A stretch of 64,000 nt of DNA from the IMG/VR virus record IMGVR_UViG_3300022748_000015, positions 60,827-124,826 of that record; one strand, 5' to 3'. This stretch comes from a virus. This document shows positions 1 to 64,000 of the stretch, in pieces; positions within the stretch are counted from its first letter, which is position 1, and every line of letters starts with the position of its first letter. The translations under genes and the position numbers were made by a program. The notes below the pieces were generated by a model. It was not told where the DNA came from, searched no databases, and saw nothing but the letters and a program-made list of their open reading frames with translations.

Positions 1-1814
1 GGGCCACACGTCACCCCTGCGGTAGTGGTAGTGGTTGTAGTAGTAGTTGTAGTGGTAGTTGCTGCTCCTGACATTGTTATTCCGGCTGAATTTGATGCCA
101 GAGTTGCAAATGAAGAGCTTAATGCTGAGACAGACAAGCTATATGAATTGCCAGGAGATACTGCCCAGCTTACGCTTGTTCCACCATATCCAGATGATGA
201 GTCTATAGTAACTCCCCCGGAACTCAAGGTGTATGAGTATAGTGCTGTTCCAGATGGTGGATTAGACCAACTACCTGTAAGTGAGGTAGATGAGTTTTCA
301 GTTAGAGTTACTGTAAATGGTGCTGATGCAGGAGTAGTTACACTCGCGGAGTTTGATGCTAGAACTGTAAAAGATGAGCTTTTCGCTGAAACAGTTAGGG
401 TATAGCTTGTTCCTCCGGCTACAGTCCATGAGCCAGAGGTAGCACTCGTAGCATTTCCAGACGCAATAGTCGTGCCTCCAGATGAGAGTACATAGTCATA
501 TATTGCAGTACCAGCTGGAGGATTTGACCAACTTCCACTAACTGATGTAGCAGAGTTAGCGGTTAAACTTACTGAAAATACTCCAGGTGGGTTTGTCGTG
601 GTAGTTGTAGTAGTGGTAGTTGACCCTACTGTCGCTGTTCCAGAGAGAAGTACTACACCGCCAGCTCCAATTGCTTGAACTGTAAACGTATAGCTATGGC
701 CCGAAACTAGTCCAGTAAAGTTATAGAAGTTAGCCGCTGAGTTTGAATAAGATGATCCATTGTAGGACACTCCGCCTGGATCTGTATTATCAACCAACGA
801 GAAACTAAAATAGGATGTCCCCGTTGGGCCCATGGTCCATGTGGTATTTATTTGAGTATCTGAGGCTGCTACTGCTGTCACATTTAGACTACCTACTGTA
901 GTCACGTAGGAACTGGAACCTTGATCACCAACACCGTTTATATTAGTTCCAACTACTGTAGCATAGTAGATACCATCAGCAACTCCAGTAAATGTTGTAC
1001 TAGTATCGGTAGCACCTATTCCAGAGGCGGTATATGCTAGAGCACCAGTATTACCGTTATATAGCTTGACTGCTACTGCTGATAGCGGAGCACCTCCCTC
1101 GTGACCATAGAAATTCCAGGTTACGGATATAGTTCCGGCTGCAGTTACACTTGCATTTACAGCTGGGCCTGCTGGCTTAGAGGTAATTAGCGCTGAGTTT
1201 GACCAATCTGACTGTAAGGATAGTCCGTTAGCATTTCTAACTGCAACTACAAATGAAGTATTGTATCCAGGAATTAGGCTATTTGCGGTTACTGGTGAAG
1301 AAGATCCTTCTCCAACCTTAACTGTTGAGTTTAGGCTTGAGTATACTTCATAAGTAGAAACAGTTTTACCACCAGTAGCTCGAGGAACGAATCCAACAGT
1401 AGCTCCCGGGTTTCCGTAACTTCTATCAGTACCGATATTAGTTGCTGTACCAATAATTGGAGCCTGAGGCACGGTTGTAGCCACTACTGCAGCCGAAGGT
1501 GCTGAAGGAGCTGAATCTCCGTTGGTCCAATAACCAATGGCTTTAATGGTATAAGTATAAGAAACACCACTCTGTAGTCCAGTAATATTGATTGGTGAAG
1601 TAGAGCTTATAGCTGTAAAATTTCCTGGACTAGATGTTGCTTGGTAGTAAAGTGTGGGACCGCTAGTCGGATCTGGAGTAAAACTTATATCAACTGATCC
1701 ATTATTATATTGACGGTTAAGTCCTACGTCTGTAGCAGAGATATTTGTTGGAGCTTTTGGTGGAAGATATGTCCACACATTTGCTGAAGCTCGTCCTCCC
1801 AGGAATGGCTTCAT
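1..1814 (-). CDS. Fibronectin type III repeat virion protein (putative fibre tip/adhesin), truncated by window edge
   Basis: Not in ORF track. Hand translation from ATG 1814 (MKPFLGGRASANVWTYLPPKAPTNISATDVGLNR...) stays open to the window edge, with FN3-like repeats (ITGLQSGVSYTYTIKA, FTGLVSGHSYTFTVQA) and two poly-Thr runs. Confidence 0.8.
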   Translation of the reverse strand, partial: MKPFLGGRASANVWTYLPPKAPTNISATDVGLNRQYNNGSVDISFTPDPTSGPTLYYQATSSPGNFTAISSTSPINITGLQSGVSYTYTIKAIGYWTNGDSAPSAPSAAVVATTVPQAPIIGTATNIGTDRSYGNPGATVGFVPRATGGKTVSTYEVYSSLNSTVKVGEGSSSPVTANSLIPGYNTSFVVAVRNANGLSLQSDWSNSALITSKPAGPAVNASVTAAGTISVTWNFYGHEGGAPLSAVAVKLYNGNTGALAYTASGIGATDTSTTFTGVADGIYYATVVGTNINGVGDQGSSSYVTTVGSLNVTAVAASDTQINTTWTMGPTGTSYFSFSLVDNTDPGGVSYNGSSYSNSAANFYNFTGLVSGHSYTFTVQAIGAGGVVLLSGTATVGSTTTTTTTTTNPPGVFSVSLTANSATSVSGSWSNPPAGTAIYDYVLSSGGTTIASGNATSATSGSWTVAGGTSYTLTVSAKSSSFTVLASNSASVTTPASAPFTVTLTENSSTSLTGSWSNPPSGTALYSYTLSSGGVTIDSSSGYGGTSVSWAVSPGNSYSLSVSALSSSFATLASNSAGITMSGAATTTTTTTTTTTTTAGVTCG

Positions 1815-1816
1815 GA

Positions 1817-3214
1817 CTATGCCATCAAATCGCCAACAGCAATCCAGGAGTTGGTTCCTGGACGCTTGATAAGAGTTGCTGACGCCCAACGGGTGCGAAT
1901 TCTAAGACCAGGAACTCCCTGGATTGTTACGTTTCCATTAGCTGGAGTTAGGGTTACAAAACCAGTTCCAGTACTAATTACTGTAATTTGTGCACCAGTA
2001 GTAAATCCAACGGTTGCCTCATCGGGGACATATAGGTTGGTATCCGAACTACTTGATATCTCTACGATTTGACCATCATCAGATAGCGCAAGTGTATAGC
2101 TAGTGGCTAGCTGATTAAACGAGTAGTGATACGAAACAGGTCCGGTTGGTCCAGTCACTCCAGGCCCTGTAGGTCCTGTTACGGTGGATGCTGGTCCGGT
2201 TGGTCCAGTCACTCCAGGCCCTGTAGGTCCTATTGCTCCTGCAGTTCCTTGAATTCCTTGCACACCCTGAGGTCCGGTTGGCCCCTGCACACCCTGAGAC
2301 CCTGCGGTTCCAGTTGGACCAGTCGCTCCCTGGATTCCTGCACCAGTTGCGCCAGTAGGACCGGTTGGTCCCTTAGTTCCTGTTGGACCAGTAACCGAAG
2401 GTCCAGTTACAGAAGGTCCGGTAGCACCCGTTGGGCCGACTCCACCCTGCGGTCCAGTTGGTCCAGGATTACCCTGCACACCCTGGACACCTTGAGTACC
2501 TTGCGGCCCGGTTACACCGGTGGCACCTTGTATACCAGTTGGGCCAGTTACGGAAATACCTATAGGTCCGGTGGCTCCAGTAGGGCCCACTACATTTGAA
2601 GGAGCACCAGTCGGTCCAGTTGCACCGGTCTCACCCTGAGCACCTGTTGGTCCAGTTGGTCCTTTATCTCCAACATCTCCAGTACGAGCAAAGGTGATGT
2701 AGATACCAGCTGTATTTGAAATTGAAGTAACCGAGCCAGAAACATAGGCAATAGGTACTTCAAAATAGGTGTCATGGTGGTAGTGATTGCCAACTATTGA
2801 ATAGTAGATATAGTTTTCTGGAGCATTTATCTCCGAAATTTTAAAAGTTCCCTTGATGGCAGAAGATGAGTCATCAATAGTTTGTAGGAAGCTTGAGATA
2901 TCTGTATCAGATAGGTCGTACCAAGAAATATACATTTCTGTAGCACTAGTTAATAGATTATTGAAGCTTAGATTACCGTGCCCTGGGTTTTCATCAATAA
3001 CTGATGTTAGGTAGTGGTATTCATATGTTGCTCCACCAAAAGTACCCTGAGGACCTTGCGGTCCAGTCGCACCAGTTGGTCCAGTTACAGTAGAGTCAGC
3101 ACCAATGGGACCTTGATCACCCTGAGGACCAGTTGGTCCCGTAGGACCATGAGCACCAACAATTACCGGCTCCCATTGTCCGGAATCTTGGTTAAATTGC
3201 TTTAATTGGCTCAT
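1817..3214 (-). CDS. Collagen-like (GPT/GIQ) tail fibre protein with conserved C-terminal domain
   Basis: Long Gly-X-Y tracts; C-terminus ...[28 protein letters not shown] shared with 5797-7932 and 19640-22750. Confidence 0.85.
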
Positions 3215-3250
3215 AGTACGTCCATGCCTCGTGGGTGAGTAGGGTGCAGT

Positions 3251-3271
3251 CTTCTACTATTTTACCCTATT
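3251..3271 (-). promoter_or_regulatory. Putative late promoter, copy 1 (AATAGGGTAAAATAGTAGAAG)
   Basis: 21-bp exact match to 9878-9898; contains TAAAAT; lies just upstream of a fibre gene. Confidence 0.6.
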
Positions 3272-3539
3272 ATTCGGAAGCCTTAGGGGCCGTCCCCCAG
3301 TGCCCCTCTGGGCATGCTGCATTTGGCAGCTTAGTTTTGAGATTCATCATACAGCCGCATTTACGGCATTGTTTACTGATTTTAAATAGAAATGGGCAGG
3401 TCAAGCATATAGCCATTCTCTGATCAGCTACTTCATCAGATACCCTACCTATGTCATCATTTAGTAGGTCCCATGGTTTTGCTGCTCGCCTAAGTTGTTC
3501 GGGCGTAGGGAGCGGTGGAATCTCAGGTAGTTGGTTCAT
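3270..3539 (-). CDS. Small Cys-rich protein (DUF6171-like)
   Basis: CLTC...CRKCGC...CPEGHW pattern. Confidence 0.55.
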   Translation of the reverse strand: MNQLPEIPPLPTPEQLRRAAKPWDLLNDDIGRVSDEVADQRMAICLTCPFLFKISKQCRKCGCMMNLKTKLPNAACPEGHWGTAPKASE

Positions 3540-3873
3540 TTTCTATAAACTTCCCATCTACATATTTATAGTTGATCTTGGCTTCTGAAGTATCTTCAGT
3601 AACCAGCACAAAAGTAGGTTGAGCTAGCAACATATCGGCCAAAAAATCCTGAGCTCTCATGACGTCAAATACTTGACCATCAATAACTAGAGCTATTGTA
3701 TGGATAGTTGCATTCTCTGGCTCACTATTATGGGTATGGCTCTTGTCGTGACTATGACTATTACCACTATCGTGACTGTGATTACTGGATAGCGAGTTCT
3801 TTATCTTCGTAAAAATAGATACTGAAGGCATTCCTGCCTCTGATGGTTTAGGTATTTTGTGCCTTGGCTTCAT
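3523..3873 (-). CDS. Hypothetical protein with His/Ser-rich linker; paralog of 4581-4823
   Basis: IALVIDGQV...LAQPTFV resembles IAVLIDNVV...LANPTFV. Confidence 0.6.
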   Translation of the reverse strand: MKPRHKIPKPSEAGMPSVSIFTKIKNSLSSNHSHDSGNSHSHDKSHTHNSEPENATIHTIALVIDGQVFDVMRAQDFLADMLLAQPTFVLVTEDTSEAKINYKYVDGKFIENEPTT

Positions 3874-4562
3874 TAGTTATATTCCTTGCGGTGCCACATT
3901 GTCTTTTTATAGTTAAAGTCAGCCATACGAGCCAACATTCCTCGGTAGTCAGCTTTCTTTTTAATATTTTCAGCCTTATCTACCATTACCCAGGATTCAC
4001 GTTTAATTGGTATTAGCTGAGCTATTGGCGTACCTTCAGGAATTACTCCTTCAAAGTCTTCCTTTATAAAGAAGGGGATATTTCCAGCAGCAAAAAATTC
4101 ATCGGAGTCCATTATTGCTGAAACGGTGTGAAATGGGAGCTCGTGTCGGTTTAGTGGATGAGTAACTAAGAGACTAAACCCTTTAGGAGTTTTTATTCCC
4201 CAGAAACCGGAGAATGCCAGATGATTTGGAGCAAATCCAGGGGGTCGAGGTATAGTTGCACCTAACTCCTTAGGACGCTCGTGAATAATCTCGCCTACTG
4301 GTGTTTTAGCATAAGAAAAATTAATTTCTCCAGAGTCGGACCTAGACACCTCTACATCAAAAGGAAATCTTAATACATACCCGCTCATCATGGAGTCAAC
4401 AAATGGCATGCATTTCTTTAAACCAGCTGATTCTTCTTGATGCCCATCGCTAGTAAAGGTGCTTTCAGCATCTTTATACCAGGCGGGTATGGTCATTTTT
4501 GTGGGTACTGGTTTCCCGTAAGCTTCTTTGGCTTTATCAGTGAAGAATTTAATAAACTTCAT
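3873..4562 (-). CDS. Hypothetical protein, dUTPase-fold-like; paralog of 13843-14574
   Basis: PAWYK..KKCMPFVD..GY and PFFIKE..G.IP.GTPIAQLIPIKRE shared with 13843-14574. Confidence 0.6.
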   Translation of the reverse strand: MKFIKFFTDKAKEAYGKPVPTKMTIPAWYKDAESTFTSDGHQEESAGLKKCMPFVDSMMSGYVLRFPFDVEVSRSDSGEINFSYAKTPVGEIIHERPKELGATIPRPPGFAPNHLAFSGFWGIKTPKGFSLLVTHPLNRHELPFHTVSAIMDSDEFFAAGNIPFFIKEDFEGVIPEGTPIAQLIPIKRESWVMVDKAENIKKKADYRGMLARMADFNYKKTMWHRKEYN

Positions 4563-4580
4563 AGATAAATAATACTACAA

Positions 4581-4823
4581 TTATGCAGAAAATGTTCCGG
4601 TCTGAGGGTCATAGGTGTAGCCTACCTGAGCATCTCCCATGGCAACCTGAACAAATGTTGGGTTAGCTAGGAATACCGAGGCATTCTTACCATTAGTCTG
4701 TAGCATTTGATACACAACGTTGTCAATTAGAACAGCAATGTGAAATTGGTTCTCTCCAGGGGTAGCTTCTACTGGAGGAGCTGGACGCTCCAGAGCTGGA
4801 ACTACTGGCAGTTGATCTGACAT
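4581..4823 (-). CDS. Hypothetical protein; paralog of 3523-3873
   Basis: ORF in operon context; shared motif. Confidence 0.6.
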   Translation of the reverse strand: MSDQLPVVPALERPAPPVEATPGENQFHIAVLIDNVVYQMLQTNGKNASVFLANPTFVQVAMGDAQVGYTYDPQTGTFSA

Positions 4824-4831
4824 TTTCTTCC

Positions 4832-5797
4832 TTAGTTTCTATCTATAGTTATTTTACTAATATTTGTAGTTTGGTTGTACGAGCTTGGAGCAATAGCTAA
4901 TCCGAACTTAGTTGATTTTACAGAACCGGTAGCTGTATAGGTCATATCAGAACCTATCTGTGAAGTCATATTAGTATCTGAATATGCTTGGATTGTAATA
5001 ACGTCTCCAAAAGTTTTAACTCTAAAAGCAGCCGATATTGCCGCGATCGCCTGGGACCATATCGAACTAACTACTCCTGAGACACTATTTAAAATTTTAA
5101 AATACTGTGGGTAGCAGGTATTACATGAAGTGTAGTAACATGTGCTACAAACAGTTCGATAGCATGTGCTGCAAGAGTACCAAGCACTTGACCAACTATA
5201 GCAGTTGCAGTCATAGGGTGTTGTACTACACACGGTACTGTAATCTGCAGTACATGTTGGTGCTACATAATACCAAGCTACGCAGCCAACTCCGTACACT
5301 CGTACATCGCAACCGTATGCTCCTCCAGAGCAGTAATATGTCCCTGTTGCTCCATAACTACAGCTATAGCTGTAGCATGTTGAACATGTTGTACCACTTG
5401 CATATTGAGGAACACAGGAGCAGTCATATGGTTGGTCTGAACAGCTACAGCTATACCCAACTTGAGAGCAGTTACAGTTTTCTGGTTGGCTAAAGCTTTG
5501 TACTCCCCACCAGTTACCGGAATCTGTGACCCATAGGGCAGCCATGGCCCCCTGACCACCTGCAATTAGTTCTACCTTAGCGTTTTTTACACCCATATCT
5601 ACTACTTGTAGAGGGTAGCTTGATGCAGAGGTAGATGTATTTAGTAGGTTATTTACAATGTTGAATGTTCCACTAAGGATATTCCACTTACTTCCATCAG
5701 TAGCAGCACCTGGTGTAGAGGTTGTATTTGCACGGATAAAAGTATCAACAAACTTCTTACGAAGAGAAGATGATGATGCCGAGATATGTGGTCTCAT
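4832..5797 (-). CDS. Cys-rich virion protein (putative fibre tip)
   Basis: Start placed at ATG 5797, overlapping the upstream TAA (TAATG); 22 Cys in a central ~125-aa tract. Confidence 0.7.
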   Translation of the reverse strand: MRPHISASSSSLRKKFVDTFIRANTTSTPGAATDGSKWNILSGTFNIVNNLLNTSTSASSYPLQVVDMGVKNAKVELIAGGQGAMAALWVTDSGNWWGVQSFSQPENCNCSQVGYSCSCSDQPYDCSCVPQYASGTTCSTCYSYSCSYGATGTYYCSGGAYGCDVRVYGVGCVAWYYVAPTCTADYSTVCSTTPYDCNCYSWSSAWYSCSTCYRTVCSTCYYTSCNTCYPQYFKILNSVSGVVSSIWSQAIAAISAAFRVKTFGDVITIQAYSDTNMTSQIGSDMTYTATGSVKSTKFGLAIAPSSYNQTTNISKITIDRN

Positions 5798-7931
5798 TAC
5801 GCCACCGTATCTCCGAATAGTACCCATGTGTCGGCTGATCTCTTGTAAAGAGTGGCCGATGACCACTGAGCACGAGTATTATTTCCAGGAGTGTAGTTTA
5901 GGGTAACTCCAGAAGCTGCAACAACTGTAACCTGGCCAGCACCTGTCTGCATAAAGGTTATTGATGAGCCTACAGGGATTGATACCGAAGCATTAGTCGG
6001 TACTGTCACTGTAATTGTTGATGCATTATTGAATTCAGTGAAATATAGTGGATCAGTTGCGGCTAAGGTGTAGGTTGTTCCGGTCTGTGCATTCACCGGG
6101 TATGTTAGTGATGCCTTAGATGCTAGATCAGTAACAAGATTAGTTACCTGTGACTCAGCGATAACGAGCGTAGATTGGTCTTTATTTTTCCAAAGACCAG
6201 TAGATGACTCATACTGAAGCAAATCGCCATTAGTTTTTGAAGTAATAAGTATATCGTGCAACTCGTCTAGTTCAAATCCATTCTGAGGGCGAATAAAAAT
6301 TTCACCATTATTTGAGTTTGCACGAGTAACAATACCAATAAATACTAGGTGCGCCGGAGCAACTGGCTTATTTGCTAAACCATAAACAAGAGATCCATTA
6401 ACTCCTAGCCATACAGGATCTCCAGCACTAGCTCCATTAGTATTTAATCCAGCAAGAAGACCTTCAGTAATTACATTTGCTACACCATTAATCGCAACGG
6501 TTGCATCAAGTAGACCCATAGTCTTGCTCGACGTAGCTTCACTTGCATTACTTGCTAGAGAAACAATCATGTTTGTTCCATCAGCAGAACTTACATAGAC
6601 TGGCTGACCCTTATTGATTGCAGCCGCAGCTTTAACCTGGTGGCGAATTGACTCTGAGTAGTTAGCAATCCAAGTCGTGTTGTAGTCGGTACCATCAACC
6701 TTTGCAAGGATCTGCCCGGCAGTTCCGCCTGCAGCAACGCCAGGTCCGGCTGCACCTGTTGCTCCAGTATTTCCAGTTGATCCGGTTGGCCCGGTTACCG
6801 TGCTTGCAGCACCAGTAGGTCCTGTTATGCTAGGACCAGTAGCGCCAATTGGGCCTTGAGACCCTGTAGGGCCAGTAGGGCCATCAGTTCCATTAGTTCC
6901 TGCAGCACCAGTAGGTCCCGTGGCTCCTGGTGTACCATCTGCGCCAACATATCCATTAGCGCCTGCTGGTCCGGTTGGTCCGGGAACAGTAGAAGCAGCT
7001 CCAGTTGGTCCTGTTACGGAAATGCCAGCTGGTCCGGTTGCACCTGTTGGTCCTGCAACTGTTGAATCTGCACCTGTAGCACCTGTTGGGCCAGTCACGG
7101 AAGGACCCGTAGGACCTGAATCACCAGTTGCACCAGTAGGGCCAGTAGCACCAGGAAGTCCTGCATCGCCCGAAGCACCGGTTGGGCCGGTTGGTCCCAT
7201 GCCTTCAATACCGCTAACACTAGTATCAAGCCATAACTGAGAAATATCAGAAGGTGCAGTAGCCTGAGTTATTACACCCTGGTTTCCAGTTGATCCAGTT
7301 GGACCAGTTACAGAAGGTCCGGTTGCACCTGTAGGGCCAGTAGCACCAGTATCCCCCGTAACACCTTGAATGCCTTGAATACCTTGAATGCCTTGTACGC
7401 CCTGATCACCCTGAGCACCTCGAGCGCCAGTAGGTCCAGTTACATTTGAAGGAGCACCAGTTGGTCCAGTTACAGAAGGTCCGGTTGCACCTGTTGGTCC
7501 TGCAACTGTTGAATCTGCACCTGTAGCACCTGTTGGGCCAGTTGGTCCTACATCTCCTCTAGGCCCGATTTGACCAGTTAATCCTTGGATACCTTGGATA
7601 CCTTGGATACCTTGAATCCCCTGTACACCTCGCGATCCGGTCGGGCCGATACGTCCGATAGACCCGGTCTCACCCTGAGCACCAGTTGGTCCAGTTACAC
7701 TAGGACCTGTTGCTCCAGTTGGACCTTGCTCTCCAGTTGATCCCGTAGGGCCGGTTACCGATGGTCCGGTTGGGCCAGGGATACTAGAGGCAGCTCCTGT
7801 AGGACCGGTGGGTCCACCGACTGCTTGAGTCGAGCGGGCTTCCCAGGTGTAGCCATTCCAAACCCATGACGAGCCTTCGAAGCTATAAATATCACCCTGC
7901 GACGGATCTAGTGGAAAAATAAAATCGGTCA

Positions 7932-7932
<1 letters not shown>
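5797..7932 (-). CDS. Collagen-like tail fibre protein with conserved C-terminal domain
   Basis: GPTG/GIQG tracts; C-terminal ..[23 protein letters not shown]. Confidence 0.85.
7031..7542. repeat. 65-bp exact direct repeat (7031-7095 and 7478-7542) within the collagen gene
   Basis: Identical ggtccggttgcacctgttggtcc...gggccagt. Confidence 0.85.
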
Positions 7933-9484
<1,552 letters not shown>

Positions 9485-9485
<1 letters not shown>

Positions 9486-9847
9486 TATCGAGTAACCTCC
9501 GGACGAACGACAAGATTGCCTTGAATAACTTTTGTTACTATCCCCGTAGAGGTTTCTTCTACTTCCAGATCATAAGTGTATTTACCTATTTCTAAGGCTT
9601 CAGTCTGGGATGGGCTAGCTATGATTAATATTGATCCGGCTGTTCCATTGATCTCGATACCACCGTTCTCAGTGGTCAACGTTAGAACTACCGACATAGA
9701 CGAGGTTTTTTCACGAACTTGCATACGAGCTGTATATCCAGTAATGGTTATTGGCTTTTTTGCTGAGTTTTTGACTGCAATTGACCGCAAAAGCGTAGCG
9801 CCTTGATCGACAATAATGTCGTAATAATTTGCGGTAGCACAGTGCAC
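9485..9847 (-). CDS. Virion-associated protein (BppU-like Ig fold?); paralog of 24873-25235
   Basis: [31 protein letters not shown] shared; GTG start with AGAGGA RBS. Confidence 0.6.
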
Positions 9848-9877
9848 GGGGAAATCCTCTGAGAAATTGGCCTATTT

Positions 9878-9898
9878 CTTCTACTATTTTACCCTATT
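9878..9898 (-). promoter_or_regulatory. Putative late promoter, copy 2
   Basis: Identical to 3251-3271; upstream of the fibre operon. Confidence 0.6.
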
Positions 9899-9913
9899 GG
9901 AGCAAGATTGATA

Positions 9914-10600
9914 CTAGTAGATAGGGGTGCCGTTCTTAATACCCTGCTTCCATTCTGCCTGCTGTACAGCCTGCTGTTCACGCACCTTAGTGACCTCCTC
10001 GTCCCACTCCTTGATGCGCTCCTCCGAATACTCGGATTCGGCAAAATCCCAGAATGCTCCGATAGTGTGGCGAGTCCCTGTTAGAACTTCCTTAACCTGG
10101 TGTACATTGTTAATTCCCCCCGGGAATGTAATTAATTGACCCGATTTAGGTTTAATTGTTAAGCTGTGGTCTCTAAAATCGAGTTCTCCACCCTCGTAAT
10201 CATCGTTTACATAGAGTAGGCAAACAAACTTACTTTTCTCCCATGCTGACCAGTTGCCATCCATATCGGTATTATCCGAGTGGAACGGTGCAAAAGCTCC
10301 CTTTTCCCATTTTTGGGCATGGCTAGATACAGACTTAACTGGGCGCTGATGCGCATCTTCTACATACTCTTTAAGTCTTGATGCTAGGTTTCCTAGGTAA
10401 TCCTTAGGCAATCCGTACTTCTCTAAAAGTGGTTCGTCGGGTAGAAGGCTCATCCCGTATGACTCGAAAAATGCCGACATTGTCCACGGTAGTTCAGGAT
10501 CTTCGAAGTAGGATACGAGCTTTTGCTGGTCCTCTACCGGGATGAAGTCGTCGTAGCAGATGATATCTTCCTTTAAGAATCTTTTATTCTCGATGCTCAT
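9914..10600 (-). CDS. 2OG-Fe(II) oxygenase (prolyl 4-hydroxylase-like)
   Basis: HSD...LYVNDDYEGGEL...H..R motifs. Confidence 0.9.
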   Translation of the reverse strand: MSIENKRFLKEDIICYDDFIPVEDQQKLVSYFEDPELPWTMSAFFESYGMSLLPDEPLLEKYGLPKDYLGNLASRLKEYVEDAHQRPVKSVSSHAQKWEKGAFAPFHSDNTDMDGNWSAWEKSKFVCLLYVNDDYEGGELDFRDHSLTIKPKSGQLITFPGGINNVHQVKEVLTGTRHTIGAFWDFAESEYSEERIKEWDEEVTKVREQQAVQQAEWKQGIKNGTPIY

Positions 10601-11060
10601 CGGTTGTCTCTCCTGTATATCCTAAGTTAGAAAGAAATCTTTCGTGGTCAAATCTTTGATTGTCTCTAGAAAATATCTTAGCAAACGTAAAAATTAGTTT
10701 ATTAAAAGTTGGTTCTGGCGTCTCTAATTTAGCCGATTCTAGAGCTTTAGTAACCTCTAGGTAGTCATTTTTTAGGAACGTACATTCTCCGCCACGTGGG
10801 CGTTTAAGTATTTTTTCATGTGTAGTGCCGGTAGGCTCGTATAAAGTCACGGTTAGATATTCTTTCGCAAATCCCCAGTCGGAGTAGGCTGCATATCCTG
10901 TAGCTGCATCCAGGGCATTGTCATAGAAGTAGATAGATCTGACTGGATTCTCGCCATCTCTAGCTACGGTTAGCATGTAGCCAGAAGCCACTTTATCTCT
11001 AACTTCTAACTTAAACTTTTCAACCATATCCAGGTTAACTGGATTTAAATCTCCAGACAT
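10584..11060 (-). CDS. Hypothetical protein
   Basis: 158-aa ORF coupled to neighbours; no recognised motif. Confidence 0.6.
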   Translation of the reverse strand: MSGDLNPVNLDMVEKFKLEVRDKVASGYMLTVARDGENPVRSIYFYDNALDAATGYAAYSDWGFAKEYLTVTLYEPTGTTHEKILKRPRGGECTFLKNDYLEVTKALESAKLETPEPTFNKLIFTFAKIFSRDNQRFDHERFLSNLGYTGETTDEHRE

Positions 11061-11710
11061 CAGCTGTCTTTTCTTAGTAGGAGCTTACTCTTCCAGTGAT
11101 GAGTAATAAGCATTTTTCTACCTTTAGTAATTTCACACGACTGGTGGAGGTAGGGAAGGTTGGATGGAAACATTACTATGCTTCCAGCCTTAGGTTTTAG
11201 CTTAAGGTCTATGGAAGGATCAACGAAATATAACTCTCCGCCTTCATAGTCATCATTCAAATAGACAACGATGGTGTATGCAATATCGTAGTTTTGCTCA
11301 TTCCAGTCAATGTGCGGTCCCATGAACTGGCCTTCAGAGTATTTATTTATGCCAATCTTTGTATTTGGTAGCTTCATGGCTTCTAGCGCATACTCGAGCT
11401 GTTCGGGATCTATTCCGTATTTAAAGGCGTATTCAATAGCGCATATCCCCATGGAAGTGGCTATTGTTCCAAAAATCCCGATGATTGCTTGCTTAGTGGT
11501 GAGGTCTGATTCTTCAGTTAAAAGATCTTTGACCATACTCTTTAAGTCACCATATCGATGTGACCCCTCTGAATTAGCATACCAAGGCAGCCATGGGGTT
11601 AATGCAATACTATTAGTCTTTTCAATGTCATTGACTACTGATTCTATATTTGGAATTGCGTTCTCGAAATATAGGATATTGTTGTAAACCTCTTTATAGG
11701 CAATGCCCAC
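11060..11710 (-). CDS. 2OG-Fe(II) oxygenase (P4H-like)
   Basis: HID...YLNDDYEGGEL...HQ..GRK. Confidence 0.9.
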   Translation of the reverse strand: MGIAYKEVYNNILYFENAIPNIESVVNDIEKTNSIALTPWLPWYANSEGSHRYGDLKSMVKDLLTEESDLTTKQAIIGIFGTIATSMGICAIEYAFKYGIDPEQLEYALEAMKLPNTKIGINKYSEGQFMGPHIDWNEQNYDIAYTIVVYLNDDYEGGELYFVDPSIDLKLKPKAGSIVMFPSNLPYLHQSCEITKGRKMLITHHWKSKLLLRKDS

Positions 11711-11712
11711 AG

Positions 11713-12510
11713 TTATGCCTCTGGTGTTAAATACGGGTTTACAATTGGCTCGTACTGGGATCCTGCGTTAAAGAACTTACGAGACTCTTCATCATGTTGA
11801 TCATAGTCTGGGTGGAATACAAATCCAGGGAACATGTATTTATCTCCAGACTTCATGATGTGAACCTGATGCTTGTAGGGATGCGTAGACGGGAAGATCA
11901 ATGCTGATCCAGCCTTTGGCTTACGCCAGAAGTCAATTAGACCTGAATCCTTAGCATCCTCGATATCTTCTTCTGGCTTCAGTAGGTCATTCTTTGGGTC
12001 GCGGAGATCATAGTCTCGAATGATGAATGAGATTTCCCCACCCTCGTAGTCTTCATTCAGATATAGAACAATAGAGTACTTCAAAGTACGGTCGCCAGCC
12101 TGGGCATCAAAGTGGGCCCCCATTGCACAGCCTGGTCGATACTTCATGATTCCTACGAAAGGAGATAGATTTGGCTCATAATCGAACTCTCGGTCTCTAA
12201 AGTAAGCTTCCGCTACCTTCTTAACACCTGAGCGAATCTGATCAATAATGTACTGAACATCTGCCTTATATTCCTCTGGAAGTTGGTCAACCAGATCAGG
12301 ATTAAAATCTTTTTTACCACCAAAAGTGTGACCATCATTGCTATTTGATAGCCACTTACCCCACTTAGGGATGACAGAGTAGACTTCCTCGACCGAATCA
12401 AGATCTTCAATCATCTTAATGAGTTTACGAGGGTCCTCGATTACGTTCTCGTATAGGAAAACCTCTTCATGAAGTTTCTCAGCTAGGTGCATTTCTTTAT
12501 TCTCTGACAT
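11713..12510 (-). CDS. 2OG-Fe(II) oxygenase (P4H-like)
   Basis: HFD...YLNEDYEGGEI...HQV..GDK. Confidence 0.9.
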   Translation of the reverse strand: MSENKEMHLAEKLHEEVFLYENVIEDPRKLIKMIEDLDSVEEVYSVIPKWGKWLSNSNDGHTFGGKKDFNPDLVDQLPEEYKADVQYIIDQIRSGVKKVAEAYFRDREFDYEPNLSPFVGIMKYRPGCAMGAHFDAQAGDRTLKYSIVLYLNEDYEGGEISFIIRDYDLRDPKNDLLKPEEDIEDAKDSGLIDFWRKPKAGSALIFPSTHPYKHQVHIMKSGDKYMFPGFVFHPDYDQHDEESRKFFNAGSQYEPIVNPYLTPEA

Positions 12511-12543
12511 GTATATAATCCTATCTTAAGTATCTATTTGTAA

Positions 12544-13137
12544 TTAAAAGTCCCAAAAGGCCATAATGGTGTATCTAAATCCTGAGGTTACTTCCTTCAC
12601 CCCGTGAATATTTTCAAAACCACCGGGAAAAACTAGTAAGTCATTCTTTTCCGGTTTTATCTCTAGGCCATGATCTGGGAAGTAGATCTCCCCGCCTGAG
12701 TAGTCAGAATTAGCATATAGTATAGATACATATTTCAACTTACTAAACTCAGATACATTGCCCTTGTAGTCTGAATTATCTGAGTGTGGGTCAGCTTGTC
12801 CACCTTTTGACCACCGCTGGGCTTGTACATAGGTATCTAGTACAGGGTGTTCAAAGATACTTTCTACAGTTGATTTAAACTTTTTACTTAGGTTTAAAAA
12901 GTAATCCTTTGAAAGACCTCTAGACTCGAGGTTACTTTCCATATCTACTAAAGAGATTCCATAGGACTTATTGAATGATGTCTCGCTCCAAGGAAGTTCA
13001 TCATTTTTTAAAATATCCATAAGGATATCCAGCTCTTTTTCATCCAGGAAATCAGATATTCTAACTAGTCGATTAGTTTTAATACCCAACTTACTATCTA
13101 AAATAGGCTCATCTTTGTAGTAAGTTATAGTATTCAT
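12544..13137 (-). CDS. 2OG-Fe(II) oxygenase (P4H-like)
   Basis: HSD...YANSDYSGGEI...HGV..GFR. Confidence 0.9.
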   Translation of the reverse strand: MNTITYYKDEPILDSKLGIKTNRLVRISDFLDEKELDILMDILKNDELPWSETSFNKSYGISLVDMESNLESRGLSKDYFLNLSKKFKSTVESIFEHPVLDTYVQAQRWSKGGQADPHSDNSDYKGNVSEFSKLKYVSILYANSDYSGGEIYFPDHGLEIKPEKNDLLVFPGGFENIHGVKEVTSGFRYTIMAFWDF

Positions 13138-13829
13138 TGAGGTTGACGTTCACCTGTGTGCTTGGCGATAGTCCAGAAAAATGGGCAAGTGTAGCGAATG
13201 CCTGATTCGATCTTCGTTACTCCATGGATGTAGTTCATATCACCAGGGAAGAAGTATGCAGCTCCACGCTTAGGCTTGAACTGAATTCCTTGGAGTGGGA
13301 AATACAACTCCCCACCCTCGTAGTCATCATTGATATAAAAGAGTCCAGCAATATCGTAGTAAGGGAAATCATTAGGGATACCGCGGTTAGGCTCTTCATG
13401 CAGTTCTTTGTCTGCATGGGGCATCTGCAACTGACCTGGAAGCCAGCGCACCATAGCCGGGCTAGTGGGGATTGCGTCAACCTGAAGGTACTTATCTACC
13501 TCAACCTTTAGGCGAGCTACCATTCCTTCAATAATCTTAGGAATCTCTTCACTAGTTTTACGGATCGTATCGTATGTGGCTACTCGATCCTTCCAGTACT
13601 CTGAGTCATAGATTACGGTACCATCGTCATTGTAGTGAGTTTCAGTCACGTCCCAATATTCGTTATTACGAATGAAGGTATCTAAAGTAGTAATCTCTTC
13701 TTCAGTCATAAAGTTTTCTAGAGTAACAATGTTGTCAGGGGAGTTACCAAAGAATCCTGAAGGAGTTATAGAGACTCGGTCATTCATCGCGTGTTGGTTA
13801 TTGGAGTTTTCGAACTCGTTATTCTGCAT
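13134..13829 (-). CDS. 2OG-Fe(II) oxygenase (P4H-like)
   Basis: HAD...YINDDYEGGEL...HGV..GIR. Confidence 0.9.
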   Translation of the reverse strand: MQNNEFENSNNQHAMNDRVSITPSGFFGNSPDNIVTLENFMTEEEITTLDTFIRNNEYWDVTETHYNDDGTVIYDSEYWKDRVATYDTIRKTSEEIPKIIEGMVARLKVEVDKYLQVDAIPTSPAMVRWLPGQLQMPHADKELHEEPNRGIPNDFPYYDIAGLFYINDDYEGGELYFPLQGIQFKPKRGAAYFFPGDMNYIHGVTKIESGIRYTCPFFWTIAKHTGERQPQ

Positions 13830-13842
13830 AGTTATATCCTAG

Positions 13843-14574
13843 TTATCCGTAAATTCTTCTAGTCCAGACGGAGTTCTTGTATACTCCACCATCTCGTACT
13901 CGATACTTGGTTGAGTTATCATGGTTACTCTTAACCATAGTCTTGTAGTCAGGAACCGAGATCTCTGACTCCCAGTCCTCACGCTTGAAAGGGATGAGCT
14001 GAGCATAAGGAGTTCCAGCTGGTAGAATTCCAGTCCAACCTTCCTTAATAAAGAAAGGCATGGTTCCTGGTAAATTCACCTTATCATTGTCAATCACGCC
14101 ATTAGTTGTCTGGAATGGTAGATCATACCGATTCAGTGGGTGAGTGTACAGAACGCTGTACCCCTCCGGAACTGATACGGCCCAGTCAGCCCACCAAGCA
14201 AAGTGCTTCTCGTGATAACCCATGGGGTGGACAAACTGAGGTAGTGGGTCTCGGGGGCCGCAGAAATCTTGGTTCTGAGGGTCTAATACTTTTACTGCAA
14301 TTTGATTATTTGAATCTAGATAGAACTCTAGGTCACATGGTGTTTTATAGACATATCCAGTCATCATTACATCCATGATTGCTGGGCACGCCTTCCATGT
14401 AGGGATCTTCCCTTGCTGTGGGTGCTCCCATGGCTCGTTAGTCATTGGATTGATGGCAAACCGATCTGCTTTACGATACCAGTCTGGAATGTTTTTAGAT
14501 GTGGGTTCAGGTGTTGACTTACTGTCTTTTTTAAGCCACGGGCGGTTAGCAATAAATTTAATCTTGTTGCTCAA
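13843..14574 (-). CDS. Hypothetical protein, dUTPase-fold-like; paralog of 3873-4562
   Basis: KACPAIMD..GY; PFFIKEGWTGILPAGTPYAQLIPFKRE. Confidence 0.6.
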   Translation of the reverse strand: MSNKIKFIANRPWLKKDSKSTPEPTSKNIPDWYRKADRFAINPMTNEPWEHPQQGKIPTWKACPAIMDVMMTGYVYKTPCDLEFYLDSNNQIAVKVLDPQNQDFCGPRDPLPQFVHPMGYHEKHFAWWADWAVSVPEGYSVLYTHPLNRYDLPFQTTNGVIDNDKVNLPGTMPFFIKEGWTGILPAGTPYAQLIPFKREDWESEISVPDYKTMVKSNHDNSTKYRVRDGGVYKNSVWTRRIYG

Positions 14575-15292
14575 TCGTGGCTCCTGTCACTGGGCATGTA
14601 ATGGTCTTCAATTTAATCGATTTAGTTTCGTGTTTTCCGACGACTTCACCCTTGTAGTTCAAAGCATCTCGATACATTTTTGACCAGTCCCCGACACCAT
14701 TTTTGATTTCTGCAGCATCTCCGTACTTGGTTACTTCTTCCCAGTACGCACGGTCAAGGAATTTATCTGAAATCTCTAGTTGATAGTCGCCCTCTAAGGC
14801 TCCTAAAGAGATAGGGAGAACTGCAGCAACTGGAGTTCCAGCCGGGATGAATACTTCAATGTTTGGTTCCGTTAGACGCCAACCCAGAGGTAGTTCTGGC
14901 ATATAGAATGAAGTACTAATCAGGGTTGTATAGCATTGAGCACCACGAATGAACTGATTTGGAACAGGCATCGATAGAAGGGTAGTGTTCTGATCAGTTT
15001 TAAACACTAAACCTGATCTGAAGCTAATAGTCGCATTTCCGCGGCCAGTGTATACATACTCTTCCCCCTCGAGGACTTTGATGTGGGTGTCAGTAGTATC
15101 GGTAATTCCATCCCAGATGAAGCGAATATCCTTAGGGAACGATATTCCCCAGCCTAGTTTATTAGTCAGACTTACAGGGAAGCACATATATGCGTGCTTA
15201 TCTGCAGTCTCGTCCATCCAGTCTCGTCTAGCGGTTAATGGTTCAATGTTTGCTACATTGTTTCCAGCCTTGGTTACAGTAATAGTCTTCAC
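14558..15292 (-). CDS. DUF6065-like protein
   Basis: RDWMDET..HAYMCFPVSLTNKLGW N-terminal signature. Confidence 0.65.
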   Translation of the reverse strand: MKTITVTKAGNNVANIEPLTARRDWMDETADKHAYMCFPVSLTNKLGWGISFPKDIRFIWDGITDTTDTHIKVLEGEEYVYTGRGNATISFRSGLVFKTDQNTTLLSMPVPNQFIRGAQCYTTLISTSFYMPELPLGWRLTEPNIEVFIPAGTPVAAVLPISLGALEGDYQLEISDKFLDRAYWEEVTKYGDAAEIKNGVGDWSKMYRDALNYKGEVVGKHETKSIKLKTITCPVTGATIEQQD

Positions 15293-16050
15293 TAGTTACC
15301 AGTCTCCTCGTAGAACTTAGGGTTGTGGAACTTCTCTGAGAAGTCAAGCATGGTAACCATCGAATATTTGACACCAGAGATTACTGGCATTGCACGATGC
15401 GGGTACATGAAGTTTGAAGGGAAGATATAAGTCTCTCCAGCCTTTGGTTTAATGGTTGCACCCTGTAGACGGAAGAACAATTCTCCACCTTCATAGTCAT
15501 CATTAGGAAAGCTAACTAGAGATACTACGCAGTTGTATGAGTAGCCGTGGTCGTGGTGCTCCTGGAAGTGCTGACCTTCTCCATAACGAACGTAGTTAGT
15601 TGCTTCCCAGTATCGAAGCTCTCCTACGTTGTATCGGCGGGTATAGTCCTTAACAGCTTGGAGTTGGCGATAGTTGACATCATCTGCCAACTCTTGTAGT
15701 GCTAGTCCAGCTTCTGACTTATCGTTGATAATGTCTGACTTTTTGTATTTAAAATCTACGCAATCACGGTATTCTGGCATTCGCATGGCATAGCCAACCA
15801 TAGCCTCGGCGTATGAGTAGTTATTGCTTGGATCAGCTAGCACTGTTTCCAGTCGCTCGATGATATTCATATCCTTTGGTAGGACATCTCGATATACCCA
15901 AATTCCTGACCCAGGGGCAACCTCTTCGCAGGATGTCCAGGTTTTCTCTTCGATGTTATACCAAGCTTTTAGACGTTCTTCTACTGTCTTCTGCTCTTGC
16001 TTACCTAGCTCTTCTATTTTCGCTGAGGTACTTACTATCTCTGGTTGCAT
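15292..16050 (-). CDS. 2OG-Fe(II) oxygenase (P4H-like)
   Basis: HHD...PNDDYEGGEL...HRA..GVK. Confidence 0.9.
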   Translation of the reverse strand: MQPEIVSTSAKIEELGKQEQKTVEERLKAWYNIEEKTWTSCEEVAPGSGIWVYRDVLPKDMNIIERLETVLADPSNNYSYAEAMVGYAMRMPEYRDCVDFKYKKSDIINDKSEAGLALQELADDVNYRQLQAVKDYTRRYNVGELRYWEATNYVRYGEGQHFQEHHDHGYSYNCVVSLVSFPNDDYEGGELFFRLQGATIKPKAGETYIFPSNFMYPHRAMPVISGVKYSMVTMLDFSEKFHNPKFYEETGN

Positions 16051-16784
16051 TAGTATTTCAACTCATATTCCGTAATTACATGTGGTACTCGACGATTAAC
16101 ATTATCACGATCATTGTAGTCGCTCATGATGACTATAGCGTACTTGGTTCCGTCGATCATATCTTCAGAGGCATGCTCATAGATAAAGATAGACGGGAAT
16201 ACTACAATATCTCCTGCTTTAGGCTTAATCTTCAAGCCATCCATTCGAGGGAAATAAATCTCTCCGCCTTCATAGTCATCATTCAAATAGATAACGATAG
16301 ATACAGTACTGACATAGGTTGGACCATGGTCAGCGTGAATCTTAAAGTGGGTACCCTTACCGGGATACTTTACAAAATTAAATGCCTCGAATGACTGCAT
16401 CCCTACACCCCAGTAGCGCCCGTAGTCTGATACGCAGCTATACATGCTCTGAAAAATTTCTTCATGCATATCCAGAAGCTCGGCATTCTGAGGAGTTCTA
16501 GGCCCTAAATCCTTCGAGCCAAACTTAAAGTCTAGGGCATTTCTAGCTGAAACATCCGCCTCAGCTGAGTTGGTAACCATGGCACCCTGCCATTTGTAGG
16601 GTCCTGACCCATCTAGCTTATTTTCGAGGGTTTGAATAAACTTTGCGCATTGCTCTGGTGTATAGGCGCCTCTATAGATATTTATACCTAGAGCTGGATT
16701 TAGTACGGTAACGTTACCATACTGTCGATCTGGCATTCTATTAGATGAGGTCTCTGATCTATCTTTAGTGAACCAATCATTCAT
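16050..16784 (-). CDS. 2OG-Fe(II) oxygenase (P4H-like)
   Basis: HAD...YLNDDYEGGEI...HAS..GTK. Confidence 0.9.
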   Translation of the reverse strand: MNDWFTKDRSETSSNRMPDRQYGNVTVLNPALGINIYRGAYTPEQCAKFIQTLENKLDGSGPYKWQGAMVTNSAEADVSARNALDFKFGSKDLGPRTPQNAELLDMHEEIFQSMYSCVSDYGRYWGVGMQSFEAFNFVKYPGKGTHFKIHADHGPTYVSTVSIVIYLNDDYEGGEIYFPRMDGLKIKPKAGDIVVFPSIFIYEHASEDMIDGTKYAIVIMSDYNDRDNVNRRVPHVITEYELKY

Positions 16785-16800
16785 AGATCCAGTCTATACC

Positions 16801-17799
16801 TTATTCTAAAATAATTGGCTCTAAAAGTCTAAAATCTTCTGCGTGTCTAGGTATACCTAAGTTGTTATAGTTTGGATTATATTCGCAAATTCTATGATCC
16901 ATCCCTGACATTTTGCAATACTCTTCTACGGACTCTTTAGGGATGTCTCCATATATGCCTGTAAGTCTCCCTGATAGTAATAGATTTAGTTTCAACATTG
17001 AATCATCTGATTGTTTCCAGAAAGCATCTTTATTCATATCTGACCACGGGCGGTGGGTAGTCATTCTAGAGTGGATCTCGTCTGGGTACTCTTTGTATGT
17101 ATTGTGGTAATAAAGGATTCTTGGTGTTGAATAGAAACGCCACCCGCGGCACCATGCTTGGATGGTTACATAAATCTCTTCACCGTGATAACACATATCC
17201 GGGTCTAGCGGGACTTCATCTACAAACTCTTTAGGTGCAAATACCCAGCTGAGCTGTAGGTAGTAGTCTTCATGAACCGAACTATCCTCCGGAACTAGCT
17301 GAGTTCCCGGGAAACTATGGCCTGGAATATATCCTTCAGTTATGAATGGTCTATAGCTATTTTTTACTCGTCCTGCTCTAGAAGTATAGCTAATGCTCCA
17401 GTCTGAATTCATCTCGTACTCTGGCCCAGAGACCGTGAGTAGCGCTTTAGGATTTATTTCTTTTGCTTTTTCGTATTCCTCTAGAACTATAGTGTCCCAG
17501 CCTTCGGCAAATAAGTTGTGCCCGCAGGTATAGAGAATATAGTCATATTCTTCAGATACTTCTGTTGTCTTATCCCTAGACCAAAGTACCCCTCTATATT
17601 TTGAGAGATCGTATTTTCTATAGACTAGCTGACCCTCAGGGATGAAACTTAGGTCTGCATGAAGCTCTGGCTTACTTTGCTCCGATACAATCGAGAATAT
17701 TAGATTCCCTGGCTTAGCTGCCTTCTCATAGCAATCTCTAACTGACTCAGCTAGTTGACGCTCGCGATAGGCGATCATTGAGACAAGTATTTTTGTCAT
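16801..17799 (-). CDS. Glycosyltransferase, GT60/PF11397 (Skp1-hydroxyproline GlcNAc-transferase)-like
   Basis: ILVSMIAYRE..L..SV..CYEKA.KP..L; EVPLDP..C..GEE....AW..GW.FY.TP; the canonical DSH position reads CGH. Confidence 0.7.
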   Translation of the reverse strand: MTKILVSMIAYRERQLAESVRDCYEKAAKPGNLIFSIVSEQSKPELHADLSFIPEGQLVYRKYDLSKYRGVLWSRDKTTEVSEEYDYILYTCGHNLFAEGWDTIVLEEYEKAKEINPKALLTVSGPEYEMNSDWSISYTSRAGRVKNSYRPFITEGYIPGHSFPGTQLVPEDSSVHEDYYLQLSWVFAPKEFVDEVPLDPDMCYHGEEIYVTIQAWCRGWRFYSTPRILYYHNTYKEYPDEIHSRMTTHRPWSDMNKDAFWKQSDDSMLKLNLLLSGRLTGIYGDIPKESVEEYCKMSGMDHRICEYNPNYNNLGIPRHAEDFRLLEPIILE

Positions 17800-18590
17800 A
17801 GAGGTATATATCCTTCAACATTCTTAATAAAGTCTATACCTACAACAGTGCATTGCTGACATCCAGGACATTCCTTATTACCTTCCGGTAAGTCGTTAAA
17901 GTATGGCCCATGCCCGGAATGCTCGTAATATCTTATGTCACCATCGAGCTTATACTTCTTCATAGCCTCTGCGTACTGGATATTTCCTTCTTCGGAGTAG
18001 CAATCAATGTCATAAATCCAGTGGTCTTTAGTTGCATAATTAGCAAAAAGAACTGTTACGTAAGCTTCTTCATCGTCTACTGGATATCTAGGCCGAGTAT
18101 GTACCTGCTGTTGGCCCATAAAAAAGATTCCGCTATTATTTTGCTCCTCGAAACGCTCACCATCAATTGAGAGCCCCCAGCTCGGAACTCGATGTGATTC
18201 CACGCAAATATCCGCTGTGTATTGAGTAGCTGGTTGATCCATGTGCTCCCAGATGTATGGGGTTATTCCCTTATATTGCTGGTATCTGGCTACCCAAACT
18301 ATTTTTAGTCTAAGTTCTGGTAATCCCCATTGTTCTTTTCCTAGATTCTCTAGGTACTCCCAGACCTCTGGTGGAAAGTCTACCTCTGTATGCCATCTAC
18401 CGAGGATGTTGTGATACGGAGTTGCATTAGGTTTATTTTCTGAACCTGGTCCCCAGTTTGCTTGTTCATCAATAGTTGTTTTTACCTTATTCAAAATATC
18501 TTTAGTAAATACATTTTCTAGATAAAAAGCTGGCTTGCCTTCTGGAAGCTTCCATTTAATGTTTGGACTAGTATCAGCGTGTATAGGCAC
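17796..18590 (-). CDS. Divergent 2OG-Fe(II) oxygenase-like protein (subfamily B)
   Basis: HMD..YTADIC...HTR, shared with 37222 and 38085; C-terminal CPGCQQC. Confidence 0.6.
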   Translation of the reverse strand: MPIHADTSPNIKWKLPEGKPAFYLENVFTKDILNKVKTTIDEQANWGPGSENKPNATPYHNILGRWHTEVDFPPEVWEYLENLGKEQWGLPELRLKIVWVARYQQYKGITPYIWEHMDQPATQYTADICVESHRVPSWGLSIDGERFEEQNNSGIFFMGQQQVHTRPRYPVDDEEAYVTVLFANYATKDHWIYDIDCYSEEGNIQYAEAMKKYKLDGDIRYYEHSGHGPYFNDLPEGNKECPGCQQCTVVGIDFIKNVEGYIPL

Positions 18591-18609
18591 AATCTCTCCT
18601 GGGAATGCT

Positions 18610-18640
18610 AAAAGAGGAGCAGATTTCTCTGCCCCTCTTC
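18610..18640 (-). terminator. Intrinsic terminator downstream of the PPFF gene
   Basis: Minus strand gaagaggggcaga-GAAA-tctgctcctctt followed by tt. Confidence 0.6.
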
Positions 18641-18656
18641 TAGGTTATATCTTTTT

Positions 18657-19622
18657 TTATTCTTCGTCTTCTTCGACTTCAGATTCCTCTTCCATCATAC
18701 TCGGATCAATAGAGAAGATTCCAAAGCGTGGTGGGAATGAAGGTGGGAAGAACGGTGGGAAGAACGGTGGGAAGAACGGTGGGAAGAAAGGTGGGAAGAA
18801 GGGGAAGTAAGGGAAGAAAGGTGGGAAGAACGGTGGGAAGAATGGGAAGTAAGGAGGGAAGAACGGTGGGAAGAACGGTGGGAAGAACGGTGGGAAGAAT
18901 GGGAAGTAAGGAGGGAAGAACGGTGGGAAGAACGGTGGGAAGAACGGTGGTGTAGTAGAGATAGTATTAGTGGTTACAGTAGCCGAGTTACCATTTGCGT
19001 TAGTGGCATAGAGGCTAAAGTACTCATTTGTTCCACCTGGAACGGGGGTATCGTAGTATACAGCGCTAGTAGGAGTGCCGCTATTGGCTAGGGACCCTAC
19101 TCCGATGACGATAGGAGTATTTGGGGCTAGCGATGGAACCAGCGTAGTTTGAGTAATAGCTGAACCACCAGTTGCTCCTACAGTCCAAGCAATTCGGTCA
19201 GAGTCAGCACTTGGCGAGCTTAGGGCTGGCGACTGAGGAGCTTGAGGAACAGTAGTAACTGCAACTGAAGATGATGTTACTGCATTAGAATTTCCAGCAG
19301 CATTCTTTGCAACTACAGAGAATGTATATGAAACTCCAGAAGCAAGACCTTCAAACACAAACGGTGCACCACCAGTAGGTAGTGTAGTTGTATTCTTAGT
19401 TACAGTTGCTGGGGTTGAAGTGATGTCATAGCTTGTTGCTGCTGGAGATAGTGCTGGAAGGGTCCATACTAGGTTTACAGCACCACCCTGACCATTAGTT
19501 CCGGTAGCTACAGCAAGGTATGGTCGGTTAGTTCCAACGTTAGTTGCAGTTGTGATTGTTACATCATTAGGCTGTAGGAAGTCATTCTGTGACTGTGAGT
19601 GTCTACCAGCTCTTTTTGCCAT
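18657..19622 (-). CDS. FN3-domain virion protein with (PPFF)n tract and acidic tail
   Basis: FEGLASGVSYTFSVVAKNAAGNS FN3 motif; 76-aa Pro/Phe tract; ends EEESEVEEDEE. Confidence 0.85.
   Translation of the reverse strand: MAKRAGRHSQSQNDFLQPNDVTITTATNVGTNRPYLAVATGTNGQGGAVNLVWTLPALSPAATSYDITSTPATVTKNTTTLPTGGAPFVFEGLASGVSYTFSVVAKNAAGNSNAVTSSSVAVTTVPQAPQSPALSSPSADSDRIAWTVGATGGSAITQTTLVPSLAPNTPIVIGVGSLANSGTPTSAVYYDTPVPGGTNEYFSLYATNANGNSATVTTNTISTTPPFFPPFFPPFFPPYFPFFPPFFPPFFPPFFPPYFPFFPPFFPPFFPYFPFFPPFFPPFFPPFFPPFFPPSFPPRFGIFSIDPSMMEEESEVEEDEE
18723..18950 (-). repeat. Coding 12-nt tandem repeat (plus strand ggtgggaagaac) encoding PPFF
   Basis: About 20 units, with a duplicated (PPFF)3-PPYF-PFF higher-order unit. 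Confidence 0.95.
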
Positions 19623-19639
19623 TTCTTAATTCTCTCCTA

Positions 19640-22600
19640 TTAAGCTGACAGGTCTCCGTAGACCAACCAGGTGTTTGCTGCACGCTTTAGTAGTGTAGCA
19701 GATGACCACTGAGTGCGAAGCTTCAGACCTGGAGTAGCATTTACGGTAACTCCACCGGCACCAGCAATTGTTACCTGACCTGTTGAAGTCTGAATAATAT
19801 CAATTGTAGTGCCTACTGGGAAGTTCAATGTTGAGTCCAGAGGAATAGTTAGAGTAGTGGCTGATGTATTAGCAACTTCAATGATTGTGTCACGCTCAGT
19901 TAGTGCGCTTAGGGTGTATGAAGCGCTCTTACCCGAGATAGTAGTAATTGAAGGAACGCCAGCAACAGTTTGAACTGACCCATCTGAGAATGTAACTCCA
20001 CCGGAAGCGAGGCTGATTGTCTTGTTGGTGAGGGTCTGAGTTCCAGTTAGGGTTGCAACCACTGCAGTATCAATACCGATAGTCACAGCGCTTGAACCGT
20101 TGTATGAAGTTCCGGTTAGGCCGCTGTTGATGGTAAGAGTGTTTAGGTTACTTCCTAGGGTGATACCTGAGATGGTTGATGCTGCAAGCTTAGAAACTGC
20201 GATAGCAGCTGAGTCTGAAATATCGCCATTAACAATGGTCCCGTCCAGGATCATTGCTGAAGTAACAGTTCCAGTTGGGAGGGTTACAGTTCCTGTAAAG
20301 GTTGGACTGGCCGTTGGAGCCTTTGAATCAATCTGAGTCTGGACTGCCGAGGTTACGCCATCAAGATATTGGAGCTCGGTGTTTGAGACATTTCCAATAG
20401 TTGCAGATGTTGCCTGCAGAGCACCAATCTTTAGAGTGTCATAGGTAACTCCAGTGAAGTCGACTACGCTATCTGTTGGTTCGGTTGCTCCAGATACTAG
20501 CTTCCATACTCCATCGGAGGCATCGCGGACAAGACCAGTGTGTGGGTGGTTAGAGCTGTTGGTTCCACCATTACCGTAGGCACCATAAATACCTATATCT
20601 AAAATATCAGCTGAATACTGCGAGTCAGCTAGGTAGATAAGTGAGTCAGCTACTGCAAGGTTAGTACTATTTACAATAGTTTGGGTTCCGGTGACCGTTA
20701 GGTTAGCAGTAGTTAGGTCAGTTGCATTAACTGTAGGGGCAACAAGAGTTCCAGTGAAGGTTGGGCTAGCTAGGTTAGCCTTAAGATCCAAAGCAGTCTG
20801 AGTTGCAGTAGATACTGGCTTATTGGCATCCGATGTATTATCTACGTTAGCAAGACCAACCATTGACTTGGTAATTCCGGAAACGGTACCGGTAAAGGTT
20901 GGGTTTGAAGTAGGTGCCTTAGAATCCAACTGAGTTTGGATTGAAGATGTTACTCCATCTACATATCCGATCTCGGCGGCAGATACTGTACCGATAGATG
21001 TAGTTGCAGGAAGAACTACAGTTCCAGTAAGTGTTGCGTTGGCAAGTGGTGCCTTTAGGTCAAGTGCAGCCTGCTGAGCAGTTGATACAGGCTTGCCAGC
21101 ATCCGAAGTGTTATCTACGTTGCCGAGTCCTACCATAGCCTTAGTTACACCGGAAACGGTTCCTGTGAAGGTTGGTGACTCGATCGGTGCGTAAGTTGCT
21201 GCAATAGAGGCTGTGCTTAGCTTTGAATCAAGCTGAGCTTGAATGCTTGAAGTAACACCATCTACATAGCCTAGCTCGGTTGCAGATACGTTTCCGATAG
21301 AGGTTGCTGCTGGTAGAACTACAGTACCGGTAAAGGTTGGGTTTGAAGTAGGTGCCTTCAAATCTAGGGCAGATTGGGTTGCTGTAGAGATTGACTTATT
21401 AGCATCTGAGGTGTTGTCAACATTAGATAAACCAACCATTGCTTTGGTAATACCGGAGGTTGTTCCGGTAAATGTGGCATTGGCAGTCGGGGCCTTGCTA
21501 TCAAGCTGAGCCTGAATACCTGAGGTAACACCATCTACGTAACTAATCTCTGACGCTGACACATTGCCAATTGAGGTAGTGGCAGGGAGAACGACAGTTC
21601 CAGTTAGAGTCGGGGAGTTAATGTCTGCCTTGAGAGCTATCGAGTTGTTGATAGTGGTTTGGTCGGCAGTTGTTAGAAGGAGTGCAGTATTAGCAATACC
21701 ATGTACGTTGGTAGTCGTAGTGTTGTGGGTGTCGATGTCTGACTTAGTTGCAAGTGCTGCAGTATTTGCGATACCGTGCACGTTTGTGGTGTCTAGGTTG
21801 TGGGTATCGATGTCTGAGAGCATCGCTAGATCGGCAGTATTAGCGATACCATGTACATTTGTAGTATCGCTTGTGTGTGCATAAAGAGTTGATGAAACAA
21901 CTAGGTCGGCAACATTAGCAATACCATGGACCTCGGTGGTTTGGGCCATGTGATATGCCATCATATTGTTGGCATAGTTCTCTAGCTGAGCTGTTAGATC
22001 GGTAATCTCTGTAGAGGTTGTTCCAGCATATGGAAGAGCAGTCCAGTGGGAGGTACCATTACCGATCTTGAACTTACCGGTATTTGACTCTAGAACGAAG
22101 CTGCTTGCCTCAGGTACTGCATTAGCAGAAGTCAGGTTGGCGGCAGTGTCTACAACAAGAGTTGCCTTAGTTGCAATGTTATTAGCAACAGTAGTGGAGA
22201 AGTTAGGGTCATCTCCAAGAGCTGCGGCCAGTTCATTTAAGGTATTTAGTAGGTTTGGTGATGAATCTACTAGCGCAGAGATGGCTGAGTCAGCGTAAGC
22301 CTTTGCTGCTGATTCAGCAGTATCTGCCTTGGTCTGAGCGCCAGTCTTAGTTTCGAGGGCAGCAGTGTTTGCAATACCGTGAATATTAAGAATTGAAGAG
22401 TTGTGGGCATATAGCTCTGAATCTGTATATGACTCTGCAGTGGAAACTCCAACATCTACCCTATTCTGAGCACCAGTCTTAGTCTCTAGTTCGTTTGTAT
22501 CAGCGATGCCGTGAACGTTAGTGTGTGAGCTGCTGTGTGCTGAGACTGTATTTGCAAGGTCAGCAATTAATGCATCAACCTGACTAGGTAGATCGGTTGC

Positions 22601-22750
22601 ATATCCGAGATCAGCCCAAGCGAGGCCGGCTCGACCAATTTTAAACTTGCCAGAGTCTGACTCAAAGCCGACTTCACCATCAGAAAGGGTAGGGTTAGTT
22701 GAGGTCCAGTTAGCGGCAGTACCGCGTCTAAGCTGAATCTTAATTGCCAT
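19640..22750 (-). CDS. Long tail fibre (two Mtd_N/hyaluronidase-like domains, PTR repeats, conserved C-terminal domain)
   Basis: MAIKIQLRRGTAANWTSTNPTL..GEVGFE..GKFKIG; 3x VGL.NVDNTSD..KP.STA; C-terminal GLKLRTQWSSATLLKR. Confidence 0.85.
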   Translation of the reverse strand: MAIKIQLRRGTAANWTSTNPTLSDGEVGFESDSGKFKIGRAGLAWADLGYATDLPSQVDALIADLANTVSAHSSSHTNVHGIADTNELETKTGAQNRVDVGVSTAESYTDSELYAHNSSILNIHGIANTAALETKTGAQTKADTAESAAKAYADSAISALVDSSPNLLNTLNELAAALGDDPNFSTTVANNIATKATLVVDTAANLTSANAVPEASSFVLESNTGKFKIGNGTSHWTALPYAGTTSTEITDLTAQLENYANNMMAYHMAQTTEVHGIANVADLVVSSTLYAHTSDTTNVHGIANTADLAMLSDIDTHNLDTTNVHGIANTAALATKSDIDTHNTTTTNVHGIANTALLLTTADQTTINNSIALKADINSPTLTGTVVLPATTSIGNVSASEISYVDGVTSGIQAQLDSKAPTANATFTGTTSGITKAMVGLSNVDNTSDANKSISTATQSALDLKAPTSNPTFTGTVVLPAATSIGNVSATELGYVDGVTSSIQAQLDSKLSTASIAATYAPIESPTFTGTVSGVTKAMVGLGNVDNTSDAGKPVSTAQQAALDLKAPLANATLTGTVVLPATTSIGTVSAAEIGYVDGVTSSIQTQLDSKAPTSNPTFTGTVSGITKSMVGLANVDNTSDANKPVSTATQTALDLKANLASPTFTGTLVAPTVNATDLTTANLTVTGTQTIVNSTNLAVADSLIYLADSQYSADILDIGIYGAYGNGGTNSSNHPHTGLVRDASDGVWKLVSGATEPTDSVVDFTGVTYDTLKIGALQATSATIGNVSNTELQYLDGVTSAVQTQIDSKAPTASPTFTGTVTLPTGTVTSAMILDGTIVNGDISDSAAIAVSKLAASTISGITLGSNLNTLTINSGLTGTSYNGSSAVTIGIDTAVVATLTGTQTLTNKTISLASGGVTFSDGSVQTVAGVPSITTISGKSASYTLSALTERDTIIEVANTSATTLTIPLDSTLNFPVGTTIDIIQTSTGQVTIAGAGGVTVNATPGLKLRTQWSSATLLKRAANTWLVYGDLSA

Positions 22751-23148
22751 TAGAAGCTACTTTCGTTTCCACCATCATAGGTAAAGTTGTAGGTAGTAGT
22801 GGTAGAGGTTCCACCATCAATTGTACCAGTTACTGAAGACACGTTGTATAGTCCAGCATCTGCAGAAATAAGCCCGAAATCGGACAGTAGGCTGATCAAA
22901 CTAATATTTACCCAGGAGGTAGTGGTTTGGTCGTAGAGAAGGACATCTCCGCCTGCAGGTGAGGGTGCCTGAACATCTGTAAGGGTTGACATTGCTGCAG
23001 ATGGCCCGCTAGAAGCAGACCAGGAACTGCCATCAAAGGTATATACCTTTTTGTCTGTAGTTAGAAAAAAGAGGTCGCCAGTTAAACCTGCCGCAGGTAG
23101 AACTGGCCCATGTGGCAGGTTTACTGGCGTTAAAAACTTTCTTGACAA
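22750..23148 (-). CDS. Hypothetical virion/tail protein
   Basis: ORF in fibre operon; IDGG/YDGG end motifs. Confidence 0.6.
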   Translation of the reverse strand: MSRKFLTPVNLPHGPVLPAAGLTGDLFFLTTDKKVYTFDGSSWSASSGPSAAMSTLTDVQAPSPAGGDVLLYDQTTTSWVNISLISLLSDFGLISADAGLYNVSSVTGTIDGGTSTTTTYNFTYDGGNESSF

Positions 23149-23175
23149 AGTTTTTCCTCTTTATTTAAAGGCTTA

Positions 23176-24546
23176 TTAGCCGATTACTACAACTTGATAT
23201 GCACCAGCTGCAACAGTAGCTGCTGAAACCCATGAAAGAGTTGCAACAGTAGTGCTGGTACGAACTACATCTACTTCAACCTGATCATATGATACGGCAT
23301 CAAATACCTGAACTAGTACGTTGCGGGTACCTAGTCCGTGAGTCACGGTCCATGAAACAACATTACTAGACGGCACTAGTTCCGCATTTGCTTCGGTGTG
23401 CTTAGTAGTAGGAGCAGCAGCCGAGATAGCTCCAGATACAGTATTATCTACATACTGCTTGGTTGCAGCCATTAAGTTAGATGTCGGATCGCTTGCAAGA
23501 GTTAGGTCACCAGTCATGGTGTCGCCATTCTTAGCAACCTTATTAGCAATAGCATTGGTAACAGAGGTTGCGAAGCTTGGGTCATCAGCAATTGCTGCTG
23601 CAAGTTCATTGAGAGTGTTAAGAAGATCCGGAGCACCAGCGACTAATCCTGCTACTGCAGAGTCAATGCGATCCTTAACAGTATTTCCAGTTGAGCCATT
23701 AACAGTTGCATCACCAATAAGACCGCCTACATAACCGTGAGAAGCGATCTCATTGCCTGCCGACGCGGCTGTAATATAGGCAGTACCATCAGCATTAAGA
23801 ACGATATTTCCAGTAGTGGAAACAATGTCTACGGTTCCGGGAGTAGTTATGTCTACTGCATAACCTGAATGTACGGTTAGTTTTCCAGAACTATTATCAA
23901 CGCTAACAAAGTTATTAGCCCCGCCTGCTCCACCAGCTGATTGGAAGTAGGTATCCCCGGTGAAGGTCTTATTAGAAAGATTCTGAATATCAGAAGTTCC
24001 AACAACATCACCAGTTACTCCGTGAACTCCAGAGGAAGATCCAGTGTGGGTATCTAGGTGTCCTTGTACGGTGCTTGCAGAACCTGCAGCATCGTAGTTT
24101 ACAGCTAGACCATCAGCGTAGTTCTGAGCTGCAGTTTGGGCAGCTGATGCTGCTCCAGCTACGTCATAGTTGACAGCAAGACCATTGGCATATGATTTAG
24201 CAGCTGCTTCAGCAGAAGCCGCTGAGCCCACTGCATCGTAGTTACCTGCGAGTGAATCTGCATATCCTTCAGCTGCAGTCTGAGCCGCTGCTGCAGCACC
24301 CTTAGCATCATAGGTGTTTGCTAGATCAAGAGCTGTGATTGCTGCATTGATAGCATCTGAAACGCTTCCACCCTGAGCAAGGGTTAGCCAAGAGGTGCCA
24401 TTGAAGTAGCGAAGAGTGTTGTCACCAGTGTTGTAATAGATTTGACCAGCTACAGGTGACTGAGGAGCAATAGCCAGGTTTTGGATTCTGGCATTCAGCA
24501 GCTCATTCTTATTAAGATTGAGCCCCGTTAGGAATTGACGTGACAT
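23176..24546 (-). CDS. Tail fibre-related protein
   Basis: [16 protein letters not shown] fibre motif shared with 19640-22750; LAxNYDxxGxA repeats. Confidence 0.75.
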
Positions 24547-24555
24547 TATGTTTCC

Positions 24556-24873
24556 TTATGAGAGATGAGCTTTTCCAGAAATTGCCTCTGAAAAAGATAT
24601 GGTTAGTTGAGTTTCATTGATATGTGTCACTGTTCCTTCTATCTGCGATTCCCCACTGTCAAAGACAGTCACATTTGGAAAGAAGTTTAAATTGTGCAGT
24701 ACAGTCCAGATTGTTGCCGGAGTGCTTTGTAGATGCCTATAAGAAACTAGGGGTACAATTTCACTGGCAGCAATACCGTTAGTTCCAGCTGGACCTTGGG
24801 GTCCGGGGGCGGAGACTATGATTTGGCGAACATATTTACCGGATGCGACACTACTCGCTACATCTCCAGCCAT
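24556..24873 (-). CDS. Hypothetical virion protein
   Basis: Short GPQGPAG plus W.V.HNL.FFP.VTV motif. Confidence 0.6.
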   Translation of the reverse strand: MAGDVASSVASGKYVRQIIVSAPGPQGPAGTNGIAASEIVPLVSYRHLQSTPATIWTVLHNLNFFPNVTVFDSGESQIEGTVTHINETQLTISFSEAISGKAHLS

Positions 24874-25235
24874 TATCTGGTCACCTCTGCTCTAACTACA
24901 AAATTTCCCTGAATCAGTTTGTATACATAAAGCTCGGAGTTTGGGGCAACTAGCTCTAGATCGTAAACGTACTTATCTTCAGGTATGGTTGCCATATCTT
25001 CATCAGAAACATAAAGTTCAATGTTTCCATTTGAAGCTCCTAAACTGATCCCACCATTTTCAGTTGTTAGGTCAAGGATTATTACATCGCTATCGCTTGT
25101 TTTTCTCACCTGCATGCGGGCTGTGTATCCTCTAAGTAGGATAGGCTTTTTTGCAGGGTCTCTCCATAGGATAGTGCGTGAAAAAGTAGAGCCTTGGTCA
25201 GCAACCATATTGTATAGTCCAGCTGGTGTGCTCAT
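24873..25235 (-). CDS. Virion-associated protein; paralog of 9485-9847
   Basis: Shared [24 protein letters not shown] motifs. Confidence 0.65.
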   Translation of the reverse strand: MSTPAGLYNMVADQGSTFSRTILWRDPAKKPILLRGYTARMQVRKTSDSDVIILDLTTENGGISLGASNGNIELYVSDEDMATIPEDKYVYDLELVAPNSELYVYKLIQGNFVVRAEVTR

Positions 25236-25350
25236 ATATTTCTTCCGCAGGAGAGTAGGATTTGGCTATTCTTATTTTACATCATGGATAAAACTTTAAT
25301 TTTGAGGTAAAATACGTGTATGGCTTTTAAAAACCCCCTAGAGGTCCCTA

Positions 25351-25602
25351 ATGACTAGCGTATCTACCTTAGAAATTGTAGAGACTGAAAATCAGATTCA
25401 GCTTGATGATGAAGGCAACGAAGTCTTTGCTCACTATGCTGAGAAAGTCTCGACCACTGCTGGATATGTCTTAGGTACCCCTGTTCAAGCCATCTGTGGC
25501 AAGGTTTTTGTGCCATTCCGCAATCCGGATAAGCTCCGAATTTGTTCAGCTTGCAAAGAGATTATGGATGCACTATTCTTGAATAATGACGAAAATCAGT
25601 AG
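25351..25602 (+). CDS. DUF3039 family protein
   Basis: FAHY.EK......V.GTPV.AICGKVFVP.R.P....IC..CKEI. Confidence 0.75.
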   Translation: MTSVSTLEIVETENQIQLDDEGNEVFAHYAEKVSTTAGYVLGTPVQAICGKVFVPFRNPDKLRICSACKEIMDALFLNNDENQ

Positions 25603-25693
25603 TTGATTTTTGTCCTATACTGGATTAACTAATGGTCCTGGCGTCCTCAAAAAACGTCAGGATTTCTCATCTCCTATTGAAAGAAAATCAAAA

Positions 25694-25915
25694 ATGGCCG
25701 TAACCGTTTATACTCTCCCCTCTTGCGTACAGTGCGACACAACAAAGAGATATTTAACAAATAACGGCATTGATTTCACTACTATTGACCTTAGCGTTGA
25801 CTCTGATGCCGCTGATTATGTGAAGGGTCTTGGCTATCAAGCTGCTCCTGTTGTAGTTGCCGGAGATGCGCATTGGAGTGGTTTCCTCCCTGACCGACTA
25901 AACTCCCTGAAGTAG
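25694..25915 (+). CDS. nrdH: Glutaredoxin-like NrdH
   Basis: VTVYTLPSCVQC; GY.AAPVV; start at ATG 25694. Confidence 0.9.
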   Translation: MAVTVYTLPSCVQCDTTKRYLTNNGIDFTTIDLSVDSDAADYVKGLGYQAAPVVVAGDAHWSGFLPDRLNSLK

Positions 25916-26309
25916 CTCGTATGTACGACATCGTTTATTTCTCAAACGTGTCGGGGAATACTAAAAGATTTGTAAATAAATTAGGTTTTAACCTAATTCA
26001 GATACCCCTGCGCTGGGATGAAAAATCCCCCTTGACTGTAGAACGTGAATACGTTATAGTAAGTCCTACGTACGGTGGTGGAGCAGACAATAGAACTGTT
26101 CCTAAATCGGTGATTAATTTCTTGAATATAGAAAGTAATCGTGCTTTACTTAGAGGTGTTATAGGTACTGGAGATTTCAACTTCGGTACTCACTTCTGTA
26201 AGGCTGCGGAGATTATTTCAGCAAAAACCGGAGTGCCTTTGCTGTATAAAGTTGAAATAACTGGCACACCAGACGATGTAGAACAAGTAAAAGAGAGGCT
26301 AGAGCTGCT

Positions 26310-29395
<3,086 letters not shown>

Positions 29396-29400
29396 TCTTT

Positions 29401-29443
29401 AGAAAAAAAAGAGAACCCCTCCCGAAGGAGGGGTTTTCTTTTG
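29401..29443. terminator. Bidirectional intrinsic terminator
   Basis: gaacccctcc-cgaa-ggaggggttt flanked by A and T runs between convergent genes. Confidence 0.85.
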
Positions 29444-29450
29444 CTTGGTT

Positions 29451-30749
29451 TTATTCGTCAAGGAGTCGAGTAACCATCTCGGCAACCTGGCTTCGCTCTG
29501 AACGAGTTAGCTTGATGTGGGCAAATAGTTCTTCGCCCTTAAGCTTCTCAACAACAGAGGCGATTCCATCGTGACGACCAACACGCAGGTTGTCACGCTG
29601 GGCAACATCGCTACTGATGAATACTCGAGTATTCTCTCCAGTACGGCTCAGAGCGGTGAGGAGTACGTTACGCTCCAGGTTTTGAGCCTCGTCAATAATT
29701 ATGATGGTATCGGTGAAGGTACGACCACGAATATGGGTTAGAGGTAGCACCTCGATGATTCCACGATCAATTACATCCTCGATGACGTTCTTAGATGCAA
29801 ATGCACTTAAGGCATCGAATACTGCTGCTGCCCATGGGTTCATCTTCTCCGCTTCAGAGCCCGGAAGGAATCCTAGTTCCTGACCACCAACAGCAAAGAG
29901 TGGGCGGAAGACAACTATCTTCTTATGAGTACGTTGCTCGATTACTGCTTCTAGTCCGGCAGCTAAGGCAAGCATGCTCTTACCGGTTCCACCGCTACCG
30001 CTCATCGAGACAATACCAATAGAGTTATCAAGTAGCTGTGATAAGGCAATACGCTGCTGAGCTGATCTGCCGCGGACACCAAATGCTTCTAGGTCTTGGG
30101 GGACTAGCTCTACTCCACCTGAGGCAGTGATTCGTGCAATAGCAGATGATCTACCTGCCTTTAGAATCACTCCAGTGTGGACGGGGGTGTCTTTTAGTTC
30201 ATCACTAACTCTAGAGGTTGGTAAAACTTTATTTTCGTATAGTGAATCAAGTATTTCTTTTTCAACATTTACTTGTACAACTCCGGTATAGCCAGAGTCT
30301 GGAAGAATATCTGCACGGTAATCTTCAGCAGTAATGTCTACAGCTGTAGATGCTAGTAGTCGCATTGGTAGATCTTTGCTTACTAGCACTACATCTTGAC
30401 CTCTTTCACGTAGAGAGGCAGCTACTGTAATAATTGCAGTATCGTGGGAGCGATCATCTTTAATAGTTTCTGGAAGAAGTGATCTATCACCTGGATATAC
30501 CTCAACTCGAAGGGTGCCTCCATCAGCATTAACTACAACACCATGCTTGAGATCACCTTTAGAGCCTCTTAGCTCTTCTAAAGACCTAAGGGCTTGACGA
30601 GCCGGATATCCGAGTTCGGGGTCATTTCTTTTATTTTCCAACTCTTTTAGGACGATTAGTGGTAAAACTACCTCGTGCTTTTCGAATGAAAAAATTGATT
30701 TTGGGTTTGCTAGCAGAACGCTAGTGTCGAGGACGTAGGTAGTAACCAC
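29451..30749 (-). CDS. phoH: PIN-PhoH (PhoH2-like) ATPase
   Basis: YVLDTSVLL PIN domain; GSGGTGKS; RGRTF..IIIDEAQN. Confidence 0.92.
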   Translation of the reverse strand: MVTTYVLDTSVLLANPKSIFSFEKHEVVLPLIVLKELENKRNDPELGYPARQALRSLEELRGSKGDLKHGVVVNADGGTLRVEVYPGDRSLLPETIKDDRSHDTAIITVAASLRERGQDVVLVSKDLPMRLLASTAVDITAEDYRADILPDSGYTGVVQVNVEKEILDSLYENKVLPTSRVSDELKDTPVHTGVILKAGRSSAIARITASGGVELVPQDLEAFGVRGRSAQQRIALSQLLDNSIGIVSMSGSGGTGKSMLALAAGLEAVIEQRTHKKIVVFRPLFAVGGQELGFLPGSEAEKMNPWAAAVFDALSAFASKNVIEDVIDRGIIEVLPLTHIRGRTFTDTIIIIDEAQNLERNVLLTALSRTGENTRVFISSDVAQRDNLRVGRHDGIASVVEKLKGEELFAHIKLTRSERSQVAEMVTRLLDE

Positions 30750-30808
30750 CGATGCTCTTCCTATTGGTAGAATTTACATGACAATACTAACAGCTTTATG
30801 GAGACACC

Positions 30809-30994
30809 TTGCCGACCTACGAATATAAGTGCAGCATAGACCCGGATCATAAATTCTCTGAGATTCGTGGAATTAATAGTGAACCTACAAGAGAGACTTG
30901 CGCTACTGAAGGGTGTGAAGGTAGACTAATTAGAGTATTTAGCGCACCTCCAATCACCTTTAAGGGTAGTGGATTTCATGCTAAAAAAGGATAA
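30809..30994 (+). CDS. FmdB-family zinc ribbon protein
   Basis: MPTYEYKC...C...F..FKGSGFH. Confidence 0.8.
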   Translation: MPTYEYKCSIDPDHKFSEIRGINSEPTRETCATEGCEGRLIRVFSAPPITFKGSGFHAKKG

Positions 30995-31016
30995 CTAGAA
31001 CTAGAAAAGAGCTCCG

Positions 31017-31346
31017 ATGCTAGATGACATTTATACAGATATGCCAGATTTTTCGGAGCTTGGGGTGCCTATGTGCGCTCAGACTGATCCTGAAATTTTT
31101 TTCCCGCGTGAGAATTATGACCAAAATGGGAAGTTTATATCTGCCGTATATGCCAATGTAACTGGGGCTAAAGAGCTATGCTCTAAGTGCCCTTATAAGA
31201 TGGCTTGCTATGCCTATGCTATGAAGCAGCCATATATTGACGGTATCTGGGGTGGTACTACCGAAGCTGACCGTTCTAATACCCGTCGTCGCTTACGTCG
31301 TCGCGACAATATTCGTACTAAGCTAGCACAATTTGATGTAAAATAA
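31017..31346 (+). CDS. whiB: WhiB-family transcription factor
   Basis: CAQTDPEIFFP; C..CP...C; GIWGG. Confidence 0.92.
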   Translation: MLDDIYTDMPDFSELGVPMCAQTDPEIFFPRENYDQNGKFISAVYANVTGAKELCSKCPYKMACYAYAMKQPYIDGIWGGTTEADRSNTRRRLRRRDNIRTKLAQFDVK

Positions 31347-31402
31347 TAGTGTCCCTTGGGAGAGAGGACTTCCTTAATTACCTCTACTCCCGGGAGAACA
31401 CT

Positions 31403-31720
31403 ATGAAGATGTTTTTGGACATCGTATACCGCATTATCGCGGTTTTCGTTGCTACAGCGTTAGCAACAATTGGTACTGGATCGCTTGTCGGTGTAAGCAT
31501 TGCACAATCTGCCCTTATGGCTGGTGCTGGTGCTGTAGCTGCTGTTATCGAGCGTCTTGCACGTGCATTTATGGATGACGGTAAGTTGACCATGGAAGAA
31601 GTGAATGCAGCATTTAATGTCAAGGATCCAAAGAAGACTGCTGATGGACTTGGTGAACCTGAAGTTGCAGAAGTTAAGATCGATGGTCTTGATGATGCAG
31701 ATCACGAGCCATACCAGTAA
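31403..31720 (+). CDS. Small membrane protein (holin-like?)
   Basis: Two hydrophobic segments; start at ATG 31403 after GGGAG. Confidence 0.55.
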   Translation: MKMFLDIVYRIIAVFVATALATIGTGSLVGVSIAQSALMAGAGAVAAVIERLARAFMDDGKLTMEEVNAAFNVKDPKKTADGLGEPEVAEVKIDGLDDADHEPYQ

Positions 31721-31726
31721 ATAGAT

Positions 31727-31768
31727 TTGCTAAATTAAACCCTCTGCTCTATAGTGAGTGGAGGGTTT
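31727..31768 (+). promoter_or_regulatory. SigA-type promoter (TTGCTA-17-TATAGT) embedded in a terminator-like hairpin
   Basis: -35 at 31727-32, -10 at 31750-55; stem aaaccctc/gagggttt. Confidence 0.55.
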
Positions 31769-31785
31769 AATTTTTAGGAGAGATT

Positions 31786-32019
31786 ATGGATTTTGAAGAA
31801 TGGCTTCGAACGGGAATTGAAAATGGATGGTGTGGTCCAGCGGTTTGCCACACACATGACGGGCTTCCAACTACAGTTGCAGAAGATGAAGAGTTTGAAG
31901 AATCTGATCCATGCATCCATATCGTTAGACTTTATGAAGATGAAGCTACTAAGATTGGTGTAGAAACAAACCACGGACCCAGTGTGTGGCGAGCAACTAA
32001 TCGCGGCATTGAGCTCTAA
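31786..32019 (+). CDS. Hypothetical protein; paralog of 37761-38069
   Basis: FEEWLR.G....W....C.THDG.P...C.H. Confidence 0.65.
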   Translation: MDFEEWLRTGIENGWCGPAVCHTHDGLPTTVAEDEEFEESDPCIHIVRLYEDEATKIGVETNHGPSVWRATNRGIEL

Positions 32020-32039
32020 AAAAGAAAGAAGGAAAGACA

Positions 32040-32174
32040 ATGGCAAAGGGTAAAGGTGGCGCAAAGCCAGCAGCACCAACTAAGGGAAGCACTGATCGTC
32101 CAAATCAGAAGGCATTCAAGAAGCACCCGAAGAAGTTTGATCCAATCAAGCGTCGTCTTGTAGCAGATAACTAA
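32040..32174 (+). CDS. Small basic protein (44 aa)
   Basis: MAKGKGGAKPAAPTKGSTDRPNQKAFKKHPKKFDPIKRRLVADN with AAGGA RBS; below ORF-track cutoff. Confidence 0.6.
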   Translation: MAKGKGGAKPAAPTKGSTDRPNQKAFKKHPKKFDPIKRRLVADN

Positions 32175-32206
32175 TTAGTCGCTATAATTAACTTATAATT
32201 GAATAC

Positions 32207-32543
32207 GGGGATGATCGGATTCGACGGTCATTCGAAAAACTAGTGAAGCAAGCAGAGAAGCCTGTACCTCTTGAATCGGGCAACCAAATAAATGCAAACT
32301 CACGTTCAGCATTCGCACTAGCTGCTTAGTAATAGGTAACTAGTACCCCTGACAAAGCACCAGTTCTAGGTGGGCAGTCAGGTTTTAAATAAGTAGAACA
32401 AACCCGCACCACGTCCATGCTGGAGACGTAAAACTGAAGCACCACAGGATGTGGCAGTTCGGTCCTGGAAATATAAACTGCCTAAGCTTGTAGAAGAATA
32501 GTTTGTCTTTGATCGGACGGGGGTTCAATTCCCCCCATCTCCA
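32207..32543 (+). ncRNA. ssrA: tmRNA, tag peptide ANSRSAFALAA
   Basis: 5' GGGGATGATCGGATTCGAC; 3' GACGGGGGTTCAATTCCCCCCATCTCCA; tag ORF 32294-32329. Confidence 0.93.
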
Positions 32544-32660
32544 CTATTCCGTACTCTGAAACACGACATATGGGCGTGGTAGGTAAATGGTCCAAGGTAC
32601 GGTAGGACAAGTGCTAGAGGGAGCCTTCCGGACGGTGGGCGGACCTCTAGGGCTAAATAA

Positions 32661-32734
32661 TGCCCCTTAGCTCAATTGGCAGAGCAGCGAGCCGTTAACT
32701 CGAAGGTTTGTTGGTTCGACTCCAACAGGGGCAG
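32661..32734 (+). tRNA. tRNA-Asn(GTT)
   Basis: Cloverleaf TGCCCCT/AGGGGCA; loop CC-GTT-AA (atypical C33). Confidence 0.8.
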
Positions 32735-32917
32735 CGCAAGATAGAAATCTGAATAATTTCTATGACTGCTATCTGTATGCGAAACCGACCCTGGTGGAGC
32801 CATAGATGCAAACTGGTGAGGACATTCAGGTCCGGAGCCTGCAGCGACCATCTAGCATATAGAGCTCTTGGCGATAGCTTCCAGCATGCAAAAAACTGGT
32901 GAGCACGAAGAGCGAAT

Positions 32918-33006
32918 GGAAGATTGCCGGAGCGGCCGAACGGAACAGTCTTGAAAACTGTCGTGGTTAATAGCCACCGTGGGTTCAAATCCCACATCTT
33001 CCTCCA
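32918..33006 (+). tRNA. tRNA-Ser(TGA)
   Basis: GGAAGAT/ATCTTCC; ACAGT-CTTGAAA-ACTGT; long variable arm; CCA. Confidence 0.92.
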
Positions 33007-33008
33007 CT

Positions 33009-33080
33009 TGTCCCATGGTGTAATCGGCAACACTACGGTTTTTGGTACCGTCATTCTAGGTTCGAGTCCTGGTGGGACAG
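33009..33080 (+). tRNA. tRNA-Gln(TTG)
   Basis: TGTCCCA/TGGGACA; ACGGT-TTTTGGT-ACCGT. Confidence 0.9.
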
Positions 33081-33122
33081 CAGTTAAAAATAAAAATAAG
33101 AATTTCTAACATTTCTAATAAA

Positions 33123-33372
33123 AGTGTGTTAGAGTATAGACAACAAGATTTCGACGGAAATCTTGGAGTATGGCTGAATAACCTGCAAAGCTATATGGGG
33201 CAGGTAAGGCAGTGGCGGATCTTAGCGGATCGTCTTAGCGGACAAACGTCATGTGGGCTCAAAAGCGGATCTACTGGACCGTAATAGCTAGGCCCTGGTG
33301 GTAAAAAGCATTCCACCTATTCACACTAAACACCCTGGAACAAGCTCGAAAGAGTGCCAGGGTGTTTTATTT
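33123..33372 (+). ncRNA. Candidate structured ncRNA with own terminator
   Basis: Closing stem agtgtg/cacact; perfect hairpins 33144-65 and 33181-205; 4x GCGGA; terminator 33328-72. Confidence 0.45.
33328..33372 (+). terminator. Intrinsic terminator
   Basis: aaacaccctgg...ccagggtgttt followed by T run. Confidence 0.8.
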
Positions 33373-33389
33373 TTAACTGTATTTTTAGT

Positions 33390-33418
33390 TTGACTTCATG
33401 AATAAGTTATGTTAATCT
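33390..33418 (+). promoter_or_regulatory. SigA-type promoter TTGACT-17-TAATCT
   Basis: Consensus spacing; follows a terminator. Confidence 0.6.
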
Positions 33419-33561
33419 AATCTACTAACCGTGATGATGTATTGCAGTCAGCATATCCCACGTCCCCTAAAAAGGAAATAACGTCGGAGGACCATTTTCG
33501 CGAATTGGTGTAGCGGTGACTATGAGAATGATATAAAATAAAAGTAGCTGGACGCAGCTAC

Positions 33562-33632
33562 GCGGATATTGCATAATGGTAGTGCCTCATCCTTCCAAGT
33601 TGAAGGTGCGAGTTCGATTCTCGCTATCCGCT
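33562..33632 (+). tRNA. tRNA-Gly(TCC)
   Basis: GCGGATA/TATCCGC; CT-TCC-AA loop. Confidence 0.9.
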
Positions 33633-33659
33633 CGGTGCTTTGCACTTGGTTAAAATGCT

Positions 33660-33850
33660 ACATGTACAGGTTTCGCAAGGAGCCACATCGCCATCTTCGC
33701 GGGATGGGTTAGGGGTGTGTAGGGATCGTGACCCTAGAAACTACGGAGTAATCGAGAAGGTTGTGCCAACAACTGAGGGGCTGGTTTCCGGTCTAGGTTA
33801 TTTCATTGGCGATTAAACTCCATGCCCGGGAAGGCGTGGAGTTTTTTCTT
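33660..33850 (+). ncRNA. Candidate multi-hairpin ncRNA ending in a terminator
   Basis: Several GC-rich hairpins; long-range atcgcca/tggcgat; terminator 33815-50. Confidence 0.4.
33815..33850 (+). terminator. Intrinsic terminator
   Basis: aaactccatgcc-cgggaa-ggcgtggagttt followed by T run. Confidence 0.8.
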
Positions 33851-33871
33851 TATCTGTAGTAATGTAGTCGC

Positions 33872-34300
33872 ATGACAAAAATTCAAATTACTGCAACTAG
33901 TCCTGACTTTATGCCATCCTACGCAAAGCACGGTGATGCCGGTGCTGACCTTAAGTCAGCTATCGACTACGTACTTCTTCCTGGAGAGCGCTTCCTAATC
34001 CCTACTGGAGTCTCGATTGCACTTCCAGATAACTATGTAGGTCTAGTGCACCCTCGCAGTGGTTTAGCTGTTCGTAATGGCGTTACTGTTCTTAATACCC
34101 CTGGAACCGTGGACTCCGGTTATCGTGGTGAAATTAAGGTTATTCTTTATAATGCTGGCGATGCTGATTTTGTTATCCGTCGTGGAGATCGTATTGCTCA
34201 GCTAGTTATTCAAGAATTTGTATCTGCTGACTTTGAGTTGGTAGAGGTTCTCCCATCGTCAGATCGTGGCGAAGGTGGATTTGGTTCTACAGGAGTTTAG
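33872..34300 (+). CDS. dut: dUTPase
   Basis: [37 protein letters not shown]. Confidence 0.97.
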
Positions 34301-34317
34301 CTGTAGACTGATGGACA

Positions 34318-34391
34318 CGAGGTTTAGCTCAGCTGGTTAGAGCCCCGAACTCATAATTCGGTCGTCGTGGGTTCAAGTCCCACAACCTCGA
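34318..34391 (+). tRNA. tRNA-Met or Ile2 (CAT)
   Basis: CGAGGTT/AACCTCG; CCGAA-CTCATAA-TTCGG; identity not resolvable by eye. Confidence 0.88.
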
Positions 34392-34396
34392 CTCAC

Positions 34397-34481
34397 CCCT
34401 GCATGGTGGAATTGGTATACGCAGCTGACTTAAAATCAGCCGCCTTCGGGATTGCGAGTTCAAGTCTCGCTGCAGGGACCA
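34397..34481 (+). tRNA. tRNA-Leu(TAA)
   Basis: CCCTGCA/TGCAGGG; GCTGA-CTTAAAA-TCAGC; CCA. Confidence 0.92.
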
Positions 34482-34500
34482 TAATAGTAGTGGAGGAATA

Positions 34501-35112
34501 ATGCGACTAACCCCTACAACAATAGATGGCCTGATTCTCGAGGAGCTAGAAGACGGTATCTATCTAATTAGAAACTTTATTATTGATGAAGAGCATAACT
34601 ATCTTTTAAATGTTTGCAAGTCTGCTCCTGAATCTGAGTGGGCTGATTCGTATATGGAAACTCTACGAGGAGAAGTGGAGTATCGCCACGGTAAAGAAGA
34701 ATTGGCTAATATTCAAAACCATGTAAATGAGTTTTGGTTGGACAAATGTATCTCGGTCCCTGATCTAGACCTAAGCTTCAAACTTGCTGACAGATTGTAT
34801 AAATTTTTAAGCAGTGCTGGTACGCTGCTAGTTAAACCTTTTATCAATGTACAACGCCAATATACAGGTGTTTCTTTAGCCGAGCACCACGATCAGGCTT
34901 ACGACGAGAAGATAGCTTTTGCTAGTGTTTTATATCTCAATGAAGACTTTGTAGACGGAGAACTATACTTTCCTAACAAGGGTTTGAGCTATAGGTTTCC
35001 TGAGAAAAGCCTGGTTATTTTTGCTGCTGGCCCTGACTTTGTGCATGGAGTTAAGTCTGTCGGTGACGGTCCAACTAGATATGTCATTACCTCTTTCGTG
35101 TGGAGTTCATAG
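34501..35112 (+). CDS. 2OG-Fe(II) oxygenase (P4H-like)
   Basis: HHD..YLNEDFVDGEL..HGV..TR. Confidence 0.88.
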   Translation: MRLTPTTIDGLILEELEDGIYLIRNFIIDEEHNYLLNVCKSAPESEWADSYMETLRGEVEYRHGKEELANIQNHVNEFWLDKCISVPDLDLSFKLADRLYKFLSSAGTLLVKPFINVQRQYTGVSLAEHHDQAYDEKIAFASVLYLNEDFVDGELYFPNKGLSYRFPEKSLVIFAAGPDFVHGVKSVGDGPTRYVITSFVWSS

Positions 35113-35634
35113 TTGAGCAGTATCCGCGTAGGTATAGTTGGCTGTGGTCAAGTAGGTGAAGAATTGCTGTCTCTTCTGGATGGAGATAGTCAGATATCTG
35201 TAGCATCAATACTGGTTAAAGACACTACTAAGGCTAGAAAATACAATAAATATCTCTATACCAATTCCGTATCTGAGTTCTTTGACTCTGGGTTTGATGT
35301 ATTTATCGATGTTAGTAGTGATCACATATCTAGTTTTTATTTACTGGAGATCTCTTTAGCTGCTGGCTGCGATGCTATTTTGTGTAATAAAGAACTGCTC
35401 TGGACTAGCTCGGAAAAAATTCTAGAACTGTCTAATGCGTATGGGTCTGAGATCCTACTTAGCTCAATAGTCTCGTGTTCAGCTGACTATAGTAGACCGG
35501 TTGATACTTTATCTATAGATAATATTGGCGACTACTCTCCTGAAGAATTATACATATATAGAGGTGGAGGTCCTAAGGAAACTGCACTTGACATCTATAC
35601 TGATATCACTAAACTAATAGAAATGCCTCATTAG
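35113..35634 (+). CDS. Stand-alone homoserine dehydrogenase-like NAD-binding domain
   Basis: IRVGIVGCGQVG Rossmann motif; CNKELL resembles Hom ANK motif; catalytic domain absent. Confidence 0.65.
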   Translation: MSSIRVGIVGCGQVGEELLSLLDGDSQISVASILVKDTTKARKYNKYLYTNSVSEFFDSGFDVFIDVSSDHISSFYLLEISLAAGCDAILCNKELLWTSSEKILELSNAYGSEILLSSIVSCSADYSRPVDTLSIDNIGDYSPEELYIYRGGGPKETALDIYTDITKLIEMPH

Positions 35635-35697
35635 CTCAGCGGATAGAGCGTCCGGTTTCTACCCGGTAGGCCGTGGGTTCAAATCCTACATGAGGCG
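35625..35697 (+). tRNA. tRNA-Arg(TCT)
   Basis: GCCTCAT/ATGAGGC; TT-TCT-AC loop; overlaps the last 10 nt of the upstream CDS. Confidence 0.88.
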
Positions 35698-35713
35698 CTA
35701 TACTTAAATACAT

Positions 35714-35790
35714 GGTCCTGTAGCTCAGTTGGTTAGAGCGCCGCCCTGTCACGGCGGAGGTCGACGGTTCAAGCCCGTTCAGGATCGCCA
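35714..35790 (+). tRNA. tRNA-Asp(GTC)
   Basis: GGTCCTG/CAGGATC; CCGCC-CTGTCAC-GGCGG; CCA. Confidence 0.93.
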
Positions 35791-35844
35791 CTTTTTGCCA
35801 AAATATAGATATTCTGCTTATTGAAAATATGTTATTATCTATAT

Positions 35845-36447
35845 ATGATAGAAATATGCTCCTTTAATAAGTGTGTAAATAAGAAATACGCTCGTGACGT
35901 ATGTTCTGGCCACTATAGCCAATTAAAACGAAATCAACCCCTGAGACCACTAACCATTAAAGGTAATTCTGTAACTTCAATCCCTTGCTCTTTTCCTTCG
36001 TGTGTCAATAATCAGATATCTAAAGGGCTGTGTGGTGCCCATTGGCGTCAGCAAAGACTGGGAAAAGAACTTACAACCCTCTCAAATCAAGTCTCTATTC
36101 TAGATAGAATTAATAAAAATATAGAAAAAACTGAATATTGCTGGTCTTGGAATGGTAGGGTCTCTGGAAAAAAGGGCTATCCGCAGATATCTTTGTCTGG
36201 GAAACAAGTTATGGTTCATAGAATTATTTTTGAAGAACTGGTAAGGGTGCTGGAGCCTGGAGAAACTATAGACCATTTATGTAGAAATAGACTATGTGTT
36301 AATCCGGAGCATTTAGAGGCTATACCTTTAAGAGATAATGTTAAGCGGATGCACGCCTATAGATCATTATTATCTGAAAATAAACGGTTGGTTGACTTTA
36401 TAGAGTCTTTAGGGTATGATAAAAATACTCTAAAGAAACGAGAATAA
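35845..36447 (+). mobile_element. HNH (homing) endonuclease gene
   Basis: CW.W.G....GYP..; VHR; IDHLCRNRLCVNPEHLE; two N-terminal C-x4-C...C..H repeats; AT-rich; inside the tRNA array. Confidence 0.85.
36392..36420 (+). promoter_or_regulatory. SigA promoter TTGACT-17-TATGAT inside the HNH 3' end
   Basis: Near-consensus; upstream of 36451. Confidence 0.65.
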
Positions 36448-36450
36448 AAA

Positions 36451-36942
36451 ATGCAGTCATTTGTCCCCTCAACTGAATCTTTTGAATCTTGCGCACGTCT
36501 TCTAGACAACCGTCGCCTTAATAAAAATGCCCTTGAGGGTTGGCAGATTCTTATGACTCTACTCGAACTAGACCCGCAGGGAAATCACCGTGCCCCTAAA
36601 GGCTGGGTAAACCATCCAGCTGTAAAAATGTGGCGTGGTCATGAGATATCACTCTACCTATATATCCAGGCAATGGTGGATGAGTGGATTCGTCGTGGCT
36701 ATAAGTCAACTATTGGTGATAAAGCAAAGTCAACTATTAAGACTGCTATCTCGCTAGGCTTGCTTGAAAATACTCAAGCAGTTGCTCCGAGTTGGGTTAC
36801 TGATGCTAAAGTATTTAAGGAAGTTGCTGCATCTCATCGAATGGCTCTTCTTAATAAAGATTATGAATGGTATTCGCAATGGGGTTGGCCTGAAGACTCT
36901 GGAGTGAAGCCGGAAAGCTATGACTATGTTTGGCCAATTTAA
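36451..36942 (+). CDS. Pyrimidine-dimer DNA glycosylase-like (MSMEG_6728 family)
   Basis: MQSF.P...SA..LD.RRL.K...EG.QIL; W.NHPAV.MWRG.E. Confidence 0.8.
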   Translation: MQSFVPSTESFESCARLLDNRRLNKNALEGWQILMTLLELDPQGNHRAPKGWVNHPAVKMWRGHEISLYLYIQAMVDEWIRRGYKSTIGDKAKSTIKTAISLGLLENTQAVAPSWVTDAKVFKEVAASHRMALLNKDYEWYSQWGWPEDSGVKPESYDYVWPI

Positions 36943-36946
36943 ATCT

Positions 36947-37045
36947 TTGAAGGGCTATCCTTGTCGAAAGCATCGTATAAGATTTAAAGGTAGCTACTGC
37001 CCTAAATGTTATTTAGAGCGTAGAGATAAAGAACGATCCTTTTAA
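36947..37045 (+). CDS. Putative 32-aa zinc-ribbon microprotein
   Basis: MKGYPCRKHRIRFKGSYCPKCYLERRDKERSF; TTG start. Confidence 0.4.
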   Translation: MKGYPCRKHRIRFKGSYCPKCYLERRDKERSF

Positions 37046-37053
37046 TTGAATAT

Positions 37054-37128
37054 GGTCCCATAGTTTATCGGTTAGAACGCCGCCCTTTCACGGCGGTAGG
37101 GCGAGTTCGATTCTCGCTGGGACTGCCA
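37054..37128 (+). tRNA. tRNA-Glu(TTC)
   Basis: GGTCCCA/TGGGACT; CT-TTC-AC; CCA. Confidence 0.92.
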
Positions 37129-37129
37129 C

Positions 37130-37206
37130 GCCGCCTTAGCTCCAATTGGCAGAGCGCCGCCTTTGTAACGCGGATGTTATCGGTTCGAGTCCGATAGGCG
37201 GCTCCA
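37130..37206 (+). tRNA. tRNA-Thr(TGT)
   Basis: GCCGCCT/AGGCGGC; TT-TGT-AA; CCA. Confidence 0.9.
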
Positions 37207-37221
37207 TTGTAGGATTAATGT

Positions 37222-37764
37222 ATGCACTTTAATCCAGTAATTATTTCAGATGTCTTTTCTGAAGAAGATAAGTTGGCTCTACGTGAACTTCTTGATTCGA
37301 AGTCATATCTTAAGTCATGGGCAGATAAAGCCCATGATCGACGCATCCGTAAGTTTGCTGAACTAGAAGAATACTTTAGTAAGAAACTAGAACCACTTGC
37401 TCGTCAGATCTTTGGTGATGAAACCTTAAAGACAACTTATTCAGCATATGTTGACTACAACCAACCAACATCTAGACTTCCAATGCACCATGACCAGAAT
37501 GCGTGTGTATATACCCTTGACTACTGCGTCTCTCAGGTTACGCCCTGGGGTGTGGTTATTGAGGATGAAGAGTTCTTTATAGCGCCGGGCCAGGCTTTAG
37601 CTTTTATGGGTGGGCATGATGCTCATGGTAGATACGATATGCCAGATCCAGAGAATAATCGAGTGGAAATGATCATGTTCCACTTCTGCCCCGAGGACCA
37701 TTGGTATTTTACTGAGGGTCCTGATTATGTATATAAGCTATTCAAGGAATCTAAAGAAGACTAA
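37222..37764 (+). CDS. 2OG-Fe(II) oxygenase-like (subfamily B)
   Basis: HHD..YTLDYC..W....HGR. Confidence 0.75.
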   Translation: MHFNPVIISDVFSEEDKLALRELLDSKSYLKSWADKAHDRRIRKFAELEEYFSKKLEPLARQIFGDETLKTTYSAYVDYNQPTSRLPMHHDQNACVYTLDYCVSQVTPWGVVIEDEEFFIAPGQALAFMGGHDAHGRYDMPDPENNRVEMIMFHFCPEDHWYFTEGPDYVYKLFKESKED

Positions 37765-38069
37765 ACTTCCTTATTCCACCACTTGAATCCACGGGAGTGG
37801 TGCCTCCAAGTTGCTGGTGCAAACTCTTGTGTTGATTCCATTGCTTGGTTAAAATTCTTGTATACCAAGATGTAATGGTGGCAGTCCTCCTTCTCTGGAG
37901 GTATTCCGTCATGAGTAAAACAGATTGGCGCTGAGGTCCAGTATCGGGATGACCCGTAGCGTAGCCACTCCTCGAAAGTCATCTCTTCTTTACCGGGGGT
38001 GGGGTCTGGAAACCCTTGTTTAGCGTATTCGCTGATATCTAGGTTGTCCTCGTACTCGTTTTCTAACAT
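37761..38069 (-). CDS. Hypothetical protein; paralog of 31786-32019
   Basis: TFEEWLRYG..WTSAPICFTHDGIP. Confidence 0.65.
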   Translation of the reverse strand: MLENEYEDNLDISEYAKQGFPDPTPGKEEMTFEEWLRYGSSRYWTSAPICFTHDGIPPEKEDCHHYILVYKNFNQAMESTQEFAPATWRHHSRGFKWWNKEV

Positions 38070-38084
38070 GCTAAAATTATATCC
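38070..38084. promoter_or_regulatory. Overlapping back-to-back -10 elements driving two leaderless genes
   Basis: TAAAAT(+) at 38072-77 is 7 nt before ATG 38085; TATAAT(-) at 38081-76 is 6 nt before ATG 38069. Confidence 0.65.
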
Positions 38085-38645
38085 ATGCTAGAGCCAGTCA
38101 TAATTGATAACGTCTTTACAGACGAACAGATTGCTCGCATCCATGAGCTTAAGCATGAGCCTGGTCGAAATCGTGAATATGATCCATATTGTAGGCGATT
38201 TTTGGTATACAACAATGAGCTTGAAAGAGATTACAGCTCTCAGCTGGAACCTGTTGCTCGTGAAGTCTTTGGCGATCCAACTATTAAAACTAGCTATTCT
38301 TCCTATGCTAGGTATGCTTGGGAAGGGTCTAGGCTTCCACATCATCTAGATATGGATGCTGGTGAGTATACGATTGACTATTGTCTAACTCAGAAAACGG
38401 AGCCATGGCCTATCTATATAGATGAGAAGCCATACTATTTAGAACCTAATCAAGCTTTGTGCTTTGTTGGAAGTAAGCTCGAGCACTACCGTAAACCTCT
38501 TCCAGATCCAGAGAATAACGAATATGAAATTCTCCTATTCCACTTTGAACCTGGGAATAGTTGGTTCTTTGATAGATGTAAAGACTTCCAATTAGATTCT
38601 GATACAGATATTTTGAAGAGAATGGTCATCTTTGGAGATGAGTGA
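38085..38645 (+). CDS. 2OG-Fe(II) oxygenase-like (subfamily B)
   Basis: HLD..YTIDYC..WPIY...HYR. Confidence 0.75.
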   Translation: MLEPVIIDNVFTDEQIARIHELKHEPGRNREYDPYCRRFLVYNNELERDYSSQLEPVAREVFGDPTIKTSYSSYARYAWEGSRLPHHLDMDAGEYTIDYCLTQKTEPWPIYIDEKPYYLEPNQALCFVGSKLEHYRKPLPDPENNEYEILLFHFEPGNSWFFDRCKDFQLDSDTDILKRMVIFGDE

Positions 38646-39273
38646 TTTCCCTGTAGAGCTGGAGAAGTTTCTTACTGACTCCGAATGTCAGGAAATAATA
38701 GCCCTTCTATCTCCTAGGTGTATATCTGGAGATGAGCGTCCTACACATCGGGTAGCACTTGGATTCCCTAACTCGGAGATTGCCTCGGAGGTAGCAATTG
38801 ACAATCCAGCTCTTGCTTACTCGGGTGATCCACTTACTGACTCTCGAATACGGCTACTTACTTCAGCCTTAGTTAGTTCTAGAAAAGCTATCGAAATTGG
38901 ATTTAATCTTGATATGTCACTAGTTAATGCTAGCTATACGGAGTTCTACGAGGGCCCTGGAATCCCTATGCATTCTGATAGTACGAAGCTGGATGGCTCT
39001 ACCTACCGTGATGACGGTATTCCGGAAGAGCTAGAGTACTCAGCTGTTCTCTACCTTAACTCTGGCGGTGGGGTGGATTTCTCTGGTGGAGAGATAGAAT
39101 TTCCTAAGCAAGAACTTAAATACACCCCCTCGGCTGGATCTCTATTCTTCTTTAAAGGAGATGTTGAACACATCCATGAGGTTCATCCAATAACTTCTGG
39201 TGTTCGTATTGCATTAATTATGTTCTTTTCACGGTACGGTAATGTGTCATCAATGGGATTTTTTGAAGGATAG
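38632..39273 (+). CDS. 2OG-Fe(II) oxygenase (P4H-like)
   Basis: HSD..YLN...FSGGEI..HEV..GVR. Confidence 0.88.
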   Translation: MEMSDFPVELEKFLTDSECQEIIALLSPRCISGDERPTHRVALGFPNSEIASEVAIDNPALAYSGDPLTDSRIRLLTSALVSSRKAIEIGFNLDMSLVNASYTEFYEGPGIPMHSDSTKLDGSTYRDDGIPEELEYSAVLYLNSGGGVDFSGGEIEFPKQELKYTPSAGSLFFFKGDVEHIHEVHPITSGVRIALIMFFSRYGNVSSMGFFEG

Positions 39274-39275
39274 CC

Positions 39276-39956
39276 ATGGATAAATATAATGAGCTGATGT
39301 CTCTGGCTCCTTCAGGATTTAGTACTACGGATAGAGAGCATAGATTTTTTGAAAGATATCTAGACTCTGATCTATTAGAACTTGCAGCTAATCTTGAAGA
39401 TAGATATAAAAAGATCGAGGAAGCTAAGCTACTTGGGGTTACTCCAGTACTAGCTGAAGGTGAAGTCTTTTTAGAAGCCGGAAGTGTTTCTACTGCAAAG
39501 TGGCGTCAATATAATGTTTTTCAGTTTCATATCCCTGCTATTCATTCATTGTTTGTTGCAGTCTCTGAAATGGTTCATGAAGCCTGTGACTACTATGGCA
39601 TTGATTTTGATAAGCAGCAGTATATGGTCCAAGGTTGGTTCAATATTAATCACCGAGGTGAAGGTCTTTTAGGCTGGCACGAGCATGGATTAGAGGGTGC
39701 CCCTAACTTTCACGGCTACTACTGTGTAAATGCAGAGCCATCTGAGACTCTATACTCGGTGTTTGGTAAAACTAAGGTAAATGTGAATAAGAATAATAGA
39801 GCTATTCTCTCTGAGATGGGTCACCCGCATACCCAGATGGAGTGGGAGTGGCTTGGTAAAAGAATCACTATTGCTTATGATGTTGTTCCGCTAAAAGATA
39901 TTATCTCTAATAAGCATAAAGAAGAGTTCGAGCAGCACTGGATACCGCTGATTTAG
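39276..39956 (+). CDS. Putative cupin/2OG oxygenase-like protein
   Basis: WFNIN....WHEH...HGYYCV...HPH..RITIAYD. Confidence 0.55.
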   Translation: MDKYNELMSLAPSGFSTTDREHRFFERYLDSDLLELAANLEDRYKKIEEAKLLGVTPVLAEGEVFLEAGSVSTAKWRQYNVFQFHIPAIHSLFVAVSEMVHEACDYYGIDFDKQQYMVQGWFNINHRGEGLLGWHEHGLEGAPNFHGYYCVNAEPSETLYSVFGKTKVNVNKNNRAILSEMGHPHTQMEWEWLGKRITIAYDVVPLKDIISNKHKEEFEQHWIPLI

Positions 39957-39982
39957 AAGGTTTAATGTGTTAGCATGGTCTC

Positions 39983-40678
39983 ATGCTTAATATTGAATTT
40001 AGATCTGATGTAACTGTAGAGTTGATCAACTCTATGGCATCTGACGATGCTGTCGTCATGGCTGCCCGTGTATCCACTGGAGCCGAGGCCAATGAGAACC
40101 GAGATAAGGGCCTCATCAACTACCTAATGCGTGACCGTCACGGGTCGCCATTTGAGCACAATGCTTTTACCTTCTATATTGAAGCTCCAATCTTCGTCTT
40201 CCGTGAGTTCATGCGTCACCGCATTGCCTCTTACAATGAAGAGAGCGGTCGTTATAAGGAGTTGGCTCCTATTTTTTATACCCCTAATGAAGAGCGTAAG
40301 CTTGTTCAGCAGGGTAAGCCTGGAGCCTACATATTTGTAGATGGATCTAAGGAGCAGTTCTCTACTACTCGTCAAGAGATTTACATGGCTAGCAAGAGTG
40401 CATACGAGCACTATCAAGAGATGCTTAAGGCCGGAGTTGCTCGTGAAGTAGCTCGTGCAGTTCTTCCTGTAAATACTTATTCTTCAATGTACGTAACCAT
40501 GAATGCTCGTAGCTTGATGAACTTCCTGAGCCTGCGTACTACTCGTGAAGGAACCCACTTCCCTTCATTCCCTCAGCGGGAGATTGAGATGGTTGCTGAG
40601 AAGATGGAATGCTTCTTTGCTGAGAAGATGCCAGTAACTTATGAAACTTTTAACAAGAATGGACGCGTTGCTCCGTAA
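39983..40678 (+). CDS. thyX: Flavin-dependent thymidylate synthase
   Basis: HGSPFEH; RHRIASYNEESGRY; NARSLMNFLSLR. Confidence 0.96.
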   Translation: MLNIEFRSDVTVELINSMASDDAVVMAARVSTGAEANENRDKGLINYLMRDRHGSPFEHNAFTFYIEAPIFVFREFMRHRIASYNEESGRYKELAPIFYTPNEERKLVQQGKPGAYIFVDGSKEQFSTTRQEIYMASKSAYEHYQEMLKAGVAREVARAVLPVNTYSSMYVTMNARSLMNFLSLRTTREGTHFPSFPQREIEMVAEKMECFFAEKMPVTYETFNKNGRVAP

Positions 40679-40941
40679 TGTCTATAACTGATTTTGAATT
40701 CTCCGCTGACCCAGATGATGTTATCATCTCTAAGATAGGGTCTGCAGTTCAAGCTGCAATGGCTGCAAAAGAAGTATTAAATGATGCTATTGCAGAGGCT
40801 ATTGATTCCTCGTCTACCTTTGGCTATGAGCTGGGCGCAGAAGACATGAAGCTAAAGATTATTGAGGCGTTTGAGGCAGAAAGCACTGAATGTGTCGGCT
40901 GGGCTCTTGGGGTTATAAATGCAGCCTTATCACATAATTAA
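40678..40941 (+). CDS. Hypothetical protein
   Basis: Coupled ORF. Confidence 0.55.
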   Translation: MSITDFEFSADPDDVIISKIGSAVQAAMAAKEVLNDAIAEAIDSSSTFGYELGAEDMKLKIIEAFEAESTECVGWALGVINAALSHN

Positions 40942-41518
40942 GGGATACCTAACTCCGGAGCAGTGCGCTCCGCTGATTGAGCATTTCATAGAGAATGAAG
41001 ACTATGACCCTAGAGAATTCTATGGGAACATTGGTCTTGGTGGTCCAGTGGAGTTCTTTGGAAATCCTCCTAAGAAGTTTGATTATGATCCAGATGACCG
41101 ACTGGTTAATATGGTTCAATTTGCCTATAAGTTCTTCTTAGATAACTATAAGATGAAGGGTACCTTTGGTCTTAATAGATCTCATGCTAACTTCATGCAC
41201 GAGGGTGCCCTACTCCACTCACATCATGATGATAGAGACTACCGTAAAGAGGATATAGATTCATTAAATAGCATGACCTATGTATGTGGTCTATTTCTAT
41301 CTGATGACTATGGGGGTGGAGAATTAGTTTTTGAAGAGCAAGCTACAAGCCTTAAGCCGGAAGTTGGTGACCTAGTGTTCTTTCCTGGGTTCTATACCCG
41401 TCATGGGGTTAATTTGGTTACTTCCGGAACTAGATTAAATGTTCTCACGCATTTCTTCGATGTGATTGATACTTCTATTGAGTACAATCCAAACTATGCA
41501 ATAGATCCTAGAAAATAA
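40919..41518 (+). CDS. 2OG-Fe(II) oxygenase (P4H-like)
   Basis: HHD..FLSDDYGGGEL..HGV..GTR. Confidence 0.88.
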   Translation: MQPYHIIKGYLTPEQCAPLIEHFIENEDYDPREFYGNIGLGGPVEFFGNPPKKFDYDPDDRLVNMVQFAYKFFLDNYKMKGTFGLNRSHANFMHEGALLHSHHDDRDYRKEDIDSLNSMTYVCGLFLSDDYGGGELVFEEQATSLKPEVGDLVFFPGFYTRHGVNLVTSGTRLNVLTHFFDVIDTSIEYNPNYAIDPRK

Positions 41519-41558
41519 AAATATACCCCGTGTGATTAGCACGGGGTTTATTTTTTTA
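41518..41558. terminator. Bidirectional terminator
   Basis: ccccgtg/cacgggg with A and T flanks between convergent genes. Confidence 0.8.
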
Positions 41559-41849
41559 GGCTGATACTGATATAGCTGCTACAATCTGCTGATACTCTGG
41601 ATTCTCCTCTAGAGCCGCGATTGCTGCCTCATACTGCTTAGTTGCAATATCAGATAGATCACTTGCAGAACCCGTATGGATTGGGTGCCAGTTCTCGCCA
41701 TCATATACTGCTGGCTCACCTTCAGATGGGATAATTAGATAACCGTACTGAACCCCATCAAAATGGGTGAATACGCTAAGTAGAATCCCCTTAGGGTCTG
41801 GTAGAACTCGAACACCTCGTAGCTGACCTGCTCCTGCTTTAATTTCCAT
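41556..41849 (-). CDS. Hypothetical protein
   Basis: ORF with AGGAG RBS. Confidence 0.6.
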   Translation of the reverse strand: MEIKAGAGQLRGVRVLPDPKGILLSVFTHFDGVQYGYLIIPSEGEPAVYDGENWHPIHTGSASDLSDIATKQYEAAIAALEENPEYQQIVAAISVSA

Positions 41850-41924
41850 AACATCTCCTTATTAGTTACTTGATTATTACTATATACCGTTGTAATCTAC
41901 TAGTCAAACAGAAAGAAATAGGCT

Positions 41925-42419
41925 ATGGAATTTATTAAACCAGAAATTACTTTGGAACCTTTCGAGGTTCACATGGCAGCAAGTACTGCCGTACAGAGGT
42001 GTGTATCATCTATTAAAGATCAGAGAGCTAATGCTCATGGGTATAGCCAAGGTTCTGGGTGGACCGACAATATTGAAGGTGCTTGTGCTGAGCTTGCAGT
42101 CGCAAAATATTATGACATCTATTGGAATGGTAGCGTAGATACTTTTAAGTCTGCCGATCTGGGATCGAAGATTCAGGTTCGCTGGACGTGGAGCCACAAC
42201 TATAGCCTCATAGTTCGCCCTGCTGACTCTGAAAAAGATGTATATATCTTAGTTAGTGGTTATGCCCCTAATCTTAAGATTCAAGGATATACCTATGGTG
42301 ATAGTGCTAAGGATCCTAAATACCTAAGAAATGATGGATCTGGTAGACCAGATGGTTACTTTGTACCTAATGAAGATTTGATACCAATTGGTCAACTAAA
42401 CCTCGAGTTGTACACCTAA
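41925..42419 (+). CDS. Hypothetical protein (possible PD-(D/E)XK-like nuclease fold)
   Basis: EGACAELAVAK..D...QVR pattern; weak. Confidence 0.45.
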   Translation: MEFIKPEITLEPFEVHMAASTAVQRCVSSIKDQRANAHGYSQGSGWTDNIEGACAELAVAKYYDIYWNGSVDTFKSADLGSKIQVRWTWSHNYSLIVRPADSEKDVYILVSGYAPNLKIQGYTYGDSAKDPKYLRNDGSGRPDGYFVPNEDLIPIGQLNLELYT

Positions 42420-42449
42420 TTTGCTTTTTTTGCATGATAGTGTTATTGC

Positions 42450-42668
42450 ATGTCTAAATTAGTTGGTGGGTGGTATGTACGCCCTGAAGATGAACTGCAA
42501 GATTTTGCAAAAGAAGTAGCACATATCGTTAAGCAAAAGCTTAATGGAACTTACACAAATATTGAACCGGAGGTTGTTGGCGGATGGAGTATCTCCCCTC
42601 AGCAGCAGATGACGATGAAGGCAGAAGCTATCGCAGAAGCCGTAGTCGCAGAAATAAAGGAGGCGTAA
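42450..42668 (+). CDS. Hypothetical protein
   Basis: Leaderless start; repeated VGGW. Confidence 0.55.
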   Translation: MSKLVGGWYVRPEDELQDFAKEVAHIVKQKLNGTYTNIEPEVVGGWSISPQQQMTMKAEAIAEAVVAEIKEA

Positions 42669-43216
42669 TGCTAACTGTTGGAGACACAATCTATGATTTC
42701 AAGGTAGTTGGAGTTTCTCCTACTCTTCTTGATGATGGAACTTATTTTCAAGAGCTCACGGAAAAGAGCTTTGAGGGTAAGTGGAAGGTTATTGTCTTTT
42801 ATCCTAAGGACTTTACCTTTGTATGTCCTACCGAGATTATTGAGTATGACAAGCTTAATGCTGAGTTTGAAGCTCGTGGTGCAGTTCTTATGTCTGGATC
42901 TACTGACAATGAGTTTTGCAAGCTTGCTTGGAAAGAAGCGCACCCAGATCTTGCAAAGCTAACTAGCTGGATGTTTGCTGATACTCGCCACAATGCGTGG
43001 GATGGATCTCTAGTTGATGGTATGGGTGTCCGTCACGAAAGTGGTGTTGCACTCCGTGCTACCTTCCTAGTTGATCCTAATAATGTGATTCAGCATGTTA
43101 CTGTTAATGGTCTTGATACTGGACGTAATGCACAGGAGACTCTTCGTATTCTTGATGCCCTACAGACTGGTGAGCTAACTGCTTGCAGTCGACCAGTTGG
43201 TGGAGCTACACTGTAA
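42668..43216 (+). CDS. ahpC: Peroxiredoxin AhpC
   Basis: FYPKDFTFVCPTE; GRN..ETLRILDALQ; start at ATG 42668 (TAATG). Confidence 0.93.
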   Translation: MLTVGDTIYDFKVVGVSPTLLDDGTYFQELTEKSFEGKWKVIVFYPKDFTFVCPTEIIEYDKLNAEFEARGAVLMSGSTDNEFCKLAWKEAHPDLAKLTSWMFADTRHNAWDGSLVDGMGVRHESGVALRATFLVDPNNVIQHVTVNGLDTGRNAQETLRILDALQTGELTACSRPVGGATL

Positions 43217-43219
43217 TTT

Positions 43220-44113
43220 ATGACTAAGGTTTACATCGCTGGCCCAATGACGGGTCTCCCTAAATGGAATTTCCCTGCATTTTTCGAAGCTGAAGCTCAG
43301 TTAGAAAAGCTTGGCTATGAAGTAATTAATCCTGCGCATAATGATGGTGCAACGGTTCAAGAAGCTTTAGAGTCAGCTGGGCCAGTCGATCACCCTAATC
43401 ATCTTTGGTCTGACTATATGCGCCGTGATTTACCGCATGTGATGAATGTAGATATGGTTTGCTTACTTCCTGGTTGGCAAAAATCTAAGGGTGCTTCTTT
43501 AGAAGTTACTGTAGCCAAAGCTCTAGGTCTTCCATTGATGGTTCTTAATAAAGATGGTCAACTTATCCCTCGTGTTACCGTGCTTGGGCTGAGTGGCTAT
43601 GCTCGTTCTGGGAAAGATACAGTTGCTGACTATTTAGTTGAGAACTATGGCTATACAAAAATGTCTTTTGCAGATCCTATGAAGCAGGCCCTACTAACTT
43701 TAGATCCAAATATTGATTTTGGTGAAGGACGTGCTTACTTGTCACAGGCAGTTCGGGTTGGCTGGGATGAGTTAAAGAGTAACAGCACTGAGATTCGACC
43801 CCTGCTTCAACGCCTCGGTACCGAGATTGGTCGCAATATGTGGGGTGAAGATTTTTGGGTAAACGCAGCTATTAACAGCATTCCTGATGGAAGTAAGATT
43901 GTGTTTGCTGATGTTCGTTTTCCTAATGAAGCTAAAGCTATTCGTGATCTAGGTGGTCGAGTCTGGCGTATTGAGCGTAATGGTGTTGGTCCAGCTAATA
44001 GCCATATATCGGAAACTGCTCTTGATGGTTATAGTTTCAATAAGGTTTTATCTAATAATTCTGATTTAGAAGCACTTGCTTCTTTAGTTGAAGAAACTAT
44101 TCATTTAATCTAA
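43220..44113 (+). CDS. DUF4406 (NDT-like) plus deoxynucleoside monophosphate kinase fusion
   Basis: VYIAGPMTGLP.WNFPAF...LPGW.KSKGASLE; then GLSGYARSGKDT, FADP, LQRLGTE, DVRFPNE. Confidence 0.85.
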   Translation: MTKVYIAGPMTGLPKWNFPAFFEAEAQLEKLGYEVINPAHNDGATVQEALESAGPVDHPNHLWSDYMRRDLPHVMNVDMVCLLPGWQKSKGASLEVTVAKALGLPLMVLNKDGQLIPRVTVLGLSGYARSGKDTVADYLVENYGYTKMSFADPMKQALLTLDPNIDFGEGRAYLSQAVRVGWDELKSNSTEIRPLLQRLGTEIGRNMWGEDFWVNAAINSIPDGSKIVFADVRFPNEAKAIRDLGGRVWRIERNGVGPANSHISETALDGYSFNKVLSNNSDLEALASLVEETIHLI

Positions 44114-44778
44114 ATCTCTGAAGTATTTACAAAATGTGGGTCAGTTCTTGCATCTTCTCTAGCTGGGCTCTGCCAGTTATAAATTTTATTCTGAGCTAAA
44201 CGGTCTACCTTCTTAATCCACATTTGGCGTCCTTCAAATACTTTTTCAAACTCGAACCAGTGAATTTGAAGGAATGCATCAATTGCATCCTTCGGGGCAA
44301 AGCGTGATGGGATTGCGTGATAGCCAAACTCGTAGTCATCAAATATAAGAAGCCCGCCGTCACGTAGGCAGTCAAACGCATGTATTGCATCTCTCAGTAC
44401 TGCACTAGCCACGTGATCACCATCGACATAGATAATGTCATAGGTCTTAGTATTTTGTTTGAAGAACTCATCGCTCATCATTTGAAGTGGAGTTACTTTT
44501 CCAAAGTAGTCAGACATTTTTTCTTTATAGGCAATATAGGCCGTCTCCCAGTCAAAACCTATTAACCCCGGGTCACCCATCCAAGGGTCTACATCAGTTA
44601 AGGTGGATTCAGGGTGGGTAAGAATATTCTCGATTAGCCAGAGGGAGGCGTCTCCCGTGAAGACTCCGATCTGAAGAAAGTCTAGCTTCTTGCCTGTATA
44701 TTCAGATAGGTTCTTTTCAAAGATAGAAATTACATCTGTCTCTACAAACCAGTTTGGATGTTCTACACTATTTTCCAT
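44110..44778 (-). CDS. Class I SAM methyltransferase (Methyltransf_24-like)
   Basis: LQIGVFTG.AS; YDIIYVDGDH; GG..IFDDY. Confidence 0.85.
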   Translation of the reverse strand: MENSVEHPNWFVETDVISIFEKNLSEYTGKKLDFLQIGVFTGDASLWLIENILTHPESTLTDVDPWMGDPGLIGFDWETAYIAYKEKMSDYFGKVTPLQMMSDEFFKQNTKTYDIIYVDGDHVASAVLRDAIHAFDCLRDGGLLIFDDYEFGYHAIPSRFAPKDAIDAFLQIHWFEFEKVFEGRQMWIKKVDRLAQNKIYNWQSPAREDARTDPHFVNTSEI

Positions 44779-44837
44779 ATAAAAACTATATCACTTAAAT
44801 AGTTGACAAATAGCTAATAGTGCTATAGTTTTGCACT

Positions 44838-45863
44838 ATGAAAAAGTCATTGATTGCCCTGACTGCCCTGGGGCTCATGTTTGGGGCAACTCCTGCTAAT
44901 GCTGTCTCTGCTTCGTGGGGGTTGGATGCTGTCCAAGTACCTGCTGGTGCAAGCGGTACTGGTGTTCGTGTTTATGTTCTAGATACTGGTGTTGCTAATG
45001 ACCCTGGATTTAGTGGACGCCTAAGCGGAGATATGTCTGACTGCAATGGTCATGGTACTCACGTTGCTGGAATCATTGGCAGTAGTCAGTTTGGTGTAGC
45101 ACGTAGTGCCCAGATTGTTTCTCTAAAGGTTGCAGACTGTAGCGGTGGAGTCAATCCTGCAACGGTTATATCTGCAATCAACTGGGTAATTAAGAGTCAC
45201 CCTAAGGGTACTCCAGGTGTGGTCAATATGAGCCTTGCTCTAAATAAAACCCCTGCTCTAGATGCTGCAGTAGTTAGTTTGTATTCTGCTGGGTTAGTTC
45301 CAGTAGTTGCTGCAGGAAACTTGAGTAGTGATGCTTGTAACTACAGTCCTGCTGGAGTTAGTCAGGCTATTACGGTTGGCGGTCTAAATCTAAATGGTAT
45401 GAAGACTATTGACTCGGACTTTGGAAGTTGCGTTGATGTTTGGGCTCCTGGTGGGCTTATTACTTCTGAAGATGCTTTTAATCCTGCTGGTAGTGTAGTA
45501 AAGACTGGTACTTCTATGGCTGCTGGATTTGTCAGTGGTATAGCTGCTTTGTATTTAGAACGTAACCCTAAAGCAACTCCTGCTCAGGTTAGTGGTGCCT
45601 TGGTTGGTGGAGTAGTGAATGGGATGGTTAATGCTGGATTTGTTAGCAAGCCTACAGAGGTAAAGCCAACTGGACTATCCGTAATTAATGGAGTACTTAG
45701 TTGGTCCGGTAACTCTTCTAGCTATACCGTTCAGAAGAGTAAGGATGGAGTTACTTGGACTGTATTGGCAGTAACTCCAAATAAATTTGCAAATATTACT
45801 GGAGTAGGGTATTATCGAGTTGTAGTTGGAGCTGGCTCTAGTTTAGTTCTGAAGATTGGATAG
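44838..45863 (+). CDS. Secreted subtilisin-like S8 serine protease
   Basis: Signal peptide; LDTG, HGTHVAG, GTSMAA catalytic triad. Confidence 0.92.
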   Translation: MKKSLIALTALGLMFGATPANAVSASWGLDAVQVPAGASGTGVRVYVLDTGVANDPGFSGRLSGDMSDCNGHGTHVAGIIGSSQFGVARSAQIVSLKVADCSGGVNPATVISAINWVIKSHPKGTPGVVNMSLALNKTPALDAAVVSLYSAGLVPVVAAGNLSSDACNYSPAGVSQAITVGGLNLNGMKTIDSDFGSCVDVWAPGGLITSEDAFNPAGSVVKTGTSMAAGFVSGIAALYLERNPKATPAQVSGALVGGVVNGMVNAGFVSKPTEVKPTGLSVINGVLSWSGNSSSYTVQKSKDGVTWTVLAVTPNKFANITGVGYYRVVVGAGSSLVLKIG

Positions 45864-45870
45864 ATAGATT

Positions 45871-46218
45871 ATGGCTACTGTATTGGAACAACTTATAGAG
45901 ATGATGCCTGTTGTTGGTCAGGTTGGTTCCATTGTTAGAACTCCTGACGGGTTTCAGGTAAATATTGTTCAGGACAATGGAAGTGGGCATCGAGGTGTTG
46001 ATATTCGTAATATCAGCATTTCTAGTGAGTATCCCGAAAATATTAGTGCTGGAACTTTTTTAGGTGATATACCTGAGTTTTCTATTGGCTGGTATCAGGA
46101 TGCTAGAGCAGATCTGTTCTATTATGAAGGTAAGGGTTATTGGAAGAATGCTGGTCGAGTAGTTAGTGAAGATCTTACTAATAAGTTTTATTCAGGGAAG
46201 TTGGAGTTCATAGGATGA
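45871..46218 (+). CDS. Hypothetical protein; shares C-terminal domain with 46215-46685
   Basis: GWYQD..A.L.YY.G.G.W...LE..G. Confidence 0.65.
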   Translation: MATVLEQLIEMMPVVGQVGSIVRTPDGFQVNIVQDNGSGHRGVDIRNISISSEYPENISAGTFLGDIPEFSIGWYQDARADLFYYEGKGYWKNAGRVVSEDLTNKFYSGKLEFIG

Positions 46219-46685
46219 ATGAAGAAACCGCAGACGAGATTGAAAGAATCTTTGCAGGACTGACAAACCCGTATGAAGATATGGAAATTATTGATACCGA
46301 AATTAAAACTGTAGATGCCTGGGCAAATAGTATTGCTGTAAATGATAATGATATGCTCTATCTACGTAAGAAGAATGGCATTATGTATGTTATGAAGACT
46401 GAGCCGCATGTGTCTGGAGAGTGGAAGCAGCTGGATCCTACGGCTATTCCTAGATACGTTGATCCTCATGGGTTAAAGCTTGCTCCGGAGTTGGCACCTG
46501 AAGGTGTAGAGGTTCCGGCAGAGAAGGAAATGAAGCCAATTCCTAATATCCCTTTGGGTTGGTATCAAGACGATAAGGCTAATCTCTACTACTACTCTGG
46601 AACCGGTATCTGGGATACAGATATGAAGGAGTGGGGTAAGTTGTTAAATAAAGCAGAGGCTGGAGAGTTGGAATACCTTGGTTAA
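46215..46685 (+). CDS. Hypothetical protein; paralog of 45871-46218
   Basis: Same C-terminal motif. Confidence 0.65.
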   Translation: MNEETADEIERIFAGLTNPYEDMEIIDTEIKTVDAWANSIAVNDNDMLYLRKKNGIMYVMKTEPHVSGEWKQLDPTAIPRYVDPHGLKLAPELAPEGVEVPAEKEMKPIPNIPLGWYQDDKANLYYYSGTGIWDTDMKEWGKLLNKAEAGELEYLG

Positions 46686-46686
46686 T

Positions 46687-46920
46687 ATGTCAGATAAAAC
46701 AGAGAAGATTGAGCTAGATGGTTTAACTGAGGCTCAGGAGTTGGCTATTACTGTAGTGATGGAAGAGGGTGCCCTTCGTAATCAGGAGTCTAGTATAAAG
46801 TTTCTTCAGAAAGAACTAGACGCTGTTATTGATCTACGTTCTGATGAACCTGGATATGTTGATGGTTTTGAACATGCTGTTTTATTTTTGAAAGATCTCT
46901 GGGGAATGAGTATCGAATGA
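46687..46920 (+). CDS. Hypothetical protein
   Basis: Tandem small ORF. Confidence 0.55.
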   Translation: MSDKTEKIELDGLTEAQELAITVVMEEGALRNQESSIKFLQKELDAVIDLRSDEPGYVDGFEHAVLFLKDLWGMSIE

Positions 46921-47231
46921 GTTTTGCACGATTTAGTAGTTCTGATATCTATATGTTCGAGCACACTGGCGGGTTTATTCAGTGTTGTGGGTGTTGGCTA
47001 ACTCCTCCAGAAGAGGATGAATATGTTGGGTTTGCTGAGTTTAAAACTCCTCGTGAGGCTCTAGCTCATTTGGATTTACATGAAGCTGCTGGTTACGATA
47101 TTGGTGGCGCTCGCGGTAGAATTGAAAAGGAGTACGAGGATCTCGATGAAGAGATCCAACCATATGTAACTCCACCTGAAGTCAGAGAGCGCCAACGTAA
47201 GCTCTTCGAGGAGATATATAAACGTGATTAG
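46917..47231 (+). CDS. Hypothetical protein
   Basis: MSFARF...CCGCWL; ATGA overlap. Confidence 0.6.
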   Translation: MSFARFSSSDIYMFEHTGGFIQCCGCWLTPPEEDEYVGFAEFKTPREALAHLDLHEAAGYDIGGARGRIEKEYEDLDEEIQPYVTPPEVRERQRKLFEEIYKRD

Positions 47232-47394
47232 ATTTCGATGGCTTGACCTCAAGAAGACTGACCACCTATCTAAATACTGGGGATGGCAGCTTTGGGGTTA
47301 CAAGGGTAATGGTATTAGAGGTCCACGTACTTATACCTTAGATATTTTTCTTGGTTCTAGAATTTTAGTAGTTAAGTTTGGAAAGAGATACTAA
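47224..47394 (+). CDS. Hypothetical small protein (56 aa)
   Basis: Hand-read GTG ORF filling a gap in the tandem array. Confidence 0.45.
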   Translation: MIRFRWLDLKKTDHLSKYWGWQLWGYKGNGIRGPRTYTLDIFLGSRILVVKFGKRY

Positions 47395-47616
47395 ATGAGT
47401 GAAGAATTTAAAATGATTGAATTTCGATTCAAACGTGATTGGCAGACCCGTTATGCTGGCTGGGTTCAGGGTAAGTCTGAAGTTAGCAATGGGTGGGTTC
47501 CATTAAAATACTGCCGTAGCGTTAAGGCTGCTAACCGCTATGTAATTAAAGTTCTTAAGCAGCGTAAAGAACCAGTTCAATATATTAGCCTACCTTTTAC
47601 GGATTACGATACCTGA
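47395..47616 (+). CDS. Hypothetical protein
   Basis: Tandem small ORF. Confidence 0.55.
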   Translation: MSEEFKMIEFRFKRDWQTRYAGWVQGKSEVSNGWVPLKYCRSVKAANRYVIKVLKQRKEPVQYISLPFTDYDT

Positions 47617-47870
47617 TGAAGATTAAAACTATTAGCGGTTCACTATATGATATTGATAATGTAAGTGGAGTCTGCCATAAATATGATGCTTCTGGAGAAT
47701 GCATTGATGCCTTCAAGGCATTCTATATGAAGGCTATACCAACTACAGTTAAGACTTTAGGTGAGATATGGGATTACCCATTTAGTAAGCCAGAAGTTGG
47801 AAAGCTACTCTACATAAGTGGAAGAGAATCTTGGTGGCTAAGTACCGAGGTAGTTTATATTGAAGAATAG
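47616..47870 (+). CDS. Hypothetical protein
   Basis: Coupled ORF. Confidence 0.55.
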   Translation: MKIKTISGSLYDIDNVSGVCHKYDASGECIDAFKAFYMKAIPTTVKTLGEIWDYPFSKPEVGKLLYISGRESWWLSTEVVYIEE

Positions 47871-48054
47871 ATTTATTAAACTTGACAAGTCATGGGTTGG
47901 TAGTGTACGTTTAACTGTAGGCGGAAGAGTTAGTCTCTACGCTGGTCAAACTGATCACTGGGGTTTGGGATTTGATTTCAATTTTTGGGATAGATCTTTT
48001 ACTCTAGAGATTATTCACTGGTACTTAGGTGTGGAAGTTTGGCATAAAGAGTAA
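47860..48054 (+). CDS. Hypothetical protein
   Basis: Coupled ORF. Confidence 0.5.
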   Translation: MKNRFIKLDKSWVGSVRLTVGGRVSLYAGQTDHWGLGFDFNFWDRSFTLEIIHWYLGVEVWHKE

Positions 48055-48074
48055 TCACCTAACTAGGAGAAGAA

Positions 48075-48419
48075 ATGCCTTGCATGTATGATGATGGACC
48101 AACCGTAGTCTATCGCGATGATTCTGAGGTTAATCTAAAGCTTGCTAAGTATAAGGAAGATCTTGATAAGCTAACTCACGAAAATGATGTGCTCCGTGAG
48201 GCAATCCTTGAGGTTGAAGCTAAGACTCCAGGCCTATTTAAGGGCGCACTTATCAAGAAGATTGGCGTAAGCCAGATCAAGCACCGCAAGGAAGATCTTG
48301 CACGACTAGAAAAAGTTTTTCGTAAGTCAAAAGATGCAGAGAAGTTAGGCTTAGTTATTTTAGCAGATCCTGCTAAGCCGCTGGAACCTCAGCTTGGTTT
48401 TGATCCGGACTGGTATTAG
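48075..48419 (+). CDS. Hypothetical protein
   Basis: AGGAG RBS. Confidence 0.6.
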   Translation: MPCMYDDGPTVVYRDDSEVNLKLAKYKEDLDKLTHENDVLREAILEVEAKTPGLFKGALIKKIGVSQIKHRKEDLARLEKVFRKSKDAEKLGLVILADPAKPLEPQLGFDPDWY

Positions 48420-48427
48420 AGGTAACT

Positions 48428-48760
48428 ATGAGCAAGAATCTAGGAAATATCCCTAAGCAATCTGCTATGGATGAAGCTGTAGAGCAAGCCTTTACTAATG
48501 GGATCAATAAGGGACGTAAGCTCCAGTATCAGGAAAGTATTGAACTTCTAGAGGGTGGACTTGATGAAGCTTGCGAGCATCTCCACAATGCGTACGAGGA
48601 AGCTGCAAAAATTACTGGGTGGTCTACCCAGGAGAGTACTCGTGTGGAGTGGAATGACCTTCCGCAAGCAAATAAAATGACAATGTTGTTGGCGGTTATG
48701 AGTCTACGTAATCACTATATAAATCGTATTATTGATGCTCATTTGGGGATTAAGGAATAG
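48428..48760 (+). CDS. Hypothetical protein
   Basis: GAGG RBS. Confidence 0.6.
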   Translation: MSKNLGNIPKQSAMDEAVEQAFTNGINKGRKLQYQESIELLEGGLDEACEHLHNAYEEAAKITGWSTQESTRVEWNDLPQANKMTMLLAVMSLRNHYINRIIDAHLGIKE

Positions 48761-48762
48761 AA

Positions 48763-49227
48763 GTGTCTAAATATTGTGATGTATCTTGTGAGCACAACCC
48801 TTGCACAAACTTTATGCCAACAACCGAGAATGTTCGTGAGCGTTATAGTGATTGGTATGATGGTCCTATAGAGGTGTCAATAGATATTGCTGATGCTGAG
48901 TTTGATCGTTGGCTGAAGCAAGTGAAGGCTAAAGCTTGGGCAGAAGGTTTTGATGCTGGAGAAAGAGATGTCTGGGAACATCAGCATGGAGAGGCAGGGG
49001 AAGACTGGGATAAAGACTGTATCCCTAATCCTTACATAGAAGAAGAGAAGTCTGTAGATGATGCAGTAGAGAAAGGTTACCGCCTACTAGCGGAGGACCC
49101 GGAGATGTCTTTGCGTCGTCAGAGTCATCACTGTGGCTTTGATTTTCTCGAAAATCAAGCAACTGCTAAATGTGAATGTGGAGTAGTTTCAACGAATCCT
49201 TTCTGGACTTTCAAAGGAGAGAAGTAA
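48763..49227 (+). CDS. Hypothetical protein
   Basis: Tandem ORF. Confidence 0.55.
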   Translation: MSKYCDVSCEHNPCTNFMPTTENVRERYSDWYDGPIEVSIDIADAEFDRWLKQVKAKAWAEGFDAGERDVWEHQHGEAGEDWDKDCIPNPYIEEEKSVDDAVEKGYRLLAEDPEMSLRRQSHHCGFDFLENQATAKCECGVVSTNPFWTFKGEK

Positions 49228-49455
49228 ATGAACGAAATCGCAACAACCGAAAGGATAAGGGAACTTTTTACTGATGGAGGTTTCTGGAATAGTGATGTTT
49301 TTGATGAATGGCTTGAACAGCACGATGCAGAGGTTGCTAAGGCAACTGAGGAACGCATTATCAAGTTGCTGAGAACTACTGAAACCGAAAACCCAAATGA
49401 CTCACGCATAATTGCTCATCTTATGTTTCTTATCACGGGAGAAGTAAATGAGTAA
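49228..49455 (+). CDS. Hypothetical protein
   Basis: GGAGA RBS. Confidence 0.55.
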   Translation: MNEIATTERIRELFTDGGFWNSDVFDEWLEQHDAEVAKATEERIIKLLRTTETENPNDSRIIAHLMFLITGEVNE

Positions 49456-49609
49456 GAAAAGTCGTTGCCCTCATTCTAATCTTCGTGGAATCTATGGTGA
49501 CGAGGTTATCTTTGCTACTCCAAATTGGAATCGGCTTCAATGCCTAGACTGCGGGCAATTCCTAGATGGGCCTGTGAAACTTGCAGAGTTGAGAAAAGGA
49601 GAGAAGTAG
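49448..49609 (+). CDS. Small Zn-binding-like protein (53 aa)
   Basis: CPH...QCLDCG; hand-read. Confidence 0.5.
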   Translation: MSKKSRCPHSNLRGIYGDEVIFATPNWNRLQCLDCGQFLDGPVKLAELRKGEK

Positions 49610-50092
49610 ATGAGTAATATTTTTCTAATAAGCGATACTCACTTTGGCCATGCCAACATTATTAAATATGCTAACCGCCCGTTTGACTCTGTGGAAGAAA
49701 TGAATGAGGCGTTAGTCGAGAATTGGAATTCTGTAGTTAAGCAGGGGGATAAGGTGTACCACCTTGGTGATGTAACTATGAACTCTAAAAGTTTAGACAT
49801 TATGTCTCAACTGAATGGTCGCAAGGTACTTATAAAAGGTAACCATGATATCCAGAAACTTAAGTTCTATACCCCTCATTTCTATGATATTCGTGGGTCC
49901 CATGGGTTGGGTAACTTTATTCTTACTCATATTCCTGTGGCTATTGAGCAGAAGTTGCGTTATCCGGGTGGGAATATCCATGGGCATCTGCATGAGCAGA
50001 ATATGGCCGATCCTTGGTATATTAATGTTAGTGTTGAGCAGATTGACTATACGCCCGTGGCATTTGATGTAGTCACAAAGGGGAGAAGTTAA
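49610..50092 (+). CDS. Calcineurin-like metallophosphoesterase
   Basis: SDTHFGH, LGDV, GNHD, NIHGHLH. Confidence 0.9.
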   Translation: MSNIFLISDTHFGHANIIKYANRPFDSVEEMNEALVENWNSVVKQGDKVYHLGDVTMNSKSLDIMSQLNGRKVLIKGNHDIQKLKFYTPHFYDIRGSHGLGNFILTHIPVAIEQKLRYPGGNIHGHLHEQNMADPWYINVSVEQIDYTPVAFDVVTKGRS

Positions 50093-50334
50093 TGAGTGCA
50101 TCGCTAGATGGAATAAAGTATTGGACAGGGAAGCTTCTAGAAGCAGTTGACAGAAATCAATACAACTGCTATTGTGAAGATGCTGGTCCTGATGCTATGT
50201 ATATAGATACGGACTGGCTTCGGGCTGTTGCATTACAGATCGAGTATCTAGCTAAATACCCTGAACTTGTTGAATATGAAGCAAATTTAAATAGATATGC
50301 TGAAGTAGAGGATGGTACTTTTAATGATAGATAA
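50092..50334 (+). CDS. Hypothetical protein
   Basis: Coupled ORF. Confidence 0.55.
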   Translation: MSASLDGIKYWTGKLLEAVDRNQYNCYCEDAGPDAMYIDTDWLRAVALQIEYLAKYPELVEYEANLNRYAEVEDGTFNDR

Positions 50335-50488
50335 TACTCCAATGCTTACTTTCTTGGAGGAGAGCAAGAATCTCATTGCAATGTTTGCTGGTGTTAAGAA
50401 GCAAGCAATGGATGAGGGTTTTAGTGAAGAAACTGCTGAGCGTATCGTAGTTGAGATGCTGCGTATGCAGAATTCGGTAGGTGGATAA
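50324..50488 (+). CDS. Hypothetical small protein (54 aa)
   Basis: Hand-read ORF ending at a TAATG junction. Confidence 0.45.
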   Translation: MIDNTPMLTFLEESKNLIAMFAGVKKQAMDEGFSEETAERIVVEMLRMQNSVGG

Positions 50489-50778
50489 TGCTAGATATAA
50501 AAAACCTAAATGGTATTAAGTCTGGAATGTATAAGGTAGATACTGCTGCTAATAGTGTCTACCTGCTAGATTTTGATGACCTTAAGGGTATGAGAGTTAA
50601 TAACTCCGGAGATACTCTTCGCCGAGATGGTGAATGGTTTAAGTTCATAACAGTGTCTTGCGAAGTCGGTAAAGAGATGAGAATTTGGACTAATGATATT
50701 GCCGATGACGATGATGTCTTTACATACCGATACTCTACCCCTGTATTAAAGATAGAGAAGGTGGATCGCTATGAGTGA
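50488..50778 (+). CDS. Hypothetical protein
   Basis: Coupled ORF. Confidence 0.6.
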   Translation: MLDIKNLNGIKSGMYKVDTAANSVYLLDFDDLKGMRVNNSGDTLRRDGEWFKFITVSCEVGKEMRIWTNDIADDDDVFTYRYSTPVLKIEKVDRYE

Positions 50779-51058
50779 TGCCCTGCAGTCGACTCGGATG
50801 CTGTTGGAGAATACACATTTATATATTTGGTGCCATGACGAACTAAGCTGCCGTGGAGAGTATTGCACTCTACATAACCGCAGTGATCACCATATGCGTG
50901 GTATGAAGCAGAACTGGCGTGGCGATTTAGGGTATATCGAGCGTATCTGTACGCATGGTATTGGACATCCTGACCCTGATGAAATCTTTCCTGATGCTGT
51001 TCATGGCTGTGATGGCTGTTGTATGCCATCTGGGTGGGAAAGTAAGCTAGAAAAATAA
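50771..51058 (+). CDS. Cys/His-rich hypothetical protein
   Basis: C..H..ERIC.HGIGHPDPD..HGCDGCC. Confidence 0.65.
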   Translation: MSDALQSTRMLLENTHLYIWCHDELSCRGEYCTLHNRSDHHMRGMKQNWRGDLGYIERICTHGIGHPDPDEIFPDAVHGCDGCCMPSGWESKLEK

Positions 51059-51112
51059 CTTATTTGCTTTTTATCTAAAACTATAGTAATCTCTTTTTGA
51101 AGGAGAATTATT

Positions 51113-52066
51113 ATGTGTATGGTTGCTGGTTGTGATTGTGAATTAGTTAAAAGCTATGACCAACTGACTCGTGGTGGTAGAACAACTGTTTTATATGTAG
51201 ACAGTCTTGACTCTATTTGTACTCAGACGAGTGGGCCATATGCTAGAAATTGTGTAGAACGTGAGGAAACTAGCCCTAATGGTGGGACAGTAGTTTATCG
51301 TTGCGTATTCTGCCATCGTTCTGATTTTGATTATTACTGCAAGGGGATTACATCTACTGGTAAGGGATGTAAAAATGCTGGTAACTATAACGGCTACTGC
51401 TCTAAACATTCTGATCAAAATCATGGTAGTCGTCGTTTATTTAGTATTGATCAGTTAGAGGATTGGCTCTCTGCATATGAACGACGTACGGTTGCAGAGT
51501 GGAAGATTCGACTACATAAAAAGCTAGAAGAAATTGAACGTTTAGCTGATATGCCGTTGAAGGCACTCTTATCTCAGACTCCACCCACCTATGTCTACTT
51601 CATCGAGTGTGATGGGTATGTAAAGATCGGTAGATCCAAACGCCCTGATTCTAGATTTAAGTCACTAATTAATAAAAGTGACCCTACTCTAAAGCCAGCA
51701 AGTATCGATATGGCAAATGCTAAATTGCTTGGATATATACCTGGATCTGAGGATATGGAAAGTGTCTATCACTGGCTACTTAGAGCTCATAGAGCTGAGG
51801 GTGAGTGGTTTAAGTTTAATAGCCATGTAGCTAAGATTATTGACTATTCCCTCAATCCCGAGGGTGAGTTTACTATCGCTGGTGTATATGCTTTAGTGGG
51901 TGAGGAAAGTGCTTCTATTTTGGAAGATAGCAAAGCTATTCTTGATAAGCCCCTACTTGCAGACTTAAAGGAACCTAATCTAGAGGAGGAGCTCGAGTCT
52001 GTAATACCTTTTGAAGAGCGATGGGAACGAGACGAGCGTAGACGTGCTCGCCGTCATTGGCGTTAA
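51113..52066 (+). CDS. GIY-YIG-like (T5orf172/MUG113) nuclease with N-terminal Cys motifs
   Basis: YVYFI..DGYVKIGRS..P..R..L...E...H.....R..GEWF. Confidence 0.75.
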   Translation: MCMVAGCDCELVKSYDQLTRGGRTTVLYVDSLDSICTQTSGPYARNCVEREETSPNGGTVVYRCVFCHRSDFDYYCKGITSTGKGCKNAGNYNGYCSKHSDQNHGSRRLFSIDQLEDWLSAYERRTVAEWKIRLHKKLEEIERLADMPLKALLSQTPPTYVYFIECDGYVKIGRSKRPDSRFKSLINKSDPTLKPASIDMANAKLLGYIPGSEDMESVYHWLLRAHRAEGEWFKFNSHVAKIIDYSLNPEGEFTIAGVYALVGEESASILEDSKAILDKPLLADLKEPNLEEELESVIPFEERWERDERRRARRHWR

Positions 52067-52100
52067 AGTCAGTGGGTGTTATCCCCTTTACACTTGAATT

Positions 52101-52325
52101 ATGGGAGATCCTATTGATTCAAGCTATATTAATGATGACCTGATTGGTCGTCGTATTTCAATGTACTCTCCTTATTTCCCTTCTGATAAGTGCTATCGCT
52201 GCGGAATTGTTAGGTATGTAGAGGCTTCTTCTGATGCAACAAAGGTAGTATTGGAGGAAGAAGATTCTGGTCTGCTTGAGCTGCTAGACTTTAACTCATA
52301 TAGAAATGTAGAGATCGAGGACTAA
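52101..52325 (+). CDS. Hypothetical protein
   Basis: Leaderless start (TACACT-6-ATG). Confidence 0.55.
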   Translation: MGDPIDSSYINDDLIGRRISMYSPYFPSDKCYRCGIVRYVEASSDATKVVLEEEDSGLLELLDFNSYRNVEIED

Positions 52326-52327
52326 GT

Positions 52328-52642
52328 ATGGCTTTGACTGAATTAGTAGCTGAAGACTTTGATTCGGCTATTGCTGAAGGTGCTTCAGTTATTTATATTT
52401 GGGCACCTTGGTGTGGCCCTTGTAAGATGATGAGTCCCGTGATGGGACTTGTTGCAAATGATTTTGCAGATAAGGCAAACTTTTTTAAGTTGAATGCAGA
52501 TGAAGCTACTGCTATACTTGAGAAGTTTGATATAAGAAGTACCCCTACTACGCTTGTATTTAAAGATGGTGCTGTGGTACATTCTGTAATTGGTGCAAAA
52601 CCAAAAGCATTATTGGTAGAAATCTTAAACAATCTACTATAG
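52328..52642 (+). CDS. trxA: Thioredoxin
   Basis: WAPWCGPCK. Confidence 0.92.
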   Translation: MALTELVAEDFDSAIAEGASVIYIWAPWCGPCKMMSPVMGLVANDFADKANFFKLNADEATAILEKFDIRSTPTTLVFKDGAVVHSVIGAKPKALLVEILNNLL

Positions 52643-52675
52643 AATCTATTTGAGATAACCCTCTGGAGCGGATGC

Positions 52676-52963
52676 ATGAAAGAAAAACAGTTAATTAAAC
52701 TACAAAAGCAGCGACACATGTCGAACATTTTTATTATGCTTTTGAACAACCCGCTCTTTAAGAATTTGTCCGAGCGTGATCAGCGTAAGATGTCTAAGCT
52801 GATTTATAAGGCTGAGATGATCGAGATGAACGTGCGTAATAAGCAAATCATTCGAGTCAATCAGTCATTCCAGGATATTGTTGATGCACTAAATCAGGCA
52901 ATGGATTTCGATCTAGATGATGATTTAGATGAAGATGATGATGATTTTGGTCCAACACGTTAG
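52676..52963 (+). CDS. Hypothetical protein with acidic tail
   Basis: ORF. Confidence 0.55.
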   Translation: MKEKQLIKLQKQRHMSNIFIMLLNNPLFKNLSERDQRKMSKLIYKAEMIEMNVRNKQIIRVNQSFQDIVDALNQAMDFDLDDDLDEDDDDFGPTR

Positions 52964-53042
52964 TGAGCTGTGTTAGAATAATCCCGTAGCTATTTTTCTG
53001 TTTTGTAGCTATTGTGTATCATTTCAACTCCTTTCGCAAAGG

Positions 53043-53078
53043 AAAACCCCCGGTAGTTGTGTGCCGGGGGTTTTTCGT
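53043..53078. terminator. Bidirectional terminator
   Basis: aaaacccccgg/ccgggggtttt. Confidence 0.85.
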
Positions 53079-53093
53079 TTGACATGGAAGGGT

Positions 53094-53906
53094 TTATAGT
53101 TCGATGATCTTTCCCCAGGTGAGCTTGCCGATAACTCCATCAGCAACAAAGCCGTTCTTCTTTTGAAGAGCAACTACTACCTTCTTAGTGCGATCATCGT
53201 AGACGCCGTTAATAACCTTAAACTTAAACTTAGTCTGGATATAAGCAACGTAACGGTTCTTAGATCCTGGAACTAGCTTTGGATATTTACGGATATCAAG
53301 ATTCATTTGACGAGCTACTTCATCTACGAAATCAATGTCTGCTGCTGGCGTTGCGACTGGAGCATCTGGTGCTACTGCTGCAGCAAGAGTCTCTGCTGAA
53401 GTTACAGCTGGAGCTGCTGGAGCTGCAGGTGCTGTAGGAGTAGCAACTGGAGCTGAGTTAGCAACAATCCACTTAGTTGGGTCCATGAGCTTATCGTAAG
53501 CTGCAAGGTGGCCATTCTTAACACGAGAAGCACCCAGGTGAAGGTGAGCTCCAGTTGAGGCAGAACCTGATGGAGTCTTCTTACCGCCACCAACCTTACC
53601 AATGATCTGACCAAGCTTTACATGCTCCCCTGGGTCTACACATACAGTCTTTGGTGCGATATGGCAGTATTGGAAGTAAACGCCATCTGCGTGAAGGATT
53701 TCTACAACCCAGCCAAGAACGTTAGACCAGAATACCTGAGTGACCTTACCATCAGCTGCAGATGGGATTGGGCTAAGTTCCTTTGGAGACCAGTCGGTTC
53801 CACGGTGGGGGTGTGAGCGATAAGGTGCCATGTTGCCGAACTGGTCGTTACGTAGCTTCTTATCAAATGGTTCTTTATATTGAACCTTAACTTTCGGTGC
53901 TGCCAT
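53094..53906 (-). CDS. Endolysin: M23 peptidase plus peptidoglycan-binding domain
   Basis: HRGTD and HLHL zinc motifs; Pro/Ala linker; V..LQKKNG..ADGVIG..TW. Confidence 0.9.
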   Translation of the reverse strand: MAAPKVKVQYKEPFDKKLRNDQFGNMAPYRSHPHRGTDWSPKELSPIPSAADGKVTQVFWSNVLGWVVEILHADGVYFQYCHIAPKTVCVDPGEHVKLGQIIGKVGGGKKTPSGSASTGAHLHLGASRVKNGHLAAYDKLMDPTKWIVANSAPVATPTAPAAPAAPAVTSAETLAAAVAPDAPVATPAADIDFVDEVARQMNLDIRKYPKLVPGSKNRYVAYIQTKFKFKVINGVYDDRTKKVVVALQKKNGFVADGVIGKLTWGKIIEL

Positions 53907-53914
53907 TTTCTCTC

Positions 53915-54133
53915 CTAGTTAGAAGTTAACTTATTAAGTTGAGTCTTGGCATAGTTCTCCCGATATGCCCGGACGTAGTTTTGTTGGTACGTCTGGAACT
54001 CGATGGTTCTCAGATAGTAGTTATTGAAAGGCCTATCCATGTAATAGAACTTGGCAGAGAGGAATGCCTCTCGGCGTAGGTCTTTACCATTGGGTTCTAG
54101 ATAGAACTTGATGTAATTGAATAAGCGTTTCAC
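53915..54133 (-). CDS. Hypothetical protein
   Basis: ORF. Confidence 0.5.
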   Translation of the reverse strand: MKRLFNYIKFYLEPNGKDLRREAFLSAKFYYMDRPFNNYYLRTIEFQTYQQNYVRAYRENYAKTQLNKLTSN

Positions 54134-54324
54134 TAGCTAATTTTACCAGGGTGTTCAGAATCGTATTCGTGCATAGCTTCCCACATAATGGTTGACTCTT
54201 CTCTCCATGTTAGAAGTCCTGGTTTTGCTGCTTCCTGTGCACGCCAGAGAGCTGCATATGCGTGGTATCTAGATTCTAAGGAGTGGGTGTGTTGACGGTT
54301 GCACTTTAGTTCTTCACCACACAT
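54133..54324 (-). CDS. Hypothetical protein
   Basis: ORF. Confidence 0.45.
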   Translation of the reverse strand: MCGEELKCNRQHTHSLESRYHAYAALWRAQEAAKPGLLTWREESTIMWEAMHEYDSEHPGKIS

Positions 54325-54330
54325 TTGGTA

Positions 54331-54531
54331 TTACTCCTCTAGTTCTGAGTCTTCTTTTTCATAACGCATTGGGTAGAAGGTGAGAACCCAGATACCGAGC
54401 GTTACTAGAATCATGTTCCCTACTAAATCACGGGCAGAACCCTCTAGTAAAACCCACGCAGTTGCCAAACCTAATAAGGTATATGCCTGATCTACAAGGT
54501 CCTTCATTAATGCTTTTATAAAGTGCTTCAA
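54331..54531 (-). CDS. Small two-TM membrane protein (holin-like)
   Basis: TTG start just after the upstream stop; two hydrophobic helices; near the endolysin. Confidence 0.55.
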   Translation of the reverse strand: MKHFIKALMKDLVDQAYTLLGLATAWVLLEGSARDLVGNMILVTLGIWVLTFYPMRYEKEDSELEE

Positions 54532-54532
54532 T

Positions 54533-57500
54533 TTATTTTCCGTTCTTTCTAGTTGTCTTATTTGTTTCTTGTTTTCTGGATGAACCGGATGAGCCTGAAC
54601 CTGAGGAAGCTGCAGCAACGGCTGCTCCTGCTACCTGACCGACTATTACCGCGGCTACCGTAGCACGCTGGGCTTCCTTGCGAACTGTAGGGCTGATATC
54701 GGCTCCTACGTTTGAAAGTAGATTTATTGCATCTACAAGGGCTGCTGCTCCGGGGATTGCTGCAAGGTTCTCTGGAAGTACGATGTCATCAGCCTGTGCT
54801 GCAACTAGGAGAGCATCAAGTGCTTGTTGGTACTCTGGTGAACCTTGGGTTGCAGTCTCGAAGGTTTGAAGGGCAGCTTCCTTAATTGCTTCTGCTTGCT
54901 TAGGGGTTAGGTCCGTTGCAATGATTTCCTTCAGGTCTACCTTCATTAGTTGTTCTGTGGAGAGAACTTCCGGAATATCTTCTGCCTTCTTAGGAGCTTC
55001 GTTGGCTTTTGCTTCTGCTTTAGCCTCTGCTTCCGCCTTAGCCTTAGCGTCAGCTGCTTGCTGTGCTACTAATTCGTCAGCTGCCTTCTGCGCTTCTTGT
55101 GCTGCTAGAGCATCGGCTTCTGCCTTTGCCTTGGCTGCATCAGCTGCCTGTTGAACTGCTAAAGCATCTGCAGCATCCTGAGCTTGTAGAGCTTGTTGGG
55201 TAGATGATATCTGAGCTGAGATTGAATCAACGGATGCTTGTGCAGAAGATACTGCTGACTGGGCTGCTTCTATTTGTGAAGTGGCTGCTGCGTCTGCAGA
55301 CTGTGCAGAAGATAGATCAGAAGTTGCAGCGGCCATAGCTTGTTCTGCTGCTTGGACTTGGGACTGTGCTGCACCTTGTATAGCTGAGGCAGCATCGAGA
55401 TCTTCCTGAGCATTCATTAGAAGTTGTCCGGAAATAATCAGAAGGTTGGCTGCTACTTGCTGTGCTGCAGTTGATTCTTGAAGGGAAGCACTGGCAGCTG
55501 CTAAAGCTAGCTCAAGGGAGTGCAGGATATTTAGTTCGTTGTTATAGTCCTGCTGTGCAATTTGTTCTTGTAGGTCGGTAGCTACGTGGTTGGAAAGGTT
55601 TTGGTCTCGGTAGGACTGCGCTGCAGCAAGAAGATTAGTTTGTTCCTCGTAATAAGTTTGTGCTGCCTGGAGTTCTTGGTCTGCCTGGATGAGGTTGCTG
55701 TATGAAGTGGAAAGTGCGGAGGTTGCTTCATCGAAGTTGAGTTGTGCAGCTGCTAGGTTTTCGTTAGCTTGGTTTAGGGTTATGGTTGCTTGGTTGAGAG
55801 CCTGTAGAGCGTCTGCTTCTGAAGCCTGTGCTTGTTGTAAGTTTCCTAGGGCCGTGGCTTCATCTTGAATTGCTTGGTTGTTTGCTGCGTCGGCTGCATT
55901 GTAATTATTAAGAGCTTCGTTGAAAGATGATTGTTTAGCTTGGTAGTTAGCTAAGGCAGACTGCTTATTTGCCTGTGCGATGTTATTAGTCTGTGTTGCT
56001 TGGCTTAGCTGGGACTGCGCTTGCGTGAACTGTGCCTGTGCTGCTGTGAGAGCGTCAATAACAGACTGTGGGATTGGTGTGGCAGCTGGTGGAGTTTGGG
56101 TAGAGAAGTAGAAGGAAGATGGGATTGGCTGCCAGTAGGCTGCATTTACAGGTTGGTAGTAATAAAGGGTAGAGCAAGCGCCTCCACCCCACTCATAGAA
56201 CCAAACATCGATTGGGTAGAACTGTCCTGCATTAAGGGTGTATAGAGAAGAGGTACGTCCTGAGCAACCCTGAAGGTTCCAGTTTGAAATTGTGGTTTGT
56301 CCGTTGAGTGACATATAGAAACCATCATCAGATTGGTTCATGAAATACATGCTGGTGGTTTGTGGGAACATCAGGTAGCCGGTGTAGTGAATCATTACCT
56401 GATCTGCGCCACACCCGAGGATGTCTCCGCCACCCCAGTTAGCTTGAATATTTGGAAGCGTAACGGTCTTGCAGTAGTGATACGCAGTATCGCTCATCTG
56501 GGGGTTGCTGGAAGTCAGCTGGTTATAAACTCTGGCAGTAACTCCAGTACCTTGCGGGATGGATGCAGCATAGGCAGTGTTGTAGTCGGACTGTGCTTGT
56601 TGGAGGTTGGTATAAGCAATGTTGTATTGGATTTGTGCTGCTGCAAGGTTTGAATAAGTAGAGTCTGCGTCGGCTGCTGCTTGGAGATAATTGATTTGTG
56701 CTTGCTGTTCTTCTTGCTGTGCTTGTTGCAGGGCGGAAAGTTTTTGCTGCAAGGTTGCTTGCGTAGATTGGTGGGTTTGCTGTGCTTGGCTGTAGTCGTT
56801 GAAAGCTTGCTGGGTTAGAGCCTGTGCTTGGTGGTAGAGGTTAAGAAGGGTGTCGTAATCCTGCTGCGCCTGCTGTTGGTTGTAAGTTGCGTTGGTGAGC
56901 TCTAGCTGTGAGTTAGCGTAATTATCTTGTGCTTGGGTGTAGGAAGATGCTGCTGCGCTGTCTTGCATTTGCTTCGTTAGAAGATTGACGTGTGAATTAG
57001 AGGTGGTTATAGTTTGACCGGTCAATGCTGCATCAGCAGAGTTAAGAAGGTCTAAGGTTCGTTGGTTCTCTTGGATAGCTTGGTTAAGTGTGGAGAGTGC
57101 GTTTTGGGTACGCTGTTGTTGAAGCTCTAGGGCAGAGATAGCGTAGGAGTTATTCTGTGCTTTGGTTTGCTGGGTAGAGTTCGCTTGGGTTAATTGTTGG
57201 AGGGCTACTTGGTAGTTTTGATTAGCAGTTTCTAGAGCTGCTTTGGCTACGTTGGCGGCGGATGTGGCTGCCTGTAGTTGTGCCTTGGTGGACTCTAGGG
57301 CTGCCTGTGCGGAAGAAACCTTAGACTGGACAGCTACTAGTTGTTGGGAAGTTGTGGCCTTAGAGGATTGGGCTGCTGTAAGGGTGGATTGGGCTTCTTG
57401 TAATTGTGCCTGTTGTTGGTTGAGTTGTTGTTGTAATTGTGCTAGAGTAGCCTGTAAGTCGTTGAGTGCACTGGAGGTGTGAAATGGTAGTTTCTGTAGT

Positions 57501-57763
57501 AGGTCTTGATTGGGGTTCCCTGTGGTTAGGGGTAGGCCTAACTGTTGTTGTAGAGCTTGTGGCGCTAGTAGTAGCTGCAGCTGTTGCTGGGGGTAGAGCT
57601 CGTCGTAGTTCTTCTCAAGGTAAGCGAAAGTTCTAGCCTGATTAGCAAGTGCGACCTGAGCCGTAGTTATAGGAAGGGTCGCTAAGAGAGCCGTTACTGT
57701 TATCAGTAGCGGCTTTTTTATGTTTTGTAGTGCTCTTTTAAAAGACTTTGAATATGAAGACAA
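54533..57763 (-). CDS. Giant Gln/Ala coiled-coil surface protein with PA14 domain, N-terminal signal and C-terminal TM anchor
   Basis: PA14 motif (NWGGG..DQVMIHYTG..SDDGF..WFYEWGGGA); long heptads; VAAVIVGQVAGAAVAAA. Confidence 0.8.
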   Translation of the reverse strand: MSSYSKSFKRALQNIKKPLLITVTALLATLPITTAQVALANQARTFAYLEKNYDELYPQQQLQLLLAPQALQQQLGLPLTTGNPNQDLLQKLPFHTSSALNDLQATLAQLQQQLNQQQAQLQEAQSTLTAAQSSKATTSQQLVAVQSKVSSAQAALESTKAQLQAATSAANVAKAALETANQNYQVALQQLTQANSTQQTKAQNNSYAISALELQQQRTQNALSTLNQAIQENQRTLDLLNSADAALTGQTITTSNSHVNLLTKQMQDSAAASSYTQAQDNYANSQLELTNATYNQQQAQQDYDTLLNLYHQAQALTQQAFNDYSQAQQTHQSTQATLQQKLSALQQAQQEEQQAQINYLQAAADADSTYSNLAAAQIQYNIAYTNLQQAQSDYNTAYAASIPQGTGVTARVYNQLTSSNPQMSDTAYHYCKTVTLPNIQANWGGGDILGCGADQVMIHYTGYLMFPQTTSMYFMNQSDDGFYMSLNGQTTISNWNLQGCSGRTSSLYTLNAGQFYPIDVWFYEWGGGACSTLYYYQPVNAAYWQPIPSSFYFSTQTPPAATPIPQSVIDALTAAQAQFTQAQSQLSQATQTNNIAQANKQSALANYQAKQSSFNEALNNYNAADAANNQAIQDEATALGNLQQAQASEADALQALNQATITLNQANENLAAAQLNFDEATSALSTSYSNLIQADQELQAAQTYYEEQTNLLAAAQSYRDQNLSNHVATDLQEQIAQQDYNNELNILHSLELALAAASASLQESTAAQQVAANLLIISGQLLMNAQEDLDAASAIQGAAQSQVQAAEQAMAAATSDLSSAQSADAAATSQIEAAQSAVSSAQASVDSISAQISSTQQALQAQDAADALAVQQAADAAKAKAEADALAAQEAQKAADELVAQQAADAKAKAEAEAKAEAKANEAPKKAEDIPEVLSTEQLMKVDLKEIIATDLTPKQAEAIKEAALQTFETATQGSPEYQQALDALLVAAQADDIVLPENLAAIPGAAALVDAINLLSNVGADISPTVRKEAQRATVAAVIVGQVAGAAVAAASSGSGSSGSSRKQETNKTTRKNGK

Positions 57764-57858
57764 TCTGAGACCCCGGCGGTAGTCGGTTGGATGGTCTCTC
57801 CCTATATATAAGAATAGCGGATTTTAGGTAAAATGACTTGCCCTGCTAGGTAGACTGT

Positions 57859-58107
57859 CTAGTCTTCGTCTTCTTCTTCCGGCCCCCACGCATACAATTT
57901 TGCGGTGTGGAGAAGGTCGATTGCTTCGAATGTGAGGGCTTCTACTGCTAATAGTAGGTCTGCCTTGTGCTCTGGGTTAGAGGGGTTCTCGATCTCGTAG
58001 TGAGCTTCTTGGATGGCAAAGCGGCAGAGCTCTAGCCTATTGAGGGCTTTCTTGAGTGCATCCCTACTGTCTGGGCTGGGGATGCTGTATGGCTCTGGCT
58101 GCATCAT
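57859..58107 (-). CDS. Hypothetical protein
   Basis: Leaderless start (TAAACT-6-ATG). Confidence 0.6.
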   Translation of the reverse strand: MMQPEPYSIPSPDSRDALKKALNRLELCRFAIQEAHYEIENPSNPEHKADLLLAVEALTFEAIDLLHTAKLYAWGPEEEDED

Positions 58108-58189
58108 AAGAATAGTTTAAGGGTTAGCTGAGGGTGGGTGTTTTCTTCTCTTTTTGGAGGTGGGGACGGGAGTTCGTGCGGGGTTGTTG

Positions 58190-58470
58190 GCTTATTAGCA
58201 AAAAATAATGGACGCCCTTATTAAATATTGGCTAATAAGTAGAGAAAAAGGAGGTGGGAAATGCTTGTAAAAGGTAGATAAAATGGGGTAAGGTAGGGTG
58301 GGAGTATGGTATAGTTCGAGTTGGGGTTATTATCAGAAAATGATAAACGCCGTTATGAAAATCTTGATAATAAGTAGAGGTGGTTATTATCAAGAAAAAA
58401 GTCTTTTGAGAGGGAAAAAACTGATAATATCGACTATATTTATATCTAATATATTTATATTCTGGATTAT
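58190..58470. repeat. Iteron-like TAATAA/TTATTA repeats, inverted repeats and AT-rich tract (origin-like)
   Basis: 11-bp IR 58363-73/58384-94; 9-bp IR 58191-99/58231-39; 12-bp DR taataagtagag; tatatttatat x2. Confidence 0.55.
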
Positions 58471-58710
58471 AGTTTAGGAAGACCGGGGATTCAAACTCTA
58501 TACGCGTGACGTATAGATAGTCCTGAATATAAAAATAGGGGGTTTGATATCGAATTGATATGGATTTTATATGATACTATAAAAAGGAGATATGATTTTG
58601 TGGAAATGCAAATGTCAAGTGTCAAATGGGGGTTAGGCGGGTGGCGTTTGCGGTTTTCGTTGTAGTTATACTCGTGGATATGGAAATAGAAATGGATAGG
58701 AAGAAAAAGA

Positions 58711-59187
58711 ATGGTTGACGGAATTAACGGTTTTGCTTTTGACTTGGATGATGCAGCTGCAGAGCTGGAAGAGTTGAAGCAGAGAGACAAGAAGGTTTTG
58801 GATAATCGAGTATGTGCATGTGGACATCCGGTTGGTAGACACCGTCCTTTGCCTTTTGGTCCAGGTATGCGTGGAGAGACTCATGCTTGTAAGCCAAATG
58901 CTAGTTTCTGTAAGTGCGCAGGGCCAAGACCAATTTTGAAGGCGGAGGACCTTCGATACTTCTTGCGAAGTACCAAAGGTGTTGGTCATCTTCATGCTTT
59001 GGGTCAGGGAGTTGTTGCTTCCTTGAAGGCTGACATGAAGGTTGAATGGTTGGAAGATCCAAAGTGTGATCGCTGTGACGAGGTTGGAAATATTATTCCG
59101 GTGTCAATTTCGTATGACGGTGTTCGACTTGAAGAGAGTGGACCTGCTACGCTATTGCTTTGCATGAAGTGTAGTGCTGAGATTTAA
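58711..59187 (+). CDS. Cys-rich (Zn-binding) hypothetical protein
   Basis: CACGH, C...C.C, CDRC, C.KC. Confidence 0.65.
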   Translation: MVDGINGFAFDLDDAAAELEELKQRDKKVLDNRVCACGHPVGRHRPLPFGPGMRGETHACKPNASFCKCAGPRPILKAEDLRYFLRSTKGVGHLHALGQGVVASLKADMKVEWLEDPKCDRCDEVGNIIPVSISYDGVRLEESGPATLLLCMKCSAEI

Positions 59188-59384
59188 TGGCTAGAGGAAG
59201 TTCTGGCTCCGGGCTTCTACTTTGTGGATGGTGTTCTACAGGATTTCACAAGGACTGCAAACCTGTTATTGAGTATTTCGGGAAAAAGTGGTATTGTCAT
59301 TGTGAGAAGGAAGGATGTGGAAGTGACGAAGGAAGAAGCAGCTCGGAAGATCGAGGAGCATCTGATGATTCTGGCGGACTATGA
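59187..59384 (+). CDS. Small Cys-rich protein
   Basis: CGWC..H..C...C.C...C. Confidence 0.5.
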   Translation: MARGSSGSGLLLCGWCSTGFHKDCKPVIEYFGKKWYCHCEKEGCGSDEGRSSSEDRGASDDSGGL

Positions 59385-59532
59385 TGTTATAGACGTTGGA
59401 GTTGTTGAAACACTGACTGAATACGTCTGGAAGATTTTGACTGAGGAAGAGAATCCTGATGTTGGGATTCACAATGTCTCGGAGTTGAAAGCGTACTGGG
59501 AGAAGTTGGGTGGCGAAGATGAAATCAATTAG
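59317..59532 (+). CDS. Hypothetical protein
   Basis: GTG start after AGGAAGGA. Confidence 0.5.
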   Translation: MEVTKEEAARKIEEHLMILADYDVIDVGVVETLTEYVWKILTEEENPDVGIHNVSELKAYWEKLGGEDEIN

Positions 59533-59729
59533 ACTTTTGGTAAAGAATGTAGTACACTTTGTTTTGCGTGTGCCGATACGAACTCCCTCTGCTGACGCAG
59601 AGGAAGCTCGTTGCCCTGTAAACGGAATGACGATGTCGGAATATCGTGGCGGAAGTCGCCCCGCAAGTTACAAGTAGCATAAGTAGCAATAGCTAGCTAG
59701 CTAGAAAAAAGATAAGGAAGAGAAAAGAT

Positions 59730-60239
59730 ATGGGAAAGCTTGCTGACCTGTTTTATAAGTTGACTCGTGGAGAGTCGAAGCCGAAGCCGTGGGAGCATGG
59801 TCCGAAGGCATTGGCCGACAAGTGTGGTTGTGGCAAAGAGTGTGGTTGTGATTCGGTTGAATCACTAGAGCGTTCAGCCGGAATTACTAAGAAGGTTTCG
59901 GTGCAGATTGTAAAGGCAACTGTAGATGGAACTCCAGTGTCTATTCCACGTGAGGTTGTAGATCACATGGTTGATGAAGGAACTTTGACACCTGCCAAGC
60001 CAGCACGTAAGCCTCGCACTCCAAAGTTGGAGCAGGTTAAGGCAGATGCAGAAGCAATGCAGGCTAAGGGAATCGTTCAAGATGGGCATCAGGTAAAGCC
60101 TGTTAAGAAGAAGCCTGTTGCAAAGACAACTGCCAAGAAGGAAGCGATTGCAAAGGATGTTGCTGATGAACCAGTAAAGCCTGTTGCTAAGAAGACTCCT
60201 GCTAAGAAGACAACTCCAAAGAAGGCAGAGGGTAAGTAA
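59730..60239 (+). CDS. Protein with Lys/Pro/Ala-rich histone-like tail
   Basis: KPVKKKPVAKTTAKK...KKTPAKKTTPKK. Confidence 0.65.
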   Translation: MGKLADLFYKLTRGESKPKPWEHGPKALADKCGCGKECGCDSVESLERSAGITKKVSVQIVKATVDGTPVSIPREVVDHMVDEGTLTPAKPARKPRTPKLEQVKADAEAMQAKGIVQDGHQVKPVKKKPVAKTTAKKEAIAKDVADEPVKPVAKKTPAKKTTPKKAEGK

Positions 60240-60484
60240 TGAGCTCGTTTATTCACCCCGACAAGATTGTTAATTACGACATCGTTACTGCTTTCACGCC
60301 ACAAGAACTAGTGAAGCAGGTCATGGAGCGAGTTGGTGATGAAGTCGATTGGACTGTACTTGGTCCACACAATGTTGTCGTAACAGATGACGGTTACCAG
60401 CTTTGGTCTCAGACCCTACTGAAGACTTGGTCTGATAGCAAGGATATCGATTGGGCTGAACTTAAACCTAACGGTAGCCTATAA
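60239..60484 (+). CDS. Hypothetical protein
   Basis: Coupled ORF. Confidence 0.55.
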   Translation: MSSFIHPDKIVNYDIVTAFTPQELVKQVMERVGDEVDWTVLGPHNVVVTDDGYQLWSQTLLKTWSDSKDIDWAELKPNGSL

Positions 60485-60543
60485 AACTTAAAGACTACAG
60501 ACTCGAACTTGCGTTCGGGTCTGTTTTCTTTTATGCTGGAGAT

Positions 60544-60819
60544 ATGAAGAGCGGAAGATTGGTTAGCACGAAGGTAGCGGGATACTATCTTGGTGTCACG
60601 GATAGATGCATCCGCCGATACGCATGTGACGGATTGATTCAAAAATACTACACCGAGGGAAGCAAACGAAGTTATTTGGTTTCACTTGATGAACTTGATG
60701 GCATCGAGGAAATCATTAACCAACGCATCGCTACCCAGCACGAATGGGCAAAAGAATATGGCAAGCGTAGATTCGCTGAGCATGGTATGGCTATCTTTGA
60801 AAAGCAGATTGTAGCATAG
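60544..60819 (+). CDS. HTH DNA-binding protein (MerR/excisionase-like)
   Basis: LVST..A..YLGVT.R.IRRY. Confidence 0.7.
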   Translation: MKSGRLVSTKVAGYYLGVTDRCIRRYACDGLIQKYYTEGSKRSYLVSLDELDGIEEIINQRIATQHEWAKEYGKRRFAEHGMAIFEKQIVA

Positions 60820-60957
60820 CGGCCTGGATTGTACAAGTAGGATTGCTTGTTTATAAATCGGTAAAAAGCCTTACCTCACCCTATCCACGCTCAAAAAAAC
60901 TTTTCAATTCCCTTTGAATCAAAAATCAGACGATTTGACTTATCGTAAAATTAATAG

Positions 60958-61029
60958 GACGGTGGATCATTTACAAGTCCTCTCCCCGGTTAAGTGATCC
61001 ACCGTCGCTTAAGTTAGGTAAGCCTAACT
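60958..61029 (+). other. 15-bp inverted repeat plus a second hairpin upstream of the terS-like gene
   Basis: gacggtggatcattt/aagtgatccaccgtc (60958-61006); agttagg-taag-cctaact. Confidence 0.75.
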
Positions 61030-61081
61030 AGTTAGTTATATTAACTTCCAACGAACTTCATACGAACTAAGGACTTATACG

Positions 61082-62002
61082 GTGACAATGTTTGACCAGT
61101 CGGCAGAGGAAGAGCAAGCCGAGTACCGGATTGATGAACCCCTCGACCTCCGCCCCGACCTAGCGTCCCTCGGAATTGACGAAGTCGACCGCGGTATTTG
61201 TGAGGACACGTTTGTTAACCGCGGCATCCTTCGTAAGGCTCATCTGAACTGGGACACGGTTTATTCGGATAACGGCGTGCCTACTGGATTGATTCGTGCG
61301 AAGTCGAAGGAGTCTCTTAAAGAAAGAAGAATTCTTTCTTTAGCAGAGAAGCGCCCGATTCTTGTTGAACCGGATCGAAACAACTCAGACTACCTAACCG
61401 GCTTGGATCTACTAGCTGAAGAGAAGAGCGACTTCCTTGTTCCGCCATGGGTTATACACAGTACCCGCCTCTATCTCAAGGAACAAGCAGAAGGTTACAC
61501 AAACACTAAGCGCCAACCTCTTTGCCAACCCCACCGCTGCCGCCAGATCAAGGATGACGGAATCCGCTGCCTACTCTGGTCTAGCGGCCGACCTAAGGAC
61601 GACGGCCTGTGCCGGATACATCTACGGTCCATCAAGAAACACACATCCGATGACATCGAACGGGCCCGCAACAAGTTGATGCAAGCTGCGCCTTACGCGG
61701 TAGATAAGCTTGAAGAGTTGATGGAGTACGCTGAGTCCGAACCAGTTCAACTTAAAGCGGCTACTGAAATCCTTGACCGTGCTGGTGTTCGAGGCGGCGT
61801 GGAGATCGATACGAACATTACGATTGATGCACGGCCTGCTGCTTCCATCATTGCTGAGCGCCTTGAACGGTTATCTGCAGGAGCACTCGCAAATGCTGCA
61901 CGGTTAGCCGAAGCGGCCGGTATGACTTCGAACGAAGATGTCATTGATGCTGAAGAGGTAACGGAAGAACCTACACCGGTACCAACAACTAACGAGGAAT
62001 AA
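61082..62002 (+). CDS. Putative terminase small subunit-like protein
   Basis: C..K.DG.RC...G.C..H finger followed by A...L.EL..AESE.VQLKAA.EILDRAG helical motif. Confidence 0.5.
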   Translation: MTMFDQSAEEEQAEYRIDEPLDLRPDLASLGIDEVDRGICEDTFVNRGILRKAHLNWDTVYSDNGVPTGLIRAKSKESLKERRILSLAEKRPILVEPDRNNSDYLTGLDLLAEEKSDFLVPPWVIHSTRLYLKEQAEGYTNTKRQPLCQPHRCRQIKDDGIRCLLWSSGRPKDDGLCRIHLRSIKKHTSDDIERARNKLMQAAPYAVDKLEELMEYAESEPVQLKAATEILDRAGVRGGVEIDTNITIDARPAASIIAERLERLSAGALANAARLAEAAGMTSNEDVIDAEEVTEEPTPVPTTNEE

Positions 62003-62922
62003 TGAACCGTGCTATAGTTACATCTTTCGACGGGAACTACTTTCAGTACTCGATGGTTCTTGCTAGATCTTTAGCGGATAACTATAACGGCGGCGAGCGC
62101 CTTGAGTTAATCTGTCTAGTCCCCCTTGACTTAGCGGCCCGCGAAGAAGAGTACGTATCGAAGGTTGACCGTCGTGAGAAGTTACGGATCCAGTTCCGGA
62201 GCTCAACTTCTTACGAACAGTTAGTAGCTAGCGGCCGGTATAACTTCGACAAGATTCCACATATCACAAGTAATGCAATGCAGCGGATCTTCATGGCCGC
62301 AACTTTGCACGAATATGATGACGTCTTGTATATTGATCCGGACTGCATGATCACCAGGGACATCCGGCCTGCACTCGAGTATCCACTTGTGAATAAGTTT
62401 CTGGCCACCGTTGAAAGTGACGGCTCGTCGTTAACAGTGTTTGATGATCCTGACCGAGCCTACTTTGGAAACGGTGTGTTCATCACATCACTTGAATACT
62501 GGAGAGCGGCCCGGATAGAAGAGAAGATGCTGAGCTACTTAACGGATCCTTCTTACGAAGAGACGGCCTGCATCGAACAAGATCTGATGAACCGTTTCTT
62601 ATTTGATGTTTGGTCCCCGCTGCCAGTATCTTTCAATTACCGGTGGGAGTTTGTTGAACTTGGCGGCCCGTTTAGAGGATCATTCCCGTTGATCTTTCAC
62701 TTCATCGGAAGCTACAAACCGTGGATCCAATACGGAAACACAACTTCATTCGAAGCGGCCTGGAGAAAGATCTACCTGGACATGTTCCCGGATGCAACTT
62801 TCAACGGACCTACTCCAGGATCAAATGATCTATCAGCATTCGAGGAATCCTGGCGTAAGAAGACTCAACAGCTTTTTCCTGAGCTAGGATTAATTCTCAA
62901 GGAGCACAATCTTCATGACTAA
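62002..62922 (+). CDS. Glycosyltransferase family 8
   Basis: LYIDPD, YFGNGV, EQDLMN, FN, HFIGSYKPW. Confidence 0.88.
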   Translation: MNRAIVTSFDGNYFQYSMVLARSLADNYNGGERLELICLVPLDLAAREEEYVSKVDRREKLRIQFRSSTSYEQLVASGRYNFDKIPHITSNAMQRIFMAATLHEYDDVLYIDPDCMITRDIRPALEYPLVNKFLATVESDGSSLTVFDDPDRAYFGNGVFITSLEYWRAARIEEKMLSYLTDPSYEETACIEQDLMNRFLFDVWSPLPVSFNYRWEFVELGGPFRGSFPLIFHFIGSYKPWIQYGNTTSFEAAWRKIYLDMFPDATFNGPTPGSNDLSAFEESWRKKTQQLFPELGLILKEHNLHD

Positions 62923-63100
62923 TGAAATCAACCAAGCGGCCCGGTCTCTCTACGAGAACCTCAAAGCGGATATCAACAATGCATCAACCAGACTCGAGCA
63001 CGTAAGGTTGACAGCTCTTGCGCAAGAAGCAGAGAACCTGGTAGCATTACTCGATGAGATCGAAACGGATCTCCAGGAAGGAACCACATCACATGAGTGA
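62915..63100 (+). CDS. Hypothetical protein
   Basis: Coupled ORF. Confidence 0.55.
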   Translation: MTNEINQAARSLYENLKADINNASTRLEHVRLTALAQEAENLVALLDEIETDLQEGTTSHE

Positions 63101-63308
63101 TTCAATTAAGCTCAGCCTGGTAAAGACCATCTCTTGGCACGTCCTTCATTTCTTGATGGCCGGCCTGATTGCTTTGGTTATTACCCATCGGTTTGACTTT
63201 GCAGCAATGATTGCATCAGCTGAGCTCATCTGGGAGTCGATCACATTCTTTGCTCACGAGAGAGTCTGGGCCCGCATTCGTTCAAAGCGTGCGGCCCGCC
63301 GCAGCTAA
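63093..63308 (+). CDS. DUF2061-like membrane protein
   Basis: SLVKTISW...FFAHERVW. Confidence 0.7.
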   Translation: MSDSIKLSLVKTISWHVLHFLMAGLIALVITHRFDFAAMIASAELIWESITFFAHERVWARIRSKRAARRS

Positions 63309-63344
63309 CAACATCTGATGAGCACTATGTGCTAAGATCGGATC

Positions 63345-64000
63345 ATGACCAAGAAGACGAAGGACCTTACTGCAGCCGTTCTACTAACGGCCCGCAAGTA
63401 CTTAGGCTATACGTCCGAAATCTTAGGTAAAACAAGTTTCGGTGAGCGCACCGGATATACAACAGCCCCATGGGCTGGAGCATTCATCGACGTAGTCCTC
63501 CGGGAGAGCGGTCTACGTACGGTACCTAGCTTTATGTATACACCGGCAGCGCTCGCCGAATTCCTACGTAACGGCCAGGTCTCTAAGAAACCACGGCCAG
63601 GGGATATCGCGATATTCAACTTCGCATCAACCACGGCGAGCGCCTTCTCTCAACCGCACGCGGGTATTGTTACCGACGTCCGTCATCTTAAGAACACCGG
63701 CATGTTTACTACCATCGAAGGAAATACGACGGGCCAGTCTTCTTACCAGGACAAAGACGGCGTGCATCAGAAGGTTAGACATCTAACGGATGTTGTTGTG
63801 TTCTGCCGGATCGAGTCCCGCGGCTCACTTCTAACGAAGCTTTATATGAAGCTCAGCCGCAGCGGCCCGGATAAGCTAGAACTCCAGGACCTGGAAGAAG
63901 CGGCCCGGATACAAGAAACGGTTAGTGCGAAGTTAGTGCGGCCAGGTACCAAGAACAAATCCATCAAGCTTGTGCAGCTAGCACTAAGCACAGTGACGGA
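63345..64000 (+). CDS. CHAP-like domain protein lacking the catalytic Cys, plus probable PG-binding domain (truncated by window edge)
   Basis: Hand translation: ARKYLGY..PWAGAF..PGDIAIF..HAGIV..IEGNT..V.LVQLAL. Confidence 0.7.
   Translation, partial: MTKKTKDLTAAVLLTARKYLGYTSEILGKTSFGERTGYTTAPWAGAFIDVVLRESGLRTVPSFMYTPAALAEFLRNGQVSKKPRPGDIAIFNFASTTASAFSQPHAGIVTDVRHLKNTGMFTTIEGNTTGQSSYQDKDGVHQKVRHLTDVVVFCRIESRGSLLTKLYMKLSRSGPDKLELQDLEEAARIQETVSAKLVRPGTKNKSIKLVQLALSTVT

Follow-up and report, generated by a model that had tools for sequence, protein, structure and literature searches.

A row of oxygenase genes beside the fibre genes of a phage raises the question of what these enzymes modify, and whether their substrate is the proline-phenylalanine repeat protein encoded at the head of the row. 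The stretch analyzed here, hereafter the window, comprises 64,000 nucleotides of an IMG/VR virus record (IMGVR_UViG_3300022748_000015), and its source is an uncultured lake phage, probably with an actinobacterial host. A first-pass annotation had read the locus as a system that hydroxylates and then glycosylates a repeat protein of the virion. Prolyl-hydroxylase-like enzymes and their linkage to the repeat gene stand in the present analysis, whereas glycosylation and collagen do not hold as general features.

Gene content of the locus

Every gene named in that annotation lies, at unchanged coordinates, on the minus strand of positions 9914-19622. Along that strand, an FN3 protein whose (PPFF)n tail spans 76 aa comes first, then protein B and a PF11397/GT60-like transferase, and after these an array of seven intact PF13640 oxygenases (ox1 to ox7), two DUF6065-type proteins (DUFa and DUFb) and a further protein of 158 aa. 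The features are as follows.

18657..19622, minus: FN3 protein, 321 aa, (PPFF)n tract and acidic tail, candidate substrate (ORF, translation; fn3 PF00041, E 1e-5; phrog_31, tail fibre J)
18683..18746, minus: 21-aa C-terminal tag PPSFPPRFGIFSIDPSMMEEE, common to another FN3 protein of this genome, which is Thr-rich
18612..18640, minus: strong RNA hairpin separating gene B from the repeat gene, terminator- or attenuator-like (dG -26 kcal/mol, z -6.7)
17796..18590, minus: protein B, 264 aa, probable divergent 2OG-Fe(II) oxygenase, accessory (conserved H-x-D...H-x-R)
16801..17799, minus: GT60-like glycosyltransferase (PF11397, E 8e-21, 75.3 bits; phrog_24687), T-C-G-H for D-x-H, lineage-specific insertion
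16050..16784, minus: ox1, P4H-like 2OG-Fe(II) oxygenase, core orthologue (PF13640, E 1e-11; HxD...H...K)
15292..16050, minus: ox2, P4H-like oxygenase, core orthologue (PF13640, E 1e-12; intact triad)
14558..15292, minus: DUFa, DUF6065 protein, core (PF19541, E 3e-27)
13843..14574, minus: DUFb, dUTPase-fold protein, paralogue of DUFa, core (phrog_7084, E 2e-33)
13134..13829, minus: ox3, P4H-like oxygenase, most conserved core orthologue (PF13640, 26.4 and 28.2 bits)
12544..13137, minus: ox4, P4H-like oxygenase, variable part (PF13640, E 6.5e-10; intact triad)
11713..12510, minus: ox5, P4H-like oxygenase with insert, variable part (PF13640, E 3.8e-10; intact triad)
11060..11710, minus: ox6, P4H-like oxygenase, variable part (PF13640, E 1.7e-15)
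10584..11060, minus: 158-aa protein, recurs in many cassettes (ORF; orthologues 38-58% identical in many loci)
9914..10600, minus: ox7, P4H-like oxygenase, final array gene (PF13640, E 1e-9; intact triad)
9485..9847, minus: tail-fibre-assembly-like protein, downstream boundary (phrog_1084, phrog_3304)
7932-9485, 5797-7932 and 1817-3214: collagen fibre genes, downstream side only (PF01391 in the first two)

The C-terminal tract of the repeat protein, at 18723-18950, is composed of Pro/Phe(/Tyr) only and is encoded by near-perfect 12-bp CCACCGTTCTTC units. Being almost free of Ser and Thr, it would need prior hydroxylation for any O-linked modification. In Hint-bearing relatives, PPRFG stands immediately before the Hint Cys.

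Profile searches matched PF13640 in seven ORFs, all of which retain HxD...H and the distal R/K, and this agrees with the seven intact P4H-like oxygenases first annotated. The paralogues are mutually 20-32% identical. Orthologues of ox1 (43-73% identity) are present in nearly every cassette, and those of ox2 share 42-82% identity. The array enzymes are prolyl-hydroxylase-like, a reading supported by the predicted structure of ox3 (pLDDT 85), whose closest structural counterparts are protein prolyl hydroxylases. Its best Foldseek match is vCPH of the chlorovirus PBCV-1 (1.8e-10), followed by Bacillus anthracis P4H, P3H1, PHD2 and the Chlamydomonas P4H (Cr-P4H). Against the PDB, the ox3 profile matched P3H1 at 2e-5 and the ox6 sequence matched B. 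anthracis P4H at 5e-4. The 158-aa protein had no Pfam or PHROG match, and its matches in the Atlas were viral hypothetical proteins only.

Two dUTPase-fold/DUF6065 proteins had also been annotated correctly, PF19541 being matched by DUFa, and phrog_7084 and a dUTPase-fold model pointing the same way for its paralogue DUFb (hhalign between the two, E 9e-5). DUFa is present in nearly every cassette and lacks the dUTPase-like G-x-I-D-x-D motif; DUFb keeps the conserved Cys and G-[IV]-I-D-N-D. The best 22 VIA matches of the DUFb model (pLDDT 83) were all dUTPase or dCTP deaminase, with Z up to 9.5.

Protein B had been called a divergent oxygenase, and it is probably one, since H116, D118, W138, H164 and R166, which include the H-x-D...H-x-R motif, are invariant in 42 distant relatives; B itself has no Pfam match. 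PF13640 was matched by 6 of these 42 relatives, and the nearest named Atlas clusters were PF13640/HalD at 0.91-0.92. An hhalign comparison of B with ox3 was not significant, and the B family gave a weak profile match to Mimivirus L230 (PDB 6ax6; E 0.022). Gene B is often paired with a GT60-like gene. The transferase gene was confirmed by its PF11397 match at 16801-17799, against a Pfam cut-off of 21 bits. Among 17 GT60-like genes compared, all seven distinct members of the array-embedded clade carry T-C-G-H at the site of D-x-H, which we take to be a metal motif, and thus lack its Asp; relatives of the clade have D-x-H.

Linkage of the repeat gene and the oxygenases

Co-occurrence was examined by a DNA-pattern scan of IMG/VR seeded on the DNA pattern of the repeat alone. 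Downstream sequence sufficed for 70 Pro-Phe-repeat genes, of which 58 had an oxygenase in the next 4 kb and 54 a DUF6065 gene. On the upstream side, an oxygenase was present in only 2 of 49. Of five exceptions that were checked, three have 5-6 PF13640 genes at another place in their record. When the FN3 protein and DUFb served as seeds, every locus reaching far enough had a PFF/PPFF-repeat gene as the immediate upstream neighbour of ox1 and in its orientation, and homologues of the FN3 protein with such tracts sit upstream of the cassette at about 80 loci. The repeat gene is a constant upstream neighbour of the oxygenases in many uncultured phage contigs, among them contigs retrieved solely by the DNA pattern of the repeat. 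The loci belong to related phages and share a partly syntenic fibre module, so these counts are not independent events. Cultured phages were searched for the cassette and no carrier was found.

Around this linkage much varies. The proteins that carry the repeat measure anywhere between about 100 aa and more than 1000 aa, and only some contain fn3 or Hint domains; the repeat unit ranges from PPFF or PFF to FFAPPx, with PP and FF always kept; the core gene order takes two forms besides a divergent one with an ox3-like gene first; and B/GT60 are inserted in some cassettes. Given this variation in the domains of the carriers, the order of the genes and the flanks, the conserved core consists of the repeat protein, ox1, ox2, ox3 and the two DUF6065 proteins. 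What is directly established is which genes are present, the folds and catalytic motifs of their products, and that the linkage is conserved and directional. Since the tract accompanies the enzymes in many related phages, it is a candidate substrate that can be tested.

Comparison with known systems

The PBCV-1 prolyl hydroxylase is reported (Eriksson et al., 1999) to hydroxylate Pro in (PAPK)n-type viral repeats. Both it and ox3 are virus-encoded P4H-type 2OG-Fe(II) oxygenases, but PBCV-1, a eukaryotic virus, has a single enzyme, Pro-Ala-Pro-Lys repeats and no dUTPase-fold partners, whereas here a bacteriophage has at least seven paralogues linked to a Pro-Phe tract. Mimivirus L230, a collagen lysyl hydroxylase/glycosyltransferase, offers a further parallel, in that it hydroxylates and glycosylates a repeat protein of viral origin, but it does so as one bifunctional protein acting on Lys in collagen repeats, and the match to it here is not significant. 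Plant extensins and mussel foot proteins contain repeats of Pro and aromatic residues whose properties depend on hydroxylation. They offer an analogy only, being eukaryotic secretory-pathway substrates with no sequence relation to the Pro-Phe tract.

The first-pass annotation knew of no characterised phage pathway of this form. Fibre genes adjoined by a tandem dioxygenase array and a dUTPase-fold protein had in fact been published for Synechococcus phage Syn9 (gp41-gp54), where the array was read as secondary-metabolite synthesis and no protein substrate was named (Iyer, Abhiman, de Souza and Aravind, 2010; PMC2938197). Both loci place classical 2OG-Fe(II) dioxygenases and a conserved-Cys dUTPase-fold protein directly after tail-fibre genes. 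Syn9 has in addition two Trp halogenases and a JmjC protein and lacks a Pro-Phe repeat gene, whereas the present locus has no halogenases, two DUF6065 copies and a constant ribosomal repeat protein upstream. The new element is a candidate ribosomal substrate.

Proposed mechanism and its alternatives

We give an even chance to the reading that the gene for the FN3-(PPFF)n protein and those following it form one conserved phage module, in which the tract is a substrate of the prolyl-hydroxylase-like enzymes. The identity of the substrate, the chemistry, the location in the virion and the timing are what we infer, as is the position specificity earlier ascribed to the hydroxylases. The repeat protein would belong to the tail-fibre region, and its Pro/aromatic tract would be the substrate of at least ox1, ox2 and ox3, which, inside the infected cell and ahead of assembly, would use Fe(II), O2 and 2-oxoglutarate to turn Pro into hydroxyproline. 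Hydroxylation of additional positions may fall to ox4 to ox7 and B, which may instead act on other residues or other fibre proteins. The two dUTPase-fold DUF6065 proteins would be obligatory partners, of which DUFb may be catalytic and DUFa probably is not. A precedent is the chlorovirus prolyl hydroxylase, which acts on the Pro-rich repeats of its own virus according to the title of PDB entry 5c5t. Against the proposal, it is hard to see why a repeat of two residues would require 7-12 distinct enzymes, and a strong hairpin separates the substrate gene from the enzymes. This hairpin, formerly annotated as a terminator at 18610-18640, is real, yet it is trailed by four U only and was not called as a terminator by a consensus scan.

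Alternatively, the array may tailor small molecules or free peptides, as Iyer et al. proposed for Syn9, or act on nucleotides, the Pro-Phe protein being an unrelated fibre decoration and the array adjoining fibre genes only because the region tolerates accessory genes. We consider this unlikely, although several observations favour it. In Syn9, ten tandem dioxygenases, the two halogenases and the dUTPase-fold protein stand right after fibre genes with no Pro-Phe protein, and gp43 is a homologue of DUFb (hhalign 95%, E 2e-8). DUFb has a dUTPase fold with a G-x-I-D-x-D-like motif, is about 60% identical to stand-alone genes on chromosomes of Gammaproteobacteria, and has relatives in haloviruses and S-RIM4 that adjoin thyA, DNA polymerase or RNR genes; this nucleotide-enzyme fold and these contexts are more in keeping with action on small molecules than with action on proteins. 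Same-family oxygenases also occur in the nucleotide-metabolism region of this genome, where 34501-41518 adds three PF13640 genes and two B-like ones, lying among denV, thyX and HNH genes. Arrays independent of Pro-rich structural genes had been named beforehand as contrary evidence, and cyanophage oxygenases of this family do occur without any Pro-Phe protein; at the repeat loci of IMG/VR, however, the linkage is directional and has persisted through many rearrangements. Moreover, the predicted ox3 fold is closer to protein prolyl hydroxylases than to TET/JBP, AlkB or small-molecule enzymes, and Pfam/PHROG annotation of the window revealed no peptide synthetase, halogenase or precursor-peptide machinery. 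It is likewise improbable that the oxygenases hydroxylate other virion proteins (collagen-like, Mtd_N) or host proteins such as translation factors, with the Pro-Phe adjacency as inherited synteny. In support, the number of separate conserved orthologue groups suggests a multitude of targets; in the window as in close relatives, the array is followed by genes for collagen-like fibres; and the title of entry 5v7y, for the structurally close B. anthracis P4H, concerns modification of EF-Tu. Yet nothing indicates a particular host target, and of 78 arrays only 22, all from the sub-lineage to which the window belongs, have collagen genes nearby, in contrast to the almost universal repeat gene. Nor is the locus flanked by collagen fibres, as had been stated, since its upstream neighbour is an Mtd_N fibre protein.

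Returning to the proposed module, the B and GT60-like pair would have been inserted between substrate gene and array in this sub-lineage, and the pair may add a sugar to the hydroxylated tract, although the metal motif of the transferase is altered. In the Skp1 pathway of Dictyostelium and Toxoplasma, the prolyl hydroxylase PhyA acts before Gnt1, a family GT60 enzyme. The co-encoded P4H-type enzyme and PF11397/GT60-like transferase share this hydroxylate-then-glycosylate logic, but the locus has no Skp1-like target and the pairing occurs in a minority of cassettes. The full model of the first-pass annotation, in which GT60-catalysed GlcNAc on hydroxyproline yields an extensin-like glycosylated appendage, is quite improbable, its glycosylation half being weak. 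GT60-like genes occur at roughly 15 of about 200 loci, the embedded clade lacks the Asp of D-x-H, and no solved structural relative was found by sequence. In its favour are the position of the PF11397 gene between substrate gene and array, the tract's want of hydroxyl acceptors unless hydroxylated, and the recurrence of B and GT60-like pairs close to the repeat genes of several lineages (L262, L039, L070, L074 and L086). In addition, a second GT60-like gene of the window's genome, with the canonical motif, is paired with the Thr-rich FN3 protein (G000:C1 60523-62715), which also terminates in the tag PPSFPPRFGIFSIDPSMMEEE.

Oxygenase array downstream of a Pro-Phe-repeat gene

The virus record spans 124.8 kb and is estimated to be 73% complete, the window being its right-hand 64 kb. 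From 19622 down to 9914 all genes lie on the minus strand, nearly without gaps, in the following order:

18657-19622, minus: FN3-(PPFF)n protein, 321 aa, with an fn3 domain; a 76-residue Pro/Phe(/Tyr) tract and an acidic tail make up its last third
17796-18590, minus: protein B, 264 aa, without a Pfam match
16801-17799, minus: GT60-like glycosyltransferase (PF11397, 75 bits)
after the GT60-like gene, minus: ox1, then ox2 (2OG-Fe(II) oxygenases, PF13640)
14558-15292, minus: DUFa (PF19541, 96 bits)
13843-14574, minus: DUFb, paralogue of DUFa (phrog_7084)
after DUFb, minus: ox3, ox4, ox5 and ox6 (PF13640)
between ox6 and ox7, minus: protein of 158 aa, function unassigned
last gene, array ending at 9914, minus: ox7 (PF13640)

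Near-perfect 12-bp units code for the tract. Its gene is separated from B by a strong hairpin with a short run of U (-26 kcal/mol, z -6.7). A tail-fibre-assembly-like gene and collagen-like fibre genes follow on the downstream side, with Mtd_N-type fibre genes on the upstream side. The first-pass annotation had described this gene set, and its observation is borne out by ORFs, profile matches and motifs with small corrections. The 158-aa protein matched only viral hypothetical proteins in the Atlas search. In addition, a third DUF6065-like gene (3873-4562, minus; 32% identical to DUFb, E 6e-40) sits between a collagen-like gene (1817-3214) and a Cys-ladder tip protein (4832-5866), and thus this fold recurs inside the fibre module.

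Six of the seven oxygenases belong to PF13640 at 39.6-58.2 bits (curated cut-off 27), and for ox3 the score is 26.4 bits with hmmscan and 28.2 bits when the genome is searched. Alignment revealed the HxD...H iron triad and a distal Arg/Lys in all seven array members; the basic residue of this motif is for the C5 carboxylate of 2OG. Standing in tandem within 8 kb, the seven share only 20-32% identity with each other and are therefore old paralogues rather than recent copies. The model of ox3, the one array member modelled (pLDDT 85), displays a double-stranded beta-helix nearest to protein prolyl hydroxylases. Its first structural match is PBCV-1 vCPH (E 1.8e-10), followed by Bacillus anthracis P4H, human P3H1, PHD2 and Chlamydomonas P4H (Cr-P4H), the top matches spanning E 1e-10 to 1e-8, and its profile also matches P3H1 and P4H at the sequence level. 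Motifs and model together suggest that the seven array enzymes are prolyl-hydroxylase-like, with peptidyl-proline hydroxylation as their candidate activity.

The family of B comprises 651 representatives, and across 42 distant members only H116, D118, W138, H164 and R166 are invariant. PF13640 is matched by 6 of these 42, and aligning the B family with ox3 by hhalign gave no significant match (probability 1.6%). From the invariant motif and the relatives only, B is probably a divergent oxygenase. Its gene and the GT60-like gene often form a travelling pair.

A second, looser oxygenase group occupies 34501-41518 on the plus strand, with PF13640 proteins at 34501-35112, 38632-39273 and 40919-41518 and B-like proteins at 37222-37764 and 38085-38645. 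The HxD...H motif and the basic residue are also kept in the first two of these oxygenases. Their neighbours are denV, HNH, thyX and an NAD-binding protein.

Linkage of the repeat gene and the enzymes

Linkage was examined by three differently seeded searches, using the FN3 protein, DUFb and a DNA pattern for PPFFPPFFP. The FN3 seed recovered 59 IMG/VR loci, and wherever the contig continues, ox1, ox2, DUFa, DUFb and ox3 come next, and the further oxygenases after this core differ from locus to locus. The DUFb seed recovered 23 loci, with a Pro-Phe-repeat gene before ox1 in every one that reaches upstream. The DNA pattern alone found at least 120 loci, in which oxygenases and DUF6065 were then called with local HMMs. 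Among the matches listed, an oxygenase lies within 4 kb downstream of the repeat gene in 58 of the 70 cases whose downstream sequence spans 2.5 kb or more, and a DUF6065 gene accompanies 54 of the same 70; within 4 kb upstream, among the matches listed, an oxygenase was found in only 2 of 49. Five exceptions were examined: three have 5-6 PF13640 genes at another place in their record, and the other two are fragments estimated to be 13% and 31% complete. Because the phages are related, these loci do not count as independent events. The co-occurrence of PPFF proteins and oxygenase arrays, proposed earlier as a check, was thus found with all three seeds, and the repeat protein gene is linked to the enzymes.

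The linkage is kept while the carrier protein changes from about 100 aa to more than 1000 aa, and its fn3 domains number from none to three. Core gene orders are of two kinds, plus a more distant form in which an ox3-like gene comes first. One lineage has (FFAPPx)n in place of PPFF/PFF (L192 2977-3810, L208, L211, L233), and ox2-like, DUFa and ox3 genes still follow it directly. What stays constant in the repeat across lineages is Pro-Pro and Phe-Phe. Collagen fibres, which the first-pass annotation had noted as flanking the enzymes, were ruled out as a conserved partner because they lie near only 22 of 78 arrays, each belonging to the window's own sub-lineage. The tail-fibre-assembly gene, used as a seed for a presence/absence table, yielded 5 loci only.

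The C-terminus beyond the tract varies among a Cys-rich knot, a Gly/Tyr tail, an acidic tag and a Hint/intein-like domain. The Hint/intein-like domain occurs in sister phages (L011 2550-3959, L021 8893-10191, L072 5622-6983, L079 6320-7621, L279 3040-5559 and others) with the motif (PPRFG)-C[IV]E...DT.I ... [VIT]HN(K), and the window's protein has PPRFG and then the tag instead. Such a domain implies putative self-cleavage or ligation at the tract end. The Cys-rich ends of many Pro-Phe proteins, with 6-10 Cys in about 25 residues (L012, L013, L034, L035, L039, L043, L045, L049, L056, L061), might form small disulfide or metal knots exposed there.

DUF6065 pair and GT60-like protein

DUFa matches PF19541 with 95.9 bits (cut-off 26.6). 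DUFb, lacking a Pfam match, is assigned to phrog_7084 (E 2e-33) and aligns with DUFa by hhalign (E 9e-5, probability 60%). The DUFb model (pLDDT 83) displays a dUTPase/dCTP-deaminase beta-barrel fold: in a VIA all-against-representatives search each of the best 22 matches was a dUTPase or dCTP deaminase, with Z of 5.7-9.5 over 92-127 aligned residues (rmsd about 3 A), and Foldseek gave probability 0.97-1.0 with E of only about 1e-2. Searching DUFb against the PDB by sequence returned only chance-level rows. Its invariant residues are G159, D162, D164 and Q192 (G-x-x-D-x-D plus Q), which we take to resemble dUTPase motifs III and IV, together with C63 and C80. In the hhalign comparison, DUFa lacks the acidic motif and the other dUTPase-like residues of DUFb. 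The literature search found no paper mentioning DUF6065.

DUFb homologues also stand alone in chromosomes of Gammaproteobacteria, Pseudohongiellaceae included, at about 60% (56-65%) identity, on contigs of up to 2.6 Mb and sometimes in tandem (L095-L129, e.g., L118 9896-10735, L109, L104). No oxygenase or repeat gene lies near them, and their neighbourhoods, with PQQ dehydrogenase, OmpA, QueH, SLT and TPR genes, hold no conserved context. This distribution suggests recent phage-bacteria exchange and a cassette-independent function. Bradyrhizobium homologues are about 30% identical, and the homologue of haloarchaeal viruses and cyanophage S-RIM4 adjoins thyA, DNA polymerase or RNR genes.

The GT60-like protein matches PF11397 with 75.3 bits (cut-off 21) over profile positions 98-288 of 352; a PDB sequence search for a solved relative gave chance-level rows only. 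In place of D-x-H, presumably the metal/nucleotide-sugar motif of the GT60 family, the window's protein and six other distinct relatives of 57-73% identity have T-C-G-H. These seven sequences, encoded between B and ox1, form one clade at 57-100% identity. D-[SA]-H is kept in ten other GT60-like genes, including the second copy of this genome, and GT60-like genes elsewhere near repeat genes keep D-x-H. The full model of the first-pass annotation, in which hydroxylation is followed by Hyp-glycosylation, does not hold as a general feature, given T-C-G-H and the presence of GT60-like genes in roughly 15 of about 200 cassette loci. It is retained as a lineage-specific possibility, nested within hydroxylation of the tract, and the candidate Hyp-glycosylation step is quite unlikely.

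A second FN3 protein of 730 aa (window 3-1889, minus, continuing to 60523-62715 of the whole contig, G000:C1) carries poly-Thr and TTTTAAP repeats, a 4-Cys Tyr/Gly mini-domain and a 21-aa C-terminal tag common to the Pro-Phe protein. The second GT60-like gene (locus L001 18012-18965, minus), with canonical D-A-H, lies two genes downstream of it. The parallel is suggestive, in that one protein combines a Thr-rich tail with an enzyme of the usual motif and the other a Pro-Phe tail with hydroxylases and an enzyme of altered motif; it is not evidence of Hyp glycosylation.

Candidate substrates, known systems and host

Multi-copy phage 2OG-Fe(II) oxygenases have been noted since at least 2010, their substrate not being known (PMC3037559, PMC2938197). 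In T4-like cyanophages they were tabulated in 2010 and speculatively linked to 2OG/nitrogen signalling or DNA repair (PMC3037559), and the dioxygenase array of Syn9 was read as secondary-metabolite synthesis by Iyer et al. (PMC2938197). Like the Syn9 array, the one described here combines several tandem, mutually distant classical 2OG-Fe(II) dioxygenases, seven in 8 kb, with an embedded dUTPase-fold protein with conserved Cys, DUFb being homologous to Syn9 gp43 (hhalign 95%, E 2e-8). In the Syn9 record the cluster comes after tail-fibre and fibre-assembly genes. Since Syn9 already has an array and a dUTPase-fold partner beside fibre genes (PMC2938197), the enzyme array here is of a previously known type. 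Unlike Syn9, no ORF of 9485-19622 encodes Trp halogenases or a JmjC/MINA-like member, and no Pro-Phe protein was found near the cluster in the Syn9 record. The literature found does not describe the constant Pro-Phe repeat gene in the role of a candidate ribosomal substrate, and the search returned no paper on phage prolyl hydroxylation of virion proteins. The finding is real and unusual; it extends known systems and founds no new one. The Skp1-type PhyA/Gnt1 system differs in its constant hydroxylase-GT60 coupling, seen here at a small minority of loci, and no Skp1-like gene is present here.

Extremely Gly-rich low-complexity proteins (gp36, gp38 and gp39, annotated as fibre assembly; locus L298 8856-9806 and 10344-12328) stand just before the Syn9 array, and by analogy could be a low-complexity substrate there.

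Most likely, at about even chances, the tract is hydroxylated by the core prolyl-hydroxylase-like enzymes, which would act on it as their candidate ribosomal substrate. A Syn9-style metabolite or nucleotide pathway is unlikely as the overall explanation. For part of the system, a small-molecule or nucleotide role stays alive in view of the stand-alone chromosomal DUFb genes in unrelated neighbourhoods, the homologues beside thyA, DNA polymerase or RNR, and the three extra PF13640 and two B-like genes among denV, thyX and HNH; these observations also show that some phage oxygenases have no tie to the repeat. Action of the oxygenases on other protein targets is likewise improbable. Beyond hydroxylation of the tract as such, a tentative and more elaborate proposal is RiPP-like tailoring of a virion protein. 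The battery, with its dUTPase-fold partners, would hydroxylate the (PPFF)n tail of a fibre-associated FN3 protein many times, with glycosylation in this lineage, giving a hydrophilic or adhesive polyproline-type appendage whose modified tail would be freed or ligated by Hint in sister phages. If true, a bacteriophage structural protein would for the first time be seen to undergo programmed hydroxylation by several enzymes, and the long-unexplained phage 2OG-oxygenase arrays would gain a substrate.

The tight, directional tie between the enzymes and an unusual, easily synthesised (PPFF)n turns an annotation problem into a directly testable question. Should the tract be hydroxylated, with glycosylation perhaps added here, phages would chemically tailor their fibres as eukaryotes tailor collagen or extensins. 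Tract hydroxylation would also have consequences for host recognition in abundant lake phages and would yield several small prolyl hydroxylases whose peptide substrate is defined.

The cassette was found in no cultured phage: megablast of the region and tblastn of the FN3 part and DUFa gave no matches, and ox3 gave weak partial matches only. MAG bins holding the cassette (Lishizhenia, Sediminibacterium, Acidimicrobiaceae, Luteolibacter and others) were rejected as a guide to the host because they are taxonomically scattered. Their cassette contigs, nearly all 2.6-17 kb with one of 78 kb, probably represent phage DNA binned in error. A WhiB-family transcription factor (PF02467, E 1.4e-17; L001 9879-10337, plus, about 50878-51336 of the whole contig) and class Ib RNR genes (nrdI/E/F-like ORFs at 25921-29395 of the window, named from translation only) point to a putative actinobacterial host.
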